This document shows positions 1 to 64,000 of a DNA stretch of 64,000 bases, one piece after another. The stretch is from positions 521 through 64,520 of the forward strand of contig JBMOJK010000005.1 of the NCBI GenBank assembly GCA_049315825.1, in the 5' to 3' direction. Numbering within the stretch: position 1 is the first letter of the stretch; every line of letters starts with the position of its first letter. The notes beneath the pieces are model-generated. The model made no database searches and was not told where the DNA came from. It saw only the letters and a list, made by a program, of their open reading frames with translations. This stretch comes from Patescibacteria group bacterium. Lineage in GTDB: Bacteria > Patescibacteriota > Gracilibacteria > BD1-5 > UBA2023. The position numbers and the translations under genes are program-made.

Positions 1-765
1 ACCAGAGAAGTCAAAGTGTCGATGCTCGCGCTCAAAGATTAACTGCAGTGCAAGTCGAACTGTAAGGTCACTCCTATCTACATCCGCTGCATTAGGCGTA
101 AGTGTCTGCACTGAGTTAAGTTCCTCCACTTTTGACCGTAAATGCTCAGCCGGCAGACCGAGGCGGGTATAGAGCATGCATAATCCTTCAAGTAGTGTTG
201 TGGTCTCTTGGTACATATATACCGAAGCACTCCTCTCCTGCTCAGGCCATCGAATCATCTCTGTGGCCTCAAAAAGACCACGCTGCTTTGAGAATTCGTA
301 AATATTGAGAATTACATCACCATTTATGGTCTGGAACGCTTTGTAGTGATTTTGTTCACTGCTAAAGAAAGCTTCATCCTCATCGATCTCACTAGCATAC
401 GCCTTATATCCTGCATATATTAGCTCCGTCTGCGTCTGCGAAGGAAGCGAGAGGAATTTGGTGCGGAATTTTTTACCTAAAAATGTCGGAATCACTCGAG
501 GAAAACGTAGAAAGAGCTCAAAAAGAACATCATTTTGAGCTCGATGCATATCGTCTGTGGCCTCGGCCCAAGCATCCGAAAACAAAAACAGTTCGTCTTG
601 AACCGCCATCTCCCCGAGATCAAGCAAATTCTCAACTTTTTCCGCTACGCGATTCATCGCGGCGTATGAAAAAAGCTTCGAGATCTGCGGTATCAGTTGG
701 TTGATCCCTGTATCATGAGCCTGTTTGTAAAACTCAGGCTTGATGTCAAAATTTTGAATACTCAT
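1..765 (-). CDS. hypothetical protein (first 255 codons; gene continues beyond window start)
   Basis: Open reverse-strand frame from ATG 763-765 (MSIQNFDIKPEFYKQAHDTG...) to position 1. It is missing from the ORF track only because no stop lies inside the window. No family recognised. Confidence 0.55.
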   Translation of the reverse strand, partial: MSIQNFDIKPEFYKQAHDTGINQLIPQISKLFSYAAMNRVAEKVENLLDLGEMAVQDELFLFSDAWAEATDDMHRAQNDVLFELFLRFPRVIPTFLGKKFRTKFLSLPSQTQTELIYAGYKAYASEIDEDEAFFSSEQNHYKAFQTINGDVILNIYEFSKQRGLFEATEMIRWPEQERSASVYMYQETTTLLEGLCMLYTRLGLPAEHLRSKVEELNSVQTLTPNAADVDRSDLTVRLALQLIFEREHRHFDFSG

Positions 766-802
766 TTCTTACTTATAAGAGAAATGAAGTACTTTGCAAG
801 TA

Positions 803-3121
803 TTACTGATTCTTCGGGATATCGTAGTAGTTGAGGAGGTATTTCGAGATACGTGAGAAGAGCGCAGAAGACGTGGTTTCTGAGTACTGTGCAGAACGTG
901 GGCGATCGATTTTGACGATCATGACGTATTTTGGATTGGATGCTGGGGCGAATCATCCGTAGGAAGTGATTGTATGTCCCGCAGAACCTTCTTCGTATTT
1001 TCCCTTTGAGGCGATCTGAGATGTACCCGTCTTACCTGCGGTATCATATCCTTCCACTCAACCCTTCTTCGCGAAACCAATACTCGCACCTTCTGTAAGC
1101 ATGGCGACGATCTTCTTGGAAGTTTCTTCCTTGATAACCCGACGCAGCGGGGTTGGTGCATTCTTCACGACACGACCGTCACCAAACGTGATCGAATCAA
1201 CAATGTATGGCTGAAAGTAGATTCCACCATTTGCAAGTGCAACATATGCGGCCGCCATCTGAAGTGGAGTTGCTGTGATCAATCCCTGTCCGAACGAAGC
1301 TGTAAAGAGGTCGGTTCGAGACCATTTTTCGTACGGAGGAAGCTTCCCATGTACCTCACCATCGAGCGTGATATTGGTCTTTGCGCCGAAGCCAAAGTCT
1401 ATGATATACTTATAGAAAAGCGCCTTTCCGATCTTTTGAACGATATCAATCATACCAACGTTACAACTCCAGTCGAGCGCATGAGCATACGTGTTGCGAC
1501 CGAGACACTCACTCGAAACATTCTTGATCTTGTATTTGTCGATTTCAACGAATCCCTTATCGAGATAGGTATCTGTTGGCTTGATATCCCCCGTATCGAG
1601 CCCTACTGATACAGTAATCGCCTTGAAAACCGATCCAGGCTCATACAGTGAACTTACGGCGTCATTCTGATAATTCGCAGGTCCGAAATTATCCTTGTAT
1701 TTGTATTTTGTAATCGCAATATTCCCCATTTCGCGTTCTGTTGCTGGACGGAGTTTGATCTTCTTTCCGAGATAATTAAGCTCCTCTCCATTTACCGAAT
1801 CTTCGACAAAGACCGGCATACCAAGAAGATCAAACGCAGGATTTGGATATCGCGCATAGCTTACCTTCTCGATCTGATACACATCACCGAAATTATTCGG
1901 ATCAAAATCTGGATAATTTACCATAGCGATCACCGCTCCAGTTTTAGGATCCAGAATCACAACAGATCCCTTGTTGGCCCGAAACTCATGAATAGATTCA
2001 GAAAGTAGTCTCGTGACTTCTTTCTGAATATTTCGGTCGATTGTAAGCTTGATATCTGCTCCGTTGACGATCTTCTTCTCGCCGAGATCATATCCACCGA
2101 TCGTGCGTCCTGCAGCATCCTTACGAGTTTGTCGCTCACCTTCCTGCCCCTGGAGATAGTCGTTGAAATAGGCCTCAATACCGTATCGACCTACATTTTC
2201 ATTGTCCACGAAGCCTGAAATCTGGCCTCACATATTTTTCTCAGGATAGAATCGCGTCGGATGAGGTTCGAGGATGAGAAATGGAGTCACGGTATCTATT
2301 TCTTTCATGAGTCCTTTACTCGTCGCAGATTTCTCATCGATCATACGCGCATCGATATAATCCTTCGTCCCGAGGCTCATGCGCCTGAGAATCTTAACAT
2401 ATCGCAGTGGGCGCTTTGCGATCTTGTTGTCCATATCAGCCTTGGAAATTCCGAGGATGGTTTGCAGTTTTGCAGAAACAAAATCCGGATCTTTGATCGA
2501 TGTAGGATCGACGTAAACATTCCCCGAGATGAGCGTTACACCCGAATACGCAAATGCTTCAACTTCGCGAAGTTCGTCAGTTGGAAGATTTTCCTTGATG
2601 AGCACAAAGTCGATGAATTCCTTGTCTATGCGGCGCTTGAATTCATCCCGCAGCATTGCATGAAGTATCTCAGAAGAATACGCAATATCGTCATTGCGGT
2701 TAAATTTTAGATATTCAAGTACATGCTCGATACATTTTTCGTTGGCAGTCCTTTCTCGTCCACAGAGCTCAAGATACACAGTATCAACGAGAAAAGGGAC
2801 GAGTTTTTCTTTCGATCCTGGAGCTTTCGGATCAACGGCAAGATCGGGAAGATCCGTCGACGTTGCAAATACTCCTACTGGATCATTGGAAGAGTAAATC
2901 GTTCCACGAGAAACGGGATTTTTAACCGTAATAGTCTGTTGTTTGTCCGCGAGTGACTTGTAGTATTCGTATTCGAATACAGTGTACTTAAAAGTTGTCC
3001 AGAGGATCAGGAGTCCAAATGCCACGCAAAAAGCCGTCACATATCCAATACGATCAATAGACCCGAGGAAACGCTGTAACCTGGGCAATAGACGATGAAA
3101 TAAGATTGAGAGATTATGCAT
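803..3121 (-). CDS. class B penicillin-binding protein (PBP2/FtsI-type transpeptidase), 772 aa
   Basis: Track ORFs 2228..3121 and 1058..2209 plus a 3-prime extension are one frame joined across TGA at 2228-2230, 1058-1060 and 953-955. Motifs SVFK (SxxK), SCN (SxN) and GKTGTSQ (KTG). N-terminal TM anchor. Stop TAA 803-805. Confidence 0.88.
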
Positions 3122-3986
3122 TTATGAGTTCAAAATGGGAAGCAAGTGTGCGTGAGAGCATCGCGATAGAAGGAGTGGTCGAGACAACATGAAGTTGTTG
3201 ACCTGCGTGTGTGGCAAGCTGTGTTGTAAGCGCTATACAGCTATACCTGTGAAACGAGTGCAGCATTTCTTTCATGATCGCATCTTCGAGATAGACGATC
3301 CGGTCGAAATTATCGAGATTATAGGTGCAAAGCCTTCGAGTTCAAATAAGCGTTTCATATTTTCCGGATCGGATATCGAGCCAGAGTTGTGCACGTTTCG
3401 TTTCGGTGAGATCGTTGCTGAATACGCCGATATTTTCACCCGTGATCACCGCTTGTATTCGACTCACATACCAGTCTGATGGGACGATAAAAACAGTGCG
3501 TTTAGGTTCGAATTGGGTGCAATATTCTGCCAATTTTGCTCCGTCTCGGACGAAGTGGAGTTTGGGTTTGGATACTGACGGATGTTCAAAGGTGAATTCC
3601 GGTGCATGTACTCCGTATTTAAGAATACGATGCAGGACAGGTTTAGTGAGAAATAGTGCTACAACTTTATGGATATGGATAGCACTCGTCTTGGCAGTTT
3701 CAAGGATGGTTTGGATCTGAGCAAGACTGAGAACCGGAGTCGAGAAAACGATGGACGCGATGGATCGGATTTCTTCTGGAATTTCACCCGGCCACTCAAG
3801 CACTGAAGCTACGATCCCATGCATGATCTCCTCCCGAAACGGGATATCAACCAGCTGCCCAGCGGCGATGCTTGCACGGAGGGTTTCTGGGACAAAATAC
3901 GTGAGCCCCTCACTGTCGTGCGATGCGTCGAGCGGGAGGATTTGAGCGATCATAGCAATATAGTATCGAGATAGCATAAAGTGCAA
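3114..3986 (-). CDS. PriA-like primosomal protein N-prime, short and degenerate (290 aa, no Walker A seen)
   Basis: N-terminus LPLDASHDSEGLTYFVPETL...GQLVDIPF resembles the PriA 3-prime-DNA-binding domain. Joined across TGA 3342-3344 to ...IGTRRL. Stop TAA 3114-3116 overlaps the PBP start (ATGCATAA). Confidence 0.4.
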
Positions 3987-3988
3987 TT

Positions 3989-4015
3989 AAAAAGCCTCAA
4001 ATTTTGAGGCTTTTT
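3989..4015 (-). terminator. intrinsic terminator after the TraD-like ATPase gene
   Basis: Perfect hairpin aaaaagcctcaaa/tttgaggcttttt with flanking A/T runs, 10 nt after stop 4026-4028. Confidence 0.75.
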
Positions 4016-4025
4016 AATTGTGATG

Positions 4026-6521
4026 TTAACTTGGATTTACGACTGGCTTCGCCTTCTCTGCTTCCGCCCTCAGCCTCTTTTCTTCTTTCTTCTTTTCTTT
4101 GAATTCTTCAGCGGCTTTTTGGAATTTCTTCTCGTCGTCTACAACCTTCATATTGAATTCAAGAATTTTTCGCTCTACGAGATCAACGGGTTTTGAGTAT
4201 TTCTCGCGAGATACTTTGATAACCACATCAGCCTGCTGTTCTGGCACAGTGAGACGAGATCTGATCGGTCCGAGTGTAGTTGCAGAGAACACAGGCGATG
4301 GCATACCATCGATGAGTAGCTTGGTATAAATATCGTATTTTCGGAGATTCATGAGGTCATTCGGAAGAACCATTTCTTCGTCGAGAACTTCCGAGAGCTT
4401 TGTTGCGTCATGAAATCCAACCTGAAACGACACGAGTGTACCTACGTTTCCGAAGACTGCACCCTGAACCGTTTCAGTCATTTGCTCAATGTACTGGTTG
4501 GCCATTACAAGATTGAGCTTGTATTTTCGAGCTTCAGAGAGAATCGTCGCAAAAGAGTCTGTCGCGAAGTTCTGAAATTCATCTACATAGAGATAGAAAT
4601 CCCGACGTTCATGCTCTGGGATATCCGCGCGGCTCATCGCATCAATCTGGAACTTCGTGACCATCATCGCACCAAGGAGGGCTGATGAATCTTCTCCGAT
4701 CGTCCCCTTTGGAAGCTTGATGATAATAATCTTCCCATTGTCCATCGCCCAGCGGAGGGAGAATGGGTTCTTTGGCTGTCCCAAGATATTTCGCATGAGC
4801 GGACTTGAGAGGAACTGTCCTACCTTGTTGAGAATCGGAGCAGCAGCCTCGGTCATCTGTCGTGGTTCGAGAACTTCGTATTCACTCGTCCAGAAACGTG
4901 CGAGGCTCGGGTCTTTGATCTTGGCTACGAGCTTGAGACGATACGACTTCATTGTGAGCATGAGCGGGATCGACATGATCGTCGTATCTGGCATCTCAAG
5001 AAGTGTCATGACCGTATTGCGCATGATGTGTTCAAGTCGCGGCCCCCAACTATCTCCGAAGATTTTCTTAAAAATCGAAACAAGTCCTGATGCTACGATC
5101 GGGCGAAGCTCAGGCTTCACCTGCTCAAGCATATTGAACGCGATCGGATGACGATAGTCCGATGGATCGAAGACGATAACATCGTTCGTACGATTCTTTG
5201 GAATGCATGCGAGAATAGTCTCTGCAAGGTCTCCATGAGGATCAACAAGCCCAACTCCGCGACCCTTTTGGATATCGTCGTAGATCATGTTCTCGAGGAG
5301 GGTCGACTTACCCATACCCGTCTTACCGATGACATACACATGACGCCTGCGATCATTAGGGAGAATACCAAAAGGCACTTCGCTTCCACGGAAATTAGTT
5401 ACTCCAAGCGGAGTTGCGTCGTCGTGTTGATCAATTGTTGGAATATTGTGTGGTGGTTCGAACTTCTTAGTAACGACCCAGTTGATACCTGGAGTTTTTA
5501 CATAGATGGTCGGCATATGAACAATCCCAGCAAGTTCTGCAGTATTGAGGTACATTCCATGTCGATTGGTACGATTGCGCAATGCTTCGTGTGCGTCAAG
5601 CTTTGGCGGACTCGCCTTGAGACTATTTCCGTTTGGTCGAGCAAAGATATTGAGCGAGGTGGCAATCTCCTTGAGAGAAGACCGGGCCATGACTTCGTTT
5701 GAAGTATATGAGGCAATGCGAATATCGACTGCATATCCAAATCCTTTGATCTTTTCTTCGAGCTCAAGTTTCTTGGAGTCATCCTTCTCGTGTCCACCAC
5801 CATGGTGATCATCATGTCCTTCGTCATGCGAGTTCCCACGTATCACCAAAAGCGCAAGTTTTCCAAGCGTAATGAGTGGAATCGTGACCATCTTAAAGAG
5901 GATTCCATACGGGGAAAGCAGGATTTTTTTGATCCATTTTGCTCGCTTAGAAGCAAGAATCTCGATCACATGTTCGTCCTTCCATTCACTGTCTAGGATC
6001 GGTGAGAAATTGACCTGAAAGACAACTGGCTCATTCTTGTTTGCCTTCGAGAGCGCACTCGTGAGAGATGAAAGCGGATCAACCGTTTCTTTTTCACTGC
6101 GATCCTTGAACTCGGTATAGATCTTGATTGGACGAAGGTACTCCTTGGCGAGCGCAAGCTCACTGATGAACGGACTATGATTAGGCAAGTATTCACCTAC
6201 TTCAGTGAGTTCTACATTTGGAAAATGTGCGTAGATCTGGTTTCGTAGAATATTGACATGCGTACGTGGTGCCCGGAAGAAGAATCGAATTACCCCGGCA
6301 ATATTCGCGATTTCAAATCCATACGGCACAAAATGTGTTTGGTGCTTATGAAAAAATCCGTGTGTGTGTTCATCTACGGTATTATGCAGAATGTTGAGAA
6401 TTTGCTCCGCCACAAAAACCCCTTTTTCATTAAGGCGGTCTACGCGGACTTCGAGGAGCGTGGATTCTGACATTGTTGGGGACAAATGGTCAAGGGGAGG
6501 ATTATAGAGAGAAAAGCTCAC
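4026..6521 (-). CDS. TraD/VirD4-like coupling-protein-type P-loop ATPase (FtsK/HerA superfamily) with long N-terminal domain of unknown function
   Basis: 831-aa ORF. Walker A VIGKTGMGKST, Walker B FYLYVDEFQNF. One internal hydrophobic segment followed by the His/Asp-rich stretch HDEGHDDHHGGGHEKDD. No in-frame TGA. Start is GTG 6521 or ATG 6473. Confidence 0.7.
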   Translation of the reverse strand: MSFSLYNPPLDHLSPTMSESTLLEVRVDRLNEKGVFVAEQILNILHNTVDEHTHGFFHKHQTHFVPYGFEIANIAGVIRFFFRAPRTHVNILRNQIYAHFPNVELTEVGEYLPNHSPFISELALAKEYLRPIKIYTEFKDRSEKETVDPLSSLTSALSKANKNEPVVFQVNFSPILDSEWKDEHVIEILASKRAKWIKKILLSPYGILFKMVTIPLITLGKLALLVIRGNSHDEGHDDHHGGGHEKDDSKKLELEEKIKGFGYAVDIRIASYTSNEVMARSSLKEIATSLNIFARPNGNSLKASPPKLDAHEALRNRTNRHGMYLNTAELAGIVHMPTIYVKTPGINWVVTKKFEPPHNIPTIDQHDDATPLGVTNFRGSEVPFGILPNDRRRHVYVIGKTGMGKSTLLENMIYDDIQKGRGVGLVDPHGDLAETILACIPKNRTNDVIVFDPSDYRHPIAFNMLEQVKPELRPIVASGLVSIFKKIFGDSWGPRLEHIMRNTVMTLLEMPDTTIMSIPLMLTMKSYRLKLVAKIKDPSLARFWTSEYEVLEPRQMTEAAAPILNKVGQFLSSPLMRNILGQPKNPFSLRWAMDNGKIIIIKLPKGTIGEDSSALLGAMMVTKFQIDAMSRADIPEHERRDFYLYVDEFQNFATDSFATILSEARKYKLNLVMANQYIEQMTETVQGAVFGNVGTLVSFQVGFHDATKLSEVLDEEMVLPNDLMNLRKYDIYTKLLIDGMPSPVFSATTLGPIRSRLTVPEQQADVVIKVSREKYSKPVDLVERKILEFNMKVVDDEKKFQKAAEEFKEKKKEEKRLRAEAEKAKPVVNPS

Positions 6522-6533
6522 TACGCAAGATGG

Positions 6534-7484
6534 CTAGGAATTGCGTAGGGCGCGAGCTTTTTCGTCGGCGATTTTTTGATGATGTTCGAGCATCGAAGCA
6601 AGCAGTGGACTTGTATGTTTGAGTACCCGTCTATCTCCGTCTCACAGTGGCGTATGAGGTGGTCGTGAAGTGACGATATATCCGACGGTTTTCTCACCTG
6701 ATTGTAGCGGCATCATGAAGATCGAATCGCCCTGCTTTGTACCGAGTATTTCAGGCCCGGTATATTCACCTTCTTCGAGCTTGATATTGGATTCCACCTT
6801 TTGATTCATCGGCCAAACCGTAGGGAATCGCGAATTGTATTTATAGATGAAGAGGTCCGGCACAATCGGATGTTTCTCGATAACGATGATCGAGTTGATG
6901 GAGAGGACATTGCCGAGATGATTGATTGCATCGAGCATTCCACGCTGACCACGATCCCGGAATTCTTGGATCTTCTCGGTAGACTCGTAGAGAATGGCAA
7001 GTTCTCGGCCAGTTTCTGCGAGACGAAGCGAGGTGATATTGTTGATGTGCTTGTAGAGCGAAGCGAGCGTTTCTGGATCGAGGGATTCGAGGTATTCGAT
7101 ATCTGTCTTGGTAAGTGCGACCACGAGGGTCTTTTCACTCGCAGAGAGGGCTTCTACGTCTTTTTGATTGCGATCTGAGAGCACTCCTTCTCCCAGAAAT
7201 GATCCCGTGTATGCCTTTCCAACTTCTTTCTTCTCGCCCGTTGGATTGACTCGAAAGATCGCAATTGCGCCGGAAGCTACGATATAAAAAAATGGATTTT
7301 CTCCCGCTTCAAAGAGGGTTTCTCATTTTGTGAGCACTCTTTTCTTCTTCGCAATGAAATTATCAAACTTCTCAAGAAATGCCATGACTGGGGCGATCTT
7401 GAGATCATTTCGGAGGGAATCGAGATTGATTTGAAGCTTGTTGGGAGCTGTTTCTTTTGGCTCGCGCTTCTCAATTGGTGACAT
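6534..7484 (-). CDS. cyclic-nucleotide-binding (Crp-like cNMP) domain protein with C-terminal GAF-like domain, 316 aa
   Basis: ORFs 7323..7607 and 6642..7184 join across TGA 7323-7325 and 6642-6644. cNMP-domain signature FEAGENPFFYIVASGAIAIF...GSFLGEG. ATG 7482-7484 lies 6 nt after the pilT stop. Stop TAG 6534-6536. Confidence 0.7.
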
Positions 7485-7489
7485 GGTGA

Positions 7490-8596
7490 CTAATTTAGAT
7501 GGAGAGCGAGGAGATCTTGGTCGCGGACTCGGCTTTGGAAGACTTCTTTGGCGATGTGTCATTTCATAAAGAGTGTTTCGAGTGCACGATCCATGAGCAC
7601 CATTCATTCTTGGGCGCCGAGTTCGATCATCGAGTAGATCTGGTGCGTTGCACCTTGGATGATCAGCGAACGAACTGCATCGTTATTAAGTAGAACTTCT
7701 CGACAGGCAACGCGCCCTTTCCCCGTCTTGCGTGGGAGGAGGATCTGACTGACAACTCCGACGAGTGACATCGCGAGCTGGACCCGGATCTGAGGCTGCT
7801 GTGAACTGGGAAACGAGTCTACAATACGATCGATCGATGCAACTGTGTCATTTGTATGCAGGGTTGCGAATACGAGATGACCTGTTTCAGCGAGGGTAAT
7901 TGCTGCGGCCATAGTTTCTGGATCGCGCATTTCCCCGACCATGATGATGTCTGGGTCTTCACGAAGACAAGATTTGATCGCTCGGGCAAATGAGTGTGTA
8001 TGTACCGAGATTTCTCGCTGATGAATGAGAGACTTTTTTGCTTCAAATACATATTCGATCGGATCTTCGATCGTGATGATATGCTTCTCAAAATTTGTAT
8101 TCACGTATTCGAGCATTGACGCAAGGGTCGTGGATTTTCCTGATCCTGTTGGTCCAGTCACGAGTACGAGTCCGTGTCCTTTATGGAGCATATCGATCAC
8201 TGCCTGCGAGAGTCCAAGATCCGTAACAGATGGGATTTCATGAGCCACAAGTCGAAATGCAAACGACGGACCTCGCGTTTCGTAGTATGCATTTACACGA
8301 AAACGAGCACTTTTATACTCGAATGATGCATCCATTTCTTTCTCATCTGGCCATGCACCACGACGGTCGGCAGGAAGTACGAATGATGCTATTGCTCGCA
8401 TATCCTCAGGCGTCATCACTCCAAAGGCAGAAACCGCCTTCATCATCCCATCGTGACCACGAATATAAGGACACATACCTGTAGTGAGATGAAGATCTGG
8501 GACTTTCGTCGCGAGTACGTCGTCCAAAAGTGCGTGAAATCGATCAAGTTGCATAGGCTTTTTCTTGATCGTATCATGTGTTGCAGATTTGCGCAA
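7490..8596 (-). CDS. pilT: type IV pilus retraction ATPase PilT
   Basis: Walker A GPTGSGKST and the PilT-type core. Read-through of TGA 7604-7606 and 7559-7561 restores the typical C-terminus GMVLMDRALETLFMKGHI.... Stop TAG 7490-7492. Start is TTG 8596 or ATG 8554. Confidence 0.9.
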
Positions 8597-8625
8597 AAAT
8601 GCGAGGCGTGTAAAACATCTTTGTA

Positions 8626-8654
8626 TTGACTAAATGTGACTTAGTAGGTATAAA
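8626..8654 (+). promoter_or_regulatory. sigma70-like promoter for the chemoreceptor gene
   Basis: TTGACT (8626-8631), 17-nt spacer, TATAAA (8649-8654), about 80 nt upstream of the AGGAG Shine-Dalgarno and ATG 8735. Confidence 0.5.
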
Positions 8655-8734
8655 TTCCATGCTAAGAATCCTCGGTCAATCAGTGAGATTTCTTTCTGTC
8701 AATTAACATTCGCAAAACAAACAAGGAGATCACC

Positions 8735-10276
8735 ATGTTGCAGAAAATTTCGCAAAAAATCATCGGCATCATCTCATTACTTTCAGTCATCTGCTGTGGG
8801 TTTGCAGGATGGGAGTTTCTCATGATGAAGGAACTTAATATCAATGGTCCGCTTTACAAAAAGATTGATTCAGTAAAAGCTGCCATGGCGGATACTCTTC
8901 CCCCACCATTATTCATCGTCGAATATTTTTCTACTTCTCTGCAACTCTGTGAGACAGTAGAAAAAACAGAGCAAGCTAAGCTGATCAACAGGCTCAAAGA
9001 ACTGAAAAATGCATATCTTGAACGTCACGAATACTGGAAAAAGCAGGCCTTGAATGCAGATATCGCAAACATCCTGCTCAAAAAAGCTCACGATCCTGCA
9101 TTGCGTACTTTTAGCATTGTAGAACGTGAACTAATACCATTGCTGGAAAGCCTGGACAGCGATGCGATTTCGAATGCTCGTAAGAACATAATTGCAGCCT
9201 ACGAACCACATCGACTGGCTATCAATGAAGTCGAACCTCTCCTCACCAAAGAAAGCAATACTCATGAAGCCGAGGCAAATGAACGCCAACGCTTCATAAG
9301 CATCCTATTGCCCCTGGTTTTCGCTGCAGTACTTATGGCAGGCCTCGTAATAGCGATGCGTATCAGTCGAGGAATTACTCACTCTATCAACTCTGCGGTA
9401 AAAGCAGTCGAGCGAGTCGCACAAAATAATCTCACCGGTACCATCGAAGCAGAATCCAAAGATGAAATCGGTGTGCTCATGAATGCACTCAAAGATATGC
9501 AAGCAAATCTCGCAAATGTTGTTCATGGAATACGAACGGCGACTGGGGCAATCACGGTAGCTTCTGGCGAAATTGCGACTGGAAACCTCGATCTTTCCAG
9601 TCGCACTGAGCAGCAAGCATCATCTTTACAAGAAACTGCTGCTAGCATGGAAACTCTCACACAGGGTATTCAGAGCAATGCAAACGAAGCAAAAATTGCT
9701 AGCGAACTCGCGAGCAATACCGCAACACTTGCTCAAGAAGGAGGAGAACTTATCAAAGATGTAACACAAGTAATGAGTGAGACAGTTACTCACTCAAATC
9801 GCATGAGCGATATTATTAGTACCATCGATGGTATCGCATTCCAGACCAACATCCTCGCACTCAATGCAGCAGTAGAAGCTGCGCGTGCAGGTGAACAAGG
9901 TCGTGGGTTCGCGGTAGTTGCAACAGAAGTTCGCAATCTTGCTCAGCGTTCAGCTGCAGCCGCGGCTGAGATAAAAAAGCTAATCGAAAACTCGATTAGA
10001 AATGTTAACAAAGGTGCACTTCTAGTTGATGTTGCCAGTCAAAAAATGCAGTCAATCGTAACTGAAACAAAGAAGGTAACACAAATTATAGCTGGACTCA
10101 GCACTAGTGCCCTCGAACAAAGTAGCGGAATTATAGATGTTAATTCTGCTATCAGTGAAATGGACGGTGTCACCCAACAAAACGCAGCGCTCGTCGAAGA
10201 AGCGGCAGCTGCAGCGGAATCACTCAATGACCAAGCAGAAAAAATGCTTGGTGCAGTGAGTGTATTTCGTATCTAA
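8735..10276 (+). CDS. methyl-accepting chemotaxis protein (Tsr/Tar-like signalling domain, HAMP, two TM segments)
   Basis: 513 aa. Contains [43 protein letters not shown] and ends ...VSVFRI, like enterobacterial Tsr minus the NWETF tail. No in-frame TGA. Stop TAA. Confidence 0.92.
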
Positions 10277-10296
10277 TTTCCTAAAGGAGGAAAAAC

Positions 10297-10326
10297 AAAA
10301 ACCGTCTGTACGCAGACGGTTTTTTT
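10297..10326 (+). terminator. intrinsic terminator after the MCP gene
   Basis: Hairpin aaaaaccgtctg-tacg-cagacggttttttt. Confidence 0.8.
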
Positions 10327-10403
10327 CATGCCCCAAAAGAAGCCACTCTTGATTTCGGTTCTGTTTAAGATACACTATTGCGTTATCCGTTATCCAAAAT
10401 TTT

Positions 10404-10904
10404 ATGAAAAAAGGAAATCTCTTTTTGCTCGGTCTCGGGTATGCTACAGGACTCCTAGTAGCCCTCAAGTTTGCTGCAGACGGCAAGAAAAAAACTATCC
10501 CAGAAATCGCCGAAGATATCAAAGCGATCCATAAAAATCTCTGGACCGAAGGAGAGGAGAAGATCTTCAGTCCTGAAAATCGAGAACGCGTAGCTAAACT
10601 TAAGGTACAAGCTCTCGAAGAAATCGACGGATTCAAAAAAGAAGCCGACAAAACAATCGCTGAACTCACAAAGAAAGGCGAACTCAAGCGTGATGAAATC
10701 GAAGAAGTCCTCAAGGACCTCTATGCTCGCCGCAAAGAAATCCTCGAAGATCTCATGGAAGAAGCATCCGATCTCGCTGAAGATGGACTCGAAGAAGGTG
10801 AAGAAATCGCCAAAAAGCTCGCCAAGAAAATCCGCTCACTCGCCAAAGACCTCAAAAGCGAACTCGAAAAAACCTACAAAGATCTTAAGAAAAAAATCAA
10901 ATAA
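10404..10904 (+). CDS. YtxH-like membrane-anchored coiled-coil protein
   Basis: N-terminal TM (LFLLGLGYATGLLVAL) followed by a Lys/Glu-rich helical region. Stop TAA. Confidence 0.5.
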   Translation: MKKGNLFLLGLGYATGLLVALKFAADGKKKTIPEIAEDIKAIHKNLWTEGEEKIFSPENRERVAKLKVQALEEIDGFKKEADKTIAELTKKGELKRDEIEEVLKDLYARRKEILEDLMEEASDLAEDGLEEGEEIAKKLAKKIRSLAKDLKSELEKTYKDLKKKIK

Positions 10905-10906
10905 TC

Positions 10907-11464
10907 ATGACAGACCAGAATCTCAACACAGAGGAAGAAATGCTCGAAACTCCTCTCGAAGAAACCACAGAAGACACTTCTGGAACTTCTCAGACAGGAA
11001 CGACTGACGAAGTTACACAACTACAAGAACTGCTCACAAAAGCGAACGAAAACCTCGCACGCTCAAATGCGGACTACCAAAACCTTCTCCGACGCACCGA
11101 GAAAGATCGAGCTGAAATGGCAGAATTCTTCACGCAGAATTTCGCAAAGAAGCTCCTCCCTACACTCGATAACCTCGATCGTGTCGTTTCTGGAACTCCA
11201 GTAGAATCTCGGAATGGCCCAGTCTACGAAGGCGTAAAGCAGGCAGCCGCAGGACTCTCAAAAGTCCTCGAAAGCATGGGCGTAAAGGTATTCGAGTCAC
11301 TCGGTGTAGATCTCGATCCGAACCTGCATGAAGCACTCTCTCAGGGTGCAGGCCCAGAAGGAAAGATCATCATGGAATTCGAGAAGGGATACAAACTCAA
11401 TGACACCGTGATCCGACACGCAAAAGTCATCGTCGGAAATGGAACGGAAGCTCCTGCAGCATAA
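10907..11464 (+). CDS. grpE: nucleotide exchange factor GrpE
   Basis: 185 aa. Coiled-coil N-terminus, then NFAKKLLPTLDNLDR and a C-terminal beta domain (...IRHAKVIVG). Confidence 0.9.
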   Translation: MTDQNLNTEEEMLETPLEETTEDTSGTSQTGTTDEVTQLQELLTKANENLARSNADYQNLLRRTEKDRAEMAEFFTQNFAKKLLPTLDNLDRVVSGTPVESRNGPVYEGVKQAAAGLSKVLESMGVKVFESLGVDLDPNLHEALSQGAGPEGKIIMEFEKGYKLNDTVIRHAKVIVGNGTEAPAA

Positions 11465-11477
11465 CCCTCTCCTGAAT

Positions 11478-11849
11478 ATGATCTATTCACTTGAAGTCCT
11501 CAAAGTTTTCTTGTCAGCCCTGGTGGGTTGGTGAGTGCTCTGAGGATTTTTTGTTGTTGCAGAAAAATGGCCACGCATGTGGTTCATACTTGCACACTAT
11601 ACAATCAGTATCGCGACTTTTTTGCTCGTAATCTGGGCATATCTGAGCTTCATCCGAGGCAATATCACACTTGGAGCATTCCCGACTATGATCGCATTCA
11701 TGGTGAGTTTGTTCGTGATCGAGATTTATTTCTTTGGGTTCGTGTACGATAAACCGCTTTGGTTTTTGAACTTCACGGATTGGATCGTGCCAGTGTTTTT
11801 GATCGCATCGACGATCTATCTACTGAGTGCTTATCTCATTAAATCCTAA
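11478..11849 (+). CDS. small integral membrane protein, 123 aa
   Basis: Track ORF 11577..11849 extends upstream to ATG 11478 through TGA 11532-11534 and 11541-11543 (LVGW-G-VL-G-GFFVV). Multiple TM segments. Confidence 0.55.
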
Positions 11850-12653
11850 ATGCAATCACTCGTCATCATCACAGGAGCTTCCACCGGGATCGGTCGAGCA
11901 AGTGCAGAGTATTTTCTAAATCAAGGCTACGGAGTGATCGCTACCGCACGAGATATCACGATGCCCAATTTCGAACACCCAAACCTCAGCTGGATGTCGC
12001 TTGATCTCATGAATCCAGAATCGATTGCAGCGTTTATCGCGGAGATTCTCAAGATCGAGACTCCGATCGAGGCACTCATTAACAACGCAGGATACGGACT
12101 CATGTCGAGTATCGAATGAGCCAGTGAGGCACAGATTCGAGAACAATTTGAGGTGAATTATTTCGGGAATATGGCGATCATTCGTGGTATTTTGCCCAAA
12201 TTTCTTGCACAAAAGAGTGGAAATATCGTAACGGTTACGAGTATCGGAGGTCGCATTGCATTCCCGTTTTATGGGTATTACAATGCTACGAAACACGCAC
12301 TCGAAGCCTCGGTAGAAGCACTGTGGTTCGAGACTCAGAACACAGATGTACGGATCAAGATCGTTGAACCGGGTTTTGTGCGAACAGATTTCGTGTCACG
12401 CAGTCAAAAACTCGGCGAGATCGACGTACCCCGACTTGAAGTCGCGTTTAAAAGTCTTCAGAAAATGACGCAGTCCAATACCGCCGGAAGCACACCAGAT
12501 ATCATCGCAAAAATCATCTTCAAAGCAGCCATTTCTCGCTCCAAAAAACTCAGATACGCTGGATGATATCTGGGTCGTGAACTTCTTGCACTAAGGCGAC
12601 TCCTCCCCGAATTTTTGTTCGCTTGGCTCATCGAAAACTCAACGCTCAAGTAG
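11850..12653 (+). CDS. short-chain dehydrogenase/reductase (SDR)
   Basis: TGASTGIGRA cofactor motif, NNAG, YNATK active site. Joined across TGA 12117-12119 and 12564-12566. Stop TAG 12651-12653. Confidence 0.85.
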
Positions 12654-12717
12654 GATATTCAGATTGACTTATAGAAAAAGCAGACTACCTTACCCGGTTA
12701 TTTTTAACTTTTTTGAA

Positions 12718-13236
12718 ATGCAAAATCTCTATTCACACGCTCCATATATTTTCTCGAAGCACCTTCGAAATCTGGTAGGAATTCTCGGAAAGACGAAAGA
12801 ATTCATGAAGGAAAACAATATCTCAGATGCAGAAATGCTCGAGAAGCGTATCGCTCCAGATATGTTCCCATTTGTTCGACAGATCCAGATCGTCTCTGAC
12901 GCTGCGAAGGGAACGATAGCTCGTATGGCAGGCATCGAAGCTCCATCTATGCCAGACACCGAAGCAACAATAGACGAATGTATCGCTCGCATCGAGAAGA
13001 CTATTCTCTTCATCGACAGCATCGATACAGAAAAGCTCTCACAGGCAGATGAGCACAATGTAGTGCTTCCATACCTTCTTGGAAAGCATCAGACGATGAT
13101 CGACTACGTACTCGACATGGCAATCCCGAATTTCTTCTTTCATTTCACGACCGCTTACAATATCGCCCGAGGCGCTGGCGTTGAACTAGGAAAGATGGAT
13201 TACATCGGAAGTCTCAAACTACATGACCTTACTTAA
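12718..13236 (+). CDS. DUF1993-like protein
   Basis: ATG 12718 (MQNLYSHAPYIF...). The overall pattern (PDMFPFVRQIQIVSD..., FFFHFTTAYNIAR) resembles DUF1993, recognised from memory only. Confidence 0.5.
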   Translation: MQNLYSHAPYIFSKHLRNLVGILGKTKEFMKENNISDAEMLEKRIAPDMFPFVRQIQIVSDAAKGTIARMAGIEAPSMPDTEATIDECIARIEKTILFIDSIDTEKLSQADEHNVVLPYLLGKHQTMIDYVLDMAIPNFFFHFTTAYNIARGAGVELGKMDYIGSLKLHDLT

Positions 13237-13239
13237 TCG

Positions 13240-14148
13240 ATGAACGCAATCGAAATCAAGGGACTCGTAAAAACCTACGATTCTGGCACTCAGGCTCTCA
13301 AGTGAGTGGACCTCACGGTTGAGAGCTGAGATTTTTTTGCGCTGCTAGGACCCAACGGCGCAGGGAAATCTACCATCATTGGAATACTCACTGGACTCGT
13401 TAACAAAACGGCGGGAAAAGTAAATGTATTTGGATATGACACAGATACCAACGGTCCACTTTCGAAAACATTTATCGGTGTGGTACCTCAGGAGTTTAAT
13501 TTTTCTATCTTTGAAAAATGCATCGACATAGTCGTAAATCAAGCCGGGTATTACGGAATTCCGTACGACGAAGCCTACCCGAAAGCAAAGCAATACCTCG
13601 AATCACTCGGACTCGCCGAAAAGCTTAATACCCCTGCGCGCATGCTCTCAGGGGGAATGAAGCGACGTCTCATGATCGCGCGAGCCCTCGTGCACGATCC
13701 GAAGATCCTCATCCTCGACGAACCAACCGCCGGGGTAGATATCGAACTGCGACGCGGGATGTGGGATTTCCTCACGGACCTCAGCAAGAAAGGCGTGACC
13801 ATCATTCTCACCACCCACTATCTCGAAGAAGCCGAAGCACTCTGCAACAAAGTTGCCATCATCCGCAGTGGTGAGATCATCGAAAGTGGAACGATGCGTG
13901 ATGTTCTCTCCAACCTCTCTACTGAGAACTACACCCTCGATCTCAGTAAGAATCCAAGCGAGGCCGAAATCAGTGCACTGAGAGCTTATCAGCCAATCGT
14001 AGGCGATCACACAATCACCTTAAATATCACAAAAGAGCAAAAAATCTCTGAAGCTATTTCCCGAGTGGAATCTCTCGGACTTGGTATCACGAGTCTTCGT
14101 AATACGAGTAATCGCCTCGAAGCTTACTTCCTCGAACTCACGAAATAA
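13240..14148 (+). CDS. ABC transporter ATP-binding protein
   Basis: ATG 13240. TGA 13303-13305 and 13327-13329 sit on conserved Gly ([27 protein letters not shown]). Signature LSGGMKRR, Walker B ILILDEP. Stop TAA overlaps the next ATG. Confidence 0.92.
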
Positions 14149-14921
14149 TGAACTCACAAGCACTGTATATCGCATTCCTTGCGATCGTCCGCAAGGAAGT
14201 TGGGCGTTTTTTGCGTATCTGGTCACAGACCCTTCTTCCACCTGTTATCACGACGAGTCTCTACTTCGTAGTATTCGGAGCATTTCTCGGGAAACAGATA
14301 GCCAACATCCACGGAGTTCCATACATCCAGTTCATCGTTCCTGGTCTCGTGATGATGAGCGTACTCACTTCTGCGTATTCCAATGTTTCGAGTTCGTTTT
14401 TTGGAGCAAAATTCCAGCGCAATCTCGAAGAGCTCCTCGTCTCGCCTACTCCAGCCTGGATCGTGATCGCAGGATACATGGTCGGAGGAATGCTGCGCGG
14501 ACTCATCGTTGGAGCGCTCGTACTCGGAGTTTCGATGTTCTTCACAAACCTCACGCTCTTCTCGGTGGTTCACATCATAGCGTTCATTTTCCTAACTTCT
14601 GCACTCTTCTCGATGGCAGGACTGGTAAATGCGGTTTATGCGAAAAACTTCGATGCAGTTTCGATCGTCCCAACATTTGTCCTCACGCCACTCACCTACC
14701 TCGGAGGAATATTTTATTCTGTAAGTCTCCTTCCGCCTTTTTGGCAGGCGGTTTCACATTTCAACCCGATCCTCTACATGGTAAATGGATTCCGTTACGG
14801 ATTTCTCGGATTCGCAGACATGCCCATCTGGCAGAGCTACGCAGTGCTCCTCGGGATGTTCGTACTCATGTCGCTCTGGTGTGGATGGCTCTTTGCAACT
14901 GGTCGAGGACTCAAGAGTTAG
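14148..14921 (+). CDS. ABC-2 type transporter permease
   Basis: 257 aa, six predicted TM segments. Translationally coupled (TAATG) to the ATPase. Confidence 0.85.
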   Translation: MNSQALYIAFLAIVRKEVGRFLRIWSQTLLPPVITTSLYFVVFGAFLGKQIANIHGVPYIQFIVPGLVMMSVLTSAYSNVSSSFFGAKFQRNLEELLVSPTPAWIVIAGYMVGGMLRGLIVGALVLGVSMFFTNLTLFSVVHIIAFIFLTSALFSMAGLVNAVYAKNFDAVSIVPTFVLTPLTYLGGIFYSVSLLPPFWQAVSHFNPILYMVNGFRYGFLGFADMPIWQSYAVLLGMFVLMSLWCGWLFATGRGLKS

Positions 14922-14962
14922 TAAATAGATTGCCAGAATAAAATTGGCACTATACTGTGGCA

Positions 14963-15490
14963 ATGAAATGTATCGTTTGACTCGGCAATCCAGGTCCAGA
15001 GTACGCAAATACCCGACACAACATGTGAGCTCTCGCGCTCGAGTTTTTGCGTCGGTCTTGGGGTTTTCCAGAGTTCAGCGCAAGCAAGCACCACGCGGTG
15101 GTAAGCGAATGAATGCGAGGTGGCGAGAAGATCATGCTCATCAAACCGGTGACCTACATGAATCTCTCCGGTCGCGCTGTTGCATCCATCGCAGGCTTCT
15201 ATAAGATCGACCCCACACTCGATCTCACCGTACTCTCCGACGACCTCGACATGGAATTCGGCAAAGTTCGCCTCCGTCAAAAGGGCAGCTCTGGCTGACA
15301 AAATGGAATCAAATCCATCATCGAATCCATCGGAACCGAAGAATTCTCCCGCATCAAGATCGGGATCGGCCGAGATCCCAGATTTGAAGTGAGTGATTGG
15401 GTGTTGTCGAAGTTGTCAAAGGATGAAATCGCGAAACTCGAAAGTAACGTATTTGTGGAAGTTGAGAAATTGATCGAGACGCTTGTGTAA
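14963..15490 (+). CDS. pth: peptidyl-tRNA hydrolase
   Basis: 175 aa after reading four TGAs (14978, 15026, 15110, 15296) as Gly: [22 protein letters not shown]-..., SSG-G-QNGIKS. Stop TAA 15488-15490. Confidence 0.93.
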
Positions 15491-15493
15491 TGA

Positions 15494-15518
15494 AATCCCC
15501 CGCCATTGGCGGGGGATT
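15494..15518. terminator. intrinsic terminator between convergent pth and the C39-like gene
   Basis: Hairpin aatcccccgcc-attg-gcgggggatt. Confidence 0.7.
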
Positions 15519-15537
15519 ATTAGAACATGCGGTTATA

Positions 15538-16179
15538 CTAGGGATGAATTACGACAATTCCTGTCTCCCTTCCAAACTTCCTAGAAATAGCATCAAACAA
15601 CATATCAACGTGTACTTTTTTTCGTGGAGGATGCTTGTATTCTGGGTCCACAAGTTCAACCATGCCCGTATTGGAATCATATGATTCAATCAGGCTGTCA
15701 TGTATAAACTGCACTATGTCCAATGGATATATTTCATTATTATGATACTCAATCCAAAGATCATTTCCTATTGAGAGTTCGTATTCAATAAAGTCTGATA
15801 AATTTTTAATTTCAGATGCTTGGTATGCTTTTGCACTATATGGAAGATTTTCACTCGAAAAAAACTCATTGATCCGATCAATAGAATGAAGGGTGCTAAT
15901 TCATTCATCTTTGTTATACCGATCCATTATCTGCAACGATACATTAAAGGCGTGTACGTGTCGTTTGTTAATTTTCACCCCGAAAAACTCAGCAAGTGCC
16001 TGCTGATCATAGAGCTTACCGGTACGACGATAGAGGATCATCTGGAGGCAGGTGACCGCACAGCACTCAGGCTTTTGGACGAGGGGGATATATTTTGTTG
16101 GATTCATAAAACAGGAAGTGAGGATTATACTCACTTCCTGTTGTTTTCCTACTTCATGCGGAGGATGAATTTCGTTCAT
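15538..16179 (-). CDS. cytoplasmic papain-fold (peptidase C39-like) protein
   Basis: ORFs 15901..16179 and 15538..15723 are one frame across TGA 15901-15903. Candidate catalytic Cys in QKPECCAVTCLQMIL and His in FIHDSLIESYDSNTGMVELVDPE. Confidence 0.45.
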
Positions 16180-17396
16180 TCACCAAGCACACTCTCAACT
16201 CATATTGTCCAACCATAGAGCTTGATAATATGATCTACGATTGCGAGCCCGATTCCGGTTCCTGCATATTTACCACTGCGATCCACACGGAAAAATCGAT
16301 CAAATATCTTAGCTACATTCTCTTCGCTCATACCGATCCCCGTATCAGCAAACACGAGTGTATTTTTTGTCTGCTTGATCGTAATAGTTCCCCCATCTTT
16401 GTTGTAGCGAATAGCATTTTCGATGAGATTCGACGCAAGAATCACGAAATGTTGTCGACTCATGCGGATCGTGGCGCCTGATGGGATTTCGAGATGTACG
16501 CTTAGATTTCGTGCATCGATCTTTGGTTGTCGCATGCGGATAATCTCCTCAATGCAAGGTCAGACTGGAAATACATCAATCCGCTCGGGCTTCGTGATCT
16601 GAGAAAGCTCCAACAGTCCATTGAGCGAATCACTCATAGAATGAATGGTTTCAATACTCTCCTCAACAAGTGAATGATCCATCTGCTTCATATCGCGCAG
16701 GAGTTGCATATTGCCCGAAATCACAGCAAGCGGAGTCTTGAGTTCATGGCCTGCATCATTGATAAAATGAGTCATGGCTTCCATATTTTTCTCAACAGGA
16801 TCGAGTGTTTTTCGGATGAAAAACCCAATCACGAACCAGAACGGCAGTAAGATCACGAAATCCATCACCAAAAATCGCAAAATATCTCGCAGCACATCGT
16901 CTTGGAGGTATCCACCCTTTCCGACGAATATTTTCATCTGCTGGCCACTTCCTGTGCTAACCGGCACACTTCGAAGCAGCAGGCCGTTTGAGAAAACCGT
17001 TACTCAGAGTGGGAGATTCAAGAGTTCCTTTCGATCCAAGAGATCCTCGGTTGTTACGATATCCCCTGCACCACCCAAACGATTCACAAGCAAGTCACCC
17101 CTTTTATCAATCACGATAAATCCAACTCCCACAGAGACTCTATCTCGGCTTATCTGATGATCATTGTTTTGAGGTCGTGTCGTAGGAAATGGCTGACGTC
17201 CTGATCATTGCACATCAGCTGGACGTTCTGCAATGCGTGAAATCTCGTGTTCAAAATCTGTCTTCTGACGATCATTTTCCTGGAAATTTCTCGCAAGCAA
17301 GAATGCACCCTCGAACGTTATCAAAAACAAAAATATTCCCACAACAAATATCGCGGAAAGTTTTCGTTCGGTGGTAACGAGTTGATGCGTTGACAT
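16149..17396 (-). CDS. sensor histidine kinase (HisKA + HATPase_c), 415 aa
   Basis: Four track ORFs join across TGA 17205, 17004, 16560, 16200 and 16176. H-box AGHELKTPL, N-box NLIENAIRYN, G-boxes DTGIGM and GTGIGLAIV, restored C-terminus GWTI-G-VESVLGE-G-TKFILRMK. Stop TAG 16149-16151. Confidence 0.87.
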
Positions 17397-17399
17397 GCT

Positions 17400-18083
17400 T
17401 TATGGGTGTGAAATAGTGAGTCAGGCTTCATCGAGTGTGTAGCCGTAGCCTTTTTTGGTCTGGATAGAATGCGGAATCTTCTTGCGTAGATAGCCAATAT
17501 ATACTTCAACCACCTTGATATCCGCAAAAGCATCGTATATCCCCCATACACTTTCTGCAATATCTTGCTTAGAGAGGACTTTCCCAGTATTGCGTAGGAA
17601 ATAGAGCAGTAGCTCAAACTCTCGTTTTGAGAGTTCGACCGGTCGATCATGAAAAAAGACCTCATGCGTCTGCACATCGAGTCTCAGAAAACCAATTTCG
17701 ATGATCTCGGTGCTCTTTTGGGTACTATTTCGACGACCGAGTGCTCGAATGCGAGCGACAAGTTCACGGTAATCACAGGGTTTTGTGAGATAATCATCCG
17801 CCCCGTAATCGAGTCCAGCAACCACGTCATCACGGGTCGCACGAGAAGTCAGCATGATGATCGGAGTCGAACGTCATTCGGCTCTGATTTTCCTGCAGAT
17901 TTCTATACCATCCATACCTGGAAGATTGATATCGAGAACAATGACATCATAGTTATTATTCATCGCCTCAGAATACCCTTCAAGCCCATTCGTTCGAAGT
18001 GTGCAGGTGATGTCTTCATTTGCTAAATACCGAGTCACGGTCTGTGCAAGCTGGAGCGTATCTTCGATCAAAAGAACGTGCAT
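17400..18083 (-). CDS. OmpR-family response regulator
   Basis: Receiver domain (VLLIEDT..., DVIVLDINLPGMDG) plus winged-helix domain (LSKREFELLLYFL...). TGA 17874-17876 (IRAE-G-RSTPIIMLT) and 17421-17423. Stop TAA 17400-17402, 4 nt before the kinase ATG. Confidence 0.9.
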
Positions 18084-18128
18084 AAATAGGATGATGTTTT
18101 GTCTATTGTTATAATTTTCTCGCGTAAA

Positions 18129-18160
18129 GCAAAAGTGCCTGCGTTGGCAGGCACTTTTGC
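18129..18160 (-). terminator. intrinsic terminator after the LTxxQ-like gene
   Basis: Hairpin gcaaaagtgcctgc-gttg-gcaggcacttttgc. Confidence 0.65.
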
Positions 18161-18176
18161 TTTTACGAGCTGCCGA

Positions 18177-18818
18177 TTATTGAGTTACGGCTGAAGTGTT
18201 TGGAGTTACAGAGGTCTGTCCAGTTGTAGACTGTTGTCCACGCTGTCCTCTTCCTTGCTTCCCACCTTCAAATCCTCCGGGCTTCCCTTCGCCCTGTTTC
18301 ATGCCTTTGTGCTGTGGCATGCTATCTATAAGCGCCTGTTCATCGGCGGTAAGAGTAGTTCCTGCAGCTTTCTTATCGAGTGCTGCTTTGAGTGCATCCC
18401 GCTTAGCCTTCATCTCGGCTTCCTTTGCCTTGTGTTCGGCACGCTCAGTTTTGATTTCAGTTACGATTGCCTTGTCTGCATCAGTGAGTGTTTCACCAGC
18501 GAGAAGCTTATCGATGACTGCTTCACGGGCATCGCGCTTTGCCTCTGCGGCTGCACGCTTTGACTCCATGAACGTCTTCTTATCTGCATCGCTCATTGCC
18601 TCGAAAGCTGTCTTCTCAGCGTCTGTGAGCTGAGTCATTGGTCCACCTGGACCTCCGCGACCTTCTCCCATTTCGTGTTTGAATCCACCCTTTTGGGCAA
18701 TTGATGTGATGTTCTTGATGGCAGTTGTGCCAGTGCTTGTTGCTGCAAATGTTGATGCAGCTCCAGCGAGTGTAATTCCTGTAAGAAGTACAGAAGCGAC
18801 GAGAGTTGTTTTTTTCAT
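18177..18818 (-). CDS. secreted helical Ala/Lys/Glu-rich protein with LTxx(E/D/Q) repeats (Spy/CpxP-like?)
   Basis: Signal peptide MKKTTLVASVLLTGITLAGAASTFA. Repeats LTDAEK, LTDADK, LTADEQ. Sits directly upstream of the two-component system. Confidence 0.5.
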   Translation of the reverse strand: MKKTTLVASVLLTGITLAGAASTFAATSTGTTAIKNITSIAQKGGFKHEMGEGRGGPGGPMTQLTDAEKTAFEAMSDADKKTFMESKRAAAEAKRDAREAVIDKLLAGETLTDADKAIVTEIKTERAEHKAKEAEMKAKRDALKAALDKKAAGTTLTADEQALIDSMPQHKGMKQGEGKPGGFEGGKQGRGQRGQQSTTGQTSVTPNTSAVTQ

Positions 18819-19128
18819 ATATGTATATTTATAAAGATAGTTACTAAAGTGACGAGTGATCACGAGGGAAGAATATCAGATGAACGTAAGAAAGGAGTAA
18901 GAATGGTTGCCTCTACGACTGATATGTACCTCGTGAAATTGTGCCGGTTGATTGGGAGAATATATATTGAGTGAAATCTCCGATCAGTGTGGCAGAACTT
19001 GTGCTCGATGTCACCTAAGCAGAATAACAAATCACCGTAAGAAATAAGTAAGAGTCGAGGTAAGTCTGATCAGCACAGGATGTCAGAATTTGATTCGGCC
19101 ATTTTCTCCTATCGGTTATAATCCTCAC

Positions 19129-19473
19129 ATGTACCAATCTATCACTACAACTGATCTCGCTCATATCATAGAGTCGGGAGCAAACATCACACTTATCGAT
19201 GTACGCGAGATCGATGAATGGGAACAAATTAACATCCCGCAAGCCGTACTCATCCCACTCTCAACCATCGAACATCGTCTCGAAGAGATAGATTTCAGCA
19301 GACCAGTTTACGTGCTTTGTCGCTCGGGTGGTCGCAGTGCAAACGTGTGCACATGGCTCGAATCCCACAGCAAACAAGCAACCAATGTCACCGGTGGAAT
19401 CAAGCAGTTCTATCAAGAAGGATCAAATCTCCTAGAGATTACCGAGCATTTGAAGTCGGAGTACTTAGGATAA
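19129..19473 (+). CDS. rhodanese-domain sulfurtransferase
   Basis: 114 aa. Active-site loop CRSGGRS. LIDVRE...EW motif. Confidence 0.85.
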   Translation: MYQSITTTDLAHIIESGANITLIDVREIDEWEQINIPQAVLIPLSTIEHRLEEIDFSRPVYVLCRSGGRSANVCTWLESHSKQATNVTGGIKQFYQEGSNLLEITEHLKSEYLG

Positions 19474-19610
19474 ATCCAATGTTAGTAAGATTAAAAAAAC
19501 ATCTTTAAAGTTGGCAGCATATTGTCTATCACTAGAATGCAGTCACTTCATACTACAAATACCATCCTCCTTATTGTTGTATTTTGTATACAGTATTTAT
19601 TTATTTTTTT

Positions 19611-21445
19611 ATGAGAAAGATTTTACGGGGTTGATTACTCGCACTATTTGTTTCAGCCATGTTATCCTCTGTCTATGCAGAGGATCTTACACATTGTTCA
19701 AAGGAACAAGCAACACTCTCCCCGAATGTATGCGTATTGTACGATAAGTGAATTGATGCTATTAAGGATAAGAAGCTCGAACAAGCCGAGGTATACTTCA
19801 AGTGAGCAAAAGTGTATGCAACAAGTAAATGGGAAGTGGAGAATGTAGATGCTATGCTTGCATTTATTGCCGATGAGTACCTCAAAAAAACTACACCATC
19901 AGAGGATACATACTCATACAAGCAGTACTATTTGAAAACTATGAACATTCCTACAGCATGGAATGCCATAGGAAGTCCTAAGCAGGTAGTTGTTGCTGTA
20001 ATTGATGATTGATTGGATATTAGTCAGCCTGACCTCATAGATAGCATATGGATTGATCCGAGTGCACCCTACTGAGCAAGTAAAGTAAAGGACTTTGTTG
20101 GAGACAAACTAACTAACTATGCATCAGGGGAACATGGCACAATGGTGGCAGGCATCATCTGAGCCTCTACCAATAACTCCCTATGAATCGCCGGAATCGC
20201 AAAGAATGTCAAGATTATGCCACTGAGAGTATTTCCTATGACCTGAAGCGGTTGAGCAAAAGAAGAAAACATCATCAATGCAATGAATTATGCCATAGAT
20301 AATGGTGCAAATATCATAAACTTAAGCCTTGGAAAGAGTCAGTTTGCATATAGCGCAAACTTCGATGCAGTAATCAAAAAGGCTGCAAGCAAGAATATTA
20401 TCACTGTCATCGCCTCAGGAAACTGAGACGCATATACCAGCTGAACAAAAGGACTTGATCTCAGCATTAGCCCAATCTCGCCCGTCTGCAACAACGGTGG
20501 CAAGAATAATAAATTGTCTATTTGAGTAGGCTCAATAGGTAAAGAATGACGAAAAAGTGAGTGGTCTAATTTTGGAAATTGCGTAAATTTCTGGGCCCCT
20601 GGGGAAGACATTGTATCAACATCCATACCCCTCTCTATAGCGATGGTTACCGGTATGATATTAAGAATGGTACATCGTTCTCTGCACCTATCATCGCAGG
20701 CATCATTGCACTATGATACAATAAATACGGCAGCACTTCACCCGAGATCGTCTTTGACAGTCTAACAGAAAGTCTAAGTGACTTTAATTATTCAACAGAC
20801 AACGCGAACTTTACAAAACTCAAAGATAGAACTCAAACGGTGGATGCTGCAAAATATCTTGAAATTTTGGGTCGTAAGATTATGGAGGCAGCCACAAAGA
20901 AACCAACAACTGAGGTGAAACCGGCCGTTCCTGCTACAGACACTAAGAAGCCTCTCACATATTTTGAGTCACTCGCAGCATCGGGTGTGATCTCTATGCA
21001 ATCCACGGAGTCAGGATATCGTCTCAATGATCAGATTACACGCGCCGAGATTGTAAAGATTGCCATTAAGCTTTCGAATAAGTCTACTGTACCTTGTACT
21101 GGAAAAATATACAGTGACGTGAGTGACTCTATTGGAGACCTCTGTTGATATGTCGAAGCAGCAGCGCAAGCTGGCATGATATCAAAGAATAATTCAAAAT
21201 TTCGCCCCTTGGATCTGGTAACTAAGGCGGAAATGATCAAGATCATCCTAGCAGCAAAAAACGTGCAAATATCGCAAATAAATGCTGGATTTAAGGATGT
21301 ATCCTCGTCCATGGGCGACCTTGCCGGATACATAAACACTGCTGCTATAAAAGGATACATTGCTAAAGCTGATTTCTTTTTACCAAATACCTTTGCAGTA
21401 AGATCTGAAGTGTTTCAGTTGGCGTACAAGCTCATGGGACAATAG
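19611..21445 (+). CDS. secreted subtilisin-like (S8) serine protease with three C-terminal SLH-like repeats; apparent frameshift near 20628-20640
   Basis: Signal peptide MRKILRG-G-LLALFVSAMLSSVYA. Catalytic triad contexts VAVIDD-G, GEHGTMVAGII, GTSFSAPIIAG. About 15 in-frame TGA. Reading frame changes from frame 0 to frame 2 at the C-run 20627-20633. Stop TAG. Confidence 0.8.
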
Positions 21446-21462
21446 AAGGAAGACATATCAAG

Positions 21463-21490
21463 AAAAAGCACCTCAAAAACGGTGCTTTTT
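21463..21490 (+). terminator. intrinsic terminator after the S8 protease gene
   Basis: Hairpin aaaaagcacc-tcaaaaac-ggtgcttttt. Confidence 0.7.
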
Positions 21491-21627
21491 CTTGATCCTG
21501 ATTTCTTATGACCGACACCTCTTCTAATAATCATTAGAGCAGGAGTACTTGCCCTGTAATAAAACCAATTCTTCAGAGGCGATTGGAATACACAAGCTAC
21601 AACGAAATAAATTGATTGAATGGGTAT

Positions 21628-21660
21628 AAAAAAACTTCTTACTAGGTAAGAAGTTTTTTT
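21628..21660 (-). terminator. intrinsic terminator downstream of tRNA-Arg
   Basis: Hairpin aaaaaaacttcttac-tag-gtaagaagttttttt. Confidence 0.7.
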
Positions 21661-21673
21661 CTTGATTTCTAAA

Positions 21674-21751
21674 TGGTGCAACCGAGTGGGCTCGAACCAC
21701 TGACCTCCTCCTTCGCAGGGAGGCGCTCTAATCCAACTGAGCTACGGCTGC
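21674..21751 (-). tRNA. tRNA-Arg (anticodon GCG), CCA encoded
   Basis: Manual cloverleaf: acceptor GCAGCCG/CGGTTGC, D arm GCTC..GAGC, anticodon arm CCTCC-CTGCGAA-GGAGG, T arm AGTGG-TTCGAGC-CCACT, discriminator A. Confidence 0.85.
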
Positions 21752-21808
21752 AAAAAGCGTGCGAAGTGTAACGAAGAATTATTTTTTTGCAAATAACGCT
21801 TCAAAAAA

Positions 21809-22147
21809 CTATGCGGCGCGCGGGAGTCCGTAATAGTCAAACCCCTTGAGATCAACCATGGACTTCGTGATGTAGTTCTTCTTTTTTCCTTTCTTAAAGA
21901 ACCCACGATCGTCGAGAATTCCGAGTTCCATGAGCGCCTCAATGTTCTTGGTAGGAAGGCGTTTCGATGGGAAATTCTTCTTGTTCTCGAGGTATCGTTT
22001 GCGACGCTTGAAGCTCGTATTCTTGCGAACCTGTGTATTTTCGTTGCCAATGAAAACAGCATGCGACTGCTTCTTTCCCTTGGCGAGCTTGCGGGCCGCA
22101 GCTTGCTTTTTGACGATGCGAGGTGAAAGTCCGTGTGAATTAGCCAT
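21809..22147 (-). CDS. small highly basic hypothetical protein (112 aa)
   Basis: ATG-to-TAG ORF, Lys/Arg-rich (MANSHGLSPRIVKKQAAARKLAKGKK...). No family recognised. Confidence 0.5.
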   Translation of the reverse strand: MANSHGLSPRIVKKQAAARKLAKGKKQSHAVFIGNENTQVRKNTSFKRRKRYLENKKNFPSKRLPTKNIEALMELGILDDRGFFKKGKKKNYITKSMVDLKGFDYYGLPRAA

Positions 22148-22286
22148 ATTAGCTGTTTGGATTGAATGGTTTTAGGCCTTGGATCGAAAGTCTAACTGCC
22201 GCGATACGAAATGCTAGTTCAATTTCAGCATTCGGATTCCCAGATGGTGCTCCATTATTTGATGACAGCCCTAGAATCCGTCCAAT

Positions 22287-22472
22287 GCGCCCCTGAGTAT
22301 GATCGCTGATTTCTCAAAACTCAGCTTGCGTATTGCGCCCCTGAGTATGATCGCTGATTTCTCAAAACTCAGCTTGCGTATTGCACCCCTGAGTATGATC
22401 GCTGATTTCTCAAAACTCAGCTTGCGTATTGCACCCCTGAGTATGATCGCTGATTTCTCAAAACTCGGCTTG
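22287..22472. repeat. tandem direct repeat, 48-bp unit x about 3.9
   Basis: Units 22287-22334, 22335-22382, 22383-22430 and a partial fourth from 22431: gcgcccctgagtatgatcgctgatttctcaaaactcagcttgcgtatt. Copies 3-4 carry gcac instead of gcgc. Each unit holds the inverted repeat ctgagt..actcag. Confidence 0.9.
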
Positions 22473-22606
22473 TGCAACAGGCTGAACTTTATGCGCACCA
22501 GACTGCTCTTGTATGCACTCAATACCGCGATAATCAAACGGTTGTGTATATTGAATTTCCATGCAAGAATTGTAGTGAATTTTCTGAGAAATTGAAGTCT
22601 GAAAAC

Positions 22607-22632
22607 AAAAAGAATCCTTTCGGAGTCTTTTT
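22607..22632 (-). terminator. intrinsic terminator ending the tRNA-Gly transcription unit
   Basis: aaaaagaatcc-tttc-ggagtcttttt (one mismatch in the stem). 25 of 26 nt identical to the terminator at 25237..25262. Confidence 0.6.
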
Positions 22633-22651
22633 GGGTTGAATGTGAATTGAT

Positions 22652-22750
22652 TGGAGCGGATAATGGGACTCGCCCTCCGGGCGCTTCGGTCGAAAGCCAA
22701 GTTGTTGGCTTTCTATTCCACAAGTGGAATACCTCAGTTCTCATCCCACT
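22652..22750 (-). ncRNA. tRNA-Gly 3-prime-end duplicate with a 77-nt structured insertion in place of the T-loop (function unknown)
   Basis: 23 nt (22650-22672) are identical to the 3-prime end of tRNA-Gly(GCC) at 22769-22791, including T-stem, acceptor 3-prime strand and CCA. The matching 5-prime T-stem strand gtggg is at 22746-22750. The insert has three local hairpins. A terminator follows. Confidence 0.35.
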
Positions 22751-22770
22751 ATTTCAGTGTAAGTACATAT

Positions 22771-22847
22771 TGGAGCGGATAATGGGACTCGAACCCACAA
22801 CGGCCGCCATGGCAAGGCGGTACTCTAGCCAATTGAGCTATATCCGC
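22771..22847 (-). tRNA. tRNA-Gly (anticodon GCC), CCA encoded
   Basis: Acceptor GCGGATA/TATCCGC, anticodon arm CCGCC-TTGCCAT-GGCGG, T arm GTGGG-TTCGAGT-CCCAT, discriminator U73. Confidence 0.9.
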
Positions 22848-22861
22848 GAAAAGAATGAACC

Positions 22862-22940
22862 TGGAGCGAGGGACCGGGTTCGAACCGGCACACCCGAGGG
22901 TTGAAGCCTCAGTACACTCACTCTTTTATGTTACCCTCGC
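22862..22940 (-). tRNA. tRNA-Gly (anticodon UCA), the UGA decoder, CCA encoded
   Basis: Acceptor GCGAGGG/CCCTCGC with G1-C72, C2-G71, G3-C70 and U73 (glycine identity set). Anticodon arm (C)TGAGG-CTTCAAC-CCTCG(G). T arm GCCGG-TTCGAAC-CCGGT. Short variable loop, so not tRNA-Sec. Atypical D arm. Confidence 0.8.
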
Positions 22941-22953
22941 AAAAGGTGGTTGC

Positions 22954-22981
22954 ATTGTAGAAAAGATGAGGTGAAAGTCAA
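22954..22981 (-). promoter_or_regulatory. sigma70-like promoter of the tRNA-Gly(UCA)/tRNA-Gly(GCC) unit
   Basis: Reverse strand: TTGACT, 16-nt spacer, TACAAT. The -10 element ends 13 nt before tRNA position 1. Confidence 0.55.
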
Positions 22982-23101
22982 AGAAACTTCGACTCTTTTT
23001 TAACAAAAAACCACCTATTGATCAGCAGAAAAGCTACATTTCAACAAAATTGACAGTATTATATTTACTCGTATGATCTCAAAAATCCCCAGTAAAACCA
23101 T

Positions 23102-23296
23102 ATGACTCACAGTGGCATATTTCCCATACTCCACGTTCAAAAAAATACGCCCAAAGGAGTGCGCATCGAGGCGGAGTGTCTTGTTGGGCAAATAGATGAT
23201 ACTAATGCACATCAAGCTGTCATCCCTCAGCAAGATGAACTTAAAGAGGAGATACGTAGGCGTTTTGAAATAAATATGCAAATACTCGGATATTAG
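23102..23296 (+). CDS. possible small protein (64 aa)
   Basis: ATG-to-TAG ORF in an AT-rich intergenic region. No homolog recognised. Overlaps a reverse-strand ORF of similar size. Confidence 0.2.
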   Translation: MTHSGIFPILHVQKNTPKGVRIEAECLVGQIDDTNAHQAVIPQQDELKEEIRRRFEINMQILGY

Positions 23297-23401
23297 GAAA
23301 TTGAGTCATTTGGCAGACTTTTTTTATTTCTGGATATACTGCAGTGCATGCAGAACGAACTCCTCGACGAAATACTCTTCACGCTTGAAGCCCGCACGGA
23401 A

Positions 23402-25033
23402 GTGACCACAAAGCAAGATTTTCAAAAGCTTGCGAATGCGATTTACCGTACCTACGATGTAAAATGATCAGTGCCAGGGTTTAAGCTGCTTGAGCGATAT
23501 CGTGCACTCATCGCAGAAGGAAAGCTCACCGAAAAATCCCGTATCATCCGCGTCCTTCGCAAACGTGCCGTTCGCTCACTCTCAGGAGTTGCGGTGATCT
23601 CACTGCTCACGAAGTTCTGGGGATGTCCTGGGAAATGTGTATTTTGCCCAACATTCTCCAATCTTCCGAAGAGTTATGTGCCAAATGAGCCGGCCGTTAT
23701 GCGAGCAGAGCTCAATGACTTCGACCCAGTTCGGCAGGTGCAAAATCGCCTTAGATCCCTCGAACTCACGGGTCACCTCATCGGAAAATGCGACATCCGA
23801 ATCATCGGTGGAACCTGGAGTGTGTACCCGATCGAGTATCAAGAAATGGTGATCCAGAGTATTTATGACGGACACACTACCTTCGAAGATATGAAGGGAT
23901 TTCTCGATGCAAAGGCACATAATTCTGACCGATTCGCGCAATTCAAACTCGACAAGAGCTATGAGATGAAGGCCTCGAAATCCCTCGCAGAAGCCAAGAC
24001 CCGCAATGAAACCGCCACCTCTCGCGTGATCGGGATCGCGATCGAAACTCGACCAGACTGGATTGATGCTACAGAGATCAAGCGACTGTTGAATTATGGG
24101 GTCACGCGTGTGGAGATTGGATACCAGACAACGAACGACGCGATCAACGAGCTCAACAAACGTGGTCACGGAAACCTTGAATCCATGCGCGCTACTCAGA
24201 TGCTCAAGGATGCAGGATTCAAGGTCGTAGCTCACATGATGCCCAATCTTCTCGGATCAAATCCTGATCTCGACCGTGCGAGCATGCAGGAGATATTTGA
24301 GAATCCTGGCTTCAGGCCCGATGAACTCAAGATCTACCCGATGGTGGTCACGGATAAATCGGAGCTCACAGAGATCTGGAAGAACGGCGGTTTTCAGGCG
24401 TATGACGACACCACCCTCATCGATCTCATGGCGGATCTCGAAGCCATGATCCCTGAATACGTCCGACTCAATCGCGCCTACCGCGATATCCCCGCATCCG
24501 AGATCCTTGAGTGATCTAAACTCTCCAATCTTCGGGAGCACACGAGTGCTCGCATGCAGGAGAAATGACTCATTCGTCAGGACATCTCTGCTCGCGAGAT
24601 TCGCGCCAAAGAAAATATCCCAGAGGATGCAACCATCCACGAAGTTTCATACGATGCGAGTGGTGGAAGGGATTATTTCCTCCAGTTTGTAGACCCCGTG
24701 GATCGAACGGTGTTTTCATTGTTGCGCATGCGCATCCCTTCACAGATTTTCACAGGAGAGAAACACTTTATCGAGGACCTCGAAGGTGCGGCGATCATCC
24801 GAGAAGTCCACACCTTCGGCGATCAACTCGCGATCGGTGCGCCTTCGGATGGAAGCGGACAGCACATGGGTTTCGGGAAACGTCTCATCGAACACGCCGA
24901 AACCATAATCCGCAAGCAATATCCCCTGATCCACAAAATCGCTGTGATCTCCGGCGTCGGAGCACGAGGCTACTACCGCAAACGAGGCTACGAACTCGAG
25001 GGGGATTATATGGTGAAATATCTTTCGCGTTAA
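23402..25033 (+). CDS. Elp3-type radical-SAM/GNAT tRNA U34 carboxymethyl-transferase homolog
   Basis: Radical-SAM cluster motif CPGKCVFCP. Core ...VTRVEIGYQTTND..., C-terminal GNAT domain (...HMGFGKRLIEHAE...). Joined across TGA 23465, 24512 and 24566. Start is GTG 23402, or ATG 23347 if a 1-nt frameshift at 23399-23401 is corrected. Confidence 0.85.
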
Positions 25034-25050
25034 AGTTTTAACTACTGTCT

Positions 25051-25224
25051 TCCCACGAAATCGTGTATCCAACATTCCTTGCTGGCTGTGGAACTCGCAG
25101 ACCTTCGTGGTTCGATGTGGGTGGATTCTTGTTCTTGCAGGGGATCACTTTTGAGCCTTTGCTCACACAGCGCAGCGGTCCTCGCGGGCGCGCGGAACCT
25201 TGGATACACGATTTCGTTCTGGGA
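25051..25224 (+). ncRNA. candidate structured ncRNA (unclassified; 6S-like is one hypothesis)
   Basis: 25055-25072 pairs perfectly (18 bp) with 25200-25217. TCCC 25051-25054 pairs with GGGA 25221-25224 across a 3-nt bulge. Inner helices TTCC/GGAA and GCTG-GCTGTG/CACAGC-G-CAGC. G+C-rich interior. A terminator begins 13 nt downstream. Confidence 0.45.
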
Positions 25225-25236
25225 ATTCAGTGGAAT

Positions 25237-25262
25237 AAAAAGACTCCTTTCGGAGTCTTTTT
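25237..25262. terminator. bidirectional intrinsic terminator (Elp3/ncRNA unit versus surface-protein operon)
   Basis: Perfect hairpin aaaaagactcc-tttc-ggagtcttttt. Confidence 0.8.
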
Positions 25263-25275
25263 CTTATCTCAAATA

Positions 25276-28200
25276 TTATTGTGCAATCTTTGCGAGATTG
25301 TATTGATCGAGGTACTGAGAGAGCAGTGGTGGTGGATTCTTGAATGCTCGAGTCGAGTAGTTGATCGTAACACCCGTTGAGAGTGCAGTTGATGCACTCG
25401 TTGCTCGGATGTATGTTCGATCATTTACAAGATCAGCGATATTTGCATTCACGTTTCCATCTACAGCGAGAGGATTGGCAGTTTGACCTGCTCCAACCAT
25501 CTTACCGCTGAGCACGATGTAAACACCGGCAATATCTGTAACAGATGAGGTAACGATAATCGCCTTTCCATCTGCAGAAGCCTGCTTTACAACAAATGCC
25601 CAACTTGCCCCCGGATCAGCATAGGTGATATTTCCACGAATCTCAAGCGTTCCCTGATCGATCACGACCGTCTTCACCCCTGAGAGTGAAATATCTGCAT
25701 TGATCACGATCTTTCCCTTTGGAAGTGTGTAGAGATCAGGACTGTCTCCTACCTTTGAGAGACTGAGTTCAAAGTCAGACTGTGAGTTAATCGTTACCAC
25801 TCGATCTGCTGCAGTAGAAGCAGAAGATGCAAATTTCGAGATAGATGAGTCTTGTGAATCATTACGTCCGATTTCCTTTCCAGCCTGTTCAGCAGTGTTG
25901 GATGAAAGTGAGAATGCTGCATCCTTCGCAGAAGAAGTAACTGTGAAGTTTCCCTTCTTAAGACTATCGAGGAAGCTTTCTGTAATCGTATTAACACTAT
26001 AACCTACTCGACTTCCAACGTAAGCATTTCCTCCTGCTGTATTGCTGACAGCTGATCGGGCAACACGTACTGGGAGTGGTTCGATGAGATAGTTCAGTCC
26101 AACGAAGAAGTTATTCATGCGAACGGCTGAGCCAACAGAAGTTGGTGGATTTACATCTGTGCTTGCCTGTCCTGCAAGGATAGATGATGTATTACCAAGG
26201 AATTTTGTTCCGTTAAAAGCACCATTCTGATCTGCAGTAAAGAGTCGATAGTCACCACAGTTAATCACGGGTGCGTTTTCTCCAAGTTGCATCGTTCCGC
26301 GTCCAATACACGCATCATTGATGCTTCGATAGAGTGACTGCCCAGTGATGAGACCTCCTGGACTATTATTGACGAATCCAGCTGTAAGACCGTTAAGGGC
26401 GATTGGATATTCTGCTCGGATAGAGAATACGTCTCCTGGATTGAATGGATTTACATCGTTTCCGACGATAGCTCGCATATTGGATACAGGAGCTCCGTTG
26501 TAGAGAAGATCGATACCGTTGCCTCCTGGGTTCGTCCATCCAAGTGGACAGTCGAGCGCTCCGCGTGCACATGCACCTGGATTGGTCCATGCAGCTCGAC
26601 AGTTGTTACAGAATCCATTGTTGATTGGCATTCCTCCGTTACTTCCGGCATCACAGGTTTCACCTGCATCAATTCGACCATTTCCACAGAGACCTCCACC
26701 TCCACCTCCTCCTCCGCCACCGCTTCCTCCACCCCCAGGTGGAAGTGGTGCTCCAGTTGAACTAATGATCACTGGGCGCTGACAGTTCGTCGAGTCGGTT
26801 GAATTTTCTACGTAACATGCAATGTTGTATGTTCCTGACTTATTATAGAAACAACTTCCTGCGTTTGCTCCAATCGCTGCCTGACCATTTCCACACTCTA
26901 CACGATAGCTTGGGTTTGGCCCCGCAGTTCCTGCATTCGCGCTACAAACAAATGATACGCGATATCCATTGTCCACTTGGATGTTAGACTGAATTTCAAG
27001 CGATTTACACGCCCCTGGACCTCCACCCCCACCGTTTGAAACAGTTACTGGCACTTGGCAGGCTGCTGGAGTTGGATTAGCTCCGTTTACTACACACGAT
27101 GCTACAAAGTTCCCTGGAGTTGTATATGTACAGTTTCCTGTAGCCGCATTGATCGTTTGACCATTTCCACAACTGATCGCAAATGTTGGATTTGCACCCG
27201 CAGCAGTTCCTGCGATACAAGACATCGCAGAAGTGAGATTTCCTGAAGTAGACGTATTAGGAGTTGCAGTGAGTCGTCCACAGATTCCGGTTCCACCCGC
27301 TGCAAATGTAGCAGTACACACACCACCAACAGCACTTCCATTACATCCCCAAGTATAGGTTACTATACCACCAACTGGAGCACTTTCAGTGAAACCATTC
27401 ACAGTCTGACCTGCTGGACAGAGATTTGGAGTTGTGGCAGTAATTGCAGTGGTAAGTGGGAGGGTAATTGTACCGATCACACAAGCGGGTGCAGATGGAG
27501 TGTATGATGCTGCACAGAGACCTCCAACCTGAGAGCCATTACAGCTCCATGTATAGTTGGTTGTTGCACCAACAGTTGTAGCGGTAAATCCACCAACTGT
27601 TTGACCAGCCGGACAAAGACCAACAGAGGCCGAGGTAAGCGGAGCAGTCTGTGGTCCAGTGGTTGGACCAGGTGTACACGCAAGATTTGCTGGATTGTAG
27701 GTTGCACTACATGTCCCACCAACTGCTGATCCGTTACAGCTCCAAGTATAATTAATACCAGAACCAACATTTACTGCTGTAAAATCACCAACTGTTTGAC
27801 CCGATGGACAAAGTCCGAAAGATGCAGAGGTAAGCGGAGCTGTCGGAGGAAGTGAGATAGGACCTCGCTGACACGCTGGACCAGTTGCTGAATACGTCGC
27901 AGTACATTCACCACCGATCGCACTATTGCCACACGCCCAGAAATAATTCGTTGTATTTCCTGAGATCGTTGATCCAAATCCGACTACTGGCACACCTGCC
28001 TTACAGAGTCCAGGACTTCCTGATGTAATCGGACCTGTTAGCGGAAGTGCAATATTTCCTCGTTCACAGGCGAGTGGTGGTTCAGTGACAACTGTACATT
28101 TTGCGCTACAAGTCGAACCTGGCTTTCCGTTCTGAGCACCTAAGTCACATACTTCGTTATATTTTGAATCGACTACGCCGTCACCACACCAAGTGATTTC

Positions 28201-28641
28201 ATACGATTTACATTCACTATGACTCTCAACAATTGAGCTCTGAACGCCGTTTACTATTGGTGAATACTCAACAACATAGCGAACCGTAAGATTATCCTTT
28301 GCTCGAACAGGAGGGGAGAAAATCACTGGATAACTCGAATCTGTTTCAGCAATAATCCCTGCTTCACCCGACTGTACTACTCCATTTCGACTAAGAATCC
28401 ATGGAGTCCAGGCATAATTAATAGGTGCAGACGAACCGTTATAGTCATATTTCTCATTAAATTCCGGAAAGAAATTGATAACCTGAATCGGGGTACCTGC
28501 TTCATTGGCAAGAGTATCGTTAAAACGATAGCTGTGCCCCACTCGAAGCGTGCCTTCAAATGTCTGATCACAGGTTGCTGCAGATGCAAACGCTGGAAAC
28601 AAAACAAGGAGGAGTCCTGTTAGAATAACCGAATATTTCAT
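25276..28641 (-). CDS. secreted 1121-aa Cys-rich repeat protein (putative surface/adhesion protein)
   Basis: Signal peptide MKYSVILTGLLLVLFPAFASA. Two CGDG/CGNG...C..C Cys-rich motifs. Four repeats of about 65 aa (see 27301..28071). Poly-Gly tract. 400-aa C-terminal domain. Zero in-frame TGA. Stop TAA. Confidence 0.8.
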   Translation of the reverse strand: MKYSVILTGLLLVLFPAFASAATCDQTFEGTLRVGHSYRFNDTLANEAGTPIQVINFFPEFNEKYDYNGSSAPINYAWTPWILSRNGVVQSGEAGIIAETDSSYPVIFSPPVRAKDNLTVRYVVEYSPIVNGVQSSIVESHSECKSYEITWCGDGVVDSKYNEVCDLGAQNGKPGSTCSAKCTVVTEPPLACERGNIALPLTGPITSGSPGLCKAGVPVVGFGSTISGNTTNYFWACGNSAIGGECTATYSATGPACQRGPISLPPTAPLTSASFGLCPSGQTVGDFTAVNVGSGINYTWSCNGSAVGGTCSATYNPANLACTPGPTTGPQTAPLTSASVGLCPAGQTVGGFTATTVGATTNYTWSCNGSQVGGLCAASYTPSAPACVIGTITLPLTTAITATTPNLCPAGQTVNGFTESAPVGGIVTYTWGCNGSAVGGVCTATFAAGGTGICGRLTATPNTSTSGNLTSAMSCIAGTAAGANPTFAISCGNGQTINAATGNCTYTTPGNFVASCVVNGANPTPAACQVPVTVSNGGGGGPGACKSLEIQSNIQVDNGYRVSFVCSANAGTAGPNPSYRVECGNGQAAIGANAGSCFYNKSGTYNIACYVENSTDSTNCQRPVIISSTGAPLPPGGGGSGGGGGGGGGGLCGNGRIDAGETCDAGSNGGMPINNGFCNNCRAAWTNPGACARGALDCPLGWTNPGGNGIDLLYNGAPVSNMRAIVGNDVNPFNPGDVFSIRAEYPIALNGLTAGFVNNSPGGLITGQSLYRSINDACIGRGTMQLGENAPVINCGDYRLFTADQNGAFNGTKFLGNTSSILAGQASTDVNPPTSVGSAVRMNNFFVGLNYLIEPLPVRVARSAVSNTAGGNAYVGSRVGYSVNTITESFLDSLKKGNFTVTSSAKDAAFSLSSNTAEQAGKEIGRNDSQDSSISKFASSASTAADRVVTINSQSDFELSLSKVGDSPDLYTLPKGKIVINADISLSGVKTVVIDQGTLEIRGNITYADPGASWAFVVKQASADGKAIIVTSSVTDIAGVYIVLSGKMVGAGQTANPLAVDGNVNANIADLVNDRTYIRATSASTALSTGVTINYSTRAFKNPPPLLSQYLDQYNLAKIAQ
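27301..28071 (-). repeat. four tandem ~65-aa four-cysteine modules inside the 1121-aa protein
   Basis: Protein residues 191-447: AC.(R)G...LP.T.P(I/L)TS.S.GLC.AG..V.GF......G..TNY.W.C(N)GS..GG.C.A.Y repeated four times. Confidence 0.75.
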
Positions 28642-28650
28642 GGAAATGTA

Positions 28651-28878
28651 TTAGGGTTTGAGGCTCTTTGGGCCAGAGACTTTAGTGCTACCGGAATCCT
28701 GGGCTGTACCGAGCACAGGTGTAACACCTCCTACTTCGACTACGCCCTGGGATTTTTCTTCGGTTTGTCCTGCGATCTCAGCCTTCTGTGCTGGTGATTT
28801 AGACATAACGAAGTATATGCATACACCAAGAATCGCAAGTGCCAAGAGCGCAAGAACTACAATATATGATTTTTTCAT
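28651..28878 (-). CDS. small single-pass membrane protein (75 aa)
   Basis: MKKSYIVVLALLALAILGVCIYFV TM helix then a polar tail. 9 nt upstream of the 1121-aa gene and 27 nt after the 1311-aa gene. Confidence 0.5.
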   Translation of the reverse strand: MKKSYIVVLALLALAILGVCIYFVMSKSPAQKAEIAGQTEEKSQGVVEVGGVTPVLGTAQDSGSTKVSGPKSLKP

Positions 28879-28905
28879 AGGAAAAATGATGAAAAGTGGC
28901 TATTC

Positions 28906-31900
28906 CTACTTCTTTGGAAATGTACCTGGTCCACCTGTATTCTGACCACCTGGCGTCTTCGTTGTTCCACCCTCTGTGCCGTCATTGACTGTTTCTTCTC
29001 TTTCGCCTGGAGTAGTGGTGATTTTTGATTTCTCAATCGTCTTGCTGATAGCCTGCTCTACTACTTCTCTCTTATAGTTGATGCCGAATGTTGCCTCGCT
29101 CGTGCTTGATTCGTTTGTATAGACATCACCATTGTATTCTTCTGCAATGCTGAATGCTGGCTTTGCAATGACTGGTGCAGGCTCTACATGTTTTCCTTTG
29201 ATCTTCATCACTGGATATCCGAGCGCATAGACGTCATTGATACACACTGCACCCTGAACCATGGCTCGCGCAGTAACAAAGAGGGCCTTTGGACCATTTT
29301 CAACGATTCCACTCAGTCGTGTTGGGATAGTATTTGAGAGGAGATATGCCTCATATTCTGCAGAATCAAATCCTGCTACATCCTTTGGAAGAAGTGCATT
29401 TGTTGCGACACGATTCTTCTCAAATTCTCCTGAATTTTTAGCAATCTTGAGAATATAGCTCTGAAGAACTCGGTTTTCTGTAGCTGAAACCTTGTTTACT
29501 ACATCGAGATCTCCACTGAAGTACGCAAGTCCACGAACGGTAGTCTTACCACTCGTATCAAGCTGTGCAAGCGTGATAGATCCTGAGATATTTCGGAAAG
29601 GACCATTTCCATCACGGGTGAATGCATCTGCAAGACTTCCACGAACGAGCGTTTCCTTGCCGTTCTTGTGCGCCATGATCGCCTTATCGTGCTCTTCGTA
29701 CGCCTTGAGGAATTCTTTCTGATCCGCCTTGTCTACTCCGAGAATTCGATTGAATGCCTTCTTATTTCGATTGTGTTCTGCAAGCGCCTCAGCATAAGAA
29801 ATATTCTTCTTTGCACGGATATTGCGGCCTCCGAGAGTAGCGAGGAGGATGTTTTCGAGAATCTCATCCTTATCGCCTGGGTTGCACTTATCAAGAGATG
29901 CCTTGAGGAAAGCAAGGGATTTTCCACCTGCAGCGATCTGCTTTTCGGCTGCACCATATTCACGCTTTGCGATCGAATTGAGTGCAGAGATGAGGTGAGA
30001 ATTCGTGCGAGAAAGTGAGAAAATCTTGTTTCGAGCCTGCTGTGAAAGCACTCCATCCTTATAGATATTCTCAAATGTTCCTGCCTTATCTTCTGGTCCT
30101 ACCTCCTGAGTGGTTTCAGTTGCAGACTTGATCTGTGGAACACCCTTTACTTCCTTGATCACGATACCATACATCGCAATACCTTCACCCGACATGAATG
30201 ACTTACTCTCAACACGCAGTGAGTTTCCTGGAGTAGGGATTACCTGAGCAATACCATTTACTTCTGTGAGCTTTACGCTATCGAGGACGATGAGGCCTGA
30301 TTTTACGTCAGCCGCTGATCGCAGAGTGATGCTTTCGTTCTTTGGATCATATCCGGTGACGAACTTCTTGATCACCTCAGTTTTACTAAGATCAGATGTT
30401 TCTGACTTGAGTACCTTGCGCTCTGTCGCATCGACATCTTTATTTTTGGAAGCTGACTGATTGACGTGCTGGAAATTCACGCCGAGGAAGATTGCATGGA
30501 TCATCGGGATGAGCGTGATGTTCATACCAGCAACATGGAATCCCTTAAGGCTATCATGCACTGCTGCTGCATATACCTGCTCAAATGCAGCAGTATCACG
30601 AAGGATGATAAGCTTCTTTTCTCGGATGTCAGGGTTGGCATCTACGACCGCCTTTGTTTCAGCAATCATCTTGCGCATTACAGAAACTTCTACGAGAAGA
30701 GCTTCGTCGACTGGCTTAGCAGCATTTGCCTGTTTTTCGATCTCAGCGAGCCGAGCACTGATCTTTGTATCATCGAGGCGTCCATCTTCAGTAAGTCTGA
30801 TGAGTGGCCACATTTCCTTGATCGCAACACGCTGCTCCTTGATTGTATCCTTTACGTTGTTTGGATTGACATTAAATCCGATAGAAGGAATTGCTCCGTT
30901 TCCGGTATTTCCAGTTACTGCGAGTTCTCCACCAATAGTGAAATTCCCCTTGAGATTGCTTGACTGAAGTGTTGCATTGTTATTACTTGTTGTAACATCA
31001 GCGCGTCCTGAAATGGTGATTGGGAAAATCACTCCATCCGCACTTCCAACCATAGAGGCTCCTACTCCTGCCTCTGCTGAGTAACCCTTTCCTTCTACCT
31101 GCATCGCTCCAACATTGAATCCGATGACGATATTTGGAGTAATCTTTGTTTCGCGTTTCTTTTCATTTTCCTCGCTCGTAAGCTCTCTCTTTGTAGTGGT
31201 ACCTTTCTGATCTCCAGTGAGTGCAGGAGTTAAAGGATTTATTGGAGCATTCTTTGTGAGAGTTGTTTGTTGTGTAGCACCAACCTCAGACTTGTTGCCA
31301 GCTGCAACCACACTCGACTGATTCTTTGTAATTACAACATCCTTCACATATTGTGTGAAAGTATGTGTATTTACATTGGCATTGCTGCGTGGATCTGCAA
31401 TTATTGTTGTAGGATACGGCTGATTGATTTTTGTATCAGCAGTGGTTGTATAGGTTTTTGTATTGATCGTTGTATCTGTCACCTTAGTCGATGCTCCAAC
31501 TGACGAGAAGAATCGTGGATTGATCGAGATCTGAAATGCAGTTCGAGCAAGAAGCTCATCCATCGTTTTCGCATCAAGATCGGCAAATCCTGCCTCCTTA
31601 AGCTGACTGCTTACGCGATTTGGAAGTCCTTCCTTCACAAGTGCAGACTTGATAAATTCGATCGTGTTTGCCTGTTCTTTCGCACGTTCGTTCTTGTAGT
31701 CACGAGCCTTCTGGGTATCGAGTTTTGCAGCAACTTCTGGAGTTGTCTGAGCGGCTTCCGTGAGAAACGATCGCTGGAATTCCTTCACGAGGAGTGCAAA
31801 CTTCTTTGGATCTGCGAGCTTTGCCGCAATATCCTTAGCATCACCTCCTGTTACCTTCGAAATAACTGCAACGAGATCTGCCTGTGAATTTACGCGCTTG

Positions 31901-32841
31901 CTGAGATTTGCATACATCGCAAGTTCTGTCGCGATATGGAGCTGTGCGTCCTTTCCACCTCCAAAAAGCTTCTGAAATGCAGCAAATACAAATGTATCAC
32001 TGTATTTCTTTGTGTTCATTGAAGTAAGCATTCCGTCGTGACTAAAGTCTACGAGCTGTGCAAGCTGATTACGCGCTCTGTCGGCTTCGGAAAGGTTTTT
32101 AATCTTATCAGCATTTGTTTCAACGCGAACTGATCGCTGAATATTTGTCCCCTCCTTGAGGAGAGTATTTACTTCGGGCGTCTTGATCGCATCACGAAGT
32201 TCGAGGATGGCAGAAAGTTCACTACGGCTGTAGAAATTATCGTTTCCAAATACATATCGTGCACGTGTGATATATCCGTGCTTTTCGAGCGCTGCCTTGA
32301 AGTCTGCGGACTCGTCCGTTCCGTCGTCAGTTCGTACCGAACGAACATTCGTGTTGTTCTTGTTGAAGTTCTTAAAATCCTCTGGATGCTTAAGAAGAAT
32401 ATCGAGTGCATCGTTGAAATTGAGGCTTTCTTCGAATTTTCCACGAAGCCCCTTTACCACACTGTGTACCGTCGAGAGTGTGTTGAGACCCTTCTTTGAA
32501 TCCTCATAAATCGCGATTACGCTCTGCGCAAATTCACGTGCATTCTTTGAGGTACCCATGTGCTTCTCGAAGATCGCAACAACCTGTTCAGTTGGGACGC
32601 CTGACTTGAGAGCCGACATTGCCTGACTTACTAGGATTGAGAAATTTGCCTGATGCTCGAGTCGCTCGATGAGATTGTTTTTCTGTTCAGTTGGAAGCTT
32701 GGAGTTTGCAACTGTTGAAAGGAGCTCTTTTGTCGCATCTGGATTGCTCGCAGGTGCAGTAGAAGGAGCTGGAGTGGCTTGCTTTTCAGCATTCTGTTCA
32801 AGGAAAAATCGAACATGACCGTAAGAATATGGGGACTTCAT
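28906..32841 (-). CDS. orphan 1311-aa protein, no recognisable domain or signal peptide
   Basis: Single uninterrupted ORF with no in-frame TGA. Stop TAG. Thr/Asn/Gly-rich beta-like central segment. Helical N- and C-terminal regions. Confidence 0.78.
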   Translation of the reverse strand: MKSPYSYGHVRFFLEQNAEKQATPAPSTAPASNPDATKELLSTVANSKLPTEQKNNLIERLEHQANFSILVSQAMSALKSGVPTEQVVAIFEKHMGTSKNAREFAQSVIAIYEDSKKGLNTLSTVHSVVKGLRGKFEESLNFNDALDILLKHPEDFKNFNKNNTNVRSVRTDDGTDESADFKAALEKHGYITRARYVFGNDNFYSRSELSAILELRDAIKTPEVNTLLKEGTNIQRSVRVETNADKIKNLSEADRARNQLAQLVDFSHDGMLTSMNTKKYSDTFVFAAFQKLFGGGKDAQLHIATELAMYANLSKRVNSQADLVAVISKVTGGDAKDIAAKLADPKKFALLVKEFQRSFLTEAAQTTPEVAAKLDTQKARDYKNERAKEQANTIEFIKSALVKEGLPNRVSSQLKEAGFADLDAKTMDELLARTAFQISINPRFFSSVGASTKVTDTTINTKTYTTTADTKINQPYPTTIIADPRSNANVNTHTFTQYVKDVVITKNQSSVVAAGNKSEVGATQQTTLTKNAPINPLTPALTGDQKGTTTKRELTSEENEKKRETKITPNIVIGFNVGAMQVEGKGYSAEAGVGASMVGSADGVIFPITISGRADVTTSNNNATLQSSNLKGNFTIGGELAVTGNTGNGAIPSIGFNVNPNNVKDTIKEQRVAIKEMWPLIRLTEDGRLDDTKISARLAEIEKQANAAKPVDEALLVEVSVMRKMIAETKAVVDANPDIREKKLIILRDTAAFEQVYAAAVHDSLKGFHVAGMNITLIPMIHAIFLGVNFQHVNQSASKNKDVDATERKVLKSETSDLSKTEVIKKFVTGYDPKNESITLRSAADVKSGLIVLDSVKLTEVNGIAQVIPTPGNSLRVESKSFMSGEGIAMYGIVIKEVKGVPQIKSATETTQEVGPEDKAGTFENIYKDGVLSQQARNKIFSLSRTNSHLISALNSIAKREYGAAEKQIAAGGKSLAFLKASLDKCNPGDKDEILENILLATLGGRNIRAKKNISYAEALAEHNRNKKAFNRILGVDKADQKEFLKAYEEHDKAIMAHKNGKETLVRGSLADAFTRDGNGPFRNISGSITLAQLDTSGKTTVRGLAYFSGDLDVVNKVSATENRVLQSYILKIAKNSGEFEKNRVATNALLPKDVAGFDSAEYEAYLLSNTIPTRLSGIVENGPKALFVTARAMVQGAVCINDVYALGYPVMKIKGKHVEPAPVIAKPAFSIAEEYNGDVYTNESSTSEATFGINYKREVVEQAISKTIEKSKITTTPGEREETVNDGTEGGTTKTPGGQNTGGPGTFPKK

Positions 32842-32936
32842 AGGTGGAAAAATAAGTTACTTCTCAACGTTATCATAGATTTTTCCCTTGCGCAAATATC
32901 CGAGATATTGTTTTGCGCCCAAGTCAAAGAAATATA

Positions 32937-32966
32937 AAAATCCTCCTATTTTACTAGGAGGATTTT
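32937..32966 (-). terminator. intrinsic terminator/attenuator after the 245-aa surface-protein gene
   Basis: 10-bp stem aaaatcctcc/ggaggatttt. On the reverse strand it is followed by TTTTTATATTT. Confidence 0.6.
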
Positions 32967-33096
32967 CAGATTTCTTGGAACTTCCCCAAGTCGTAGGAAA
33001 ATCGATGAGATTTGCACGAAACGTGAGCACCGCAGTAAGGTGTAGCAATAGCTACTCCGCACGAGGAGGCGCAACGATGAGTGCAAATATCGCGGT

Positions 33097-33834
33097 TTAA
33101 CTACGACGCTTTCTCGCGAACATGAATGCGAGGGCGAGGAGCATAGCAAGTGCTACAAAGAGGAATGTATCAGCCGCACCTGTCTTTACCTTAGTTGCTT
33201 GAGTTGGAGTAGGAACGATCTTTACTGGAGTAGAAACCGAAGCAGTTGGAACGTCAGCAGAGAAAGCCACACACTCAAGATGCTTTTGAACATTTCCAGG
33301 CTTACCAGTCTGATCAGAAACATCGTGGTAGTTTACTGGGAACTTAAGGAGAGCAACGTAAGCACCCTTCTTTACATCTGTCTTTTCAAGCTGGTAGTAT
33401 GCACCGAACTCGCTGTCCATAACACGAACTGTCTTCCCTGGCTTGAGTGAGAATACACTACGAGCCGCACCAGATGAACTTGAAGACTCAGGAGTGAAGA
33501 TGATTTCAGAACCGAACTTCCAGAACTTACTGTCGTCTGTAGGATTTGAGAGGAACGAAGTTCCGTTTCCACCGAGGTTTACGAGAGTAGGATTTACCTG
33601 TTCATCCTTGTAGATGATCTGTTCTGTAGAATTCTTATTAGTCCAACTATCGTAGAGACCAGTGAGCTTCTGACCAGAAGTAAGCGTTCCGCCTTCGAAA
33701 CACTGGTTACAGCTGTTTGTTCCAAAAAACGTCTGAGTACCACAAGCAACCTCCTTATAATCACCGCTGGCAGCGAAAGTGAATGGAGTGAATGCTAGGA
33801 GGGCTCCTACGATGAGCAATCGTGATGCCTTCAT
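33097..33834 (-). CDS. secreted 245-aa surface protein with C-terminal cell-wall-sorting-like signal
   Basis: Signal peptide MKASRLLIVGALLAFTPFTFA. C-terminus ...ATKVKTGAAD-TFLFVALAMLLALAFMFA-RKRRS (motif, hydrophobic helix, basic tail). Has its own strong promoter and terminator. No TGA. Confidence 0.7.
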   Translation of the reverse strand: MKASRLLIVGALLAFTPFTFAASGDYKEVACGTQTFFGTNSCNQCFEGGTLTSGQKLTGLYDSWTNKNSTEQIIYKDEQVNPTLVNLGGNGTSFLSNPTDDSKFWKFGSEIIFTPESSSSSGAARSVFSLKPGKTVRVMDSEFGAYYQLEKTDVKKGAYVALLKFPVNYHDVSDQTGKPGNVQKHLECVAFSADVPTASVSTPVKIVPTPTQATKVKTGAADTFLFVALAMLLALAFMFARKRRS

Positions 33835-33866
33835 AGAGGGAAAATATAAAATATATACGTCTGACG

Positions 33867-33894
33867 GATAATAGCCTCACAGACAACGATGTCA
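33867..33894 (-). promoter_or_regulatory. sigma70-like promoter of the 245-aa surface-protein gene
   Basis: Reverse strand: TTGACA, 16-nt spacer, TATTAT, about 30 nt upstream of ATG 33834. Confidence 0.55.
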
Positions 33895-33904
33895 AAAAAT
33901 ATTT

Positions 33905-33932
33905 TTGAAGAAAAGTGCTTTGCATCTATAAT
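33905..33932 (+). promoter_or_regulatory. sigma70-like promoter of frr-mfd
   Basis: TTGAAG (33905-33910), 16-nt spacer, TATAAT (33927-33932). Confidence 0.55.
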
Positions 33933-33968
33933 CCTGCCGTAATTTTCACCTAGTTTTTGACATTGCTT

Positions 33969-34514
33969 ATGCTTACGAATTTAACATCAGATCTCAAGAA
34001 AGCCGAAGAACACCTTCACAACGAATTTGCGAAGCTCCAGGTTGGACGCGCGAATCCTGCCATCGTGGAAGGGATTATAATCAGTGCTTACGGCTCAGCT
34101 CAGCCACTCAAGAATGTAGCAAGTGTGAGCATCATGGATGCACAGACTCTCAGTATCATGCCATGGGATAAGTCGCTCATCAAAGATATCGACCGCGGTA
34201 TTACCGAGGCTAATATTGGACTCAATCCACAAAACAACGGAGAATCTATCATGATCAAGATCCCAACTCTTACCGGAGAGCGCCGCCGTGATCTCGTAAA
34301 GATCGCGAAGAAGCTCGCCGAAGATGGGAAAATCGCCGTTCGAAACATCCGAGCAGACTATGCCAAGAAGATTAAATCAGCAGAAACGGCCAAAGAAATC
34401 AGCGAAGACATGGCAAAGAGTTACGAAGCTGATCTCCAGAAGGCTGTAGATGCCGAAGGAAAGAAGATCGATGCCGCCTTCGATCACAAGGAAGCAGATA
34501 TCATGAAGATCTAA
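33969..34514 (+). CDS. frr: ribosome recycling factor
   Basis: 181 aa from ATG 33969. Contains ...FAKLQVGRANPAIVEGI..., IPTLTGERRRDLVK, AVRNIRAD. Confidence 0.92.
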   Translation: MLTNLTSDLKKAEEHLHNEFAKLQVGRANPAIVEGIIISAYGSAQPLKNVASVSIMDAQTLSIMPWDKSLIKDIDRGITEANIGLNPQNNGESIMIKIPTLTGERRRDLVKIAKKLAEDGKIAVRNIRADYAKKIKSAETAKEISEDMAKSYEADLQKAVDAEGKKIDAAFDHKEADIMKI

Positions 34515-37495
34515 TGCGAAAGCTCTCCGAAAACACGATCTACTCGAGGTCGGGAAACATTTTTTCCCGGTCTCTTTTTCTCTTGGAAAGCCTCACGGCT
34601 GGTCGGACGCTTTTTGTGTTCGATAGCTTCGAAGCAGAAAAGAAATCCAAACTCGTGCTCGAGCACTTTCTTGCAACTCCGATCCGACAGATCAGAAGCG
34701 AATGAGACCTTCTCGGATTTCTCACAGAAAAATCCGGGCTTTTTACGACGACTACCGGAGCATTCGACGAAAGTGTGCGCTTTGGATACAAGCGAACCAA
34801 GCTTGGACTCTCACTCGTTCGTGGCAAAGAGTACAAAACCGATGATCTCGTGAGTCGGCTCCTCGAGATCGGATACAGCCACAGTCCACATCTGAGTCGC
34901 GATTTCACCTACAAACTCGACGGAGGTGAACTGCATATCAGACGCGCAGAAACGGTCGTGATCGCGTCGTTCTTCGGAGATGAACTCGATGAGATCATCC
35001 TGCGAACACTCGCAGGTGAACCGAAGGGCAAGGTCGAAACTTATACCCTCTTCTCTGGAGCAAGCGAAGAACTTCCCGAGCAAGCAACGAGTTTGGATGC
35101 ATCACTGTTGAGCGAGCTCCAGGATGTACTCGTGATCATGTTCGATCTCGAATTCTTCGAGTACGCTTCGGATCTACGAGCCGGACTTGCGAGATATATC
35201 GCATTCGAAAGCACGAAACAGAGCACTTCACTCGAGACAGATCCGTTTGTGATCGACTCACTCGAGGCGCTCGAAGACCATTTGCGTGCCTACGGAGCAA
35301 AGACCCGGTTCTACACCCGTCACCCGAAGTCGATCGAACAATTTCTCTCGTACAATAGTCTGCCGAACGCAGGGATCGAAGTCGTGCCACGACTCGCGCT
35401 TGAGAGTTTCCATACCGAGCATGAATTCGCGATCACGGACGATATCCTCTCTCGACTCTTCGCAGTCAAACGCACTAAACGCAGCGCCGCAAAATCCCTC
35501 GATCTCCTCCTCTCACTCGCACCCAACGACTATGTGGTGCACTTCGAGCATGGGATCGGAGTATTTCGAGAGCTCATCGAGAAAGAGATGAACGGTGTGA
35601 AACGTGAATACGTCGCGATCGAATATGCCGATCAGGATCGACTCTATGTCCCCATCACCGAACTCTATCGCCTCACCAAATACCTCGGCGAGGAAAACCC
35701 AAAACTCCACCGTCTCTGAGGAAATATCTGGAAAACTGCTCTCGCGAACACCGAAGACGAGATCGCGAAGACCGCAGCAGAACTCCTCGATGTGTATGCC
35801 CGTCGTAAGGTAGCTCAGGGATTTGCATTTCCGAAGTTTCGCAAGGAAGAAGCGGCTTTTCGAGCGCTTTTCCAATACACGCATACTCCTGATCAGATCA
35901 GCTCGATCGAGGAGATTTTCACGGATATGGAAAGCAGCGAACCGATGGATCGACTCGTATCTGGAGACGTAGGATTTGGGAAAACAGAAGTCGCGATGAA
36001 CGCAGCATACAAGGCGGTGCTTGCTGGAAAACAGGTCGCTGTAATCTCACCTCTCGTGGTGCTTGCCTACGAGCATACTGAGTCTTTCACGAAGCGTTTC
36101 GAAGGGATGAATATTCGCATCGGGACACTTTCGCGTATGACAACTGAGTCCACGGCAAAGCGCATCCTCAAGGAACTCGCAGACGGGACACTCGATATCG
36201 TGATCGGGACACACCGACTCCTCTCGGAAGACATCACTTTCAAGCGACTTGGACTGCTCATCGTCGACGAAGAACACAAGTTCGGTGTGATTGACAAAGA
36301 GCGCATCACCGGGATGAAATCTCACCTCGACATCCTCTCGCTCTCAGCGACCCCGATCCCACGAAGTCTCAATATGGCGCTTTCTGGGCTTCGTAAAATC
36401 TCGATGATCACCACTCCTCCTCCGCAGAAGAAACCTATTCGCACACTGGTTGCGAAATGGAGTGAAGAAGTGATCCGAGATGCGATCGCGACAGAACTCG
36501 GTCGTGACGGACAGGTCATCTTCGTCCACAATCGCATCGCCTCCCTCGAAGGGGTCGCCAAGGAACTCATGCGCATCGCGGGCAAGAAACTGCGCATCAT
36601 CATCACCCACGGACAGATGAATCCTGTGGAGCTCGAGGATCGGATCATGGATTTCAAAGAGTGAAAATACGACGTCCTGCTCACGACCACTGTCATCGAA
36701 AACGGAGTGAATTTCCTACGAGCCAATACTATCTTGCTCGACAATGCGGACGAATTCGGACTCGCACAGCTGCATCAGCTTCGTGGTCGTGTGGGACGTA
36801 AGAATATGGACGCACACTGTTTCCTCCTCTATCGCAAGGATCACCTGCCAGAAGACGCCAAAAAGCGTCTTCTCGCCATCGTAGAGCATTCACATCTGGG
36901 TGCAGGTTTCGAGATCGCGATGCGCGACCTCGAGATCCGCGGGGCTGGTGAGATCCTCGGGATCAAGCAGTCTGGTCGAGCAAAAGAGACGGGTATTTCT
37001 CTCTATCTCAAGCTCCTCGAGAACAAGATCGAAGAACTCAAGACCGGGATCAAACCCCTCTCGATCGATACTAAGATCGAGCTCGACGTCGATACATTTC
37101 TCATGGAAGACCTCTTCGCGAGTGAGCACGACAAGATCTCGTTCTATCGCTCGCTCGAATCTGTGACAGACATCGAAGACCTCGAAAGCGCGGAGGAGAG
37201 TTTCGCTCGCACACACGAGGATACGTTTGAAAATGTGACCAATCTCTTCTTACTCCTGAAGGCGCGTATCTATCTCAGTCGCTACGGTGTGATCGGCGTG
37301 AAAAAAGTCCTCAAGGACTACGTGTTTGACTTCCGAGCAGACACGACGACACAGATGATGCGAGATTTCCTCGATGTAGACGATCGTGGAGTTTTCCTCG
37401 TGCAATCACTTGCCCGTGTACGGGTTGCGAAGAGTGAATATGAGAATGATCTCGATTTTTTGAGGAAGACGGTTGGGTTATTGGAAAGAAAATGA
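34514..37495 (+). CDS. mfd: transcription-repair coupling factor Mfd
   Basis: Four track ORFs in one frame across TGA 34703, 35717 and 36662. CarD/RID region HFEHGIGVF. Helicase motifs GDVGFGKTEVA, DEEHKFG, SATPIPR, QLRGRVGR. Start overlaps the frr stop (TAATG). Confidence 0.92.
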
Positions 37496-37502
37496 TCTTA
37501 AA

Positions 37503-38036
37503 CTATCGCTTTTCTAAAATACCCTTACCCGAATCTCGAACAAAAGGACCACCAAATTTGAATGATTGCACGTAGAACTGCTCCGCTGCAGTATCTCGAA
37601 AGAAGAACGATGGTGGCATTTCTATCTTTCGTGTCTTTGAAGAAGCAAGATTCTGCAAATCTTGTAAATCAAAAGAGTAAAATAATGTCGCGAGAATAAT
37701 TTTTTGTCCTTTGAATTTTGCAATCTCTTCCCAGAGAGCGGGTGAAATTCGCCATTTTTGCAGGTCTATGAATTTCCCATTATTTTGATCTGGCGAAGGA
37801 AATTCTACATACAATTCTTGAGATCCACCTGCAGAAAGAAGCCGTTCTTTCAGGATATCAAGATTCTGATCGGCTGGTATTTAAAGATTGAACTTTACAG
37901 GCTTAGGCAGCTGATTTTCTACCGTTGTTGAATGTACCTGTGTATTTGGACAGTTCGGATGATCCGTGTTTGCAAAATACATTCTTGAAATGATGCCACC
38001 GAGAATAAGGAGGAGAAGAGCTGAAAGAATTTTCAT
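37503..38036 (-). pseudogene. signal-peptide ORF interrupted by an in-frame TAA (pseudogene, or two small genes)
   Basis: ATG 38034-38036 gives MKILSALLLLILGGIISRMY...KFNL, then TAA 37881-37883. The same frame continues IPADQNLDILKERLL... to stop 37503-37505 with no ATG start. Confidence 0.3.
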
Positions 38037-38074
38037 AAAGAAGTGTACGTAGGGCAATACTACGCATAAAAAAG

Positions 38075-38100
38075 AAAACAGGGCAAATTACCCCTGTTTT
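38075..38100 (-). terminator. intrinsic terminator after gene 38270..38893
   Basis: aaaacaggg-caaattac-ccctgtttt. On the reverse strand it is followed by TTTTCTTTTTT. It argues against track ORF 37903..38253 being real. Confidence 0.65.
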
Positions 38101-38269
38101 AATACCTTCTTTGATCAAAGCAAGCATACCGCCATTCGCTAACATTTTTTCAACAATCCTGTTCTTCGTATATGGCACCCCAAGATTATTCTTTACTGCC
38201 GATCGTATAGAGATGAGCACTACTGTTACGTAAGTTTTACAAAAAGTCTTCATCTTCTAAACAGACCCA

Positions 38270-38893
38270 TTATTTTGGTTCATGGAGAATAACCCATCCA
38301 ATATTAGCTCGAGCACAGGTTTTTTCTGTAGATTTCTTGGTGTTGGATTTTACCCAATCTTGGAATTTTTTTGACTCATCTCCAATAATTTTAGAGCAGA
38401 TTTCCGGCGTTTTTACATCTAGATTTATCCAGAAATCGTAGTCTGGCATTTGATCTGAATTAACTAGACGTGCAAACTCATGCAAGCTTTTTTCACCAAG
38501 AACCATGCCACCTCCGTCAAAATGGAAATTTATCCGCTCTATCTTGGAATCCGCAAGAAATTTGAGAAGTTCAAAGTTTGGTCAGATACCTTTCCCTGGA
38601 GTATTCGGAGAGGATGTATAAGAAATAGTGATTGATTTTGGGGTTTGAGGCTGTTTAGAAATTTTTTCGGAAACGGTTTGGATTTCACTTGGAGAATCTG
38701 GGTTTGCTACATAGGGGAACTCAAATGAAAGAGTATCTTTTTGAATGGGTGATGATTTTTCAGGAGAAACTACTTTGTAGGCAGGCTTTTTGGAATCAGA
38801 TCAAGTTAGTTGAGGGGATGGCTTATTGAGGTAGGAAAAAATAACAATAATAGCAGCCACCGCCAGTGCAAATCAAATTTGTTTAAAGTTCAT
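38270..38893 (-). CDS. membrane-anchored hypothetical protein (207 aa)
   Basis: ATG 38891-38893. TM ...FALAVAAIIVIFSYL. One frame through TGA 38873, 38801 and 38582 into track ORF 38270..38506. Stop TAA. Confidence 0.6.
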
Positions 38894-38966
38894 TTTAACA
38901 AAAACAGTTAATGGAGGTCTGAGACCCCCATTATAATTCAAAAAAGGCGTTCTTCTAAGTATTTTA

Positions 38967-39680
38967 TTACCTGAAGACTACCAGTTCGAAGTAAGTAGAT
39001 TGGCTGTACCGTTCCATCATAATCATGAAGTCGCGTACCTTCCACCAATCATCCATTTCAGGACCACTTTGGTATGCCTGAGAACTATCCCGGACAAATA
39101 CATACGCATCGCCGGGATTAGTCGCACCGTCTGTGTTATAGCCAACGATCACATACGCATGGCCGATGGGATTTGTTGTTCCCATGTTGCCAGGTTTGCC
39201 CAAATCCCAGTTTGCAAATGTGACTATTGGTGAATTGCGGTTGAGAATCGCATCCTGAATTTTTGCTAAAAAACCAGCATGGTTAGGGGCTCCTGTTGCT
39301 GTCACTTTTGGTACAGTAACGTTTGCTGCCGAAGGCATGTTGTAATTCTTTTTTGCAGCAGTTAGTATGTCGTATAAAGACGCACACCAACCATTGCCAT
39401 TGATGCCACCACCTGGACAGCGGTTCATGGCATATTGACCAGGGGAATTCGTCAGGAAAACCGAATGAATATCACTGAGCGTGGGGACAGGCTTATCCTT
39501 ATTTATCCATCTGGTAACCATTTTAAGAGCAGTGTGACCACACCAATATTTCTGGGTTGGATTCTCATTTGGATCAAATTCATACGCATGCGTAACGTAT
39601 GGATTTAAGCTCACACGCTCAGCATGAGCAAGACTTCCAAAAACCAAAGCAATACCTGCTACGAAGAAACGTAACTTCAT
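38967..39680 (-). CDS. secreted papain-fold (peptidase C39-like) cysteine peptidase
   Basis: AGGAG Shine-Dalgarno 39687-39691. Signal peptide MKLRFFVAGIALVFGSLAHA. Candidate Cys in KYWCGHTALKMV and His in IGHAYVIVGYN. No TGA. Stop TAA. Confidence 0.6.
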   Translation of the reverse strand: MKLRFFVAGIALVFGSLAHAERVSLNPYVTHAYEFDPNENPTQKYWCGHTALKMVTRWINKDKPVPTLSDIHSVFLTNSPGQYAMNRCPGGGINGNGWCASLYDILTAAKKNYNMPSAANVTVPKVTATGAPNHAGFLAKIQDAILNRNSPIVTFANWDLGKPGNMGTTNPIGHAYVIVGYNTDGATNPGDAYVFVRDSSQAYQSGPEMDDWWKVRDFMIMMERYSQSTYFELVVFR

Positions 39681-39730
39681 TTGAAACTCCTTTGTATGTT
39701 TGTTTGATGCCCTCAGTCGAGAGCTGACGC

Positions 39731-39758
39731 AGCATAAAAAATAGATTAATTCTGTCAA
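39731..39758 (-). promoter_or_regulatory. sigma70-like promoter of the secreted peptidase gene
   Basis: Reverse strand: TTGACA, 16-nt spacer, TATGCT. Confidence 0.45.
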
Positions 39759-39788
39759 TTATTCGGATCATACGATGTCATTCCAAAA

Positions 39789-39826
39789 GCTAAATCACTG
39801 TGCGCTTCAGTGCACAGTGATTTAGC
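39789..39826 (-). terminator. 15-bp perfect hairpin (orphan terminator-like element) in a divergent intergenic region
   Basis: gctaaatcactgtgc-gcttcagt-gcacagtgatttagc. On the reverse strand it is followed by TTTTGG. No upstream gene on that strand. Confidence 0.45.
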
Positions 39827-39937
39827 GGAAAATTAAATTTTTTCAACCCATTGACACTATTTGAGCAAATAAACAAAGAAACTCACGAATTCTCATAATT
39901 TACTAGCAAAACTCTCAAAGTATATACACTATGCACG

Positions 39938-40912
39938 ATGGCTAAAAATCTCATACTTTTCCGCGGAAACCTCGAACGCACCATCGCTCGTAATATCGAC
40001 GAATGGAAGCGTATTTTCATCGAGAAATACGGAGATATGAACATCGTCTCGCTTTCATGGGGCGCCGCAACCGAAGCCTCACTGCGAAGCGAACTGCTCT
40101 CGCCGCCGTTTCTCGCAGAAAAACGACTCATCGTACTCACGGGTCCAGACAAGACTGAGAGTGAAAAATCATCCAAAAAATCCGAACCAAAGACCGACAA
40201 AAAGGTGGAAGTTGTTCTTGATATCTTGAGCGAAATCCCGGATTCGAACTTCGTGATCTTCCGAAAATTTGATGATGCAAGTGTTGCGCCGATCTTGAGC
40301 GAGCTCGAGAAATCTGCAATGATGAAAACTTTTGCGCTCATCACCGAGCAGGATCGCATCAACTACGCCACAGAAAAACTCACCCATCTCGAACGAGCTG
40401 GGATTATGGAACTCGTACGCCGATGCGGAGATGATGTGCGGACATTTGAGGGTGAAGTCGAGAAACTTCTCCTCGTCGATGAGATCGATCTCACCACGAT
40501 CAAGGATCACATCCTCGAAAACACCGAAGTCTCTGTATTTCGCATCACGGATGCACTCTTGAGTGGCAATCCTAAATCCACAATAGACGAACTTCGCGCC
40601 GTGCTCGTGCAGTCAGAAATCCGGATTGTGTTCTCGACGCTGCTTTCGGGACTGCGATCGTTTGTATTTTATCGCTCGCTGAAGCAGATGGGAATCGGGG
40701 CAAATGAAGCGATCAAGATGCTCGCGATCCGTGACTTCGTCGCTGCAAAATACGACCGAGTATCGCCGGGTCTTGCAGGAAAACTCGAGAGGCTTTTCCA
40801 AGAACTCGTCGAGATCGAACGACTCTCCAAGGTGGGTGGACTCCCGTGAGATGGAGACGAATCTCTCATTTTCGCCCTTGAGAGTGCAATTTTCGCTTTG
40901 AAAAGCGCCTAA
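39938..40912 (+). CDS. holA: DNA polymerase III delta subunit
   Basis: 324 aa. N-terminus ...LILFRGNLERTI..., PPFLAEKRLIVLTGPD. C-terminal helical domain. TGA 40847-40849 read through to TAA 40910-40912. Confidence 0.7.
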
Positions 40913-40949
40913 AACCACTAAAATCAGCCCATAATTTTCACCAATTCAT

Positions 40950-41870
40950 ATGAAAAAGATTATCGCGATCGGATTTCTTTCGCTCGCTCTCGCTTCATGC
41001 GGAGCATCTAAGCCACTTACCGAGACCGGTAAAAACGAACCAACCATCCAGAAACAAGTAGCCGAAGGGGCAATTGTTAAGGAAGGAGATACGGTTGCGG
41101 TTGACTATATCGGTCGCTTTCCAGATGGAACGGTATTTGATTCTTCTATCCAAGAAGAAGCGAAAAAGGCTCCAGACTACAAGCCACGACCAAGCTATGC
41201 TCCATTTGTCCTCACTGTGAAAGATGGAGGAGGTTCAATCCCAGGTTTTTGGAAGGCAATCGTCGGGATGAAGGTTGGAGAAAAGAAAACCGTTACTCTC
41301 GAACCAAAGGATGCCTATGGTGATGCTTGGGTAACACAAAATGATACCGTTGTAAGTAAGAAACTCTTCGATCCAACTATCGAACAGAAAATCCCACTCA
41401 GTGAGACGAAAGACAAGATCCCAATGCAGATTCCACGTGAAGTTCTCGAGGGACGAGGAAGTCTTCCAAAGGTAGGCGACATCCTCAGCAATGCACAAGG
41501 AGTTTCTGCAAAAGTTATCTCTATTGATGATAAAAATGTATCCGTAGAGGTGGATAACGCCAACAATCCTTTCAAGGGAAAGAAAATCGCAGTAGGCACA
41601 ACAGTGACCTTCGAAGGAAATCCTGCGAAAATCACAGCAGTCGATGACAAGAACCTTACACTTCTTGTAACAAACAAGACAAATCCATTTGCCGGAAAGA
41701 CACTCGAAGCTGGTCTCGAAGGAATGTACGGAGATTCTCAGAAGGTGAAGATCGTAAAGATTGATGGAGATAATGTAACTGTCTCAGTTTCTGTAAAAAA
41801 CACTCACCCAATGGCGGGAAAAACTCTCGTTTTCGATCTCGAAGTTAAGGAAATCAAGGCTACTAAATAA
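40950..41870 (+). CDS. FKBP-type peptidyl-prolyl isomerase lipoprotein
   Basis: Lipobox LALASC. FKBP signature GDTVAVDYIGRFPDGTVFDSS...IPGFWKAIVGMKVGEKK. SlyD-like repeated insert-in-flap modules. Confidence 0.85.
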   Translation: MKKIIAIGFLSLALASCGASKPLTETGKNEPTIQKQVAEGAIVKEGDTVAVDYIGRFPDGTVFDSSIQEEAKKAPDYKPRPSYAPFVLTVKDGGGSIPGFWKAIVGMKVGEKKTVTLEPKDAYGDAWVTQNDTVVSKKLFDPTIEQKIPLSETKDKIPMQIPREVLEGRGSLPKVGDILSNAQGVSAKVISIDDKNVSVEVDNANNPFKGKKIAVGTTVTFEGNPAKITAVDDKNLTLLVTNKTNPFAGKTLEAGLEGMYGDSQKVKIVKIDGDNVTVSVSVKNTHPMAGKTLVFDLEVKEIKATK

Positions 41871-42517
41871 TGCGAATCCACTTCATCACGCTCTTTCCCA
41901 ATGCGCTTTCGAGCTATTTTGAAACGAGCATCATGAAAAAAGCTCAGGAAAGTGGTGCATTTGAGCTCTCGGTCTACAACCTCGCAGATTTCTCAGTCAA
42001 GAATACTCGTCGAGCAGACGATCGGCCATACGGAGGATTTCCAGGGACAATCCTCGCTCCAGAACCCCTTGAGAAAGCCATCACACATGCACAATCTCAA
42101 GACACGAATCCTATCCAGTGGTTCTATCCAGATGCTCGCGGTGAGGTTCTCAGGCAATCTCGACTCGCCTCGATGAGTCAGCTGGAATCCATCGGATTCC
42201 TCTGCGGACACTACGAAGGCATCGACGAGCGAGTACTCCAGCACTACAAGGTCACAAGCATCGCTCTCTGAGAATACGTTCTCACATCCGGAGAACTCGC
42301 AAGCACGGTCATCATCGATGGAGTAGTACGACTCATCCCAGGAGTGCTTTCCGAAGAATCCCTCATCGAAGAATCATTCTCCCCTGGTCTCGAAGGCAGA
42401 CGCGAATATCCACACTACACCCGTCCCGAAGTCTGGCTAGAGCACTCAGTTCCGTCTGAACTTCTCTCTGGCAATCATCGTCTCATAGACGAATGGAAAC
42501 GCAATCATCTACAATAA
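41870..42517 (+). CDS. trmD: tRNA (guanine37-N1)-methyltransferase
   Basis: [10 protein letters not shown]..., [31 protein letters not shown] with TGA 42269-42271 on the conserved Gly. Stop TAA 42515-42517. Confidence 0.92.
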
Positions 42518-42518
42518 T

Positions 42519-43172
42519 ATGTTCGAACAATTCATCCACGAAGCATCTAGCTTCTTCGTCTCATTCTACGGAGTAATTCTCTCAGGACTCACCCTCGACT
42601 TCGCCCTCAAGCTCGGCGTGATCTATGGACTCATCATCTGGCTCGCAGTCATCATCTGGGTGATCAAAGACATCACCAACCGAACGACCAATATCCTATT
42701 CCAGGTATTCTCAATCCTCTTGGTTGTCGTTTTTACTCCGATCTTCGGACTCCCGATCTACCTACTCATCCGACCAAACACAACACTTTTCGAGCAGTAC
42801 TATGAGGAATCCTCTCTCGAAAATATCGATGGTTACGACGAAGATGCCGACATTGAATCCGTCGAAATCGGTCTCGCCTGCCCGCACTGTCACGGATCTA
42901 TCGAGAACAACCACAAATACTGCCCACACTGCAGATTTGAACTCATGGCCGACTGTATCTCTTGTAAGTCTCCAGTGCACGTTTCTTGGAAATACTGCCC
43001 GTCTTGTGGACATGATCAGAGTGAGGAACTAAAGACCGCTAAGAAGGGTGGGAAGAAGAAGGAAGAAAAGGTGGAAGAAGTAGTCCCTGAAAAGATTGAA
43101 GAGGTGAAAGTGGAGGAAGTTGAAGTAAAAGGAGAAGAAATCCTAAAGGCAGAAAAAACAGAAGAAGCATAG
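42519..43172 (+). CDS. membrane protein with PLDc_N-like TM domain and double zinc ribbon
   Basis: TM segments, then CPHCHG...YCPHCRF...CISCKS...YCPSCGH, and a Lys/Glu-rich tail. Confidence 0.6.
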   Translation: MFEQFIHEASSFFVSFYGVILSGLTLDFALKLGVIYGLIIWLAVIIWVIKDITNRTTNILFQVFSILLVVVFTPIFGLPIYLLIRPNTTLFEQYYEESSLENIDGYDEDADIESVEIGLACPHCHGSIENNHKYCPHCRFELMADCISCKSPVHVSWKYCPSCGHDQSEELKTAKKGGKKKEEKVEEVVPEKIEEVKVEEVEVKGEEILKAEKTEEA

Positions 43173-43174
43173 CT

Positions 43175-43210
43175 AAAAAACCACCCACTGTTACAGTGGG
43201 TGGTTTTTTT
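43175..43210. terminator. bidirectional intrinsic terminator
   Basis: aaaaaaccacccactg-ttac-agtgggtggttttttt between convergent genes. Confidence 0.8.
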
Positions 43211-43217
43211 GTTTGTA

Positions 43218-43838
43218 TTAAGATTGATGAAGTATCGCTCAAATAAGAAATACAAGTCAAAGAATACATACGAGCGTTGGAAGTATAAGAAACCAGAGTC
43301 GAAGTTTTGAAATCTTTGCCTCAGGGTAAAGAAATTTTAGACCTGTATAACTGACCCAAATCGAGTAAAACGAAAATATAATGAGTGAAATATCCAACAC
43401 ATCGATGAATCCTATCTCCCCAGATGCCAATGGCGTGGGATAAAATAGAGTATACAGGACTTGAACAATAATTGCCGGAACTGCCCAGATCAAAGAGCTA
43501 TAGAGGTAAACTCGTTTAGCCATATTAAAATTGCGCGTTATTCCGGCATATCCCATTCGCTTATCATACCACCACGAAGCAATCGCAAGTCCGAGGATGG
43601 CGAAGATGGCTCATATCAGCACATTTCTCCAATATCCGAACCAATCGAGATTGACGATATCACCGGCATTTTGTTTCATAAATATCTTCTTCTCGATCTG
43701 ATCTATACTGGCTGCAACACAGTAAAGTACAGCACCGTAGTAGTATACTTTTTCTGATAAGATGAATTCGTGCTTTGCGAAAAATTCTTTTGGTCGCACA
43801 TAGAGTGAGAGCCAAGTGGGGAGTGGAGTAGTTGACAT
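43218..43838 (-). CDS. Yip1-like multi-pass membrane protein
   Basis: ORFs 43611..43838 and 43257..43556 join across TGA 43611. Read-through of TGA 43257 and 43239 ends at TAA 43218-43220. Five hydrophobic segments. Confidence 0.55.
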
Positions 43839-43919
43839 AGGGGTTGTGAGTAAATCATTTAGCTATTTAAATTATACTTCCTGAGTAGGTGGAAAATATA
43901 AAAGAGTGTGTGTTATGCG

Positions 43920-44549
43920 CTACTGCATGGGTGGCAAATCTCTATAGCACTTCACCGTCTCATCCAACAAATACTGGAACACCGATTCATCCTCAACGCC
44001 TCAAGTACTGTTCTTCATATACTCATCTAACTTTCATCCACATTTCTTTCTCTCGGCTTCAGAGTAGATATCCGGATCTCCGTTAGGCTCAAATCATTCT
44101 CGTACTGCTGGCTTCTCATTGCGCAGGATTTTGTACTGTGTTTTATTGAGCATGCTTCAATCAATCCACAACCACTTCCATAGGCCTTTTGCGAGCACGC
44201 GCACTTCCGAATCATCAAGCAGGTAATATTTTTGTTGCTCGTTTGGAATGCTCAGAATATGAACTACATTCATTGACTTCTTTACAAGGGTATCGAGTAT
44301 TTTTCAAGGAATTTTTGTACCAACACAATCACTCATAAAAACTATCTCCACGGTATTTATTACACCGGAATATTGTTCTATTTTTGTAATCATATTCTGA
44401 GTATTATTCTCTCAGCAAGATATCTCTATGGATCATGAGGTTGGGGTAAATATCTGTGGGGGTGATTGTGTGGGTGATGGTTCTTGTACTGGAGGGTACG
44501 AACATCCACAAAGTATGATACAGATAAAGAGAATGAGAATGTTTTTCAT
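43920..44549 (-). CDS. lipoprotein, hypothetical (209 aa, 7 in-frame UGA)
   Basis: ATG 44547-44549. MKNILILFICIILCGCS lipobox. Frame stays free of TAA/TAG for 209 codons with TGA at 44433, 44412, 44304, 44157, 44094, 44034 and 44001. Invisible in the standard-code track. Confidence 0.55.
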
Positions 44550-44618
44550 ACTGAGTAAATAGGAAGCTCAACTTCACGAAGATAATTTTCCCCGTTCATA
44601 CTCCAAAGAAATTTAGAC

Positions 44619-44650
44619 AAAAAAAGAAGCCTCCTCCTTAAAAGGCTTCT
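44619..44650 (-). terminator. intrinsic terminator after the 891-aa/34-aa genes
   Basis: gaagcc-(12 nt)-ggcttc with an A-run on the plus strand, which is a T-run on the reverse strand. Confidence 0.55.
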
Positions 44651-44740
44651 TTTCCAAAACATTATACACACAATCATTTCCAAAATATTAATTTCGGGAC
44701 ATGAAATTAAAAAATCTTTCTAGATTGGCTTATATTCAGA

Positions 44741-44845
44741 CTAAACCGACCCCTGGAGGAAGATAGAAATCATCGGAAGAAGGAAGGAAAGCAGGAGAAA
44801 TAGGACTGTTATGATAACAAAGATCTGTGTGGCACGCTTTTTCAT
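44741..44845 (-). CDS. 34-aa hydrophobic peptide
   Basis: MKKRATQIFVIITVLFLLLSFLLPMISIFLQGSV. Its ATG overlaps the stop of the 891-aa gene (TAATG), the coupling pattern seen at other gene junctions in this window. Confidence 0.4.
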   Translation of the reverse strand: MKKRATQIFVIITVLFLLLSFLLPMISIFLQGSV

Positions 44846-47520
44846 TATGGCTTAATGGTTACTGGATAGGGGGTTTCGTCGATGATGATTTGCTTATTGG
44901 GGATATCGACTGTGATAGACTGTGGATTTGTAATGCTTTGGGCTCTCAGTACATCGATATAGTAGCCGACATTGGTGAGAGTTTGCTGGAAATCCGCAAG
45001 ATCAATCTGTCGTGGGAGCACTTTGATCTGGATTCATCCGTAGTAGTATCCCTCACGAGCATTTTCTTTGCGAATTTTGAAATTCACACCCGAGAATGCA
45101 TGGAGCTGATCAGTAAATATGTATTTTGAGTTCAATTCGATGAAATGATTCGTTGAATTTCATCGAAGTGTGACCGGAACATCAAATACGTCAATGTCAT
45201 AGACTCCACTCTCAACCTTCGCAAATATATTGCGAATCGCAATCGGTGCAAATGATGCGAGATTGCGGAAGTCTTTCTCTATGAGCTCGTGCTGTACGGT
45301 AAGCTGCATGTCTGGACTCATCTCAGGACGAGTTGCAGATGGATTTTGGGACGGATTGTTAGCTGTAGAGACAGGATTTGCTACGAAGAATGTGGTTTTG
45401 AAATAGTTGCTAAAGCTATATCTCGCGCGTTCTTCGATGGAGTTCGATTGTGCAACTTTCTCCCTTGCAACTTTTTCACGATCATCAAGAGAAATTGTCG
45501 CCTGCTTGAAAGCATCAACAACATTCCCAGACTCATCTATATACATGAGGTTTGTGAGGATATTTCCTGGTTCGCGAAGCTGGAAAGAAAATGGCCGACC
45601 ACCTATCGTAACACGAATATCATAGAAACTATCCCTCTCGAAGTCGTTGAGCACTTGAAGCGTTGAGAGATCAATACCATCAAAGCGTGCGAGGTAAGCT
45701 TGGAGTGATTCTTTCGAGAGCTTCGTACTACCAAGCAGGATACCGGTCGCATTGCGAGTTGCATCATTGAGGGTGAGATTCTTGCGATAACCCGTGTAGT
45801 CTGCGAATATATTTCCGAGGTCCTTTAGTTTTCCTGTTGTTGCTGAGAGAATCATGAAATTATCCGTCATATCACCCTGCTTCGTACCGAGCAGCGCATA
45901 GAATTCATCGTGCTTCTGCGCAAGCAGATCTGCAAGAGCATCTACCGCTTTCTTGTAGCTCGTTGTAAAATCGCTGGAGACCTTAGGGATATCACCGCTG
46001 AGGTATTCGTTTTTGAGCGTGAGATTGTCAGGAGCCCCCTCGAAGAAATGTGCGATCGTATTGTCTCGCACTCCATCGAAGATGGTATTGAATGTATAAA
46101 ACAAAGTCGAAAGTCCTGCAAATTTCTCATCGCTGCCCTTAAGTGTTGCAAGATAAAAATTTGCAATACGCACCATATAATAGCCTGTATTGAGAGATGT
46201 TGTGTCTATGATATTGCTATGGATCGAAAGGTACTCTTTTAGAAAAAATACAAACGAAAGGAAATCCTTTTCTCCGATAGCCTTGCCATCTACGAGGAAT
46301 CGGATGAAACTTTCTATATTTTTAGCGAGCTCTTCTTTGGTTGCGCCAGCAAAATAATACGAACTATACACCTGTGAAAGCAGACGATATCGCTCGTCGA
46401 ATTGTACTCATTTCCCAAAAACTTTTCCTATAAGGGTAACAAATGAACTCTGTCCTCATTTGAAATATTCCTCTGATTTTTTCTCGGTTTGGAGGGTGGA
46501 GAGTGCGATGTATCTTCGAACAAGACCTCGAGCATCATCCCCGTAGGCCTTATTCATCTCATCGAGTGATTCGATCCGATCTGTAATATTTCGGATAATA
46601 GACTCTTTCGTGCCCGCTGCTTTGGTGCAAAGCGCATCACAGAGTCACTTATCGAGCAGGAGGAGTTTTTGAAGCGAAACAATGAGTGAATTTTTGAGTA
46701 TAACATGCTTTTTCTTTTCGTTTACAAAAAGCATCGAATAGCGATCGAGGAGCGAAAGATTGTTCTTGTCATCGTGTGACTGAAACGCCTTGTAAAAGGT
46801 GCTAAATCGACTATCCCTCCCCGCTACATACGAACGATACGACGCAAGTAAACTTTGTGCTCACTCACTCTGAGCACCAAATATCTCACGAGGCCCCGTT
46901 ATACTTGAAATATCTACGATGCGAAGCGTATTTACCTGCGCAATACGAAATACATCAACATTTGCAAGATCATCGTTGTATGCTGGGTTGTATCCAAAAA
47001 GCATCGAGGGAAATACATTTACATGTGAAACCACCTGTCAATTCGTCAGTAGTGTCACATCGAGCAGTGCGGAGAGTGAATAGAATCGAATCTCAGTCTC
47101 TCTTGTATCCACAAAGAAAACCCCCTTCGCTGCTTCACTCAATCGAAATCCGTCACCTATAATCTCATAGTTCTCAAAAAGATCATTCGTAGCAAAAAGG
47201 TACACGCCACGAGCGATTTTGATTGTTGTTTTATCTGCCTGTTTTGATACTTCTGGAGTTGGAGTATCTGCATCATAGAGGATTGTATCAAGCATCCCAA
47301 GGGTGCGTACACGAACGGGAGATTCAGATTGTCCGCCTGAACCGGTTGGGAGCAATTCACCTGAGCTGCTGAGTGCAAGGACATCGGATGATTCCAAGGG
47401 TCGCAGTCCAAGTTTTATGCTCTCGTCGACCGTTGGAGTAGCTTCTTGTGTACGCAAAATGACCCCGATACTTATCGCGGAACAAAGTGCAATCAAGAAT
47501 GCAAAAACAAGTCGTTTCAT
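44845..47520 (-). CDS. orphan 891-aa protein with N-terminal signal/anchor
   Basis: ORFs 47038..47520 and 45160..46371 plus the gaps form one frame with TGA at 47038, 46861, 46645, 46456, 46408, 45160 and 45034. N-terminus MKRLVFAFLIALCSAISIGVIL. Stop TAA 44845-44847. Confidence 0.7.
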
Positions 47521-47564
47521 AGATTTTCGGCCATTATACCGAGTTCCGTGCTGTCTTCAACGGC

Positions 47565-48602
47565 TTATGGGAAGACACAGTCCTTGCGAAAGATTGCAAG
47601 ATACTGCGCAAGAAATGGACTATTTCGCAACAGGATGCCGACTTCTCGGTTGTTGTCCAATGAGTTTTGCGTGAAATTGATACTTCAAATCGCTAAAATT
47701 GTACGGTCGATCAGGAATGATTTCGCATGGACATACGGCCCGCTTGCTTGTGTAAATGGTATTTTAGCCTCAGAAAGCCTCGCAACAAGCTTCGGATCTG
47801 GCGCTTGTCATTTTTGCTTAGAGACACAAACTCGCACATCAATTCCCTCGGATTTTCGTTGTGCGAGGATATCTAGCAGTCCCTTGTCTGAGAAAGAATC
47901 CGTATAGAAAAATATCGATCCTACAGCAGTCTTCAAAAGTTGCTCGATCTTGATCCTGGAGTCTGATGGCGAGAGATAAAGCGGATCAAAGCTTGCTCAC
48001 AATTCTCGATCTTCAAAATCCGCATCAAAAATCTTCTGCAGCATATCACGAAGCTTTGCATCGCTTGAAAATACGAAGAATTCTCGATTTTTCTCGAATG
48101 AACTCTTGGTCATATTTCCCGTTGCAATCATCACGGCATCATCCGCGATGAAATATTTCGCATGATCAAAATTGAATTTCTTCTCGTTAGCCCAGGCCAC
48201 TTCCACGCCAGCAGCAACGAGTGTATCGTAGGGTTTTTGATTGATTTTCGGCATCTGATAAACGGTCTTTTCGAGGATCACACGGACCTTAACACCTCGC
48301 TTCTTGGCAGCAACGAGGGCATCAATCATGTCAGTTCGTGTCAAAAGATACATATTGAAATCGATCGAGCGCTGTGCATGATCGAACAGATCAATAATAC
48401 GGTTTGCGATTTTGGCATCCGGTCCAACCGCGATTTCATACGGAAATTGCGGGATAGTACTGGGGTCGAACTGGGAAATCGCTGCCTGCTGTTGTACTTT
48501 TACTTGTTCGTTTTGAGCAACTTGCTTGAGATGTTCAACGTAGGGATTGGCACAGGATACAAGACATACCCCGAAGATGGCTATCCAACTTGAGAATTTC
48601 AT
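47565..48602 (-). CDS. phospholipase D-family lipoprotein with two HKD motifs
   Basis: Lipobox CLVSC. HKD-1 FDHAKYFIADD...ATGN. HKD-2 restored by read-through: VHAKSFLIDRTILAI-G-SINFTQNS, with TGA 47685-47687 on the conserved Gly. Other TGAs at 47997 and 47808. Stop TAA 47565-47567. Confidence 0.85.
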
Positions 48603-48880
48603 TCGCGAAAGGCAATTTTGTTAAGCTTTGGTTCTGATCCAAATTTTCCAAGCGTTGCATTGACTCATTCGACGAGGACGGTAGTGAGGAGTTTGATCTC
48701 AGCACGCGCAAGACTTGAGCTCGTCGAAATCACGAGAACCCCCTGTTTTCCAAGTGCTACTGCAGTCACATAGGGCACGAGATCTTTGCGTCCCTCCGAC
48801 TTCAAAACAGCACCCACTGCACTAAAAAGCAGTGCCGTGAGAACATGAGGGTTGTGTGAATATTTAGTAAGATCGAGCAT
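48581..48880 (-). CDS. DUF721/DciA-like small protein
   Basis: ...AVGAVLKSEGRKDLVPYVTAVALGKQGVLVISTSSSLARAEIKLLTTVLVE-G-VNATLG...KIAFR fits the DUF721 pattern (recognised from memory). TGA 48665 and 48599. Stop TAG 48581-48583. Confidence 0.4.
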
Positions 48881-49523
48881 ACGTGAGGAGTGCGAATCGT
48901 GCAATTCCCGAAAGGTCGTGGAACGATTCAAATTGGTAACCGTATTGTTCTGCTGTGGACTGAGCGATTGAAGTCTGATCGTGCCCAAACTCGAGCATGA
49001 TACGGATTGACTGAGCTGACGAGAAGTATTCGAGTGTTTGCACGAGAAATTGTTCGATGCATTCAAATCCTGTTACCGCTCACCCATAGAGTGCAAGATG
49101 TGGATCAAGCTCTGCAACATCCTGGCCAACTTCCGGATCGTCTACTCGAATATATGGCAGGTTTGCCGCAAAAAAAAGATATTTTCACGAAAAATCTCTC
49201 CCCCGCATCTCAGTGAGCAGATCGGATTTGAGGAATTCAATATTTACTTGATTGACCTGAGCATTTGAACGGGCAACTGAGAGTGCTTCATCAGAAATAT
49301 CTACAGCTATATGCTGTGCCAGCGGAAACATACCCGCAAGACTCACTGCAATAATACCCGATCAAGTACCGATATCGAAGATCACATCCGCAGGAGTACG
49401 AACGAGCTCTTGCTTTGCGCGACGCACGAGCGACTCGGTTTCGAGGCGCGGCATGAGCACATGAGAATTCACAGAAAATTTTCCCCCAAAAAACTCAACC
49501 TGCTCTGGGCGATCATTATGCAT
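48864..49523 (-). CDS. prmC: release-factor glutamine methyltransferase PrmC/HemK-family, lacking the N-terminal domain (219 aa)
   Basis: VLMPRLETE, DIGT-G-SG (TGA 49362), NLPY (NPPY variant), ALYG-G (TGA 49080). Third TGA at 49185. ATG overlaps the upstream stop as ATGCATAA. Confidence 0.8.
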
Positions 49524-50301
49524 TTTCGAAACCTTTATGTTCGAAGATGAAAACCGTCAGGATGAGTACAACCGCTAAGTACAGAAGTGCAAGACCGAAG
49601 TTAATCCCGTAGGCGCTTGCAGTGATTGCGATGGGTGTTCCTAGTGTATTTTTAGCAAAATTCAGTGCCTCAAAGTTCGGCATGATGGCTGTGAGGATTT
49701 TTCCGGTCCAGATGAGCGTGGGATCTTTGAGTCTTGCTGCCATATCGAGGATCGTACTCGCAGAATGTGCCGCAATATACACCCCCATCGTTACCAAGAT
49801 AGAGAGGAGCGGATTGGTGAAGGTTGAGAAGAAAAGGATGATCGAAAACACGAGAACAAGTTTCGCGAAAATGGCAGCAATCGCTGTGAAAATAAGTGGA
49901 TCGAAGGCAATATGCCCAAATGCAAGCACTCCACCGAGCACCACAGACTGCAATAACAACAATACAAGGATAATCGCCGAAAATCCGAGAAATTTCCCGA
50001 AAATAAAATCCCGTCTCGCAATCGGCTTACTGAGGATGAGATAGATCGTACGACCTTCCAACTCTCGAAAGAGGATCTGTCCTCCTATAAAAACCACAAC
50101 GATGAGTCCACAGATCTCGATCATCGCAAGACCGAAATCGAGCACAATTCGATCTGTTTGCCCGAGTGAGAGGGATGCAAGAACCTGTGAGAACAGGATC
50201 ATCACAAACGCGAAAAACGTAATGAGCGTGAGAATTCGATTTCGAATCAACTCACGAAATGTATTAAGTGCAATATTGAACATGCGGCGCATTATATGCA
50301 T
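49516..50301 (-). CDS. ABC-2/NosY-like transporter permease
   Basis: About 260 aa with six TM segments. No ATPase partner adjacent. Confidence 0.6.
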   Translation of the reverse strand: MHIMRRMFNIALNTFRELIRNRILTLITFFAFVMILFSQVLASLSLGQTDRIVLDFGLAMIEICGLIVVVFIGGQILFRELEGRTIYLILSKPIARRDFIFGKFLGFSAIILVLLLLQSVVLGGVLAFGHIAFDPLIFTAIAAIFAKLVLVFSIILFFSTFTNPLLSILVTMGVYIAAHSASTILDMAARLKDPTLIWTGKILTAIMPNFEALNFAKNTLGTPIAITASAYGINFGLALLYLAVVLILTVFIFEHKGFENA

Positions 50302-50402
50302 CACTCACTCACTCGCAAGAACACGATATTCATTTCTCAGTAGCCAATTAAGTATACCAATGAACCCACTCTCAGAATCCCTCCTTTTTACGAAGGCTTT
50401 CT

Positions 50403-50672
50403 TTATTTGACAAATAAAGGATTTTCATCAGAATGCCCGTGCTCTATCAACTCTTGGAGGTACATGATGAATGCAATCGCAACACATGACAGCACCAAAG
50501 ATGTAGCAACAACCGAAACATCAATAGAATGGGACGCCACTATCATTGTCACACCAATGCTGATAGTTGCAAGCATCCTGTTTACCTGGCTGATTGCTTC
50601 AACATCAGCTAACCATAATCCAATACTGCTTGCGATAATAGCTGCCCTTGGAGGCTTCTGCCTCAAAGGCAT
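50403..50672 (-). CDS. possible small membrane protein (89 aa); mutually exclusive with 50464..50778(+)
   Basis: ATG-to-TAA ORF compatible with code 25, but no Shine-Dalgarno sequence. Confidence 0.25.
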   Translation of the reverse strand: MPLRQKPPRAAIIASSIGLWLADVEAISQVNRMLATISIGVTMIVASHSIDVSVVATSLVLSCVAIAFIMYLQELIEHGHSDENPLFVK

Positions 50673-50778
50673 GTCCCAAGCACAACCATTCTGCTACGAA
50701 AAAAATCTGTACGTAGCAGGCTACACAGCCTGTGTAAGTATCGGCACATCAATAGTGCTCGCACTATTGCAACCCTGA
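50464..50778 (+). CDS. possible small membrane protein (104 aa) that would need UGA as its stop
   Basis: GGAGG 50456-50460, then ATGATG 50464. Three hydrophobic segments. Ends at TGA 50776-50778. Under code 25 the frame runs on through the fmt terminator, antisense to fmt. Confidence 0.25.
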   Translation: MMNAIATHDSTKDVATTETSIEWDATIIVTPMLIVASILFTWLIASTSANHNPILLAIIAALGGFCLKGMSQAQPFCYEKNLYVAGYTACVSIGTSIVLALLQP

Positions 50779-50801
50779 CATTCGTCAAATAAATGAATGT
50801 C

Positions 50802-50831
50802 AAAAGACAGCCCTCAGAGGCTGTCTTTTTT
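50802..50831 (-). terminator. intrinsic terminator after fmt
   Basis: aaaagacagcc-ctcaga-ggctgtctttttt, overlapping the fmt stop codon. Confidence 0.75.
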
Positions 50832-51759
50832 ATGCGAATACGATTTTTCCACCGCGCGATTTCACGAAATCAATCGCAGAAACTGGAGTCTTCCCTTCGA
50901 GTTGAATAGTCACAAAACGGAGATTTCCGTGTACAAATGGAACAATGACCGACTGATCGATGACATTCGCCTCTCCTGCAGGAAGAGCAGAACTGAGTTC
51001 CGTCGGTTCGCAGTCCAACACTTTGCAGCGCTTTCATTCGAATTCACACCAGATTCCTGGCCAAGGCATATATGCCTGCCATTTATGAAATGTCTCGATC
51101 GCAGGAGCTGTGAAATCAATCTTTCCATCTTCTTTTGAGATTTTCGAGCAGTACGTCGCAAGCGAATGATCCTGTGGCATTGGGGAAATCTCGCCACGTG
51201 CATGCGCTAAAATCGTCTCGACCAAAGTTGTTCCCGATACTTTTTCAAATGCTTCGAAAAGTGTTGCGGTTGTTTCTTTGGGCTGGATTGCTATCTCGCG
51301 AATCGCAAGCATATCTCCTTCGTCCATTCCTTCGCTCATGCACATGATCGTGACTCCGGTTTTGGATTCACCATGCAGCAGTACTGACTGGATGGGCGAA
51401 GCCCCACGGTAAGCTGGGAGAATCGATCCATGCACGTTTATGGGGAATGCCTTTGGCAGTCCAAGGATCTCATTTGGCAGGATTTTTCCATACGCAACCA
51501 CGACAAGATAGTCTACTTCGTACTTCGAAATATCTGCAAAAAAATCGTCATTTCCGCGTATTTTAGCGGGTGTGAAAACGGGGATTTGGTGATCTTCCGC
51601 AAAAATTCGCACGGGACTTTTGGTCATCTCAGCATGACGACCAACTGGTTTATCTGGCTGAGTAACCGCGTAACACACCTCAAACTCAGGGCAAGCAATA
51701 CAAGATGCTAAGACGCTGCGTGCGAGTTCTGGAGTACCGAAAAAACCGATTTTAATCAT
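50830..51759 (-). CDS. fmt: methionyl-tRNA formyltransferase
   Basis: MIKIGFFGTPE..., HGSILPAYRGASPIQ. C-terminal domain restored across TGA 51034-51036. Stop TAA 50830-50832. Confidence 0.92.
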
Positions 51760-52441
51760 TCGTCGTAAGTGTGTAGGAAATAGTTCTTCACATTCGATTG
51801 AAGGTGAGAGTTGGGCTCGTGAGCGGAAGTCCTGCTTGTGATTCTATGGATTTTTTGGAGCGAAAATTCTTGAGGATCACACTGGTGATCGAAGGGTCTC
51901 AGAAGCTCACGGTTGGACGCGTCTCAAGTGCAGAAAGCATACCCTCAGAATCATACAGTTCAAACCGGAAATTATTGAGCGCAGTCGTACCGTTGAATCC
52001 TATGAGCTCAAATCTCTCGTGTGTCCCCAGTGGAAAACTAAATCCCACCGATGCGAGTCCACCACTTCCGATAGTTGTACCCGCGATTTTCCCATCTACA
52101 ACCGTGCGGAATCCTGGCGTACCAACGAGTCCCGTCATATCAATCGATCCTGCCAACGAAGACCAATCAAATGATCCAAGCCGAAGAGGATTCGTCAGTC
52201 GATACGAATTCGTCGAAACCACAGCTCAGAGTGAACCCGATGAAAACGTGATGACATAGGAAGAAATCACATCATTTGCTACCTCACGATCGAGCGATCG
52301 GATGAGGGAATTCACGGTAGTCACCACTCGTTTATCCTTTTGTGACGCATCAAATGATTGATATCACTGATACGCCGCACCCGACATCAGTGTGATAATC
52401 GCAATTGCCACCAAGAGTTCGATGATGGTAAAACCTTTCAT
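51752..52441 (-). CDS. type IV pilin / pseudopilin
   Basis: Class III signal MKG|FTIIELLVAIAIITLM with E+5. One frame through four in-frame TGA: one each after residues ...GAAYQ and ...SSGSL, plus 51899 and 51788. Stop TAA 51752-51754 overlaps the fmt ATG. Confidence 0.8.
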
Positions 52442-52442
52442 G

Positions 52443-53579
52443 TTATTTTTTGAGTGAGAGGATCTTCGTCACAAACACAATTACGAGCACGAGCGCCACA
52501 AAGAGGATGATTTTCCCAACTTTATCCAGGAAGGCTGCCGCCATACCAAACAAAAATGCAAGCGACCATACAAATGCTCGAATCGATCCTTCTGACATAC
52601 CAATCGCAAGCAGACGATAGTGGAGATGGTGGATGCGATCGCCCTTTAGAGGATTTTTTCCAGAAAGAATACGGGCAAAGATGACATAAAATGCATCAAT
52701 GAGGTAGACTCCGAGCGCCGTAGCAACCGTCGCTACCTTCCCACCCACAAGCAGGGCAAGCGATGCGATAATAAAGCTTGCAAACATTGTTCCACTGTCG
52801 CCCAAAAGTATTCGAGGGCGCATTCCCAAAAACCATCCGATGAGCGCTGCTGGCAAACACACTGCCAAGATCGAGAATACAAAAATAGAATTCTGATGCA
52901 GCTCAGGCGTCTGATCAAGATAGTAGAATCGTACTGTAAGAATTCCGATTACAATGAACGCAATAGACGTAAGTCCTGAGGTCAGACCCGGAACTCCGTC
53001 GCTCCAGTTTACACTATTGAACACAACAACATACCATACGATGGTAAAGAGAAGTGGAACAATATAGACTTCGAGTCCGAACGCAGTGAACGAAAGCCAA
53101 TCAAGATGCACGATCCCACCGAAAATATTGGAAACATAGCTGATCTTGATACTCGTAAGTCCAACGATAAGTCCGATGAGAATCTGAAGTGCAAGGCGGA
53201 TTTTGGGAGAAACTGCAAAGGGCGTCTCTCGTGGCTTGATCATCTCACCTGTTTTGGTGGATTTATCTTTCTCGCTGTATTTGTATATCGTATCAAGATC
53301 ATCGAGGAAGCTCACAATCGTCACTATCGCACCAAGCACGAGGAGGATAGCAAGCTTTTCCGACATCCCAAGAAACGCGATGGAACAAATGAGAAAATTG
53401 AGATACAACACTACTCCAACCCCGTGTGGCACTGGCTTACGATCGTGACCGTACGGTGCTGGATTATCCAAGAGTCCCCATTTTGGGAAATAGTGCATCA
53501 CCCCCCAAAATAGTGCATACGATACCACAGAGGATGCTGCAAAAATAAGAACGAAACGGATAATAAGCTCGATTGTCAT
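52443..53579 (-). CDS. MraY/WecA-family polyprenyl-phosphate N-acetylhexosamine-1-phosphate transferase
   Basis: 378 aa, about 10 TM segments. Motifs DDLD and NSVNWSDGVPGL typical of glycosyltransferase family 4. Confidence 0.82.
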   Translation of the reverse strand: MTIELIIRFVLIFAASSVVSYALFWGVMHYFPKWGLLDNPAPYGHDRKPVPHGVGVVLYLNFLICSIAFLGMSEKLAILLVLGAIVTIVSFLDDLDTIYKYSEKDKSTKTGEMIKPRETPFAVSPKIRLALQILIGLIVGLTSIKISYVSNIFGGIVHLDWLSFTAFGLEVYIVPLLFTIVWYVVVFNSVNWSDGVPGLTSGLTSIAFIVIGILTVRFYYLDQTPELHQNSIFVFSILAVCLPAALIGWFLGMRPRILLGDSGTMFASFIIASLALLVGGKVATVATALGVYLIDAFYVIFARILSGKNPLKGDRIHHLHYRLLAIGMSEGSIRAFVWSLAFLFGMAAAFLDKVGKIILFVALVLVIVFVTKILSLKK

Positions 53580-53583
53580 ACGA

Positions 53584-54351
53584 CTAGCGTTTAGATTTTA
53601 GTTCGATTTCGGCATTTTTCTCACGAATGTATGCTCGAAATTCGGCCTGTTTAAAGAAGTATATGTATACCACCCCTCCTGCCAAGAGCCCGAGGAAAAC
53701 ATATCCTATAGAGTCCAAGATCACCTTGAGATACGTCGTGAAAAATATCCCGAGCACCATCATCGTACAAGCCCACAAAACCGAACCAAGTAGATTATAC
53801 GGCCAAAAACTCTTCGCCTGCATCCCCATAGCACCAGCGATAAATGGCACAAATGAGCGCGTAAGATTATGGAATTTTCCTATCACTACGAACCAGGGTC
53901 CGTTTTTACGAATTTGTTTCTCGAGGATTTTCTGCTCTGTGAGACCGATCCCAAAAACATCCCCGTGTCGTTCTAGAAATCCAAGTCCATAATGAACCCC
54001 GAGGATGTAACCAATCCAGTTTCCCAGCATTGCCCCCAGTGATGAAAGGATCAATACTCAGATCAGGTGATCATATCCAAAAAATCCTCCAACCAGCAAC
54101 ATAACCTGCTGACCCGGCACAAGCACTCCGATAACAGGGAATGATTCGATACAGCTCGAAAGAAATACAACGAGGTAGTTCCAGTTTCCGATGAGCTTAA
54201 TCTGATCACCCACGAAGAGAATCGCTTTCTCGACAAGATCAGGCCGGAAAATCGCGACGATGAACAACCCCAACATGAGGCCAGTAAAAAACACATTGAG
54301 TGCTTTTGTGATCCAGGAAGAAAATGTACCTTTTTGCATGCCCTTGAGCAT
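53584..54351 (-). CDS. DedA-family membrane protein
   Basis: ORFs 54058..54351 and 53584..54054 join across TGA 54058-54060. SNARE-associated/DedA pattern ...ESFPVIGVLVPGQ..., KFHNLTRSFVPFIAG. Confidence 0.82.
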
Positions 54352-54374
54352 AGACGAAAGCTTTCAAAAGCCAA

Positions 54375-54396
54375 GAAAAAACGCCCAGACGGGCGT
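54375..54396 (-). terminator. intrinsic terminator after the 404-aa gene
   Basis: A-run followed by acgccc-agac-gggcgt. Confidence 0.55.
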
Positions 54397-54401
54397 GAAT
54401 T

Positions 54402-55616
54402 CTAGTGAACTCTTCGAACATTCGGAGTACGGATCTGATCAACCGGAGTGAGATTTGGTTGAGGATTTGATGAATTCACTGCTCCGGTCTGAGCGGTTGT
54501 ACCTGTTGCAGTTAAAACAGGATTGATTGTGCCCGTGCTTGAAACAGGGGTCACAGTCGAGCCTGTATTTTCCTGACTTCCTGATGCAGTCTCAATAACC
54601 TGAGGTGCAGGCGATGTAACCACGGTGTGTTTTATAGGAGCAGGAATAACAGTCTGGCTAGCCTCCGGAGCGCTTACTTTTGTATCTCCAAGGAACTGAG
54701 CACCAAAGATAAATCCAAATACAGAAAGTCCAACGATCGATCCAAATATCGCCGCAAGACGCATCTGTTTCTTGTTCTTGATGAGCGTTGTTAGGCCACC
54801 AAGGCGCTTTGCAGAAAGATCCTTGGCAACTTCTTCAACATACGCGGGATCATTGGCAGCTCGTACTTCCGTTGATTCTATCGCCTCAGAAACTACAGTT
54901 GCCTGGATCGTATTTGTTTCCTCGACTACCTGGATTGCGGCATGTGATCGTGTCGAATCCACTACGGACTCAGGCATGATTTCTACCGCCTTAAATTCAT
55001 TCTGAACGACTGGATCCACTGCAATTACTTCTTCGATGATTGGCTCAGGAAGCACTTCCGGAGTCTCCATCATGATCGGAGCTACTCCCTCCTCAGCTAC
55101 GATTTCTTCTTTCTTGAAACTCTCAAGACCCGCATCATCGAAGTCTTTGAAGAAGTTCTCCGTATCAGCAATATTGAGGTTTGGGAAAAATTCTTTGGAT
55201 ACTTTTGACTGAGTCTTTAATTCAATCTTTGGACTTGGGGCTTCTAAAGGAGTGGTCTCTTCTGTTGTTACAGTCTTAGAAGCAACTGTTTCTGGAGCTG
55301 GAGTTGAAACTGGATTTACGGTCTCTGGGACACTTGAAGCCACCGGAGTTACTGGAATCACTGGAGCAACCGGCACAATGGATTCGGTAGCGATTGGAGC
55401 CTGTGCAACCACCTCCGGAATAGAAGTGGCTGAGGTTTTTTTGGACTCGGGTTCTTTTTTGAAGCTCGCAAGAGAAATTCGAGTTTTACTTACCGGCTCT
55501 GTCTTCTGTGCAGGAGCAGCAACAATAGGCTGAGCAACGGGAGTAGGGATTGCAGCCTCGCGAGCAAGATCGTCGGTCTTCTGCTTTTTGAGCGAAGACA
55601 TATTGAGTTTTGTCAT
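54402..55616 (-). CDS. hypothetical single-pass membrane protein, Pro/Thr/Val/Glu-rich low complexity (404 aa)
   Basis: Long ORF with one TM segment (LAAIFGSIVGLSVFGFIFGAQFL). No domain recognised. No TGA. Confidence 0.55.
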   Translation of the reverse strand: MTKLNMSSLKKQKTDDLAREAAIPTPVAQPIVAAPAQKTEPVSKTRISLASFKKEPESKKTSATSIPEVVAQAPIATESIVPVAPVIPVTPVASSVPETVNPVSTPAPETVASKTVTTEETTPLEAPSPKIELKTQSKVSKEFFPNLNIADTENFFKDFDDAGLESFKKEEIVAEEGVAPIMMETPEVLPEPIIEEVIAVDPVVQNEFKAVEIMPESVVDSTRSHAAIQVVEETNTIQATVVSEAIESTEVRAANDPAYVEEVAKDLSAKRLGGLTTLIKNKKQMRLAAIFGSIVGLSVFGFIFGAQFLGDTKVSAPEASQTVIPAPIKHTVVTSPAPQVIETASGSQENTGSTVTPVSSTGTINPVLTATGTTAQTGAVNSSNPQPNLTPVDQIRTPNVRRVH

Positions 55617-55857
55617 AGTTTTTGTGATTTCTTAGCCACTTTACGATAAAAATTTTCGAGTGTCAAAAAAGCAAGTTAAGAAATAACATTTTGGCTTTAC
55701 AAAGAGAAATTATCGGTACAATAGGCCACATAAATCGCGAGGCCGTAGGACGATGCAAAAATAGCTTTGAAAAAAGCCTTCATGAACTCCCTTAAAGAGT
55801 TCATTTCTGCGTCTATGGCTAGAGACGATTTCAATCCGAATACCCTTTTTCATTTCT

Positions 55858-57657
55858 ATGATTTACCGCAATATTGCGATTATCGCCCACGTTGACCACG
55901 GAAAGACTACCCTCGTTGACGCCCTTCTCAAACAGTCAGGAGTTTTCCGCGACAACGAAGCTGTCGACATTTGTGTCATGGACTCAAACGACCAGGAAAA
56001 AGAGCGTGGTATCACCATCTACGCCAAGAATACTGCCGTGTTCTACAAGGACGTTAAGATCAACATCGTTGATACTCCAGGTCACGCGGACTTCGGTTCT
56101 GAAGTAGAGCGCGTTCTTCGAATGGTTGACTCCGTTTGTCTCGTCGTTGACGCCTACGAAGGACCAATGCCACAGACAAAGTTCGTTCTCAAGAAGGCAC
56201 TTTCACTCGGACTTCGCCCGATCGTTATCATCAACAAGATCGACAAGCCAACTGCTCGTCCAGATGAAGTAGTTGATATGCTTTTTGATCTCTTTGTTCA
56301 GCTCGGTGCAACCGATGAGCAGCTCGACTTCCCAATCGTTTACGCAATTGCTCGTGAAGGAGTTGCGGTTCGTAACTTGAACGATGAGCGCAAAGATATT
56401 AGCCCCATCTTCGAAACCATTCTCGAACACGTTGCCGCAGCACCAAACGATCTCGAGAAGCCGTTCCGTATGCAGATCGCAAACCTTGCATACGACAACT
56501 ACCTCGGTCGTCTCGGTATCGGACGTGTCTATGAAGGAGTCGTAAAGGCTGGTCAGTCAGTTACAATCCTCGGAAACGATGGAGTAAAGCGAACTGGAAA
56601 GATTGCAAAGTGTTTCACTTCTCTCGGTCTCAAGCGTAATGAAGTAGACGTTGCAGAAGCAGGTGATATCGTAACTATTGCCGGTATCGCTGACATCTAT
56701 GTTGGAGAAACGGTTTCAAGTGTTGCAGATTTCGAGGCTATGCCAGCGATCACTATCGACGAACCAACCCTCAAGATGGAATTCCGTGTAAACGATTCTC
56801 CGTTTGCTGGTAAGGAAGGAAAGTATGTAACTTCACGAAACATCCGTGAACGTCTTGAAAAGGAACTTGAGATGAACGTAGGTCTCAAGGTGGACTTCGA
56901 CGGTTCTGATGGAAATGGATACAATGTATCTGGACGTGGAGAACTCCACCTCTCAGTACTCATCGAGTCGATGCGACGTGAAGGCTTTGAACTCTCAGTC
57001 GGAGCTCCACAGGTAATCTTCCACGAAATCGACGGAAAGAAGCAGGAGCCAATCGAACAGGTTACAGTATTCGTACCAGAAGCTGACTCAGGATCTATCA
57101 TCGAAGCCCTCGGAAAACGAAAGGGTCTCATCAAGAATATGGATACTCAGAACGGGATTACCAATCTCGAATTCGAAGTTCCAACTCGAGGACTGCTTGG
57201 ATTCCGATCACAGTTCGTTACTCAAACAAAGGGTGAAGGTATCATGTACTCTGCATTCTCACACTACGAAGATTACAAGGGACCGATCGAAAAGCGTGAA
57301 GTAGGATCAATGATCTCTGGATTCCCAGGTACAGCAATGGCCTACTCGCTCTGGAAGCTCGAAGAACGAGGACCTATCTTCATCGATCCACAGACTGAAG
57401 TCTACGAAGGAATGGTTATCGGAGAGCACCTCAAGGGTGGAGATCTCGTTGTTAACCCAACAAAGAACAAGCAGCTCACGAATATGCGAGCCTCTGGAAC
57501 AGACGAAGCAGTTCGCCTCACTCCACCACGCAAGTTCTCACTCGAAGAAGCTCTCGACTACATCTCAACTGATGAATATGTAGAAGTTACTCCTGAAAAT
57601 ATCCGAATCCGCAAGAAGGGTTTGACTGAAGGAGAACGTAAGAAGGGTGGGAAGTAA
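55858..57657 (+). CDS. typA: translational GTPase TypA/BipA
   Basis: 599 aa. G motifs AHVDHGKTT, DTPGH, NKID. EF-G-like domain order. No TGA. Confidence 0.95.
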   Translation: MIYRNIAIIAHVDHGKTTLVDALLKQSGVFRDNEAVDICVMDSNDQEKERGITIYAKNTAVFYKDVKINIVDTPGHADFGSEVERVLRMVDSVCLVVDAYEGPMPQTKFVLKKALSLGLRPIVIINKIDKPTARPDEVVDMLFDLFVQLGATDEQLDFPIVYAIAREGVAVRNLNDERKDISPIFETILEHVAAAPNDLEKPFRMQIANLAYDNYLGRLGIGRVYEGVVKAGQSVTILGNDGVKRTGKIAKCFTSLGLKRNEVDVAEAGDIVTIAGIADIYVGETVSSVADFEAMPAITIDEPTLKMEFRVNDSPFAGKEGKYVTSRNIRERLEKELEMNVGLKVDFDGSDGNGYNVSGRGELHLSVLIESMRREGFELSVGAPQVIFHEIDGKKQEPIEQVTVFVPEADSGSIIEALGKRKGLIKNMDTQNGITNLEFEVPTRGLLGFRSQFVTQTKGEGIMYSAFSHYEDYKGPIEKREVGSMISGFPGTAMAYSLWKLEERGPIFIDPQTEVYEGMVIGEHLKGGDLVVNPTKNKQLTNMRASGTDEAVRLTPPRKFSLEEALDYISTDEYVEVTPENIRIRKKGLTEGERKKGGK

Positions 57658-57668
57658 TTCCTCAGAAT

Positions 57669-57699
57669 AAAAAATCTCTCCGAATCGGAGAGATTTTTT
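57669..57699. terminator. bidirectional intrinsic terminator
   Basis: aaaaaatctctccg-aat-cggagagatttttt. Confidence 0.8.
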
Positions 57700-57718
57700 A
57701 TTCACTCGAGGATAACCC

Positions 57719-58219
57719 CTATACCACCCCTTCTGGCAAGCTCTCAAGCCCTACTCGCTTCTCTTCGGAAAGTGCAAGGAGCCAGTTAATCGCACGACAA
57801 ACTCTCTCAACATTTGGAACGTATTCTGCAGCGATTTGCTCTTTTTCGTCACCGCCCGCTCTGAGGTAGAGGGTTCCTGAATTCGTGAGCGTATGAATAA
57901 GATGCTCTTTACGAAAGGCACAGTTTTTGATCTGGCGATAGTGAAGTCCAGCCTCAAATCCGCTCGTGAATCCCTTCATAACACTCAAATAAACCCGAAG
58001 ATTCGTAACTTCAAGAGTCGACCTTACAAAACGATTCCACTCAAGATAGACTCCGAGAGCAAGAACAGCTAAAAATCCAAGTACCCCCGCCCAGATGGCA
58101 TAATCTGCAAAGAGGAGTGCAAAAAATCCTGCTAGGATACCGAAACCGATCCATCTCGGCATCCGGAAAAAGAGCTTCATCTTATGTTGTCGTACCGAGA
58201 GGAGAGAGTGTTCTTGCAT
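57719..58219 (-). CDS. membrane protein with bacterial PH-like (YdbS/DUF304-like) domain
   Basis: Two TM helices followed by a domain of about 90 aa. Weak recognition only. Confidence 0.4.
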   Translation of the reverse strand: MQEHSLLSVRQHKMKLFFRMPRWIGFGILAGFFALLFADYAIWAGVLGFLAVLALGVYLEWNRFVRSTLEVTNLRVYLSVMKGFTSGFEAGLHYRQIKNCAFRKEHLIHTLTNSGTLYLRAGGDEKEQIAAEYVPNVERVCRAINWLLALSEEKRVGLESLPEGVV

Positions 58220-58373
58220 AGAAAAATAGAAACTTAAATCATTCTATGAATCCACATATTTTTACGAAACAGAAATAGATAAATACCTCTCTATGATCAA
58301 TACTTTTGACTTTATATCATTCTCCTATACACTTCTCGCAATATTTTTTAGTCTCTAAAGGAGATAGAAACCC

Positions 58374-58577
58374 ATGATTGTTTACGCGATTAAAAACTCA
58401 ACAGAGTCAAACGAGAAGCTCATCCTCCGATACAAGAAGATGTTCTTCCAGACACGCACCAACAACAAGCTTAAAGCTTCCGCTCAACACCAGCGTAAGG
58501 TTTCGGTGCGAAAGCTCCGAGAAAAGGCGATTGTTCGCGAATTCTACCGCGCAGCGGCGAAGAATAACATGGCATAA
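58374..58577 (+). CDS. rpsU: 30S ribosomal protein S21
   Basis: 67 aa, basic. AAGGAG Shine-Dalgarno. ...EKLILRYKKMF...RKLREKAIVRE pattern. Confidence 0.75.
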   Translation: MIVYAIKNSTESNEKLILRYKKMFFQTRTNNKLKASAQHQRKVSVRKLREKAIVREFYRAAAKNNMA

Positions 58578-58599
58578 TTAATTTAAGCCATAAAATCCC

Positions 58600-58631
58600 A
58601 AAAAAGCGAGTCTGAAAAGACTCGCTTTTTT
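58600..58631 (+). terminator. intrinsic terminator after rpsU
   Basis: aaaaaagcgagtc-tgaaaa-gactcgctttttt. Confidence 0.8.
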
Positions 58632-58646
58632 GACCCGCCTGAAAAC

Positions 58647-59750
58647 ATGAGGTACTCTATTTTCAGACAAAACCAAAACCAATTTATGACATCACTCGAA
58701 ACTGGGACAAATCATCCCCTTTCTCCGCTCGATGCCCTTGCTCAGATCGAACAAGAGACACAAACTGCGCTTGATCCGCTCGCTATAGTAGATCACTCCG
58801 CACCAACATCAACTCAAACTGATGCCATTATTGCTGCGACGGCTATCGGGGTTTCTGTAGCACTCGATCCACTGAGTGCAGTTGGATCATCAATCACTCT
58901 TTCGGCTCCAGCGATCGTGAAGCAAGCAAAGAATCTCAAGAAGAATATTCTTGAGAAGCTCAAATTTCTTGTGCACTATGTTGCAGTTTCTTCTGTTGTT
59001 TTTGCTATTTTGCTCGTAAGTACGAACTGGAGTGCATACTACACAATCGCGATGAATACGATCAATCCAGGTGCACTCAAGGCATCAGGTCTTGAGATGA
59101 CAGAAAGTCTTTCGAAATCAAAGATCACAGTATTTGCGAGTGGGGACGGTGAGTCAGCAAACACAAACACGAAGAAAGAACAGGCACAGGACATCAAGAA
59201 GCAGCTCGAGGCTGACAATGTTACAATTCAGGAAGATCCATTCTCGATGAAGCATCTCCTCCCTTCTGAACCAAATATCAAGGTAGGATTCGAGATTACT
59301 CCGTACGAAAACCGCCTCATCATCCCAAAGATCGGGAAAAATATCCCACTCGTGGATATTATGCCGAGCGCAAACTTCGACTTCGATCACATGGAAAATA
59401 TTTTCATGCAGGAACTTGAGAAGGGTGTGGTACGATATCCTGGAAGTGCCCTTCCAGGAGAACAGGGAAATTCATTCATCTTCGGACACTCATCGAACTA
59501 TCCTTGGATGAAGGGAAACTATAACGATATCTTCGCTCTCCTCGACGACCTCGAATACGGTGATGAGATCATCGTTTACTACAACCAGAAGAAATTCGTC
59601 TACGTAATTCGTGAGAAGAAAGTGGTCACTCCCGGTGATGTAAAGGCACTTAACCGTGATCCAAATGCACATGAGCTCTCACTCATGACATGTTGGCCAG
59701 TAGGAACAACTCTGAAACGAATGCTCGTATTTGCAGAACTTCAAAAATAA
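58647..59750 (+). CDS. sortase-family transpeptidase with long N-terminal extension and TM anchor
   Basis: Catalytic His in NSFIFGHSS, Cys in LSLMTCWP, Arg in TLKRMLV. TM segment VHYVAVSSVVFAILLV. Confidence 0.85.
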   Translation: MRYSIFRQNQNQFMTSLETGTNHPLSPLDALAQIEQETQTALDPLAIVDHSAPTSTQTDAIIAATAIGVSVALDPLSAVGSSITLSAPAIVKQAKNLKKNILEKLKFLVHYVAVSSVVFAILLVSTNWSAYYTIAMNTINPGALKASGLEMTESLSKSKITVFASGDGESANTNTKKEQAQDIKKQLEADNVTIQEDPFSMKHLLPSEPNIKVGFEITPYENRLIIPKIGKNIPLVDIMPSANFDFDHMENIFMQELEKGVVRYPGSALPGEQGNSFIFGHSSNYPWMKGNYNDIFALLDDLEYGDEIIVYYNQKKFVYVIREKKVVTPGDVKALNRDPNAHELSLMTCWPVGTTLKRMLVFAELQK

Positions 59751-59758
59751 TCTCGACT

Positions 59759-60049
59759 ATGATGCTTCTCGAAACACCATACGCACTGCAGGCAGCTGCA
59801 CTCCAGCATCCATTCACGCCAGATGAATACATCATCGCAGGTGGAGTATTGGGAGTGGCAATCACCATCTATCTTCTTCTACCGATGGTCAGCCAGGCGC
59901 TCGACAGCATGAATATGCGTCAAAAAAAGCGCGAGAAGAAACAAGCGCTGAGCGAACTCATCATCATGAAGGATATTCAGACTGAGATCGATGAAGAAAT
60001 GAAGCAAGCTATGATACGCAGTGCACTTCGAGAAAAAGGAAGTGTCTAA
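59759..60049 (+). CDS. small membrane protein (96 aa)
   Basis: ATG 59759. One TM segment (IIAGGVLGVAITIYLLLPMV) and a charged helical tail. Follows the sortase gene by 8 nt. Confidence 0.45.
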   Translation: MMLLETPYALQAAALQHPFTPDEYIIAGGVLGVAITIYLLLPMVSQALDSMNMRQKKREKKQALSELIIMKDIQTEIDEEMKQAMIRSALREKGSV

Positions 60050-60723
60050 TCCAAATTCAAATCTACCAATCGGAAATCCTTCGGGTTTCCGATTTTTGTA
60101 TAGTTGTCATAGAGGGCACCAGCAGCTTTCGTGAGTGAGACATTCTCGTTCTTGAGAAGAGTGGCGAGATGTGCTTCATCAACGGCTGAATCTACGCGAA
60201 TTCGCGTAATCACACCAGAATTCAGAGCGGCAACGAGTCACTTTTGATGCGTGGGCGAACGCAGTGGTGGTACGATCGAGAAAAGCTGTTCTGCGAGCAT
60301 ATACATCTCTTTGGTCGAATAAATGAGATGGTTGACGTGTATCCCAAGTGTTATCGGCGCAGAGCCAAAATCTACCACAAATGCATTGAGATCTTGGACA
60401 AAGTAGCCAAGTTCGACATAGAGATCACGAACGCGATCCGTGATGGTTTTGAGGGAGATATTTTCGATGTGGACTGGTTTCTTCGTAGTAAGTGCCTCGT
60501 CGAGTAATGCCTCAAACTTCGCAAGTTCGATCGACTCAGGATAGGCCTCACTGTATTTTTGAGGAAGGTGCTCGTCCAGTATTTCATTATTTACCTGCGT
60601 ACGGAGATAGTCCGCCATATCGAACACGGTTGCCGGATCATAACTTGTTGGGATCTGGAAACGAAAAACCCCACTCTCGCGGGGTGATGTCTGCAGGATT
60701 CGATCAGAAAAAACGCTGTGCAC
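60046..60723 (-). CDS. hypothetical protein (225 aa) downstream of the ZIP transporter gene
   Basis: Track ORF 60238..60723 extends through TGA 60238-60240 to TAG 60046-60048. Convergent 4-nt overlap with 59759..60049. Confidence 0.5.
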
Positions 60724-61430
60724 TATTCGAAAAATTTAGCAATCACTGAAAGCCCCGTCCCGAGTACGAACATGCCGATAAGTGAGAGGTGCTTATGAGA
60801 ATCCTTGTGTACAAGTGGAAGGAGATCTGAAGCCCCGATATACAAGAGGCTTCCTCCGGCAAATGCGAGCGGATATGCGAGTAATTCTTCAGATAAACCA
60901 CCGAGCATTCGGAGTGCAAGTAGTGCCCCAAGAGGCGCCGCAAGTGCAAAGAGTGCAAAGAGGATGGTTCGCTTCTTATCATCGAAATGAGCACGCTTCG
61001 AGAGTCCAGCAAGCGAAAGAGAAACTGGGATTTGATGCACGAGCACCCCGAGCGTGACGAGCATCCCGAGTTCAGGTCCGGATGAGAATCCTGCCCAGAT
61101 CCCTACTCCATCAAAGAGCGTATGAACGATCAATCCACTAAACGACCAGAGCGAAAGCGAATGGAAGTGACAATGATCTTCCACACACGGATGAACGATG
61201 CTTGCATTTTCTAGGATATAGACCACCAAGAATCCGAGCAAGAATGCATACACCGCATGCGGATTGATACTGATGGCCTCTGGATAGATGTGCACAAGCG
61301 CCACACTCGTCATCGCTCCTGCACCAAGGGCAATGAGTTCCAACGAGAGAGACTCGATGAATTTGGTGCGCGAAAGTAACAGTCCCGCCAGACTTGCAAT
61401 GAGCACGAGAACGAGAGAAACAAAAATCAT
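60723..61430 (-). CDS. ZIP-family divalent metal (zinc) transporter
   Basis: Eight TM segments. HTLFDGVGIWAGF and VLVHQIPVSL motifs typical of ZupT-like proteins. Confidence 0.82.
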   Translation of the reverse strand: MIFVSLVLVLIASLAGLLLSRTKFIESLSLELIALGAGAMTSVALVHIYPEAISINPHAVYAFLLGFLVVYILENASIVHPCVEDHCHFHSLSLWSFSGLIVHTLFDGVGIWAGFSSGPELGMLVTLGVLVHQIPVSLSLAGLSKRAHFDDKKRTILFALFALAAPLGALLALRMLGGLSEELLAYPLAFAGGSLLYIGASDLLPLVHKDSHKHLSLIGMFVLGTGLSVIAKFFE

Positions 61431-61478
61431 GGAGGTATTGTATAAAAAGCAGGGATTTCGCAAGCGGAGTGCTTTTGG

Positions 61479-62447
61479 CTATTTCATGAACATGACATTC
61501 GGTGCATTAGTCGCTTCATCGAGCGATCGGCGGATCGCCATTTCATCCATATTTTTTCCGATGAAGACAATCTTACTCTGTGTATCCTTTTGTCGTGACT
61601 CGTCCGTATCTGGAACCATGGTCATGCGCGCGCCCGTTCGCTGAAGAACAAATCTCCCATGACCAAAAATGCACACAAATCCCTTTACTCGGAATACGTC
61701 ATTGTCGAGCGCGTCAAAGAAATCTCGAAGATCGTCTGCTACGAATGGCTTATCGGATTTATAGAGGAATTGTGTAATCCCATTGTTATGATCGTGCCCC
61801 TGGGTATCGAGCTCTGTAAGACCCTCTTCGATTGCTTCTGTGCGCTCAAATCGATCAGAATCCATAAGATAGCGCATATCTACCTCACCTCGTACCGCTT
61901 CGACGATCGTTGCATAGAAATTCACTCGTCGGATAACCTCTTTGATCTCGACGATGCGACTTGGCTCTGCAAGATCTGCCTTATTGATGATCACAAAATC
62001 TGCAAATTCGATCTGTTCGAGGGTTGTTTTGATATCAGTCATTACCTTTGCTTCGAAATTCTCAGCATCTACCAGACAGATAATCGAGTCGAGTTTTACT
62101 CGTCCTTCCATGTCCTGCATGAGGAAACTCTGCGCGATCGGGAGTGGTTCTGACATCCCAGAAGCCTCGATGATAATATGATCGATCTCACGCCCTGAGT
62201 TCAAAAGTCGATCGATCGCTGAGATGAAATCCTTGCGCACTACACAGCAAATACATCCATTGTTAATCTCAATGATTTCTTCGTCGGTGCGCTCGATGAG
62301 ATCACCGTCGACTCCTTCTTCTCCGAACTCATTTTCGACGATTGCGATTTTGCGACCGTTTGCGTTACGGATGATGTGGTTGAGGAGCGTGGTTTTCCCA
62401 GCGCCGAGAAATCCTGTGAGGATCGTGATAGAAACAGGTGATTTCAT
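61479..62447 (-). CDS. COG0523 (CobW/ZigA/YeiR-like) metallochaperone GTPase, paralog 1
   Basis: ATG 62447. GFLGAGKTT Walker A, CICC metal motif, VINKADL. Confidence 0.85.
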   Translation of the reverse strand: MKSPVSITILTGFLGAGKTTLLNHIIRNANGRKIAIVENEFGEEGVDGDLIERTDEEIIEINNGCICCVVRKDFISAIDRLLNSGREIDHIIIEASGMSEPLPIAQSFLMQDMEGRVKLDSIICLVDAENFEAKVMTDIKTTLEQIEFADFVIINKADLAEPSRIVEIKEVIRRVNFYATIVEAVRGEVDMRYLMDSDRFERTEAIEEGLTELDTQGHDHNNGITQFLYKSDKPFVADDLRDFFDALDNDVFRVKGFVCIFGHGRFVLQRTGARMTMVPDTDESRQKDTQSKIVFIGKNMDEMAIRRSLDEATNAPNVMFMK

Positions 62448-62457
62448 AGTATTTTTA

Positions 62458-63675
62458 TTAAACATTTTCGTGCATCCAGGCAGGCCAATTGTCTGTGTAA
62501 GTTGCCCAGATTTCAGGGCCTTGGGCAAACTCTTCATCCGTGAGCAGAGCATCATCGAGGAGTTTCTCCATATATGGACGATTCTCGTTGATGGAGATGA
62601 TTACAAGCTCTTGTCTACGATCTGCATATGGCTCGTGTGCAAAGTCCTCAAGTTCCGCAAGGATATCTGGATAATCATCCAGCTCTTCACGAGCAAAACT
62701 CCCCGCCCATCGTCCAGCAGGATCGACCTTCACCGATCCGCCTGCCTGCCCCCAGCTTCCAGCAATATCATTGCGTGAGGCGAGCCAAAAAATCCCCTTG
62801 GACCGGATTACCCCTGGCCAATCCGCATTTGCTACTGCAAGGAAACGTTCTGGGTGAAACGGGCGATTACGACGATATACGAATGAGGTGATGCCGTAAG
62901 ATTCTGACTCCGGAGTGTGCGCTGCATGTCCACCTTCTTCGAGTTCTTTTCTCCAAAGTGGACTCGCTTCTGCTCGCTCAAAATCAAACAGTCCTGTGTT
63001 TACAATTTCTGCAAAATCTATCGCTCCGTGATTCGTTTCGATGTATTTCGCAGTTGGCTGGAGTCCTTTCAATATCTTACGAATGGTAGTTTTCTGATCT
63101 TCATCGAGAGAATCAATCTTATTCACAACAAGCACATCACAGAACTCGATCTGTTCCACAAGAAGATCAACGATATTGCGATGATCGTTTTCATCGGTCG
63201 CAATTCCTCGGGCAACGAGGTCTTCCTGACTCGAGAAGTCTTTTAGGAAATTGAGCGCATCTACGACGGTCACCATCGTATCAAGCTTGGCATACTGCGT
63301 GAGATCAATCCCCGTTTCTTCATCTACATAACTAAATGTTTGAGCGATAGGCACAGGTTCAGCAATCCCCGTAGATTCCACGATAATCGCGTCGTATTCC
63401 CCGTGTTCGGCGATGCGCTTCACTTCGTTCAAGAGATCACCACGAAGCGTACAGCAGATGCAACCATTCGTCATCTCGACAAGTGTTTCCTCAGTGCGAG
63501 AGAGTGAAATATCGCTCTTCACAAGCTGTGCATCGACATTGATTTCGCTCATGTCATTGACGATGAGTGCTACTTTATAGCCTGCGCGATTGTGGAGGAT
63601 ATGAGTCAAAAGTGTGGTCTTTCCTGCTCAGAGAAAACCAGAGAGAACCGTAACGGGGATTGGATGTTTGGACAT
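62458..63675 (-). CDS. COG0523 metallochaperone GTPase, paralog 2
   Basis: ATG 63673-63675. Walker A GFL-G-AGKTT with TGA 63628-63630 on the Gly that the paralog spells with GGN. CICCT motif, VVNKID. Confidence 0.87.
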
Positions 63676-63736
63676 AAAAAATGAAGGTATTTCTGGGAGT
63701 ATACACGAGCTGTCAAGGGTTTTGGGACTTTTCGCA

Positions 63737-64000
63737 TTAAAATGTCTTCCCGTGGTGATATTTTGACCCCTTCCAAATCTCTTTAGAACGATAGATTTGT
63801 TCGAGCAGTATGAGGTAAGCGAGAGAATGTGGCAAAGTCAGTGCTCCGAGCGAAAATGTTCACTCGACATACGGAGCGATCAATTCGCGCTCTACCCCAA
63901 AAGCCCCGCCTATCAAGAATGCTACATTCTCAGCCTGATCGAGTTTCCCCCGAAGCATACTCGCAAGTTCTAGAGTCGAAAATTTCTTTCCAAACTCGTC
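63737..64000 (-). CDS. rlmH: 23S rRNA (pseudouridine1915-N3)-methyltransferase RlmH, C-terminal part (gene starts beyond window end)
   Basis: ...VAFLIGGAFGV...E-G-TFSLGALTLPHSLAYLILLEQIYRSKEIWKGSKYHH. TGA 63860-63862. Stop TAA 63737-63739. Confidence 0.85.

Follow-up and report, generated by a model that had tools for sequence, protein, structure and literature searches.

In published accounts, translation table 25 is defined by the reading of UGA as glycine by a tRNA-Gly(UCA), together with the loss of release factor 2 (RF2), and the code is credited to Rinke et al. 2013 for the Gracilibacteria/BD1-5 and to Campbell et al. 2013 for the SR1/Absconditabacteria (both cited in PMC8629427 and PMC4695839). 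The lineage using it appears as Gracilibacteria/BD1-5 or as Absconditabacteria, and as class JAEDAM01 in the GTDB (PMC13092985; gTranslate preprint). Divergent D and anticodon arms have been noted for the SR1 tRNA (PMC4695839); we found no mention of the structure of the tRNA in Hanke et al. 2014.

Related solutions exist elsewhere. The Mycoplasmatales and some insect endosymbionts use a tRNA-Trp(UCA) whose anticodon also reads UGA after the loss of RF2 (code 4), and bacterial tRNA-Sec (selC) combines a UCA anticodon with a 6-bp anticodon stem. In the laboratory, Murgola reportedly obtained opal suppressors from the E. coli glyT gene by changing its anticodon to UCA; these mutants are said to insert glycine at UGA in competition with RF2, and to read UGG too.

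The gene analyzed here lies on the minus strand of a 64-kb window, by which we mean the whole stretch of DNA that was analyzed (C27:521-64520 of an assembly of 1.06 Mb, 44.6% GC and 33 contigs, 91.6% complete). We are highly confident that it encodes the code-25 tRNA-Gly(UCA) of a Gracilibacteria genome of BD1-5 type. As in the described code-25 tRNAs, the UCA anticodon is combined with G1-C72, C2-G71, G3-C70 and U73 and with divergent D and anticodon arms, and as in the described code-25 systems RF2 is lost, RF1 is kept and UGA occurs at glycine positions. There is no difference of substance, and the window holds a further species' copy. The code-4 tRNA, in contrast, has tryptophan identity (G73, A1-U72), and a U34 that reads both UGA and UGG is harmless in code 4, whereas here it would put glycine at tryptophan codons. 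Bacterial tRNA-Sec differs in its 8/5 acceptor/T arrangement (13 bp), its long variable arm, its G73 and its SelA/SelB/SECIS system, none of which was seen here. Unlike the glyT suppressors, the gene described here is fixed and conserved in a lineage lacking RF2, and its derived features are C38, one additional nucleotide ahead of the anticodon stem and the absence of GG from the D loop.

Results

The UCA tRNA gene is real and conserved

ARAGORN called three tRNA genes in the window, one of them with the anticodon tca at 22862..22940 on the minus strand, and the same gene scored 44.9 bits against Rfam RF00005 (gathering score 29; E 2.5e-6 in the 64-kb window). It is 79 nt long with its encoded CCA. 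The acceptor stem GCGAGGG/CCCUCGC, which gives G1-C72, C2-G71 and G3-C70, is followed by the discriminator U73 and CCA; U8 and A9 lie between it and the D stem ACAU/GUGU, which encloses the 10-nt loop AAAAGAGUGA without GG. A single extra A precedes an anticodon stem of 6 bp (CUGAGG/CCUCGG) with the loop CUUCAAC, the variable loop has 4 nt, and the T arm is normal (GCCGG UUCGAAC CCGGU). The initial annotation, made from the letters of the window, had already proposed this anticodon loop, the four acceptor-end marks and an atypical D arm lacking GG, and all of them can be read in the sequence, the anticodon being called by ARAGORN and the D arm recurring in the folds. The sixth anticodon-stem pair, offered there as a possibility, is given both by the minimum-free-energy fold, which is exactly this cloverleaf (7/5 acceptor/T, 6-bp anticodon stem), and by RNAalifold, which independently predicted the same cloverleaf from 30 relatives.

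In the alignment of 30 copies, 99.8% of the cells were paired, and six pairs had changed on both sides: 4-69 in the acceptor stem, 12-23 in the D stem, one in the anticodon stem and three in the T stem. None of 500 shuffles reached the covariation score, and sliding the partners destroyed the signal. Three features are invariant in this alignment, namely the unusual D loop, the added base and the sixth C-G pair; covariation is therefore silent on that pair, which never varies, and the conservation of all three shows that they are not sequencing noise. These results confirm that the window holds a real tRNA gene at this place.

UGA is used as a glycine codon

With TGA read through, positions 34514-37501 encode a full Mfd (CarD_TRCF, DEAD, Helicase_C and TRCF in order) and positions 803-3121 a full PBP2; if TGA is taken as a stop, both genes, with four and three TGA codons respectively, fall into pieces. 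Counted without overlap and from 100 aa upward, ORFs cover 69% of the genome if TGA ends translation and 90% if it is sense, and the median ORF grows from 183 to 297 aa.

The meaning of the codon was examined in three tests, none of which uses annotation. When the mfd genes of 30 relatives were aligned from raw DNA, TGA turned up in one or more sequences at 135 columns; 35 of these are conserved, with at least 70% of the other sequences showing one residue. That residue is Gly in 32, Asp, Ala and Leu in one each, and Trp or Cys in none of the 35. With column weighting, Gly accounts for one third of the TGA partners, compared with 4.9% in the background.

In the second test, codons of the window were paired with those of the syntenic 80 kb of a same-genus genome (G001; OY970170.1). 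Only non-overlapping longest frames were counted, because at 80% DNA identity antisense and shifted ORFs also align well and contaminate unfiltered counts; the wrong frames that remain dilute the glycine signal and do not create it. Of the 59 differing pairs with TGA in this genome, 31 have GGN and 2 have TGG on the other side; in the reverse direction, with TGA in the same-genus genome, the counts are 37 and 2 of 65. The TGA-GGN exchanges include GGT and GGC, that is, two base changes. Exchanges of TGA with TGT or TGC in true frames amounted to 0 and 1 cases.

Finally, in-frame TGA codons were located on solved structures from standard-code bacteria, where 8 of 9 sites aligned with Gly: 4/4 in MnmA, among them the G that precedes the SGGVDS loop, 3/3 in MiaA, and one of two in Mfd, whose residue 402 faces Gly and whose residue 717 faces Gln in E. 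coli. This Gln and the three discordant columns among the 35 conserved ones are the points against a uniform glycine reading. At the level of sequence comparison, the three tests together identify TGA as a glycine codon here and exclude tryptophan (code 4) and cysteine, in line with the earlier proposal that the UCA tRNA underlies the recoding seen in the coding sequences.

In the window ORFs with Pfam support, TGA accounts for about 5-15% of the glycine codons; the genome-wide share of 13.7% is inflated by wrong-frame ORFs. Two giant ORFs, 25276-28641 and 28906-32841 (both minus strand; 1121 and 1311 aa), contain 233 GGN codons and no TGA, where about 20 would be expected at the rate of roughly one in ten glycines of the Pfam-supported genes. 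Other long conserved ORFs are likewise free of TGA (4026-6521, 8735-10276, 52443-53579, 54402-55616 and 55858-57657), so some genes avoid the recoded codon.

RF2 is not found and tryptophan codons are conserved

UGA is read through, at glycine positions, and the UCA tRNA is the only one of the genome's 39 tRNAs able to read it; the set also includes tRNA-Trp(CCA), tRNA-Gly(UCC) and tRNA-Gly(GCC). The sole release-factor locus passes the prfA cut-off (461 vs 423 bits). RF2 (prfB) was not found in the 91.6% complete genome, where its best match, at the prfA locus, reached 283 bits against a cut-off of 370. In the class as a whole, 112 of 151 genomes have a prfB above the cut-off, but none of the 15 from this order does. 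With RF2 missing, nothing would terminate at UGA. The class sample mixes RF2-bearing standard-code families with at least three RF2-less, TGA-rich groups, namely this order and the families f14 and f27.

Genes for two tRNA-modifying enzymes, each with in-frame TGA, are present: MnmA (C17:21959-22993) and MiaA (C24:14124-14951). MnmE and MnmG were not found in the genome at its 91.6% completeness, so U34 may be thiolated without an xm5 group, which bears on how UGA could be told from UGG.

These observations matter for the alternative that survives best, in which the tRNA carries glycine but decodes ambiguously, some UGA terminating or being read by another tRNA and UGG being misread too. U34 can wobble with G, and the problem of UGG misreading is named in PMC8629427; MnmA is present while MnmE and MnmG were not found, and two giant genes avoid TGA entirely. 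Yet no RF2 was found, and TGG is strongly conserved, facing TGG in 81 pairs between this genome and the same-genus one and TGA in only 2. The tRNA-Trp(CCA) also has a normal 5-bp anticodon stem, as is expected for code-25 organisms (PMC13092985). We therefore regard ambiguous decoding as very improbable. With a clean glycine reading, the candidates for avoiding UGG are the invariant C32/C38, the extended anticodon stem and a possible thiolation of U34. Among the UNN-reading tRNAs of the genome, C38 is peculiar to the UCA tRNA; all the others have A36-A37-A38, the motif that MiaA needs.

The tRNA has a glycine-identity body

Ranking the genome's tRNAs by global identity was uninformative, as the long class II tRNAs came first, and we therefore used the identity positions and a ranking by covariance model. 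Among the 39 tRNAs, G1-C2-G3 together with U73 occurs only in the UCA tRNA and in the two tRNA-Gly (UCC and GCC), which bears out the earlier view of a glycine-identity body under a UCA anticodon, sharing its marks (GCG and U73) with the neighboring tRNA-Gly(GCC). G1:C72, C2:G71, G3:C70 and U73, the four marks of the classification rule of Shulgina and Eddy 2021 (PMC8629427), are invariant in the UCA tRNA of 30 relatives. A covariance model built from the UCA tRNAs ranks tRNA-Gly(UCC) as the next-best match in this genome and as the best match in other orders.

The initial annotation also spoke of the classical bacterial GlyRS identity set. The marks are there, but the enzyme is of another type: the GlyRS of this genome is the dimeric alpha2 form (508 bits summed), and glyQ was not found in the genome. 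The classical set was defined on the alpha2beta2 enzyme of E. coli and thus applies here only by analogy, although U73 and the first acceptor pairs matter also for the alpha2 GlyRS of Thermus. In the enzymes studied so far C36 is a major GlyRS identity element, and the UCA tRNA has A36 in its place, so that charging requires a tolerant GlyRS. Glycylation of the UCA tRNA, and with it the insertion of glycine at UGA, are thus steps that we infer from the identity marks and the codon data.

The same marks raise a rival that had not been considered in the initial annotation, whose glycine reading otherwise held: a tRNA-Cys-like opal decoder, charged by CysRS, with UGA meaning cysteine fully or in part. 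U73 together with C35-A36, which the GCA anticodon of tRNA-Cys shares, could also attract CysRS, and CysRS forms that charge a tRNA-Cys(UCA) have been reported (PMC5389517). The tRNA-Cys of this genome, however, has the acceptor GGCGUCU and not GCG; it and tRNA-Thr share U73 with the UCA tRNA but have other acceptor stems. The codon data reject the cysteine reading: exchange of TGA with cysteine codons is nearly nil, no conserved Mfd column is Cys, and the MnmA and MiaA sites are Gly in 7 of 7 cases. We give this rival a slimmer chance still than ambiguous decoding.

A tRNA-Trp(UCA), with the genome on code 4 as in the Mycoplasmatales, is hardly credible. Code 4 shares the UCA anticodon and the loss of RF2, and a small genome fits its pattern, but the UCA tRNA has G1-C72 and U73, against A1-U72 and G73 in the genome's own tRNA-Trp(CCA). 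The initial annotation had suggested that finding a tRNA-Trp(CCA) would exclude code 4; the gene exists, but by itself it does not do so. What refutes code 4 is the codon-substitution evidence, with TGG opposite TGA in no more than 2 of the 59 and 2 of the 65 differing pairs and no Trp at the conserved columns. As to a selenocysteine tRNA, ARAGORN, run as the initial annotation advised, prints 'tRNA-SeC' from the anticodon alone, and the 6-bp anticodon stem would fit, but the chance is practically nil, this reading being refuted by structure and codon usage: the 7-bp acceptor, 5-bp T stem, U73 instead of G73 and 4-nt variable loop (whose shortness had led the initial annotation to the same verdict) speak against it, SelA was not found in the genome, and SECIS-dependent insertion could not account for TGA in ordinary genes at a rate of about one per ten glycine codons.

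The UCA tRNA lies between a promoter-like site and a second glycine tRNA

A sigma-70-like promoter site, TTGACT-16 nt-TACAAT, was found by consensus scan at 22954..22981 (minus strand; 10/12 matches), where the initial annotation had placed a promoter. Between the end of the -10 hexamer of this putative promoter and the UCA tRNA lie 13 nt, and both hexamers are kept in the same-genus genome while the flanks differ. Downstream, a 14-nt spacer (22848..22861) in which the consensus scan found no promoter-like site separates the UCA tRNA from a canonical tRNA-Gly(GCC) with U73 and encoded CCA (22771..22847, minus strand; ARAGORN, Rfam 63.2 bits). Co-transcription of the two is plausible. The adjacency of the two genes, which the initial annotation pointed out, occurs in only 7 of 33 related loci; in 15 of the 33 a tRNA-Arg(GCG) lies nearby on the same strand.

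Behind tRNA-Gly(GCC) follows a structured trailer of about 120 nt (22650..22770, minus strand), which ends in an exact 23-nt copy of the tRNA-Gly(GCC) 3' end (22650-22672 = 22769-22791, a direct repeat). The trailer is probably part of the same transcript as the tRNAs, but stands outside the UGA decoder. Farther on, at 22602..22630 (minus strand), a terminator-like hairpin, AGACUCC GAAA GGAUUCU followed by a U run, was recognized by eye and by comparison with the same-genus genome; our scan criteria called no terminator downstream of the tRNAs. The equivalent hairpin of the same-genus genome, at the same place, is a perfect 7-bp AGACUCU GGAA AGAGUCU with Us, and since it differs on both sides of the stem yet still pairs, the stem has been kept through changes.

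The trailer is one of a family. A structured unit of about 100-150 nt stands behind at least six tRNA genes of this genome (Gly-GCC, Ser-CGA, Ser-GCU, Thr-GGU, Leu-CAG and His-GUG), the loci outside the window being C1:76539-76800, C1:113380-113559, C4:28740-28858, C4:124111-124260 and C31:3150-3333. Each unit begins with the reverse complement of the T loop and stem of its own tRNA, contains two or three hairpins with compensatory changes (for example AAAGCCAACAACUUGGCUUU vs GAGUCCAACAACUUGGACUC) and closes with 16-23 nt that repeat the 3' end of its own tRNA with CCA; behind tRNA-His this copy is degenerate. At Ser-CGA and Ser-GCU the first unit is followed by the start of another, and behind Thr-GGU the trailer begins anew; in the same-genus genome the trailer has a shorter form. 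The layout resembles the tyrT/RtT repeats of E. coli, but the Rfam RtT model scores far below its threshold of 45 bits (13.8 for the copy in the window and 17.6).

The 79-nt form was found in one order only

The same 79-nt tRNA was present in all 41 genomes searched in the order, which span three families and 31 genera, at 81-100% identity; the copy of the same-genus genome is 100% identical to that of the window. The same architecture at about 91% identity is found in the complete genome of Ca. Gracilibacteria HOT-871 (CP017714.1) and in GN02-872. An anticodon-arm pattern for the core of the tRNA, run on one genome per species, matched at least 118 public species records, nearly all of them Candidatus Gracilibacteria, some of the titles reading 'Peribacteria' or 'Patescibacteria group'. 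Three matches outside this group, one each on a 'Pirellulales', an 'Acutalibacteraceae' and an IMG/VR contig, were set aside as chance because there is no tRNA at any of them.

In the class-level sample, the 79-nt form with its 6-bp anticodon stem was seen only in this order, and the covariance model found no match to it in the other recoded families of the class. A pattern for Gly-type UCA tRNAs (Y32, C38 and encoded CCA) gave none in those families either, but it was too strict, missing even a known copy in another family of the class, and its blank result carries no weight. That copy, in genome G053, is a 77-nt tRNA(UCA) at L211:4485-4561, on a 7.3-kb contig (C1). It has G1-C2-G3, U73 and the loop AUUCAAC, with C38 again, but its anticodon stem has the normal 5 bp and its D loop contains GG. 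G053 keeps RF2 (464 bits), and its Mfd has no TGA in 627 aligned residues; the contig has no in-frame TGA either, and glnA and the 3' part of ileS adjoin the tRNA. This tRNA is a singleton among the 151 class genomes sampled. Possible explanations are an opal suppressor, a stage midway through recoding, a cassette with a private code or a mis-binned contig.

Discussion

The route by which UGA would come to mean glycine in this organism can be sketched as follows. Transcription would start at the tRNA's own sigma-70-like promoter, probably taking in tRNA-Gly(GCC) and the structured trailer, and the transcript probably runs on to the hairpin and U run. The UCA tRNA would be matured with its encoded CCA and charged by the single alpha2 GlyRS, which by the known identity rules would recognize U73, G1-C72, C2-G71, G3-C70 and C35. 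On the ribosome, the UCA anticodon would pair with UGA codons, while RF1 would serve UAA and UAG.

The oddities of the tRNA may or may not contribute to this. That the extra base with the sixth C-G pair, the D loop without G18-G19 and C38 are specific adaptations and not neutral relics is a tentative idea to which we give less than even chances. If it were true, these features would let a U34 tRNA read UGA but not UGG, and would let it avoid CysRS. No discussion of such an adaptive role was found in the literature that could be searched.

A tRNA that assigns UGA to glycine is the hallmark of code 25; the initial annotation read the gene correctly, and the biology of this locus adds nothing beyond what has been known since 2013. 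In practice, the genome must be translated with table 25, which affects all the other genes called in the window. The non-canonical and strictly conserved features of the tRNA also suggest mutations with which the avoidance of UGG could be probed, a modest question.

Follow-up and report, generated by a model that had tools for sequence, protein, structure and literature searches.

A lineage-specific surface locus beside frr in code-25 Gracilibacteria, with a variable B-C-D unit and a possible role in strain-specific partner recognition and attachment

We rate it about an even call that the four genes described here (A to D) make up a lineage-specific surface locus beside frr in code-25 Gracilibacteria, in which B, C and D are variable and which serves strain-specific partner or host recognition and attachment. 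Judged from the sequences, recognition of and attachment to a partner or host cell is the most likely role of the locus. If this is true, the locus, which is kept in about 20 related ultra-small genomes, is a strain-specific attachment or recognition structure. The genes lie in a 64,000-nucleotide stretch of DNA that was analysed as a whole (the window). All four ORFs are present as the first-pass annotation had claimed, and their coordinates give the gaps that it reported: 27 nt between B and C, and 9 nt between the stop codon of C and the start of D.

Table 1. Features of the locus and of the window, with coordinates counted from the first letter of the window.
Feature	Position	Strand	Description
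Promoter-like site of A	33868..33895	-	TTGACA-16-TATTAT; 11/12 consensus match, best in region
Gene A	33097..33834	-	ORF, 245 aa
Sorting signal of A	33097..33192	-	KVKTGAADT, then hydrophobic helix FLFVALAMLLALAFMFA, then RKRRS and stop codon
Terminator-like hairpin 3' of A	32935..32968	-	Intrinsic-terminator-like; 14-bp stem, then T-rich tail; parts A from B-C-D
Gene B	28906..32841	-	ORF, 1311 aa
Gene C	28651..28878	-	ORF, 75 aa
Gene D	25276..28641	-	ORF, 1121 aa
Terminator hairpin closing B-C-D	25237..25262	-	AAAAAGACTCC-GAAA-GGAGTCTTTTT; 11-bp perfect stem, GAAA loop, T run
tRNA(UCA)	22862..22940		Rfam score of an ordinary tRNA
Sortase gene	58647..59750	+	367 aa, catalytic LMTC motif; Pfam Sortase 80.5 bits, E = 1.2e-22

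The near-consensus promoter claimed for A is present, 1 nt away from its earlier coordinates, and sits in a 122-nt divergent spacer common to A and frr. It is recognized by its consensus match only and, as the region as a whole contains no more promoter-like sites than shuffled sequence does, its weight lies in its quality and position. The hairpin behind A agrees with the claim that this gene has its own terminator. The perfect terminator said to end the block was likewise found, by direct reading, and is absent from the output of the terminator scan; it is followed by a convergent elp3-like gene. A would have a promoter and a terminator to itself, and B-C-D would form one transcription unit.

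A is the conserved member of the locus, with 34 homologues retrieved. The protein consists of a signal-peptide-like N-terminus, a globular domain of ∼170 aa with four invariant cysteines, a spacer rich in Pro and Thr and, at the C-terminus, a sorting signal. The N-terminus (MKASRLLIVGALLAFTPFTFA/AS) has its hydrophobic segment at residues 3–24, is conserved in the family and is predicted to be a Sec signal peptide, so that A would be exported by Sec. The pattern x[VT][KE]TG[AP] with a helix and a basic tail was found in 26 of the 26 loci scanned, across which only T-G-[AP] is invariant within the motif; each of the 24 aligned proteins has the signal, which hardly varies in 21 of them, and the hydrophobic helix and positive tail stand at the extreme C-terminus in every homologue. 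The pentapeptide of A, VKTGA, lacks the canonical L and P and reaches 16.2 bits with TIGR01167 (LPXTG_anchor), marginally over the cut-off of 15.9. A sortase gene lies 25 kb from the locus, within the window but outside the coordinates of the first-pass annotation, and scores 50.5 with TIGR01076 (cut-off 39.35), with no class-specific cut-off reached. The conserved signal, the marginal anchor score and the presence of this gene support the earlier description of A as a sortase-type substrate. The enzyme is a candidate for anchoring A: most likely, the sortase of this genome links A covalently to the cell wall through a relaxed x-[VT]-[KE]-T-G-[AP] signal.

D is the other exported protein with a recognizable architecture. 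Its N-terminus resembles a signal peptide and it contains 42 cysteines. From the N-terminus, it comprises a tip (residues 22–150), a CGDG motif (residue 152), four 65-aa four-Cys modules (192–452; pairwise 48–66% identical), two PKD-like six-Cys modules of ∼90 aa (454–632; 33% identical), a glycine linker (PPGGGGSGGGGGGGGGGL), a CGNG motif (residue 652) and a base, within a C-terminal region of ∼450 aa, that ends in ...TRAFKNPPPLLSQYLDQYNLAKIAQ; the cysteine-module anatomy is as the first-pass annotation had drawn it. The second six-Cys module (549–622) matches PKD_4 at 27.5 bits, marginally over the cut-off of 27, and D stays under the thresholds of the PKD and PKD_3 models; the 65-aa module matched no Pfam model. 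D is not the orphan that it had been taken for: it has relatives among the surface proteins of Gracilibacteria, a family with members that carry PKD, DUF11/CLIPPER and DUF7507 domains. DUF11/CLIPPER (PF01345) is present in four of the ten family members scanned, with no match in the D of the window. Structure prediction for the C-terminal region was confident only at residues ∼943–1077, a short β-rich stretch, and a Foldseek search with the model returned nothing significant (best E = 0.33 in the PDB).

The two ends of D are conserved very differently: residues 1–150 are 7–36% identical across more distant relatives, and blocks of the base are 57–90% identical in nearer ones. The extreme C-terminus, NPPPLL[ST]x[YF][LV]xxY..., is found in all complete D-like proteins and in nothing else in the window. 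According to hhalign, the A family and the D-tip family are homologous (97.7% probability, E = 2e-12), over just ∼47 columns and weakly with the D of the window alone. The A domain and the D tip domain both end in HxECxxY. The module that the two proteins have in common, a homologous N-terminal cysteine motif, had been overlooked previously. D would be pictured as a Sec-exported, extended fibre made up of a variable tip, the start of which is homologous to the A domain, a disulfide-stabilized, Ig/PKD-like stalk of variable length, and a glycine hinge leading to a conserved, β-rich base. Since D has no covalent anchor, we infer that the base holds it on the cell by binding C, B or both. C is a membrane-tethered peptide or lipoprotein translated directly upstream of D; in the window it has one N-terminal hydrophobic segment, as expected of the single-pass membrane protein described earlier, followed by a predicted extracellular tail of ∼45 aa. 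Its counterparts at other loci are lipoproteins of 59–101 aa with a lipobox.

B, C and D form an island of divergence between conserved flanks. Just past the 3' end of A the nucleotide identity drops from ∼0.9 to 0.57–0.78. Against the locus L003, dS is 0.39–0.70 for A, frr, mfd and holA and rises to 1.58 in B, 0.87 in C and 1.62 in D; at four-fold sites under identical residues the divergence is 0.24–0.33 in the flanks and 0.53–0.60 in B and D. Compared with A, frr and mfd, the synonymous divergence of B-C-D from the closest relative is thus raised ∼2-fold (four-fold sites) to 3–4-fold (dS), a rise that comes mainly from one close comparison (L003) and one short contig (L036). The latter is a mosaic, with mfd ∼0.90 identical and A and the start of B ∼0.97 identical. 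A is 87% identical in the same genome in which B is only 45% identical. dN/dS is 0.13–0.26 in B, C and D compared with 0.04–0.08 in the flanks (0.08 in A). A scan of JGI metagenomes found no close relatives for population comparison. The island and its raised synonymous divergence had been overlooked in the first-pass annotation. Raised synonymous divergence implies old or exchanged alleles; B-C-D would be a replaceable, recombining cassette, with purifying selection acting inside each allele. Read in this way, the pattern bears the mark of frequency-dependent selection acting where cell meets cell or phage.

An island of old alleles between conserved flanks is as classic for phage-receptor loci as for adhesins. 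The proteins may thus be an envelope or coat that binds no partner, with B or D serving as receptors for phages, which would drive the variability; the strong conservation of A, which may be abundant, would suit such a coat. We consider this unlikely, as searches with Pfam and NCBIfam models found no S-layer or SLH-type domains and D has the tip, stalk and base of an adhesin, with tips exchanged as modules. Evasion of phages and adhesion are not mutually exclusive.

B has no signal peptide, as had been reported, and no hydrophobic segment at its N-terminus; the earlier placement of this giant on the surface is for that reason unsupported by its sequence. The N-terminal third is helical and is followed by a Thr-rich segment (residues 450–570), a Gly-rich β region (570–660), a single hydrophobic segment (770–788), a conserved C-terminal domain (∼930–1250) with the motif PKFxxxRAxxxGxxCxND, and a Thr/Gly/Pro-rich tail. 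No match was found in Pfam, NCBIfam, PHROGs, PADLOC or the PDB, and AlphaFold2 gave no usable model (mean pLDDT 36.5). Only 24 relatives, mostly fragments, were found among 1.84 billion proteins, which is partly an artefact because standard-code (code-11) gene callers split the UGA-rich homologues (up to 27 in-frame TGA). B is therefore an orphan with respect to known families, as first described, but not in the wider sense, since it has positional homologues in many Gracilibacteria; these form one connected network of weak similarity. B would be a giant, fast-evolving accessory protein, probably membrane-associated, with a central glycine-rich hydrophobic segment.

The properties of B also bring to mind an attack or feeding device, in which D docks and B, a non-classically exported effector or translocator, then enters the prey membrane through this segment. 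B is a signal-less protein in an operon with exported ones, most B-like proteins keep both the Gly/Ala/Val-rich hydrophobic segment and the Gly-rich β region, the invariant Arg, Cys and Asn of the C-terminal domain could mark an active site, and predatory relatives degrade the host membrane (PMC8080830). We nevertheless regard such a device as improbable: the searches with B matched no toxin, no pore-former and no substrate of a secretion system, no export route for it was identified, and the position of the hydrophobic segment differs between clades. The layout of a polymorphic toxin is moreover reversed, with the variable end of D at the N-terminus and no immunity gene 3' of it. A polymorphic toxin or contact-dependent inhibition locus was rejected in its own right: the C-terminus of D is conserved, a terminator and the elp3-like gene follow, and no toxin domains were found.

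The arrangement frr, A, B-like (∼1000–1400 aa), small membrane protein or lipoprotein, D-like (750–1840 aa) was found in 20 of the 22 informative loci, which come from different species-level genomes, and at every locus the genes sit beside frr. Conserved co-localisation, which the first-pass annotation had proposed as a check, is thus observed, even with rearranged flanks. Synteny within one clade could in part be common descent, and the four genes might be neighbours by descent only, with no joint function: the promoter and terminator of A are separate from those of its neighbours, the loci all belong to a single clade, and two (L020 and L025) keep A without B-D. That reading has little to recommend it, slightly less than the attack device, as the order outlasts the rearrangement of both flanks (moved elp3 or mfd in L029 and L032) and the divergence of mfd down to 42–55% identity, the 27 and 9 nt gaps are tight, and A and the D tip share a module.

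In this organism UGA codes for glycine (code 25). The window encodes a tRNA with anticodon UCA, the stop codons of all genes are TAA or TAG, the in-frame TGA codons of mfd orthologues align with invariant glycine columns, and the relatives are all Gracilibacteria or Patescibacteria MAGs; the CPR lineage given to this DNA at first reading is hence upheld, as that of a code-25 bacterium. The code leaves the four ORFs unchanged because they contain no in-frame TGA (0 of their 260 Gly codons, compared with 7.9% in the rest of the window). This absence, together with the raised synonymous divergence of B-D, hints at foreign DNA that arrived recently or at what is left of a prophage, which is very improbable given that B and D homologues carry 12–27 in-frame TGA and so are native to code-25 genomes, that 17 of the 42 other genes of the window are also TGA-free, that the GC content resembles the surroundings, and that the main explanation already includes an exchange of alleles among Gracilibacteria. 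A phage or mobile-element origin was set aside with it (no PHROG matches; fixed position beside frr), as was an anti-phage defence system (no PADLOC match).

Several known systems resemble parts of the proposed recognition and attachment locus. A shares with Gram-positive LPXTG proteins (TIGR01167; MSCRAMM-type) the signal peptide, the Pro/Thr-rich wall-spanning spacer, the TG-containing motif, the helix and the basic tail, and the window also encodes a sortase. It differs in that the motif is [VT][KE]TG[AP] rather than LPXTG and that the helix hardly changes from species to species, an uncommon trait in sortase signals; the sortase itself could be placed in none of the defined classes, and the adhesin-like giant D has no LPXTG-type anchor. 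In D, the CGDG and CGNG motifs resemble the myxobacterial Cys-rich repeat TIGR02232, with a score below its cut-off (10.7 versus 20.8 bits), and one six-Cys module scores as a PKD domain.

Mycoplasma pneumoniae, a wall-less, reduced obligate associate, has cytadherence operons that pair the exported adhesin P1 with the accessory giants HMW1–3, which lack signal peptides and are Pro-rich or of low complexity. They have no sequence similarity to this locus, and Gracilibacteria possess both peptidoglycan and a sortase; that B might act as a scaffold is an analogy and no more. O-antigen and capsule loci, the hypervariable 'metagenomic islands' kept by frequency-dependent selection, likewise show a steep fall in nucleotide identity and raised synonymous divergence between conserved flanks, with purifying selection within alleles. 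These are glycan-synthesis clusters, whereas the variable unit here is proteinaceous (two giants and a small lipoprotein).

Giants are also described from the related predator Vampirococcus lugosii, whose PKD/DUF11 membrane proteins have been proposed to attach it to its host (PMC8080830), and from Gracilibacteria BD1-5, with a sortase and large extracellular proteins reported from a closed genome (PMC6851277). Like D, these are exported proteins of very large size that carry PKD or DUF11-type modules; they are proposed to serve host recognition and attachment and occur in reduced genomes that read UGA as glycine. What sets the present locus apart is a four-gene cassette at a fixed chromosomal site, with a partner that is conserved and anchored, a giant of no known family that lacks a signal peptide, and signs of allele replacement. 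None of these features is described in the literature that we searched.

A, B, C and D, the four minus-strand genes of the surface-protein block adjoining frr, form a cassette whose order is kept among related Gracilibacteria. The four ORFs of the first-pass annotation are present, with spacings of 27 nt (B to C) and 9 nt (C to D), and the signals that it proposed were recovered: a near-consensus promoter before A, a separate terminator of A and a perfect terminator closing the block. An Rfam search of the A–B spacer found no RNA element. Related loci were fetched via A, and their ORFs were re-called with genetic code 25, which reads UGA as Gly. The co-localisation that the annotation had proposed to look for across Gracilibacteria was found: 20 of the 22 loci extending far enough have frr (encoded on the other strand), A, a B-like gene, usually a C-like gene and a D-like gene in the same order. 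The B-like proteins (910–1400 aa) lack a signal peptide and have a Pro/Gly/Thr-rich end; the C-like proteins, usual but not constant, are small membrane proteins or lipoproteins (59–101 aa) that carry a lipobox or a membrane anchor; and the D-like proteins (750–1840 aa) carry a signal peptide. A type IV prepilin-like leader protein (…GFTLVELIVV…) is encoded directly after the D-like gene in the related locus L029 (16057..18024) and ~2.4 kb further downstream in L026 (20077..20547), which may be coincidence.

Coordinates of the block and of other features in the window
Feature	Position	Strand	Remarks
Gene A	33097..33834	minus	ORF, 245 aa
Gene B	28906..32841	minus	ORF, 1311 aa
Gene C	28651..28878	minus	ORF, 75 aa
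Gene D	25276..28641	minus	ORF, 1121 aa
65-aa modules of D	~27286..28068		residues 192–452
Promoter-like site upstream of A	33895..33868	minus	TTGACA-16-TATTAT, near-consensus
Terminator downstream of A	32968..32935	minus	14-bp hairpin
Terminator downstream of D	25262..25237	minus	perfect hairpin with T run
Sortase gene	58647..59750	plus	Pfam score 80.5 bits; passes the generic sortase model
tRNA(UCA)	22862..22940	minus	ARAGORN label 'SeC'
tRNA-Gly(GCC)	22771..22847	minus	adjoins tRNA(UCA)
Tandem repeat	22286..22472		48 bp, 3.9 copies, 98% identical
Type IV coupling-protein homologue	4026..6521	minus	VirD4/TraG-like, 831 aa
Methyl-accepting chemotaxis protein	8735..10276	plus	HAMP domain, 513 aa
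S8 peptidase ORF	19584..20765	plus	13 in-frame TGA
Insertion relative to L003	37560..39940		2.3 kb, between mfd and holA
C39-like peptidase gene	38967..39758	minus	in the insertion; Pfam 31.7 bits

Protein A comprises a signal peptide, a domain in which four Cys residues are invariant, a Pro/Thr spacer and, at its C-terminus, a signal with the consensus T-x-V-K-T-G-A-A-D-T-FLFxGLAMLLALAFMFA-RKRKS in the closer relatives and x-[VT]-[KE]-T-G-[AP] followed by a helix and a basic tail in the broader set; A scores barely over the cut-off of TIGR01167 (LPXTG_anchor). The sortase encoded in the window passed none of the class A–F models and has an N-terminal extension of ~225 aa.

The anatomy of D described in the first-pass annotation holds. 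The protein has 42 Cys residues, a CGDG motif at residue 152 and a CGNG motif at residue 652, four 65-aa four-Cys modules with a mutual identity of 48–66%, two ~90-aa six-Cys modules, the second of which is a marginal match to PKD_4 (27.5 versus 27 bits), and the linker PPGGGGSGGGGGGGGGGL followed by a C-terminal region of ~450 aa. The 65-aa module (C..G....P.T.P.TS.S.GLCP.GQTVG.FT...G..NYTWSCNGS.VGG.C.A.Y) recurs in D-like proteins of the distant loci L015 and L032; since its score stayed below threshold for every Pfam model, it is a candidate for an extracellular repeat that has yet to be catalogued. The N-terminal tip (residues 1–150) is barely alignable across more distant relatives (7–36% identity) and the number of stalk modules varies between relatives; the CGDG motif and blocks of the C-terminal base are 57–90% identical in nearer relatives. 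In some homologues the stalk contains DUF11/CLIPPER and DUF7507 modules, CLIPPER being an isopeptide-bond domain (PMC12617251). All complete D-like proteins end in ...[ST]RA[FIL]xNPPPLL[ST]x[YF][LV]xxY[NS][LV]x[KR][IV].., an ending absent from all other window proteins. AlphaFold2 modelling of residues 640–1121 was confident only for ~943–1077 (~135 residues), all beta. Foldseek gave no significant match for this model in the PDB or BFVD; the weak list leaned to beta-helix proteins, which we treat only as a hint.

At the level of sequence, the tip of D is related to A. In hmmsearch, the profile of the A family hits the D-like N-termini of L005, L008 and L021 (42, 28 and 22 bits), with BLASTP at E = 6e-10, and hhalign of the A family against 11 D tips, including that of the window, gives 97.7% probability (E = 2e-12, 47 columns); the match to the window's D alone is weak. 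Both share the motif C-[ND]-Q-x-F-x-G-G-T-L-x-x-G...D..TN, and both domains end in H-x-E-C-x-x-Y.

C is predicted to carry basic residues at its N-terminus, a single helix and ~45 aa of extracellular tail, and its counterparts in other clades are lipoproteins. The layout of B was drawn from composition and a low-confidence AlphaFold2 model; its mean pLDDT of 36.5 (residues 95–1290) led us to leave it out of the fold search. In order, B probably comprises a helical N-terminal third, a Thr-rich segment and a Gly-rich beta region, followed by one hydrophobic segment (770–788) and then mixed helix and strand. A single Gly/Ala/Val-rich hydrophobic segment is kept in most B-like proteins. Weak BLAST hits, the strongest of them in a C-terminal domain of ~350 aa, join these positional counterparts into one connected network. 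Also kept is a C-terminal domain in which Y, L, F, R, A, C, N and P are invariant, in the motif PKFxxxRAxxxGxxCxND. Homology between the C-terminal domains of B and D was rejected (hhalign E = 0.71).

Sequence searches with the four proteins (PDB, Pfam, NCBIfam, PHROGs, PADLOC) and PDB searches with profiles of the A and D families and of the B C-terminal domain together yielded only the marginal PKD_4 and LPXTG_anchor matches and, in the PDB, glycine-linker artefacts. Neither the library searches nor the PDB profile search gave a relative of B, and Pfam returned nothing for seven further B-family members or for six of the B relatives that the exhaustive search gave. B and its relatives are a large uncharacterised family with no detectable kinship to known domains. 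The claim that B is an orphan stands in that no known family matched. B has just two homologues in a set of 5.8 billion clustered proteins and 24, mostly fragments of 70–470 aa, in an exhaustive single-sequence phmmer search of 1.84 billion representatives (A has 34 homologues and D has ten); its orphan look is due in part to split gene calls.

Between the genomes, the block diverges unevenly. L003, the locus of the closest relative, served as reference, and four-fold sites were counted only where the encoded residues are identical, so that alignment error drops out.

Divergence of cassette and neighbouring genes from L003
Gene	Amino-acid identity (%)	dS	dN/dS	Four-fold divergence
mfd	97	0.48	0.04	0.29
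frr	96	0.43	0.05	0.24
A	95	0.39	0.08	0.25
holA	91	0.70	0.07	0.33
B	65	1.58	0.16	0.53
C	65	0.87	0.26	0.43
D	72	1.62	0.13	0.60

B-C-D is a divergence island: nucleotide identity falls from ~0.9 to 0.57–0.78 immediately beyond the 3' end of A, and the four-fold divergence of B and D is as high as against the more distant L004. A third relative, L036, is a mosaic, ~0.90 identical in mfd and ~0.97 across A, the following spacer and the beginning of B. Together, the raised divergence and this mosaic indicate cassette alleles that are older than their flanks, or exchanged, under purifying selection. Scanning JGI metagenomes for close relatives of A gave only seven loci, all distant. The insertion relative to L003 carries two secreted-protein genes, one for a C39-like peptidase.

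Divergence of this kind points to frequency-dependent selection where the cell meets other cells or phages, and a phage-receptor or coat role was weighed beside attachment. The layout of D (tip, stalk, hinge and base) resembles that of adhesins. Since D lacks a covalent anchor, its conserved base would be held by C (translated immediately upstream), by B or by both. The central hydrophobic segment and missing signal peptide of B suggest a membrane-associated accessory protein; its non-classical export and membrane insertion, features that would suit an attack device, are possible but unsupported. Mere neighbourhood without joint function would accommodate L020 and L025, which keep A without the remainder of the cassette; the gene order nevertheless persists despite a relocated elp3 or mfd (L029 and L032).

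A foreign origin of the block, suggested by its missing TGA, was rejected on the TGA counts in relatives. In-frame TGA codons of mfd orthologues fall in invariant Gly columns, and UGA is therefore read as Gly in this genome. All window genes stop at TAA or TAG and many contain in-frame TGA, so table-11 (standard bacterial code) ORF lists truncate many of them; the tRNA(UCA) is an ordinary tRNA by Rfam score. The block genes contain no TGA and their table-11 translations are therefore correct. TGA makes up 0/260 Gly codons in the block (25276..33834) versus 7.9% elsewhere in the window (naive P ~5e-10), and 17 of the 42 other window genes are likewise TGA-free; expression level or allele source may be the cause. 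B and D of distant relatives contain 12–27 in-frame TGA codons and are thus native to code-25 genomes; standard-code gene callers split them, which explains much of the orphan look of B. The MAG titles behind all related loci read Gracilibacteria, 'Peribacteria' or Patescibacteria. As a technical warning, protein databases under-represent giant 'orphans' of code-25 genomes as a result of such splitting. Table-11 calling missed entirely a secreted subtilisin-like (S8) peptidase ORF, identified by reading its translation only and the densest in TGA in the window. The tandem repeat lies between tRNA-Arg and the tRNA-Gly/tRNA(UCA) genes, and the coupling-protein homologue and chemotaxis protein are both notable for a reduced CPR genome.

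Taken at sequence level, the facts fit a surface apparatus in which A is the conserved, wall-anchored protein and B-C-D the fibre module that can be replaced. For the locus, we infer a role in host attachment. To our knowledge, no member of the Gracilibacteria has yet been cultured with a known host. The locus is a good candidate determinant of partner specificity that can be tested, and a concrete one: a syntenically fixed, conserved anchored protein with a replaceable giant-surface-protein cassette, traceable in metagenomes (D-tip type against co-occurring hosts) and in proteomes. A further reading, which we think improbable as a whole, makes the cassette the clade's host-recognition and contact apparatus. 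On that account the D tips, swapped as modules, would set partner specificity, and B would found a class of signal-peptide-less giants with a Gly-rich hydrophobic segment that exit non-classically, insert into the partner envelope and open a feeding contact.

The literature held nothing specific on a Gracilibacteria cassette like A-B-C-D or on a CPR sortase motif. The attachment reading agrees with the host-attachment role proposed for giant PKD/DUF11 proteins of Vampirococcus (PMC8080830) and for the large extracellular proteins that a closed BD1-5 genome encodes (PMC6851277). Kinds already known are sortase substrates, PKD-type giant adhesins and variable surface islands; what appears to be new is a defined four-gene cassette fixed beside frr across a Gracilibacteria clade, the allele-replacement signature of B-C-D, the module common to A and the D tip, the relaxed [VT][KE]TG[AP] signal with its near-invariant helix, and the giant protein family B, with no relatives detectable outside the clade.
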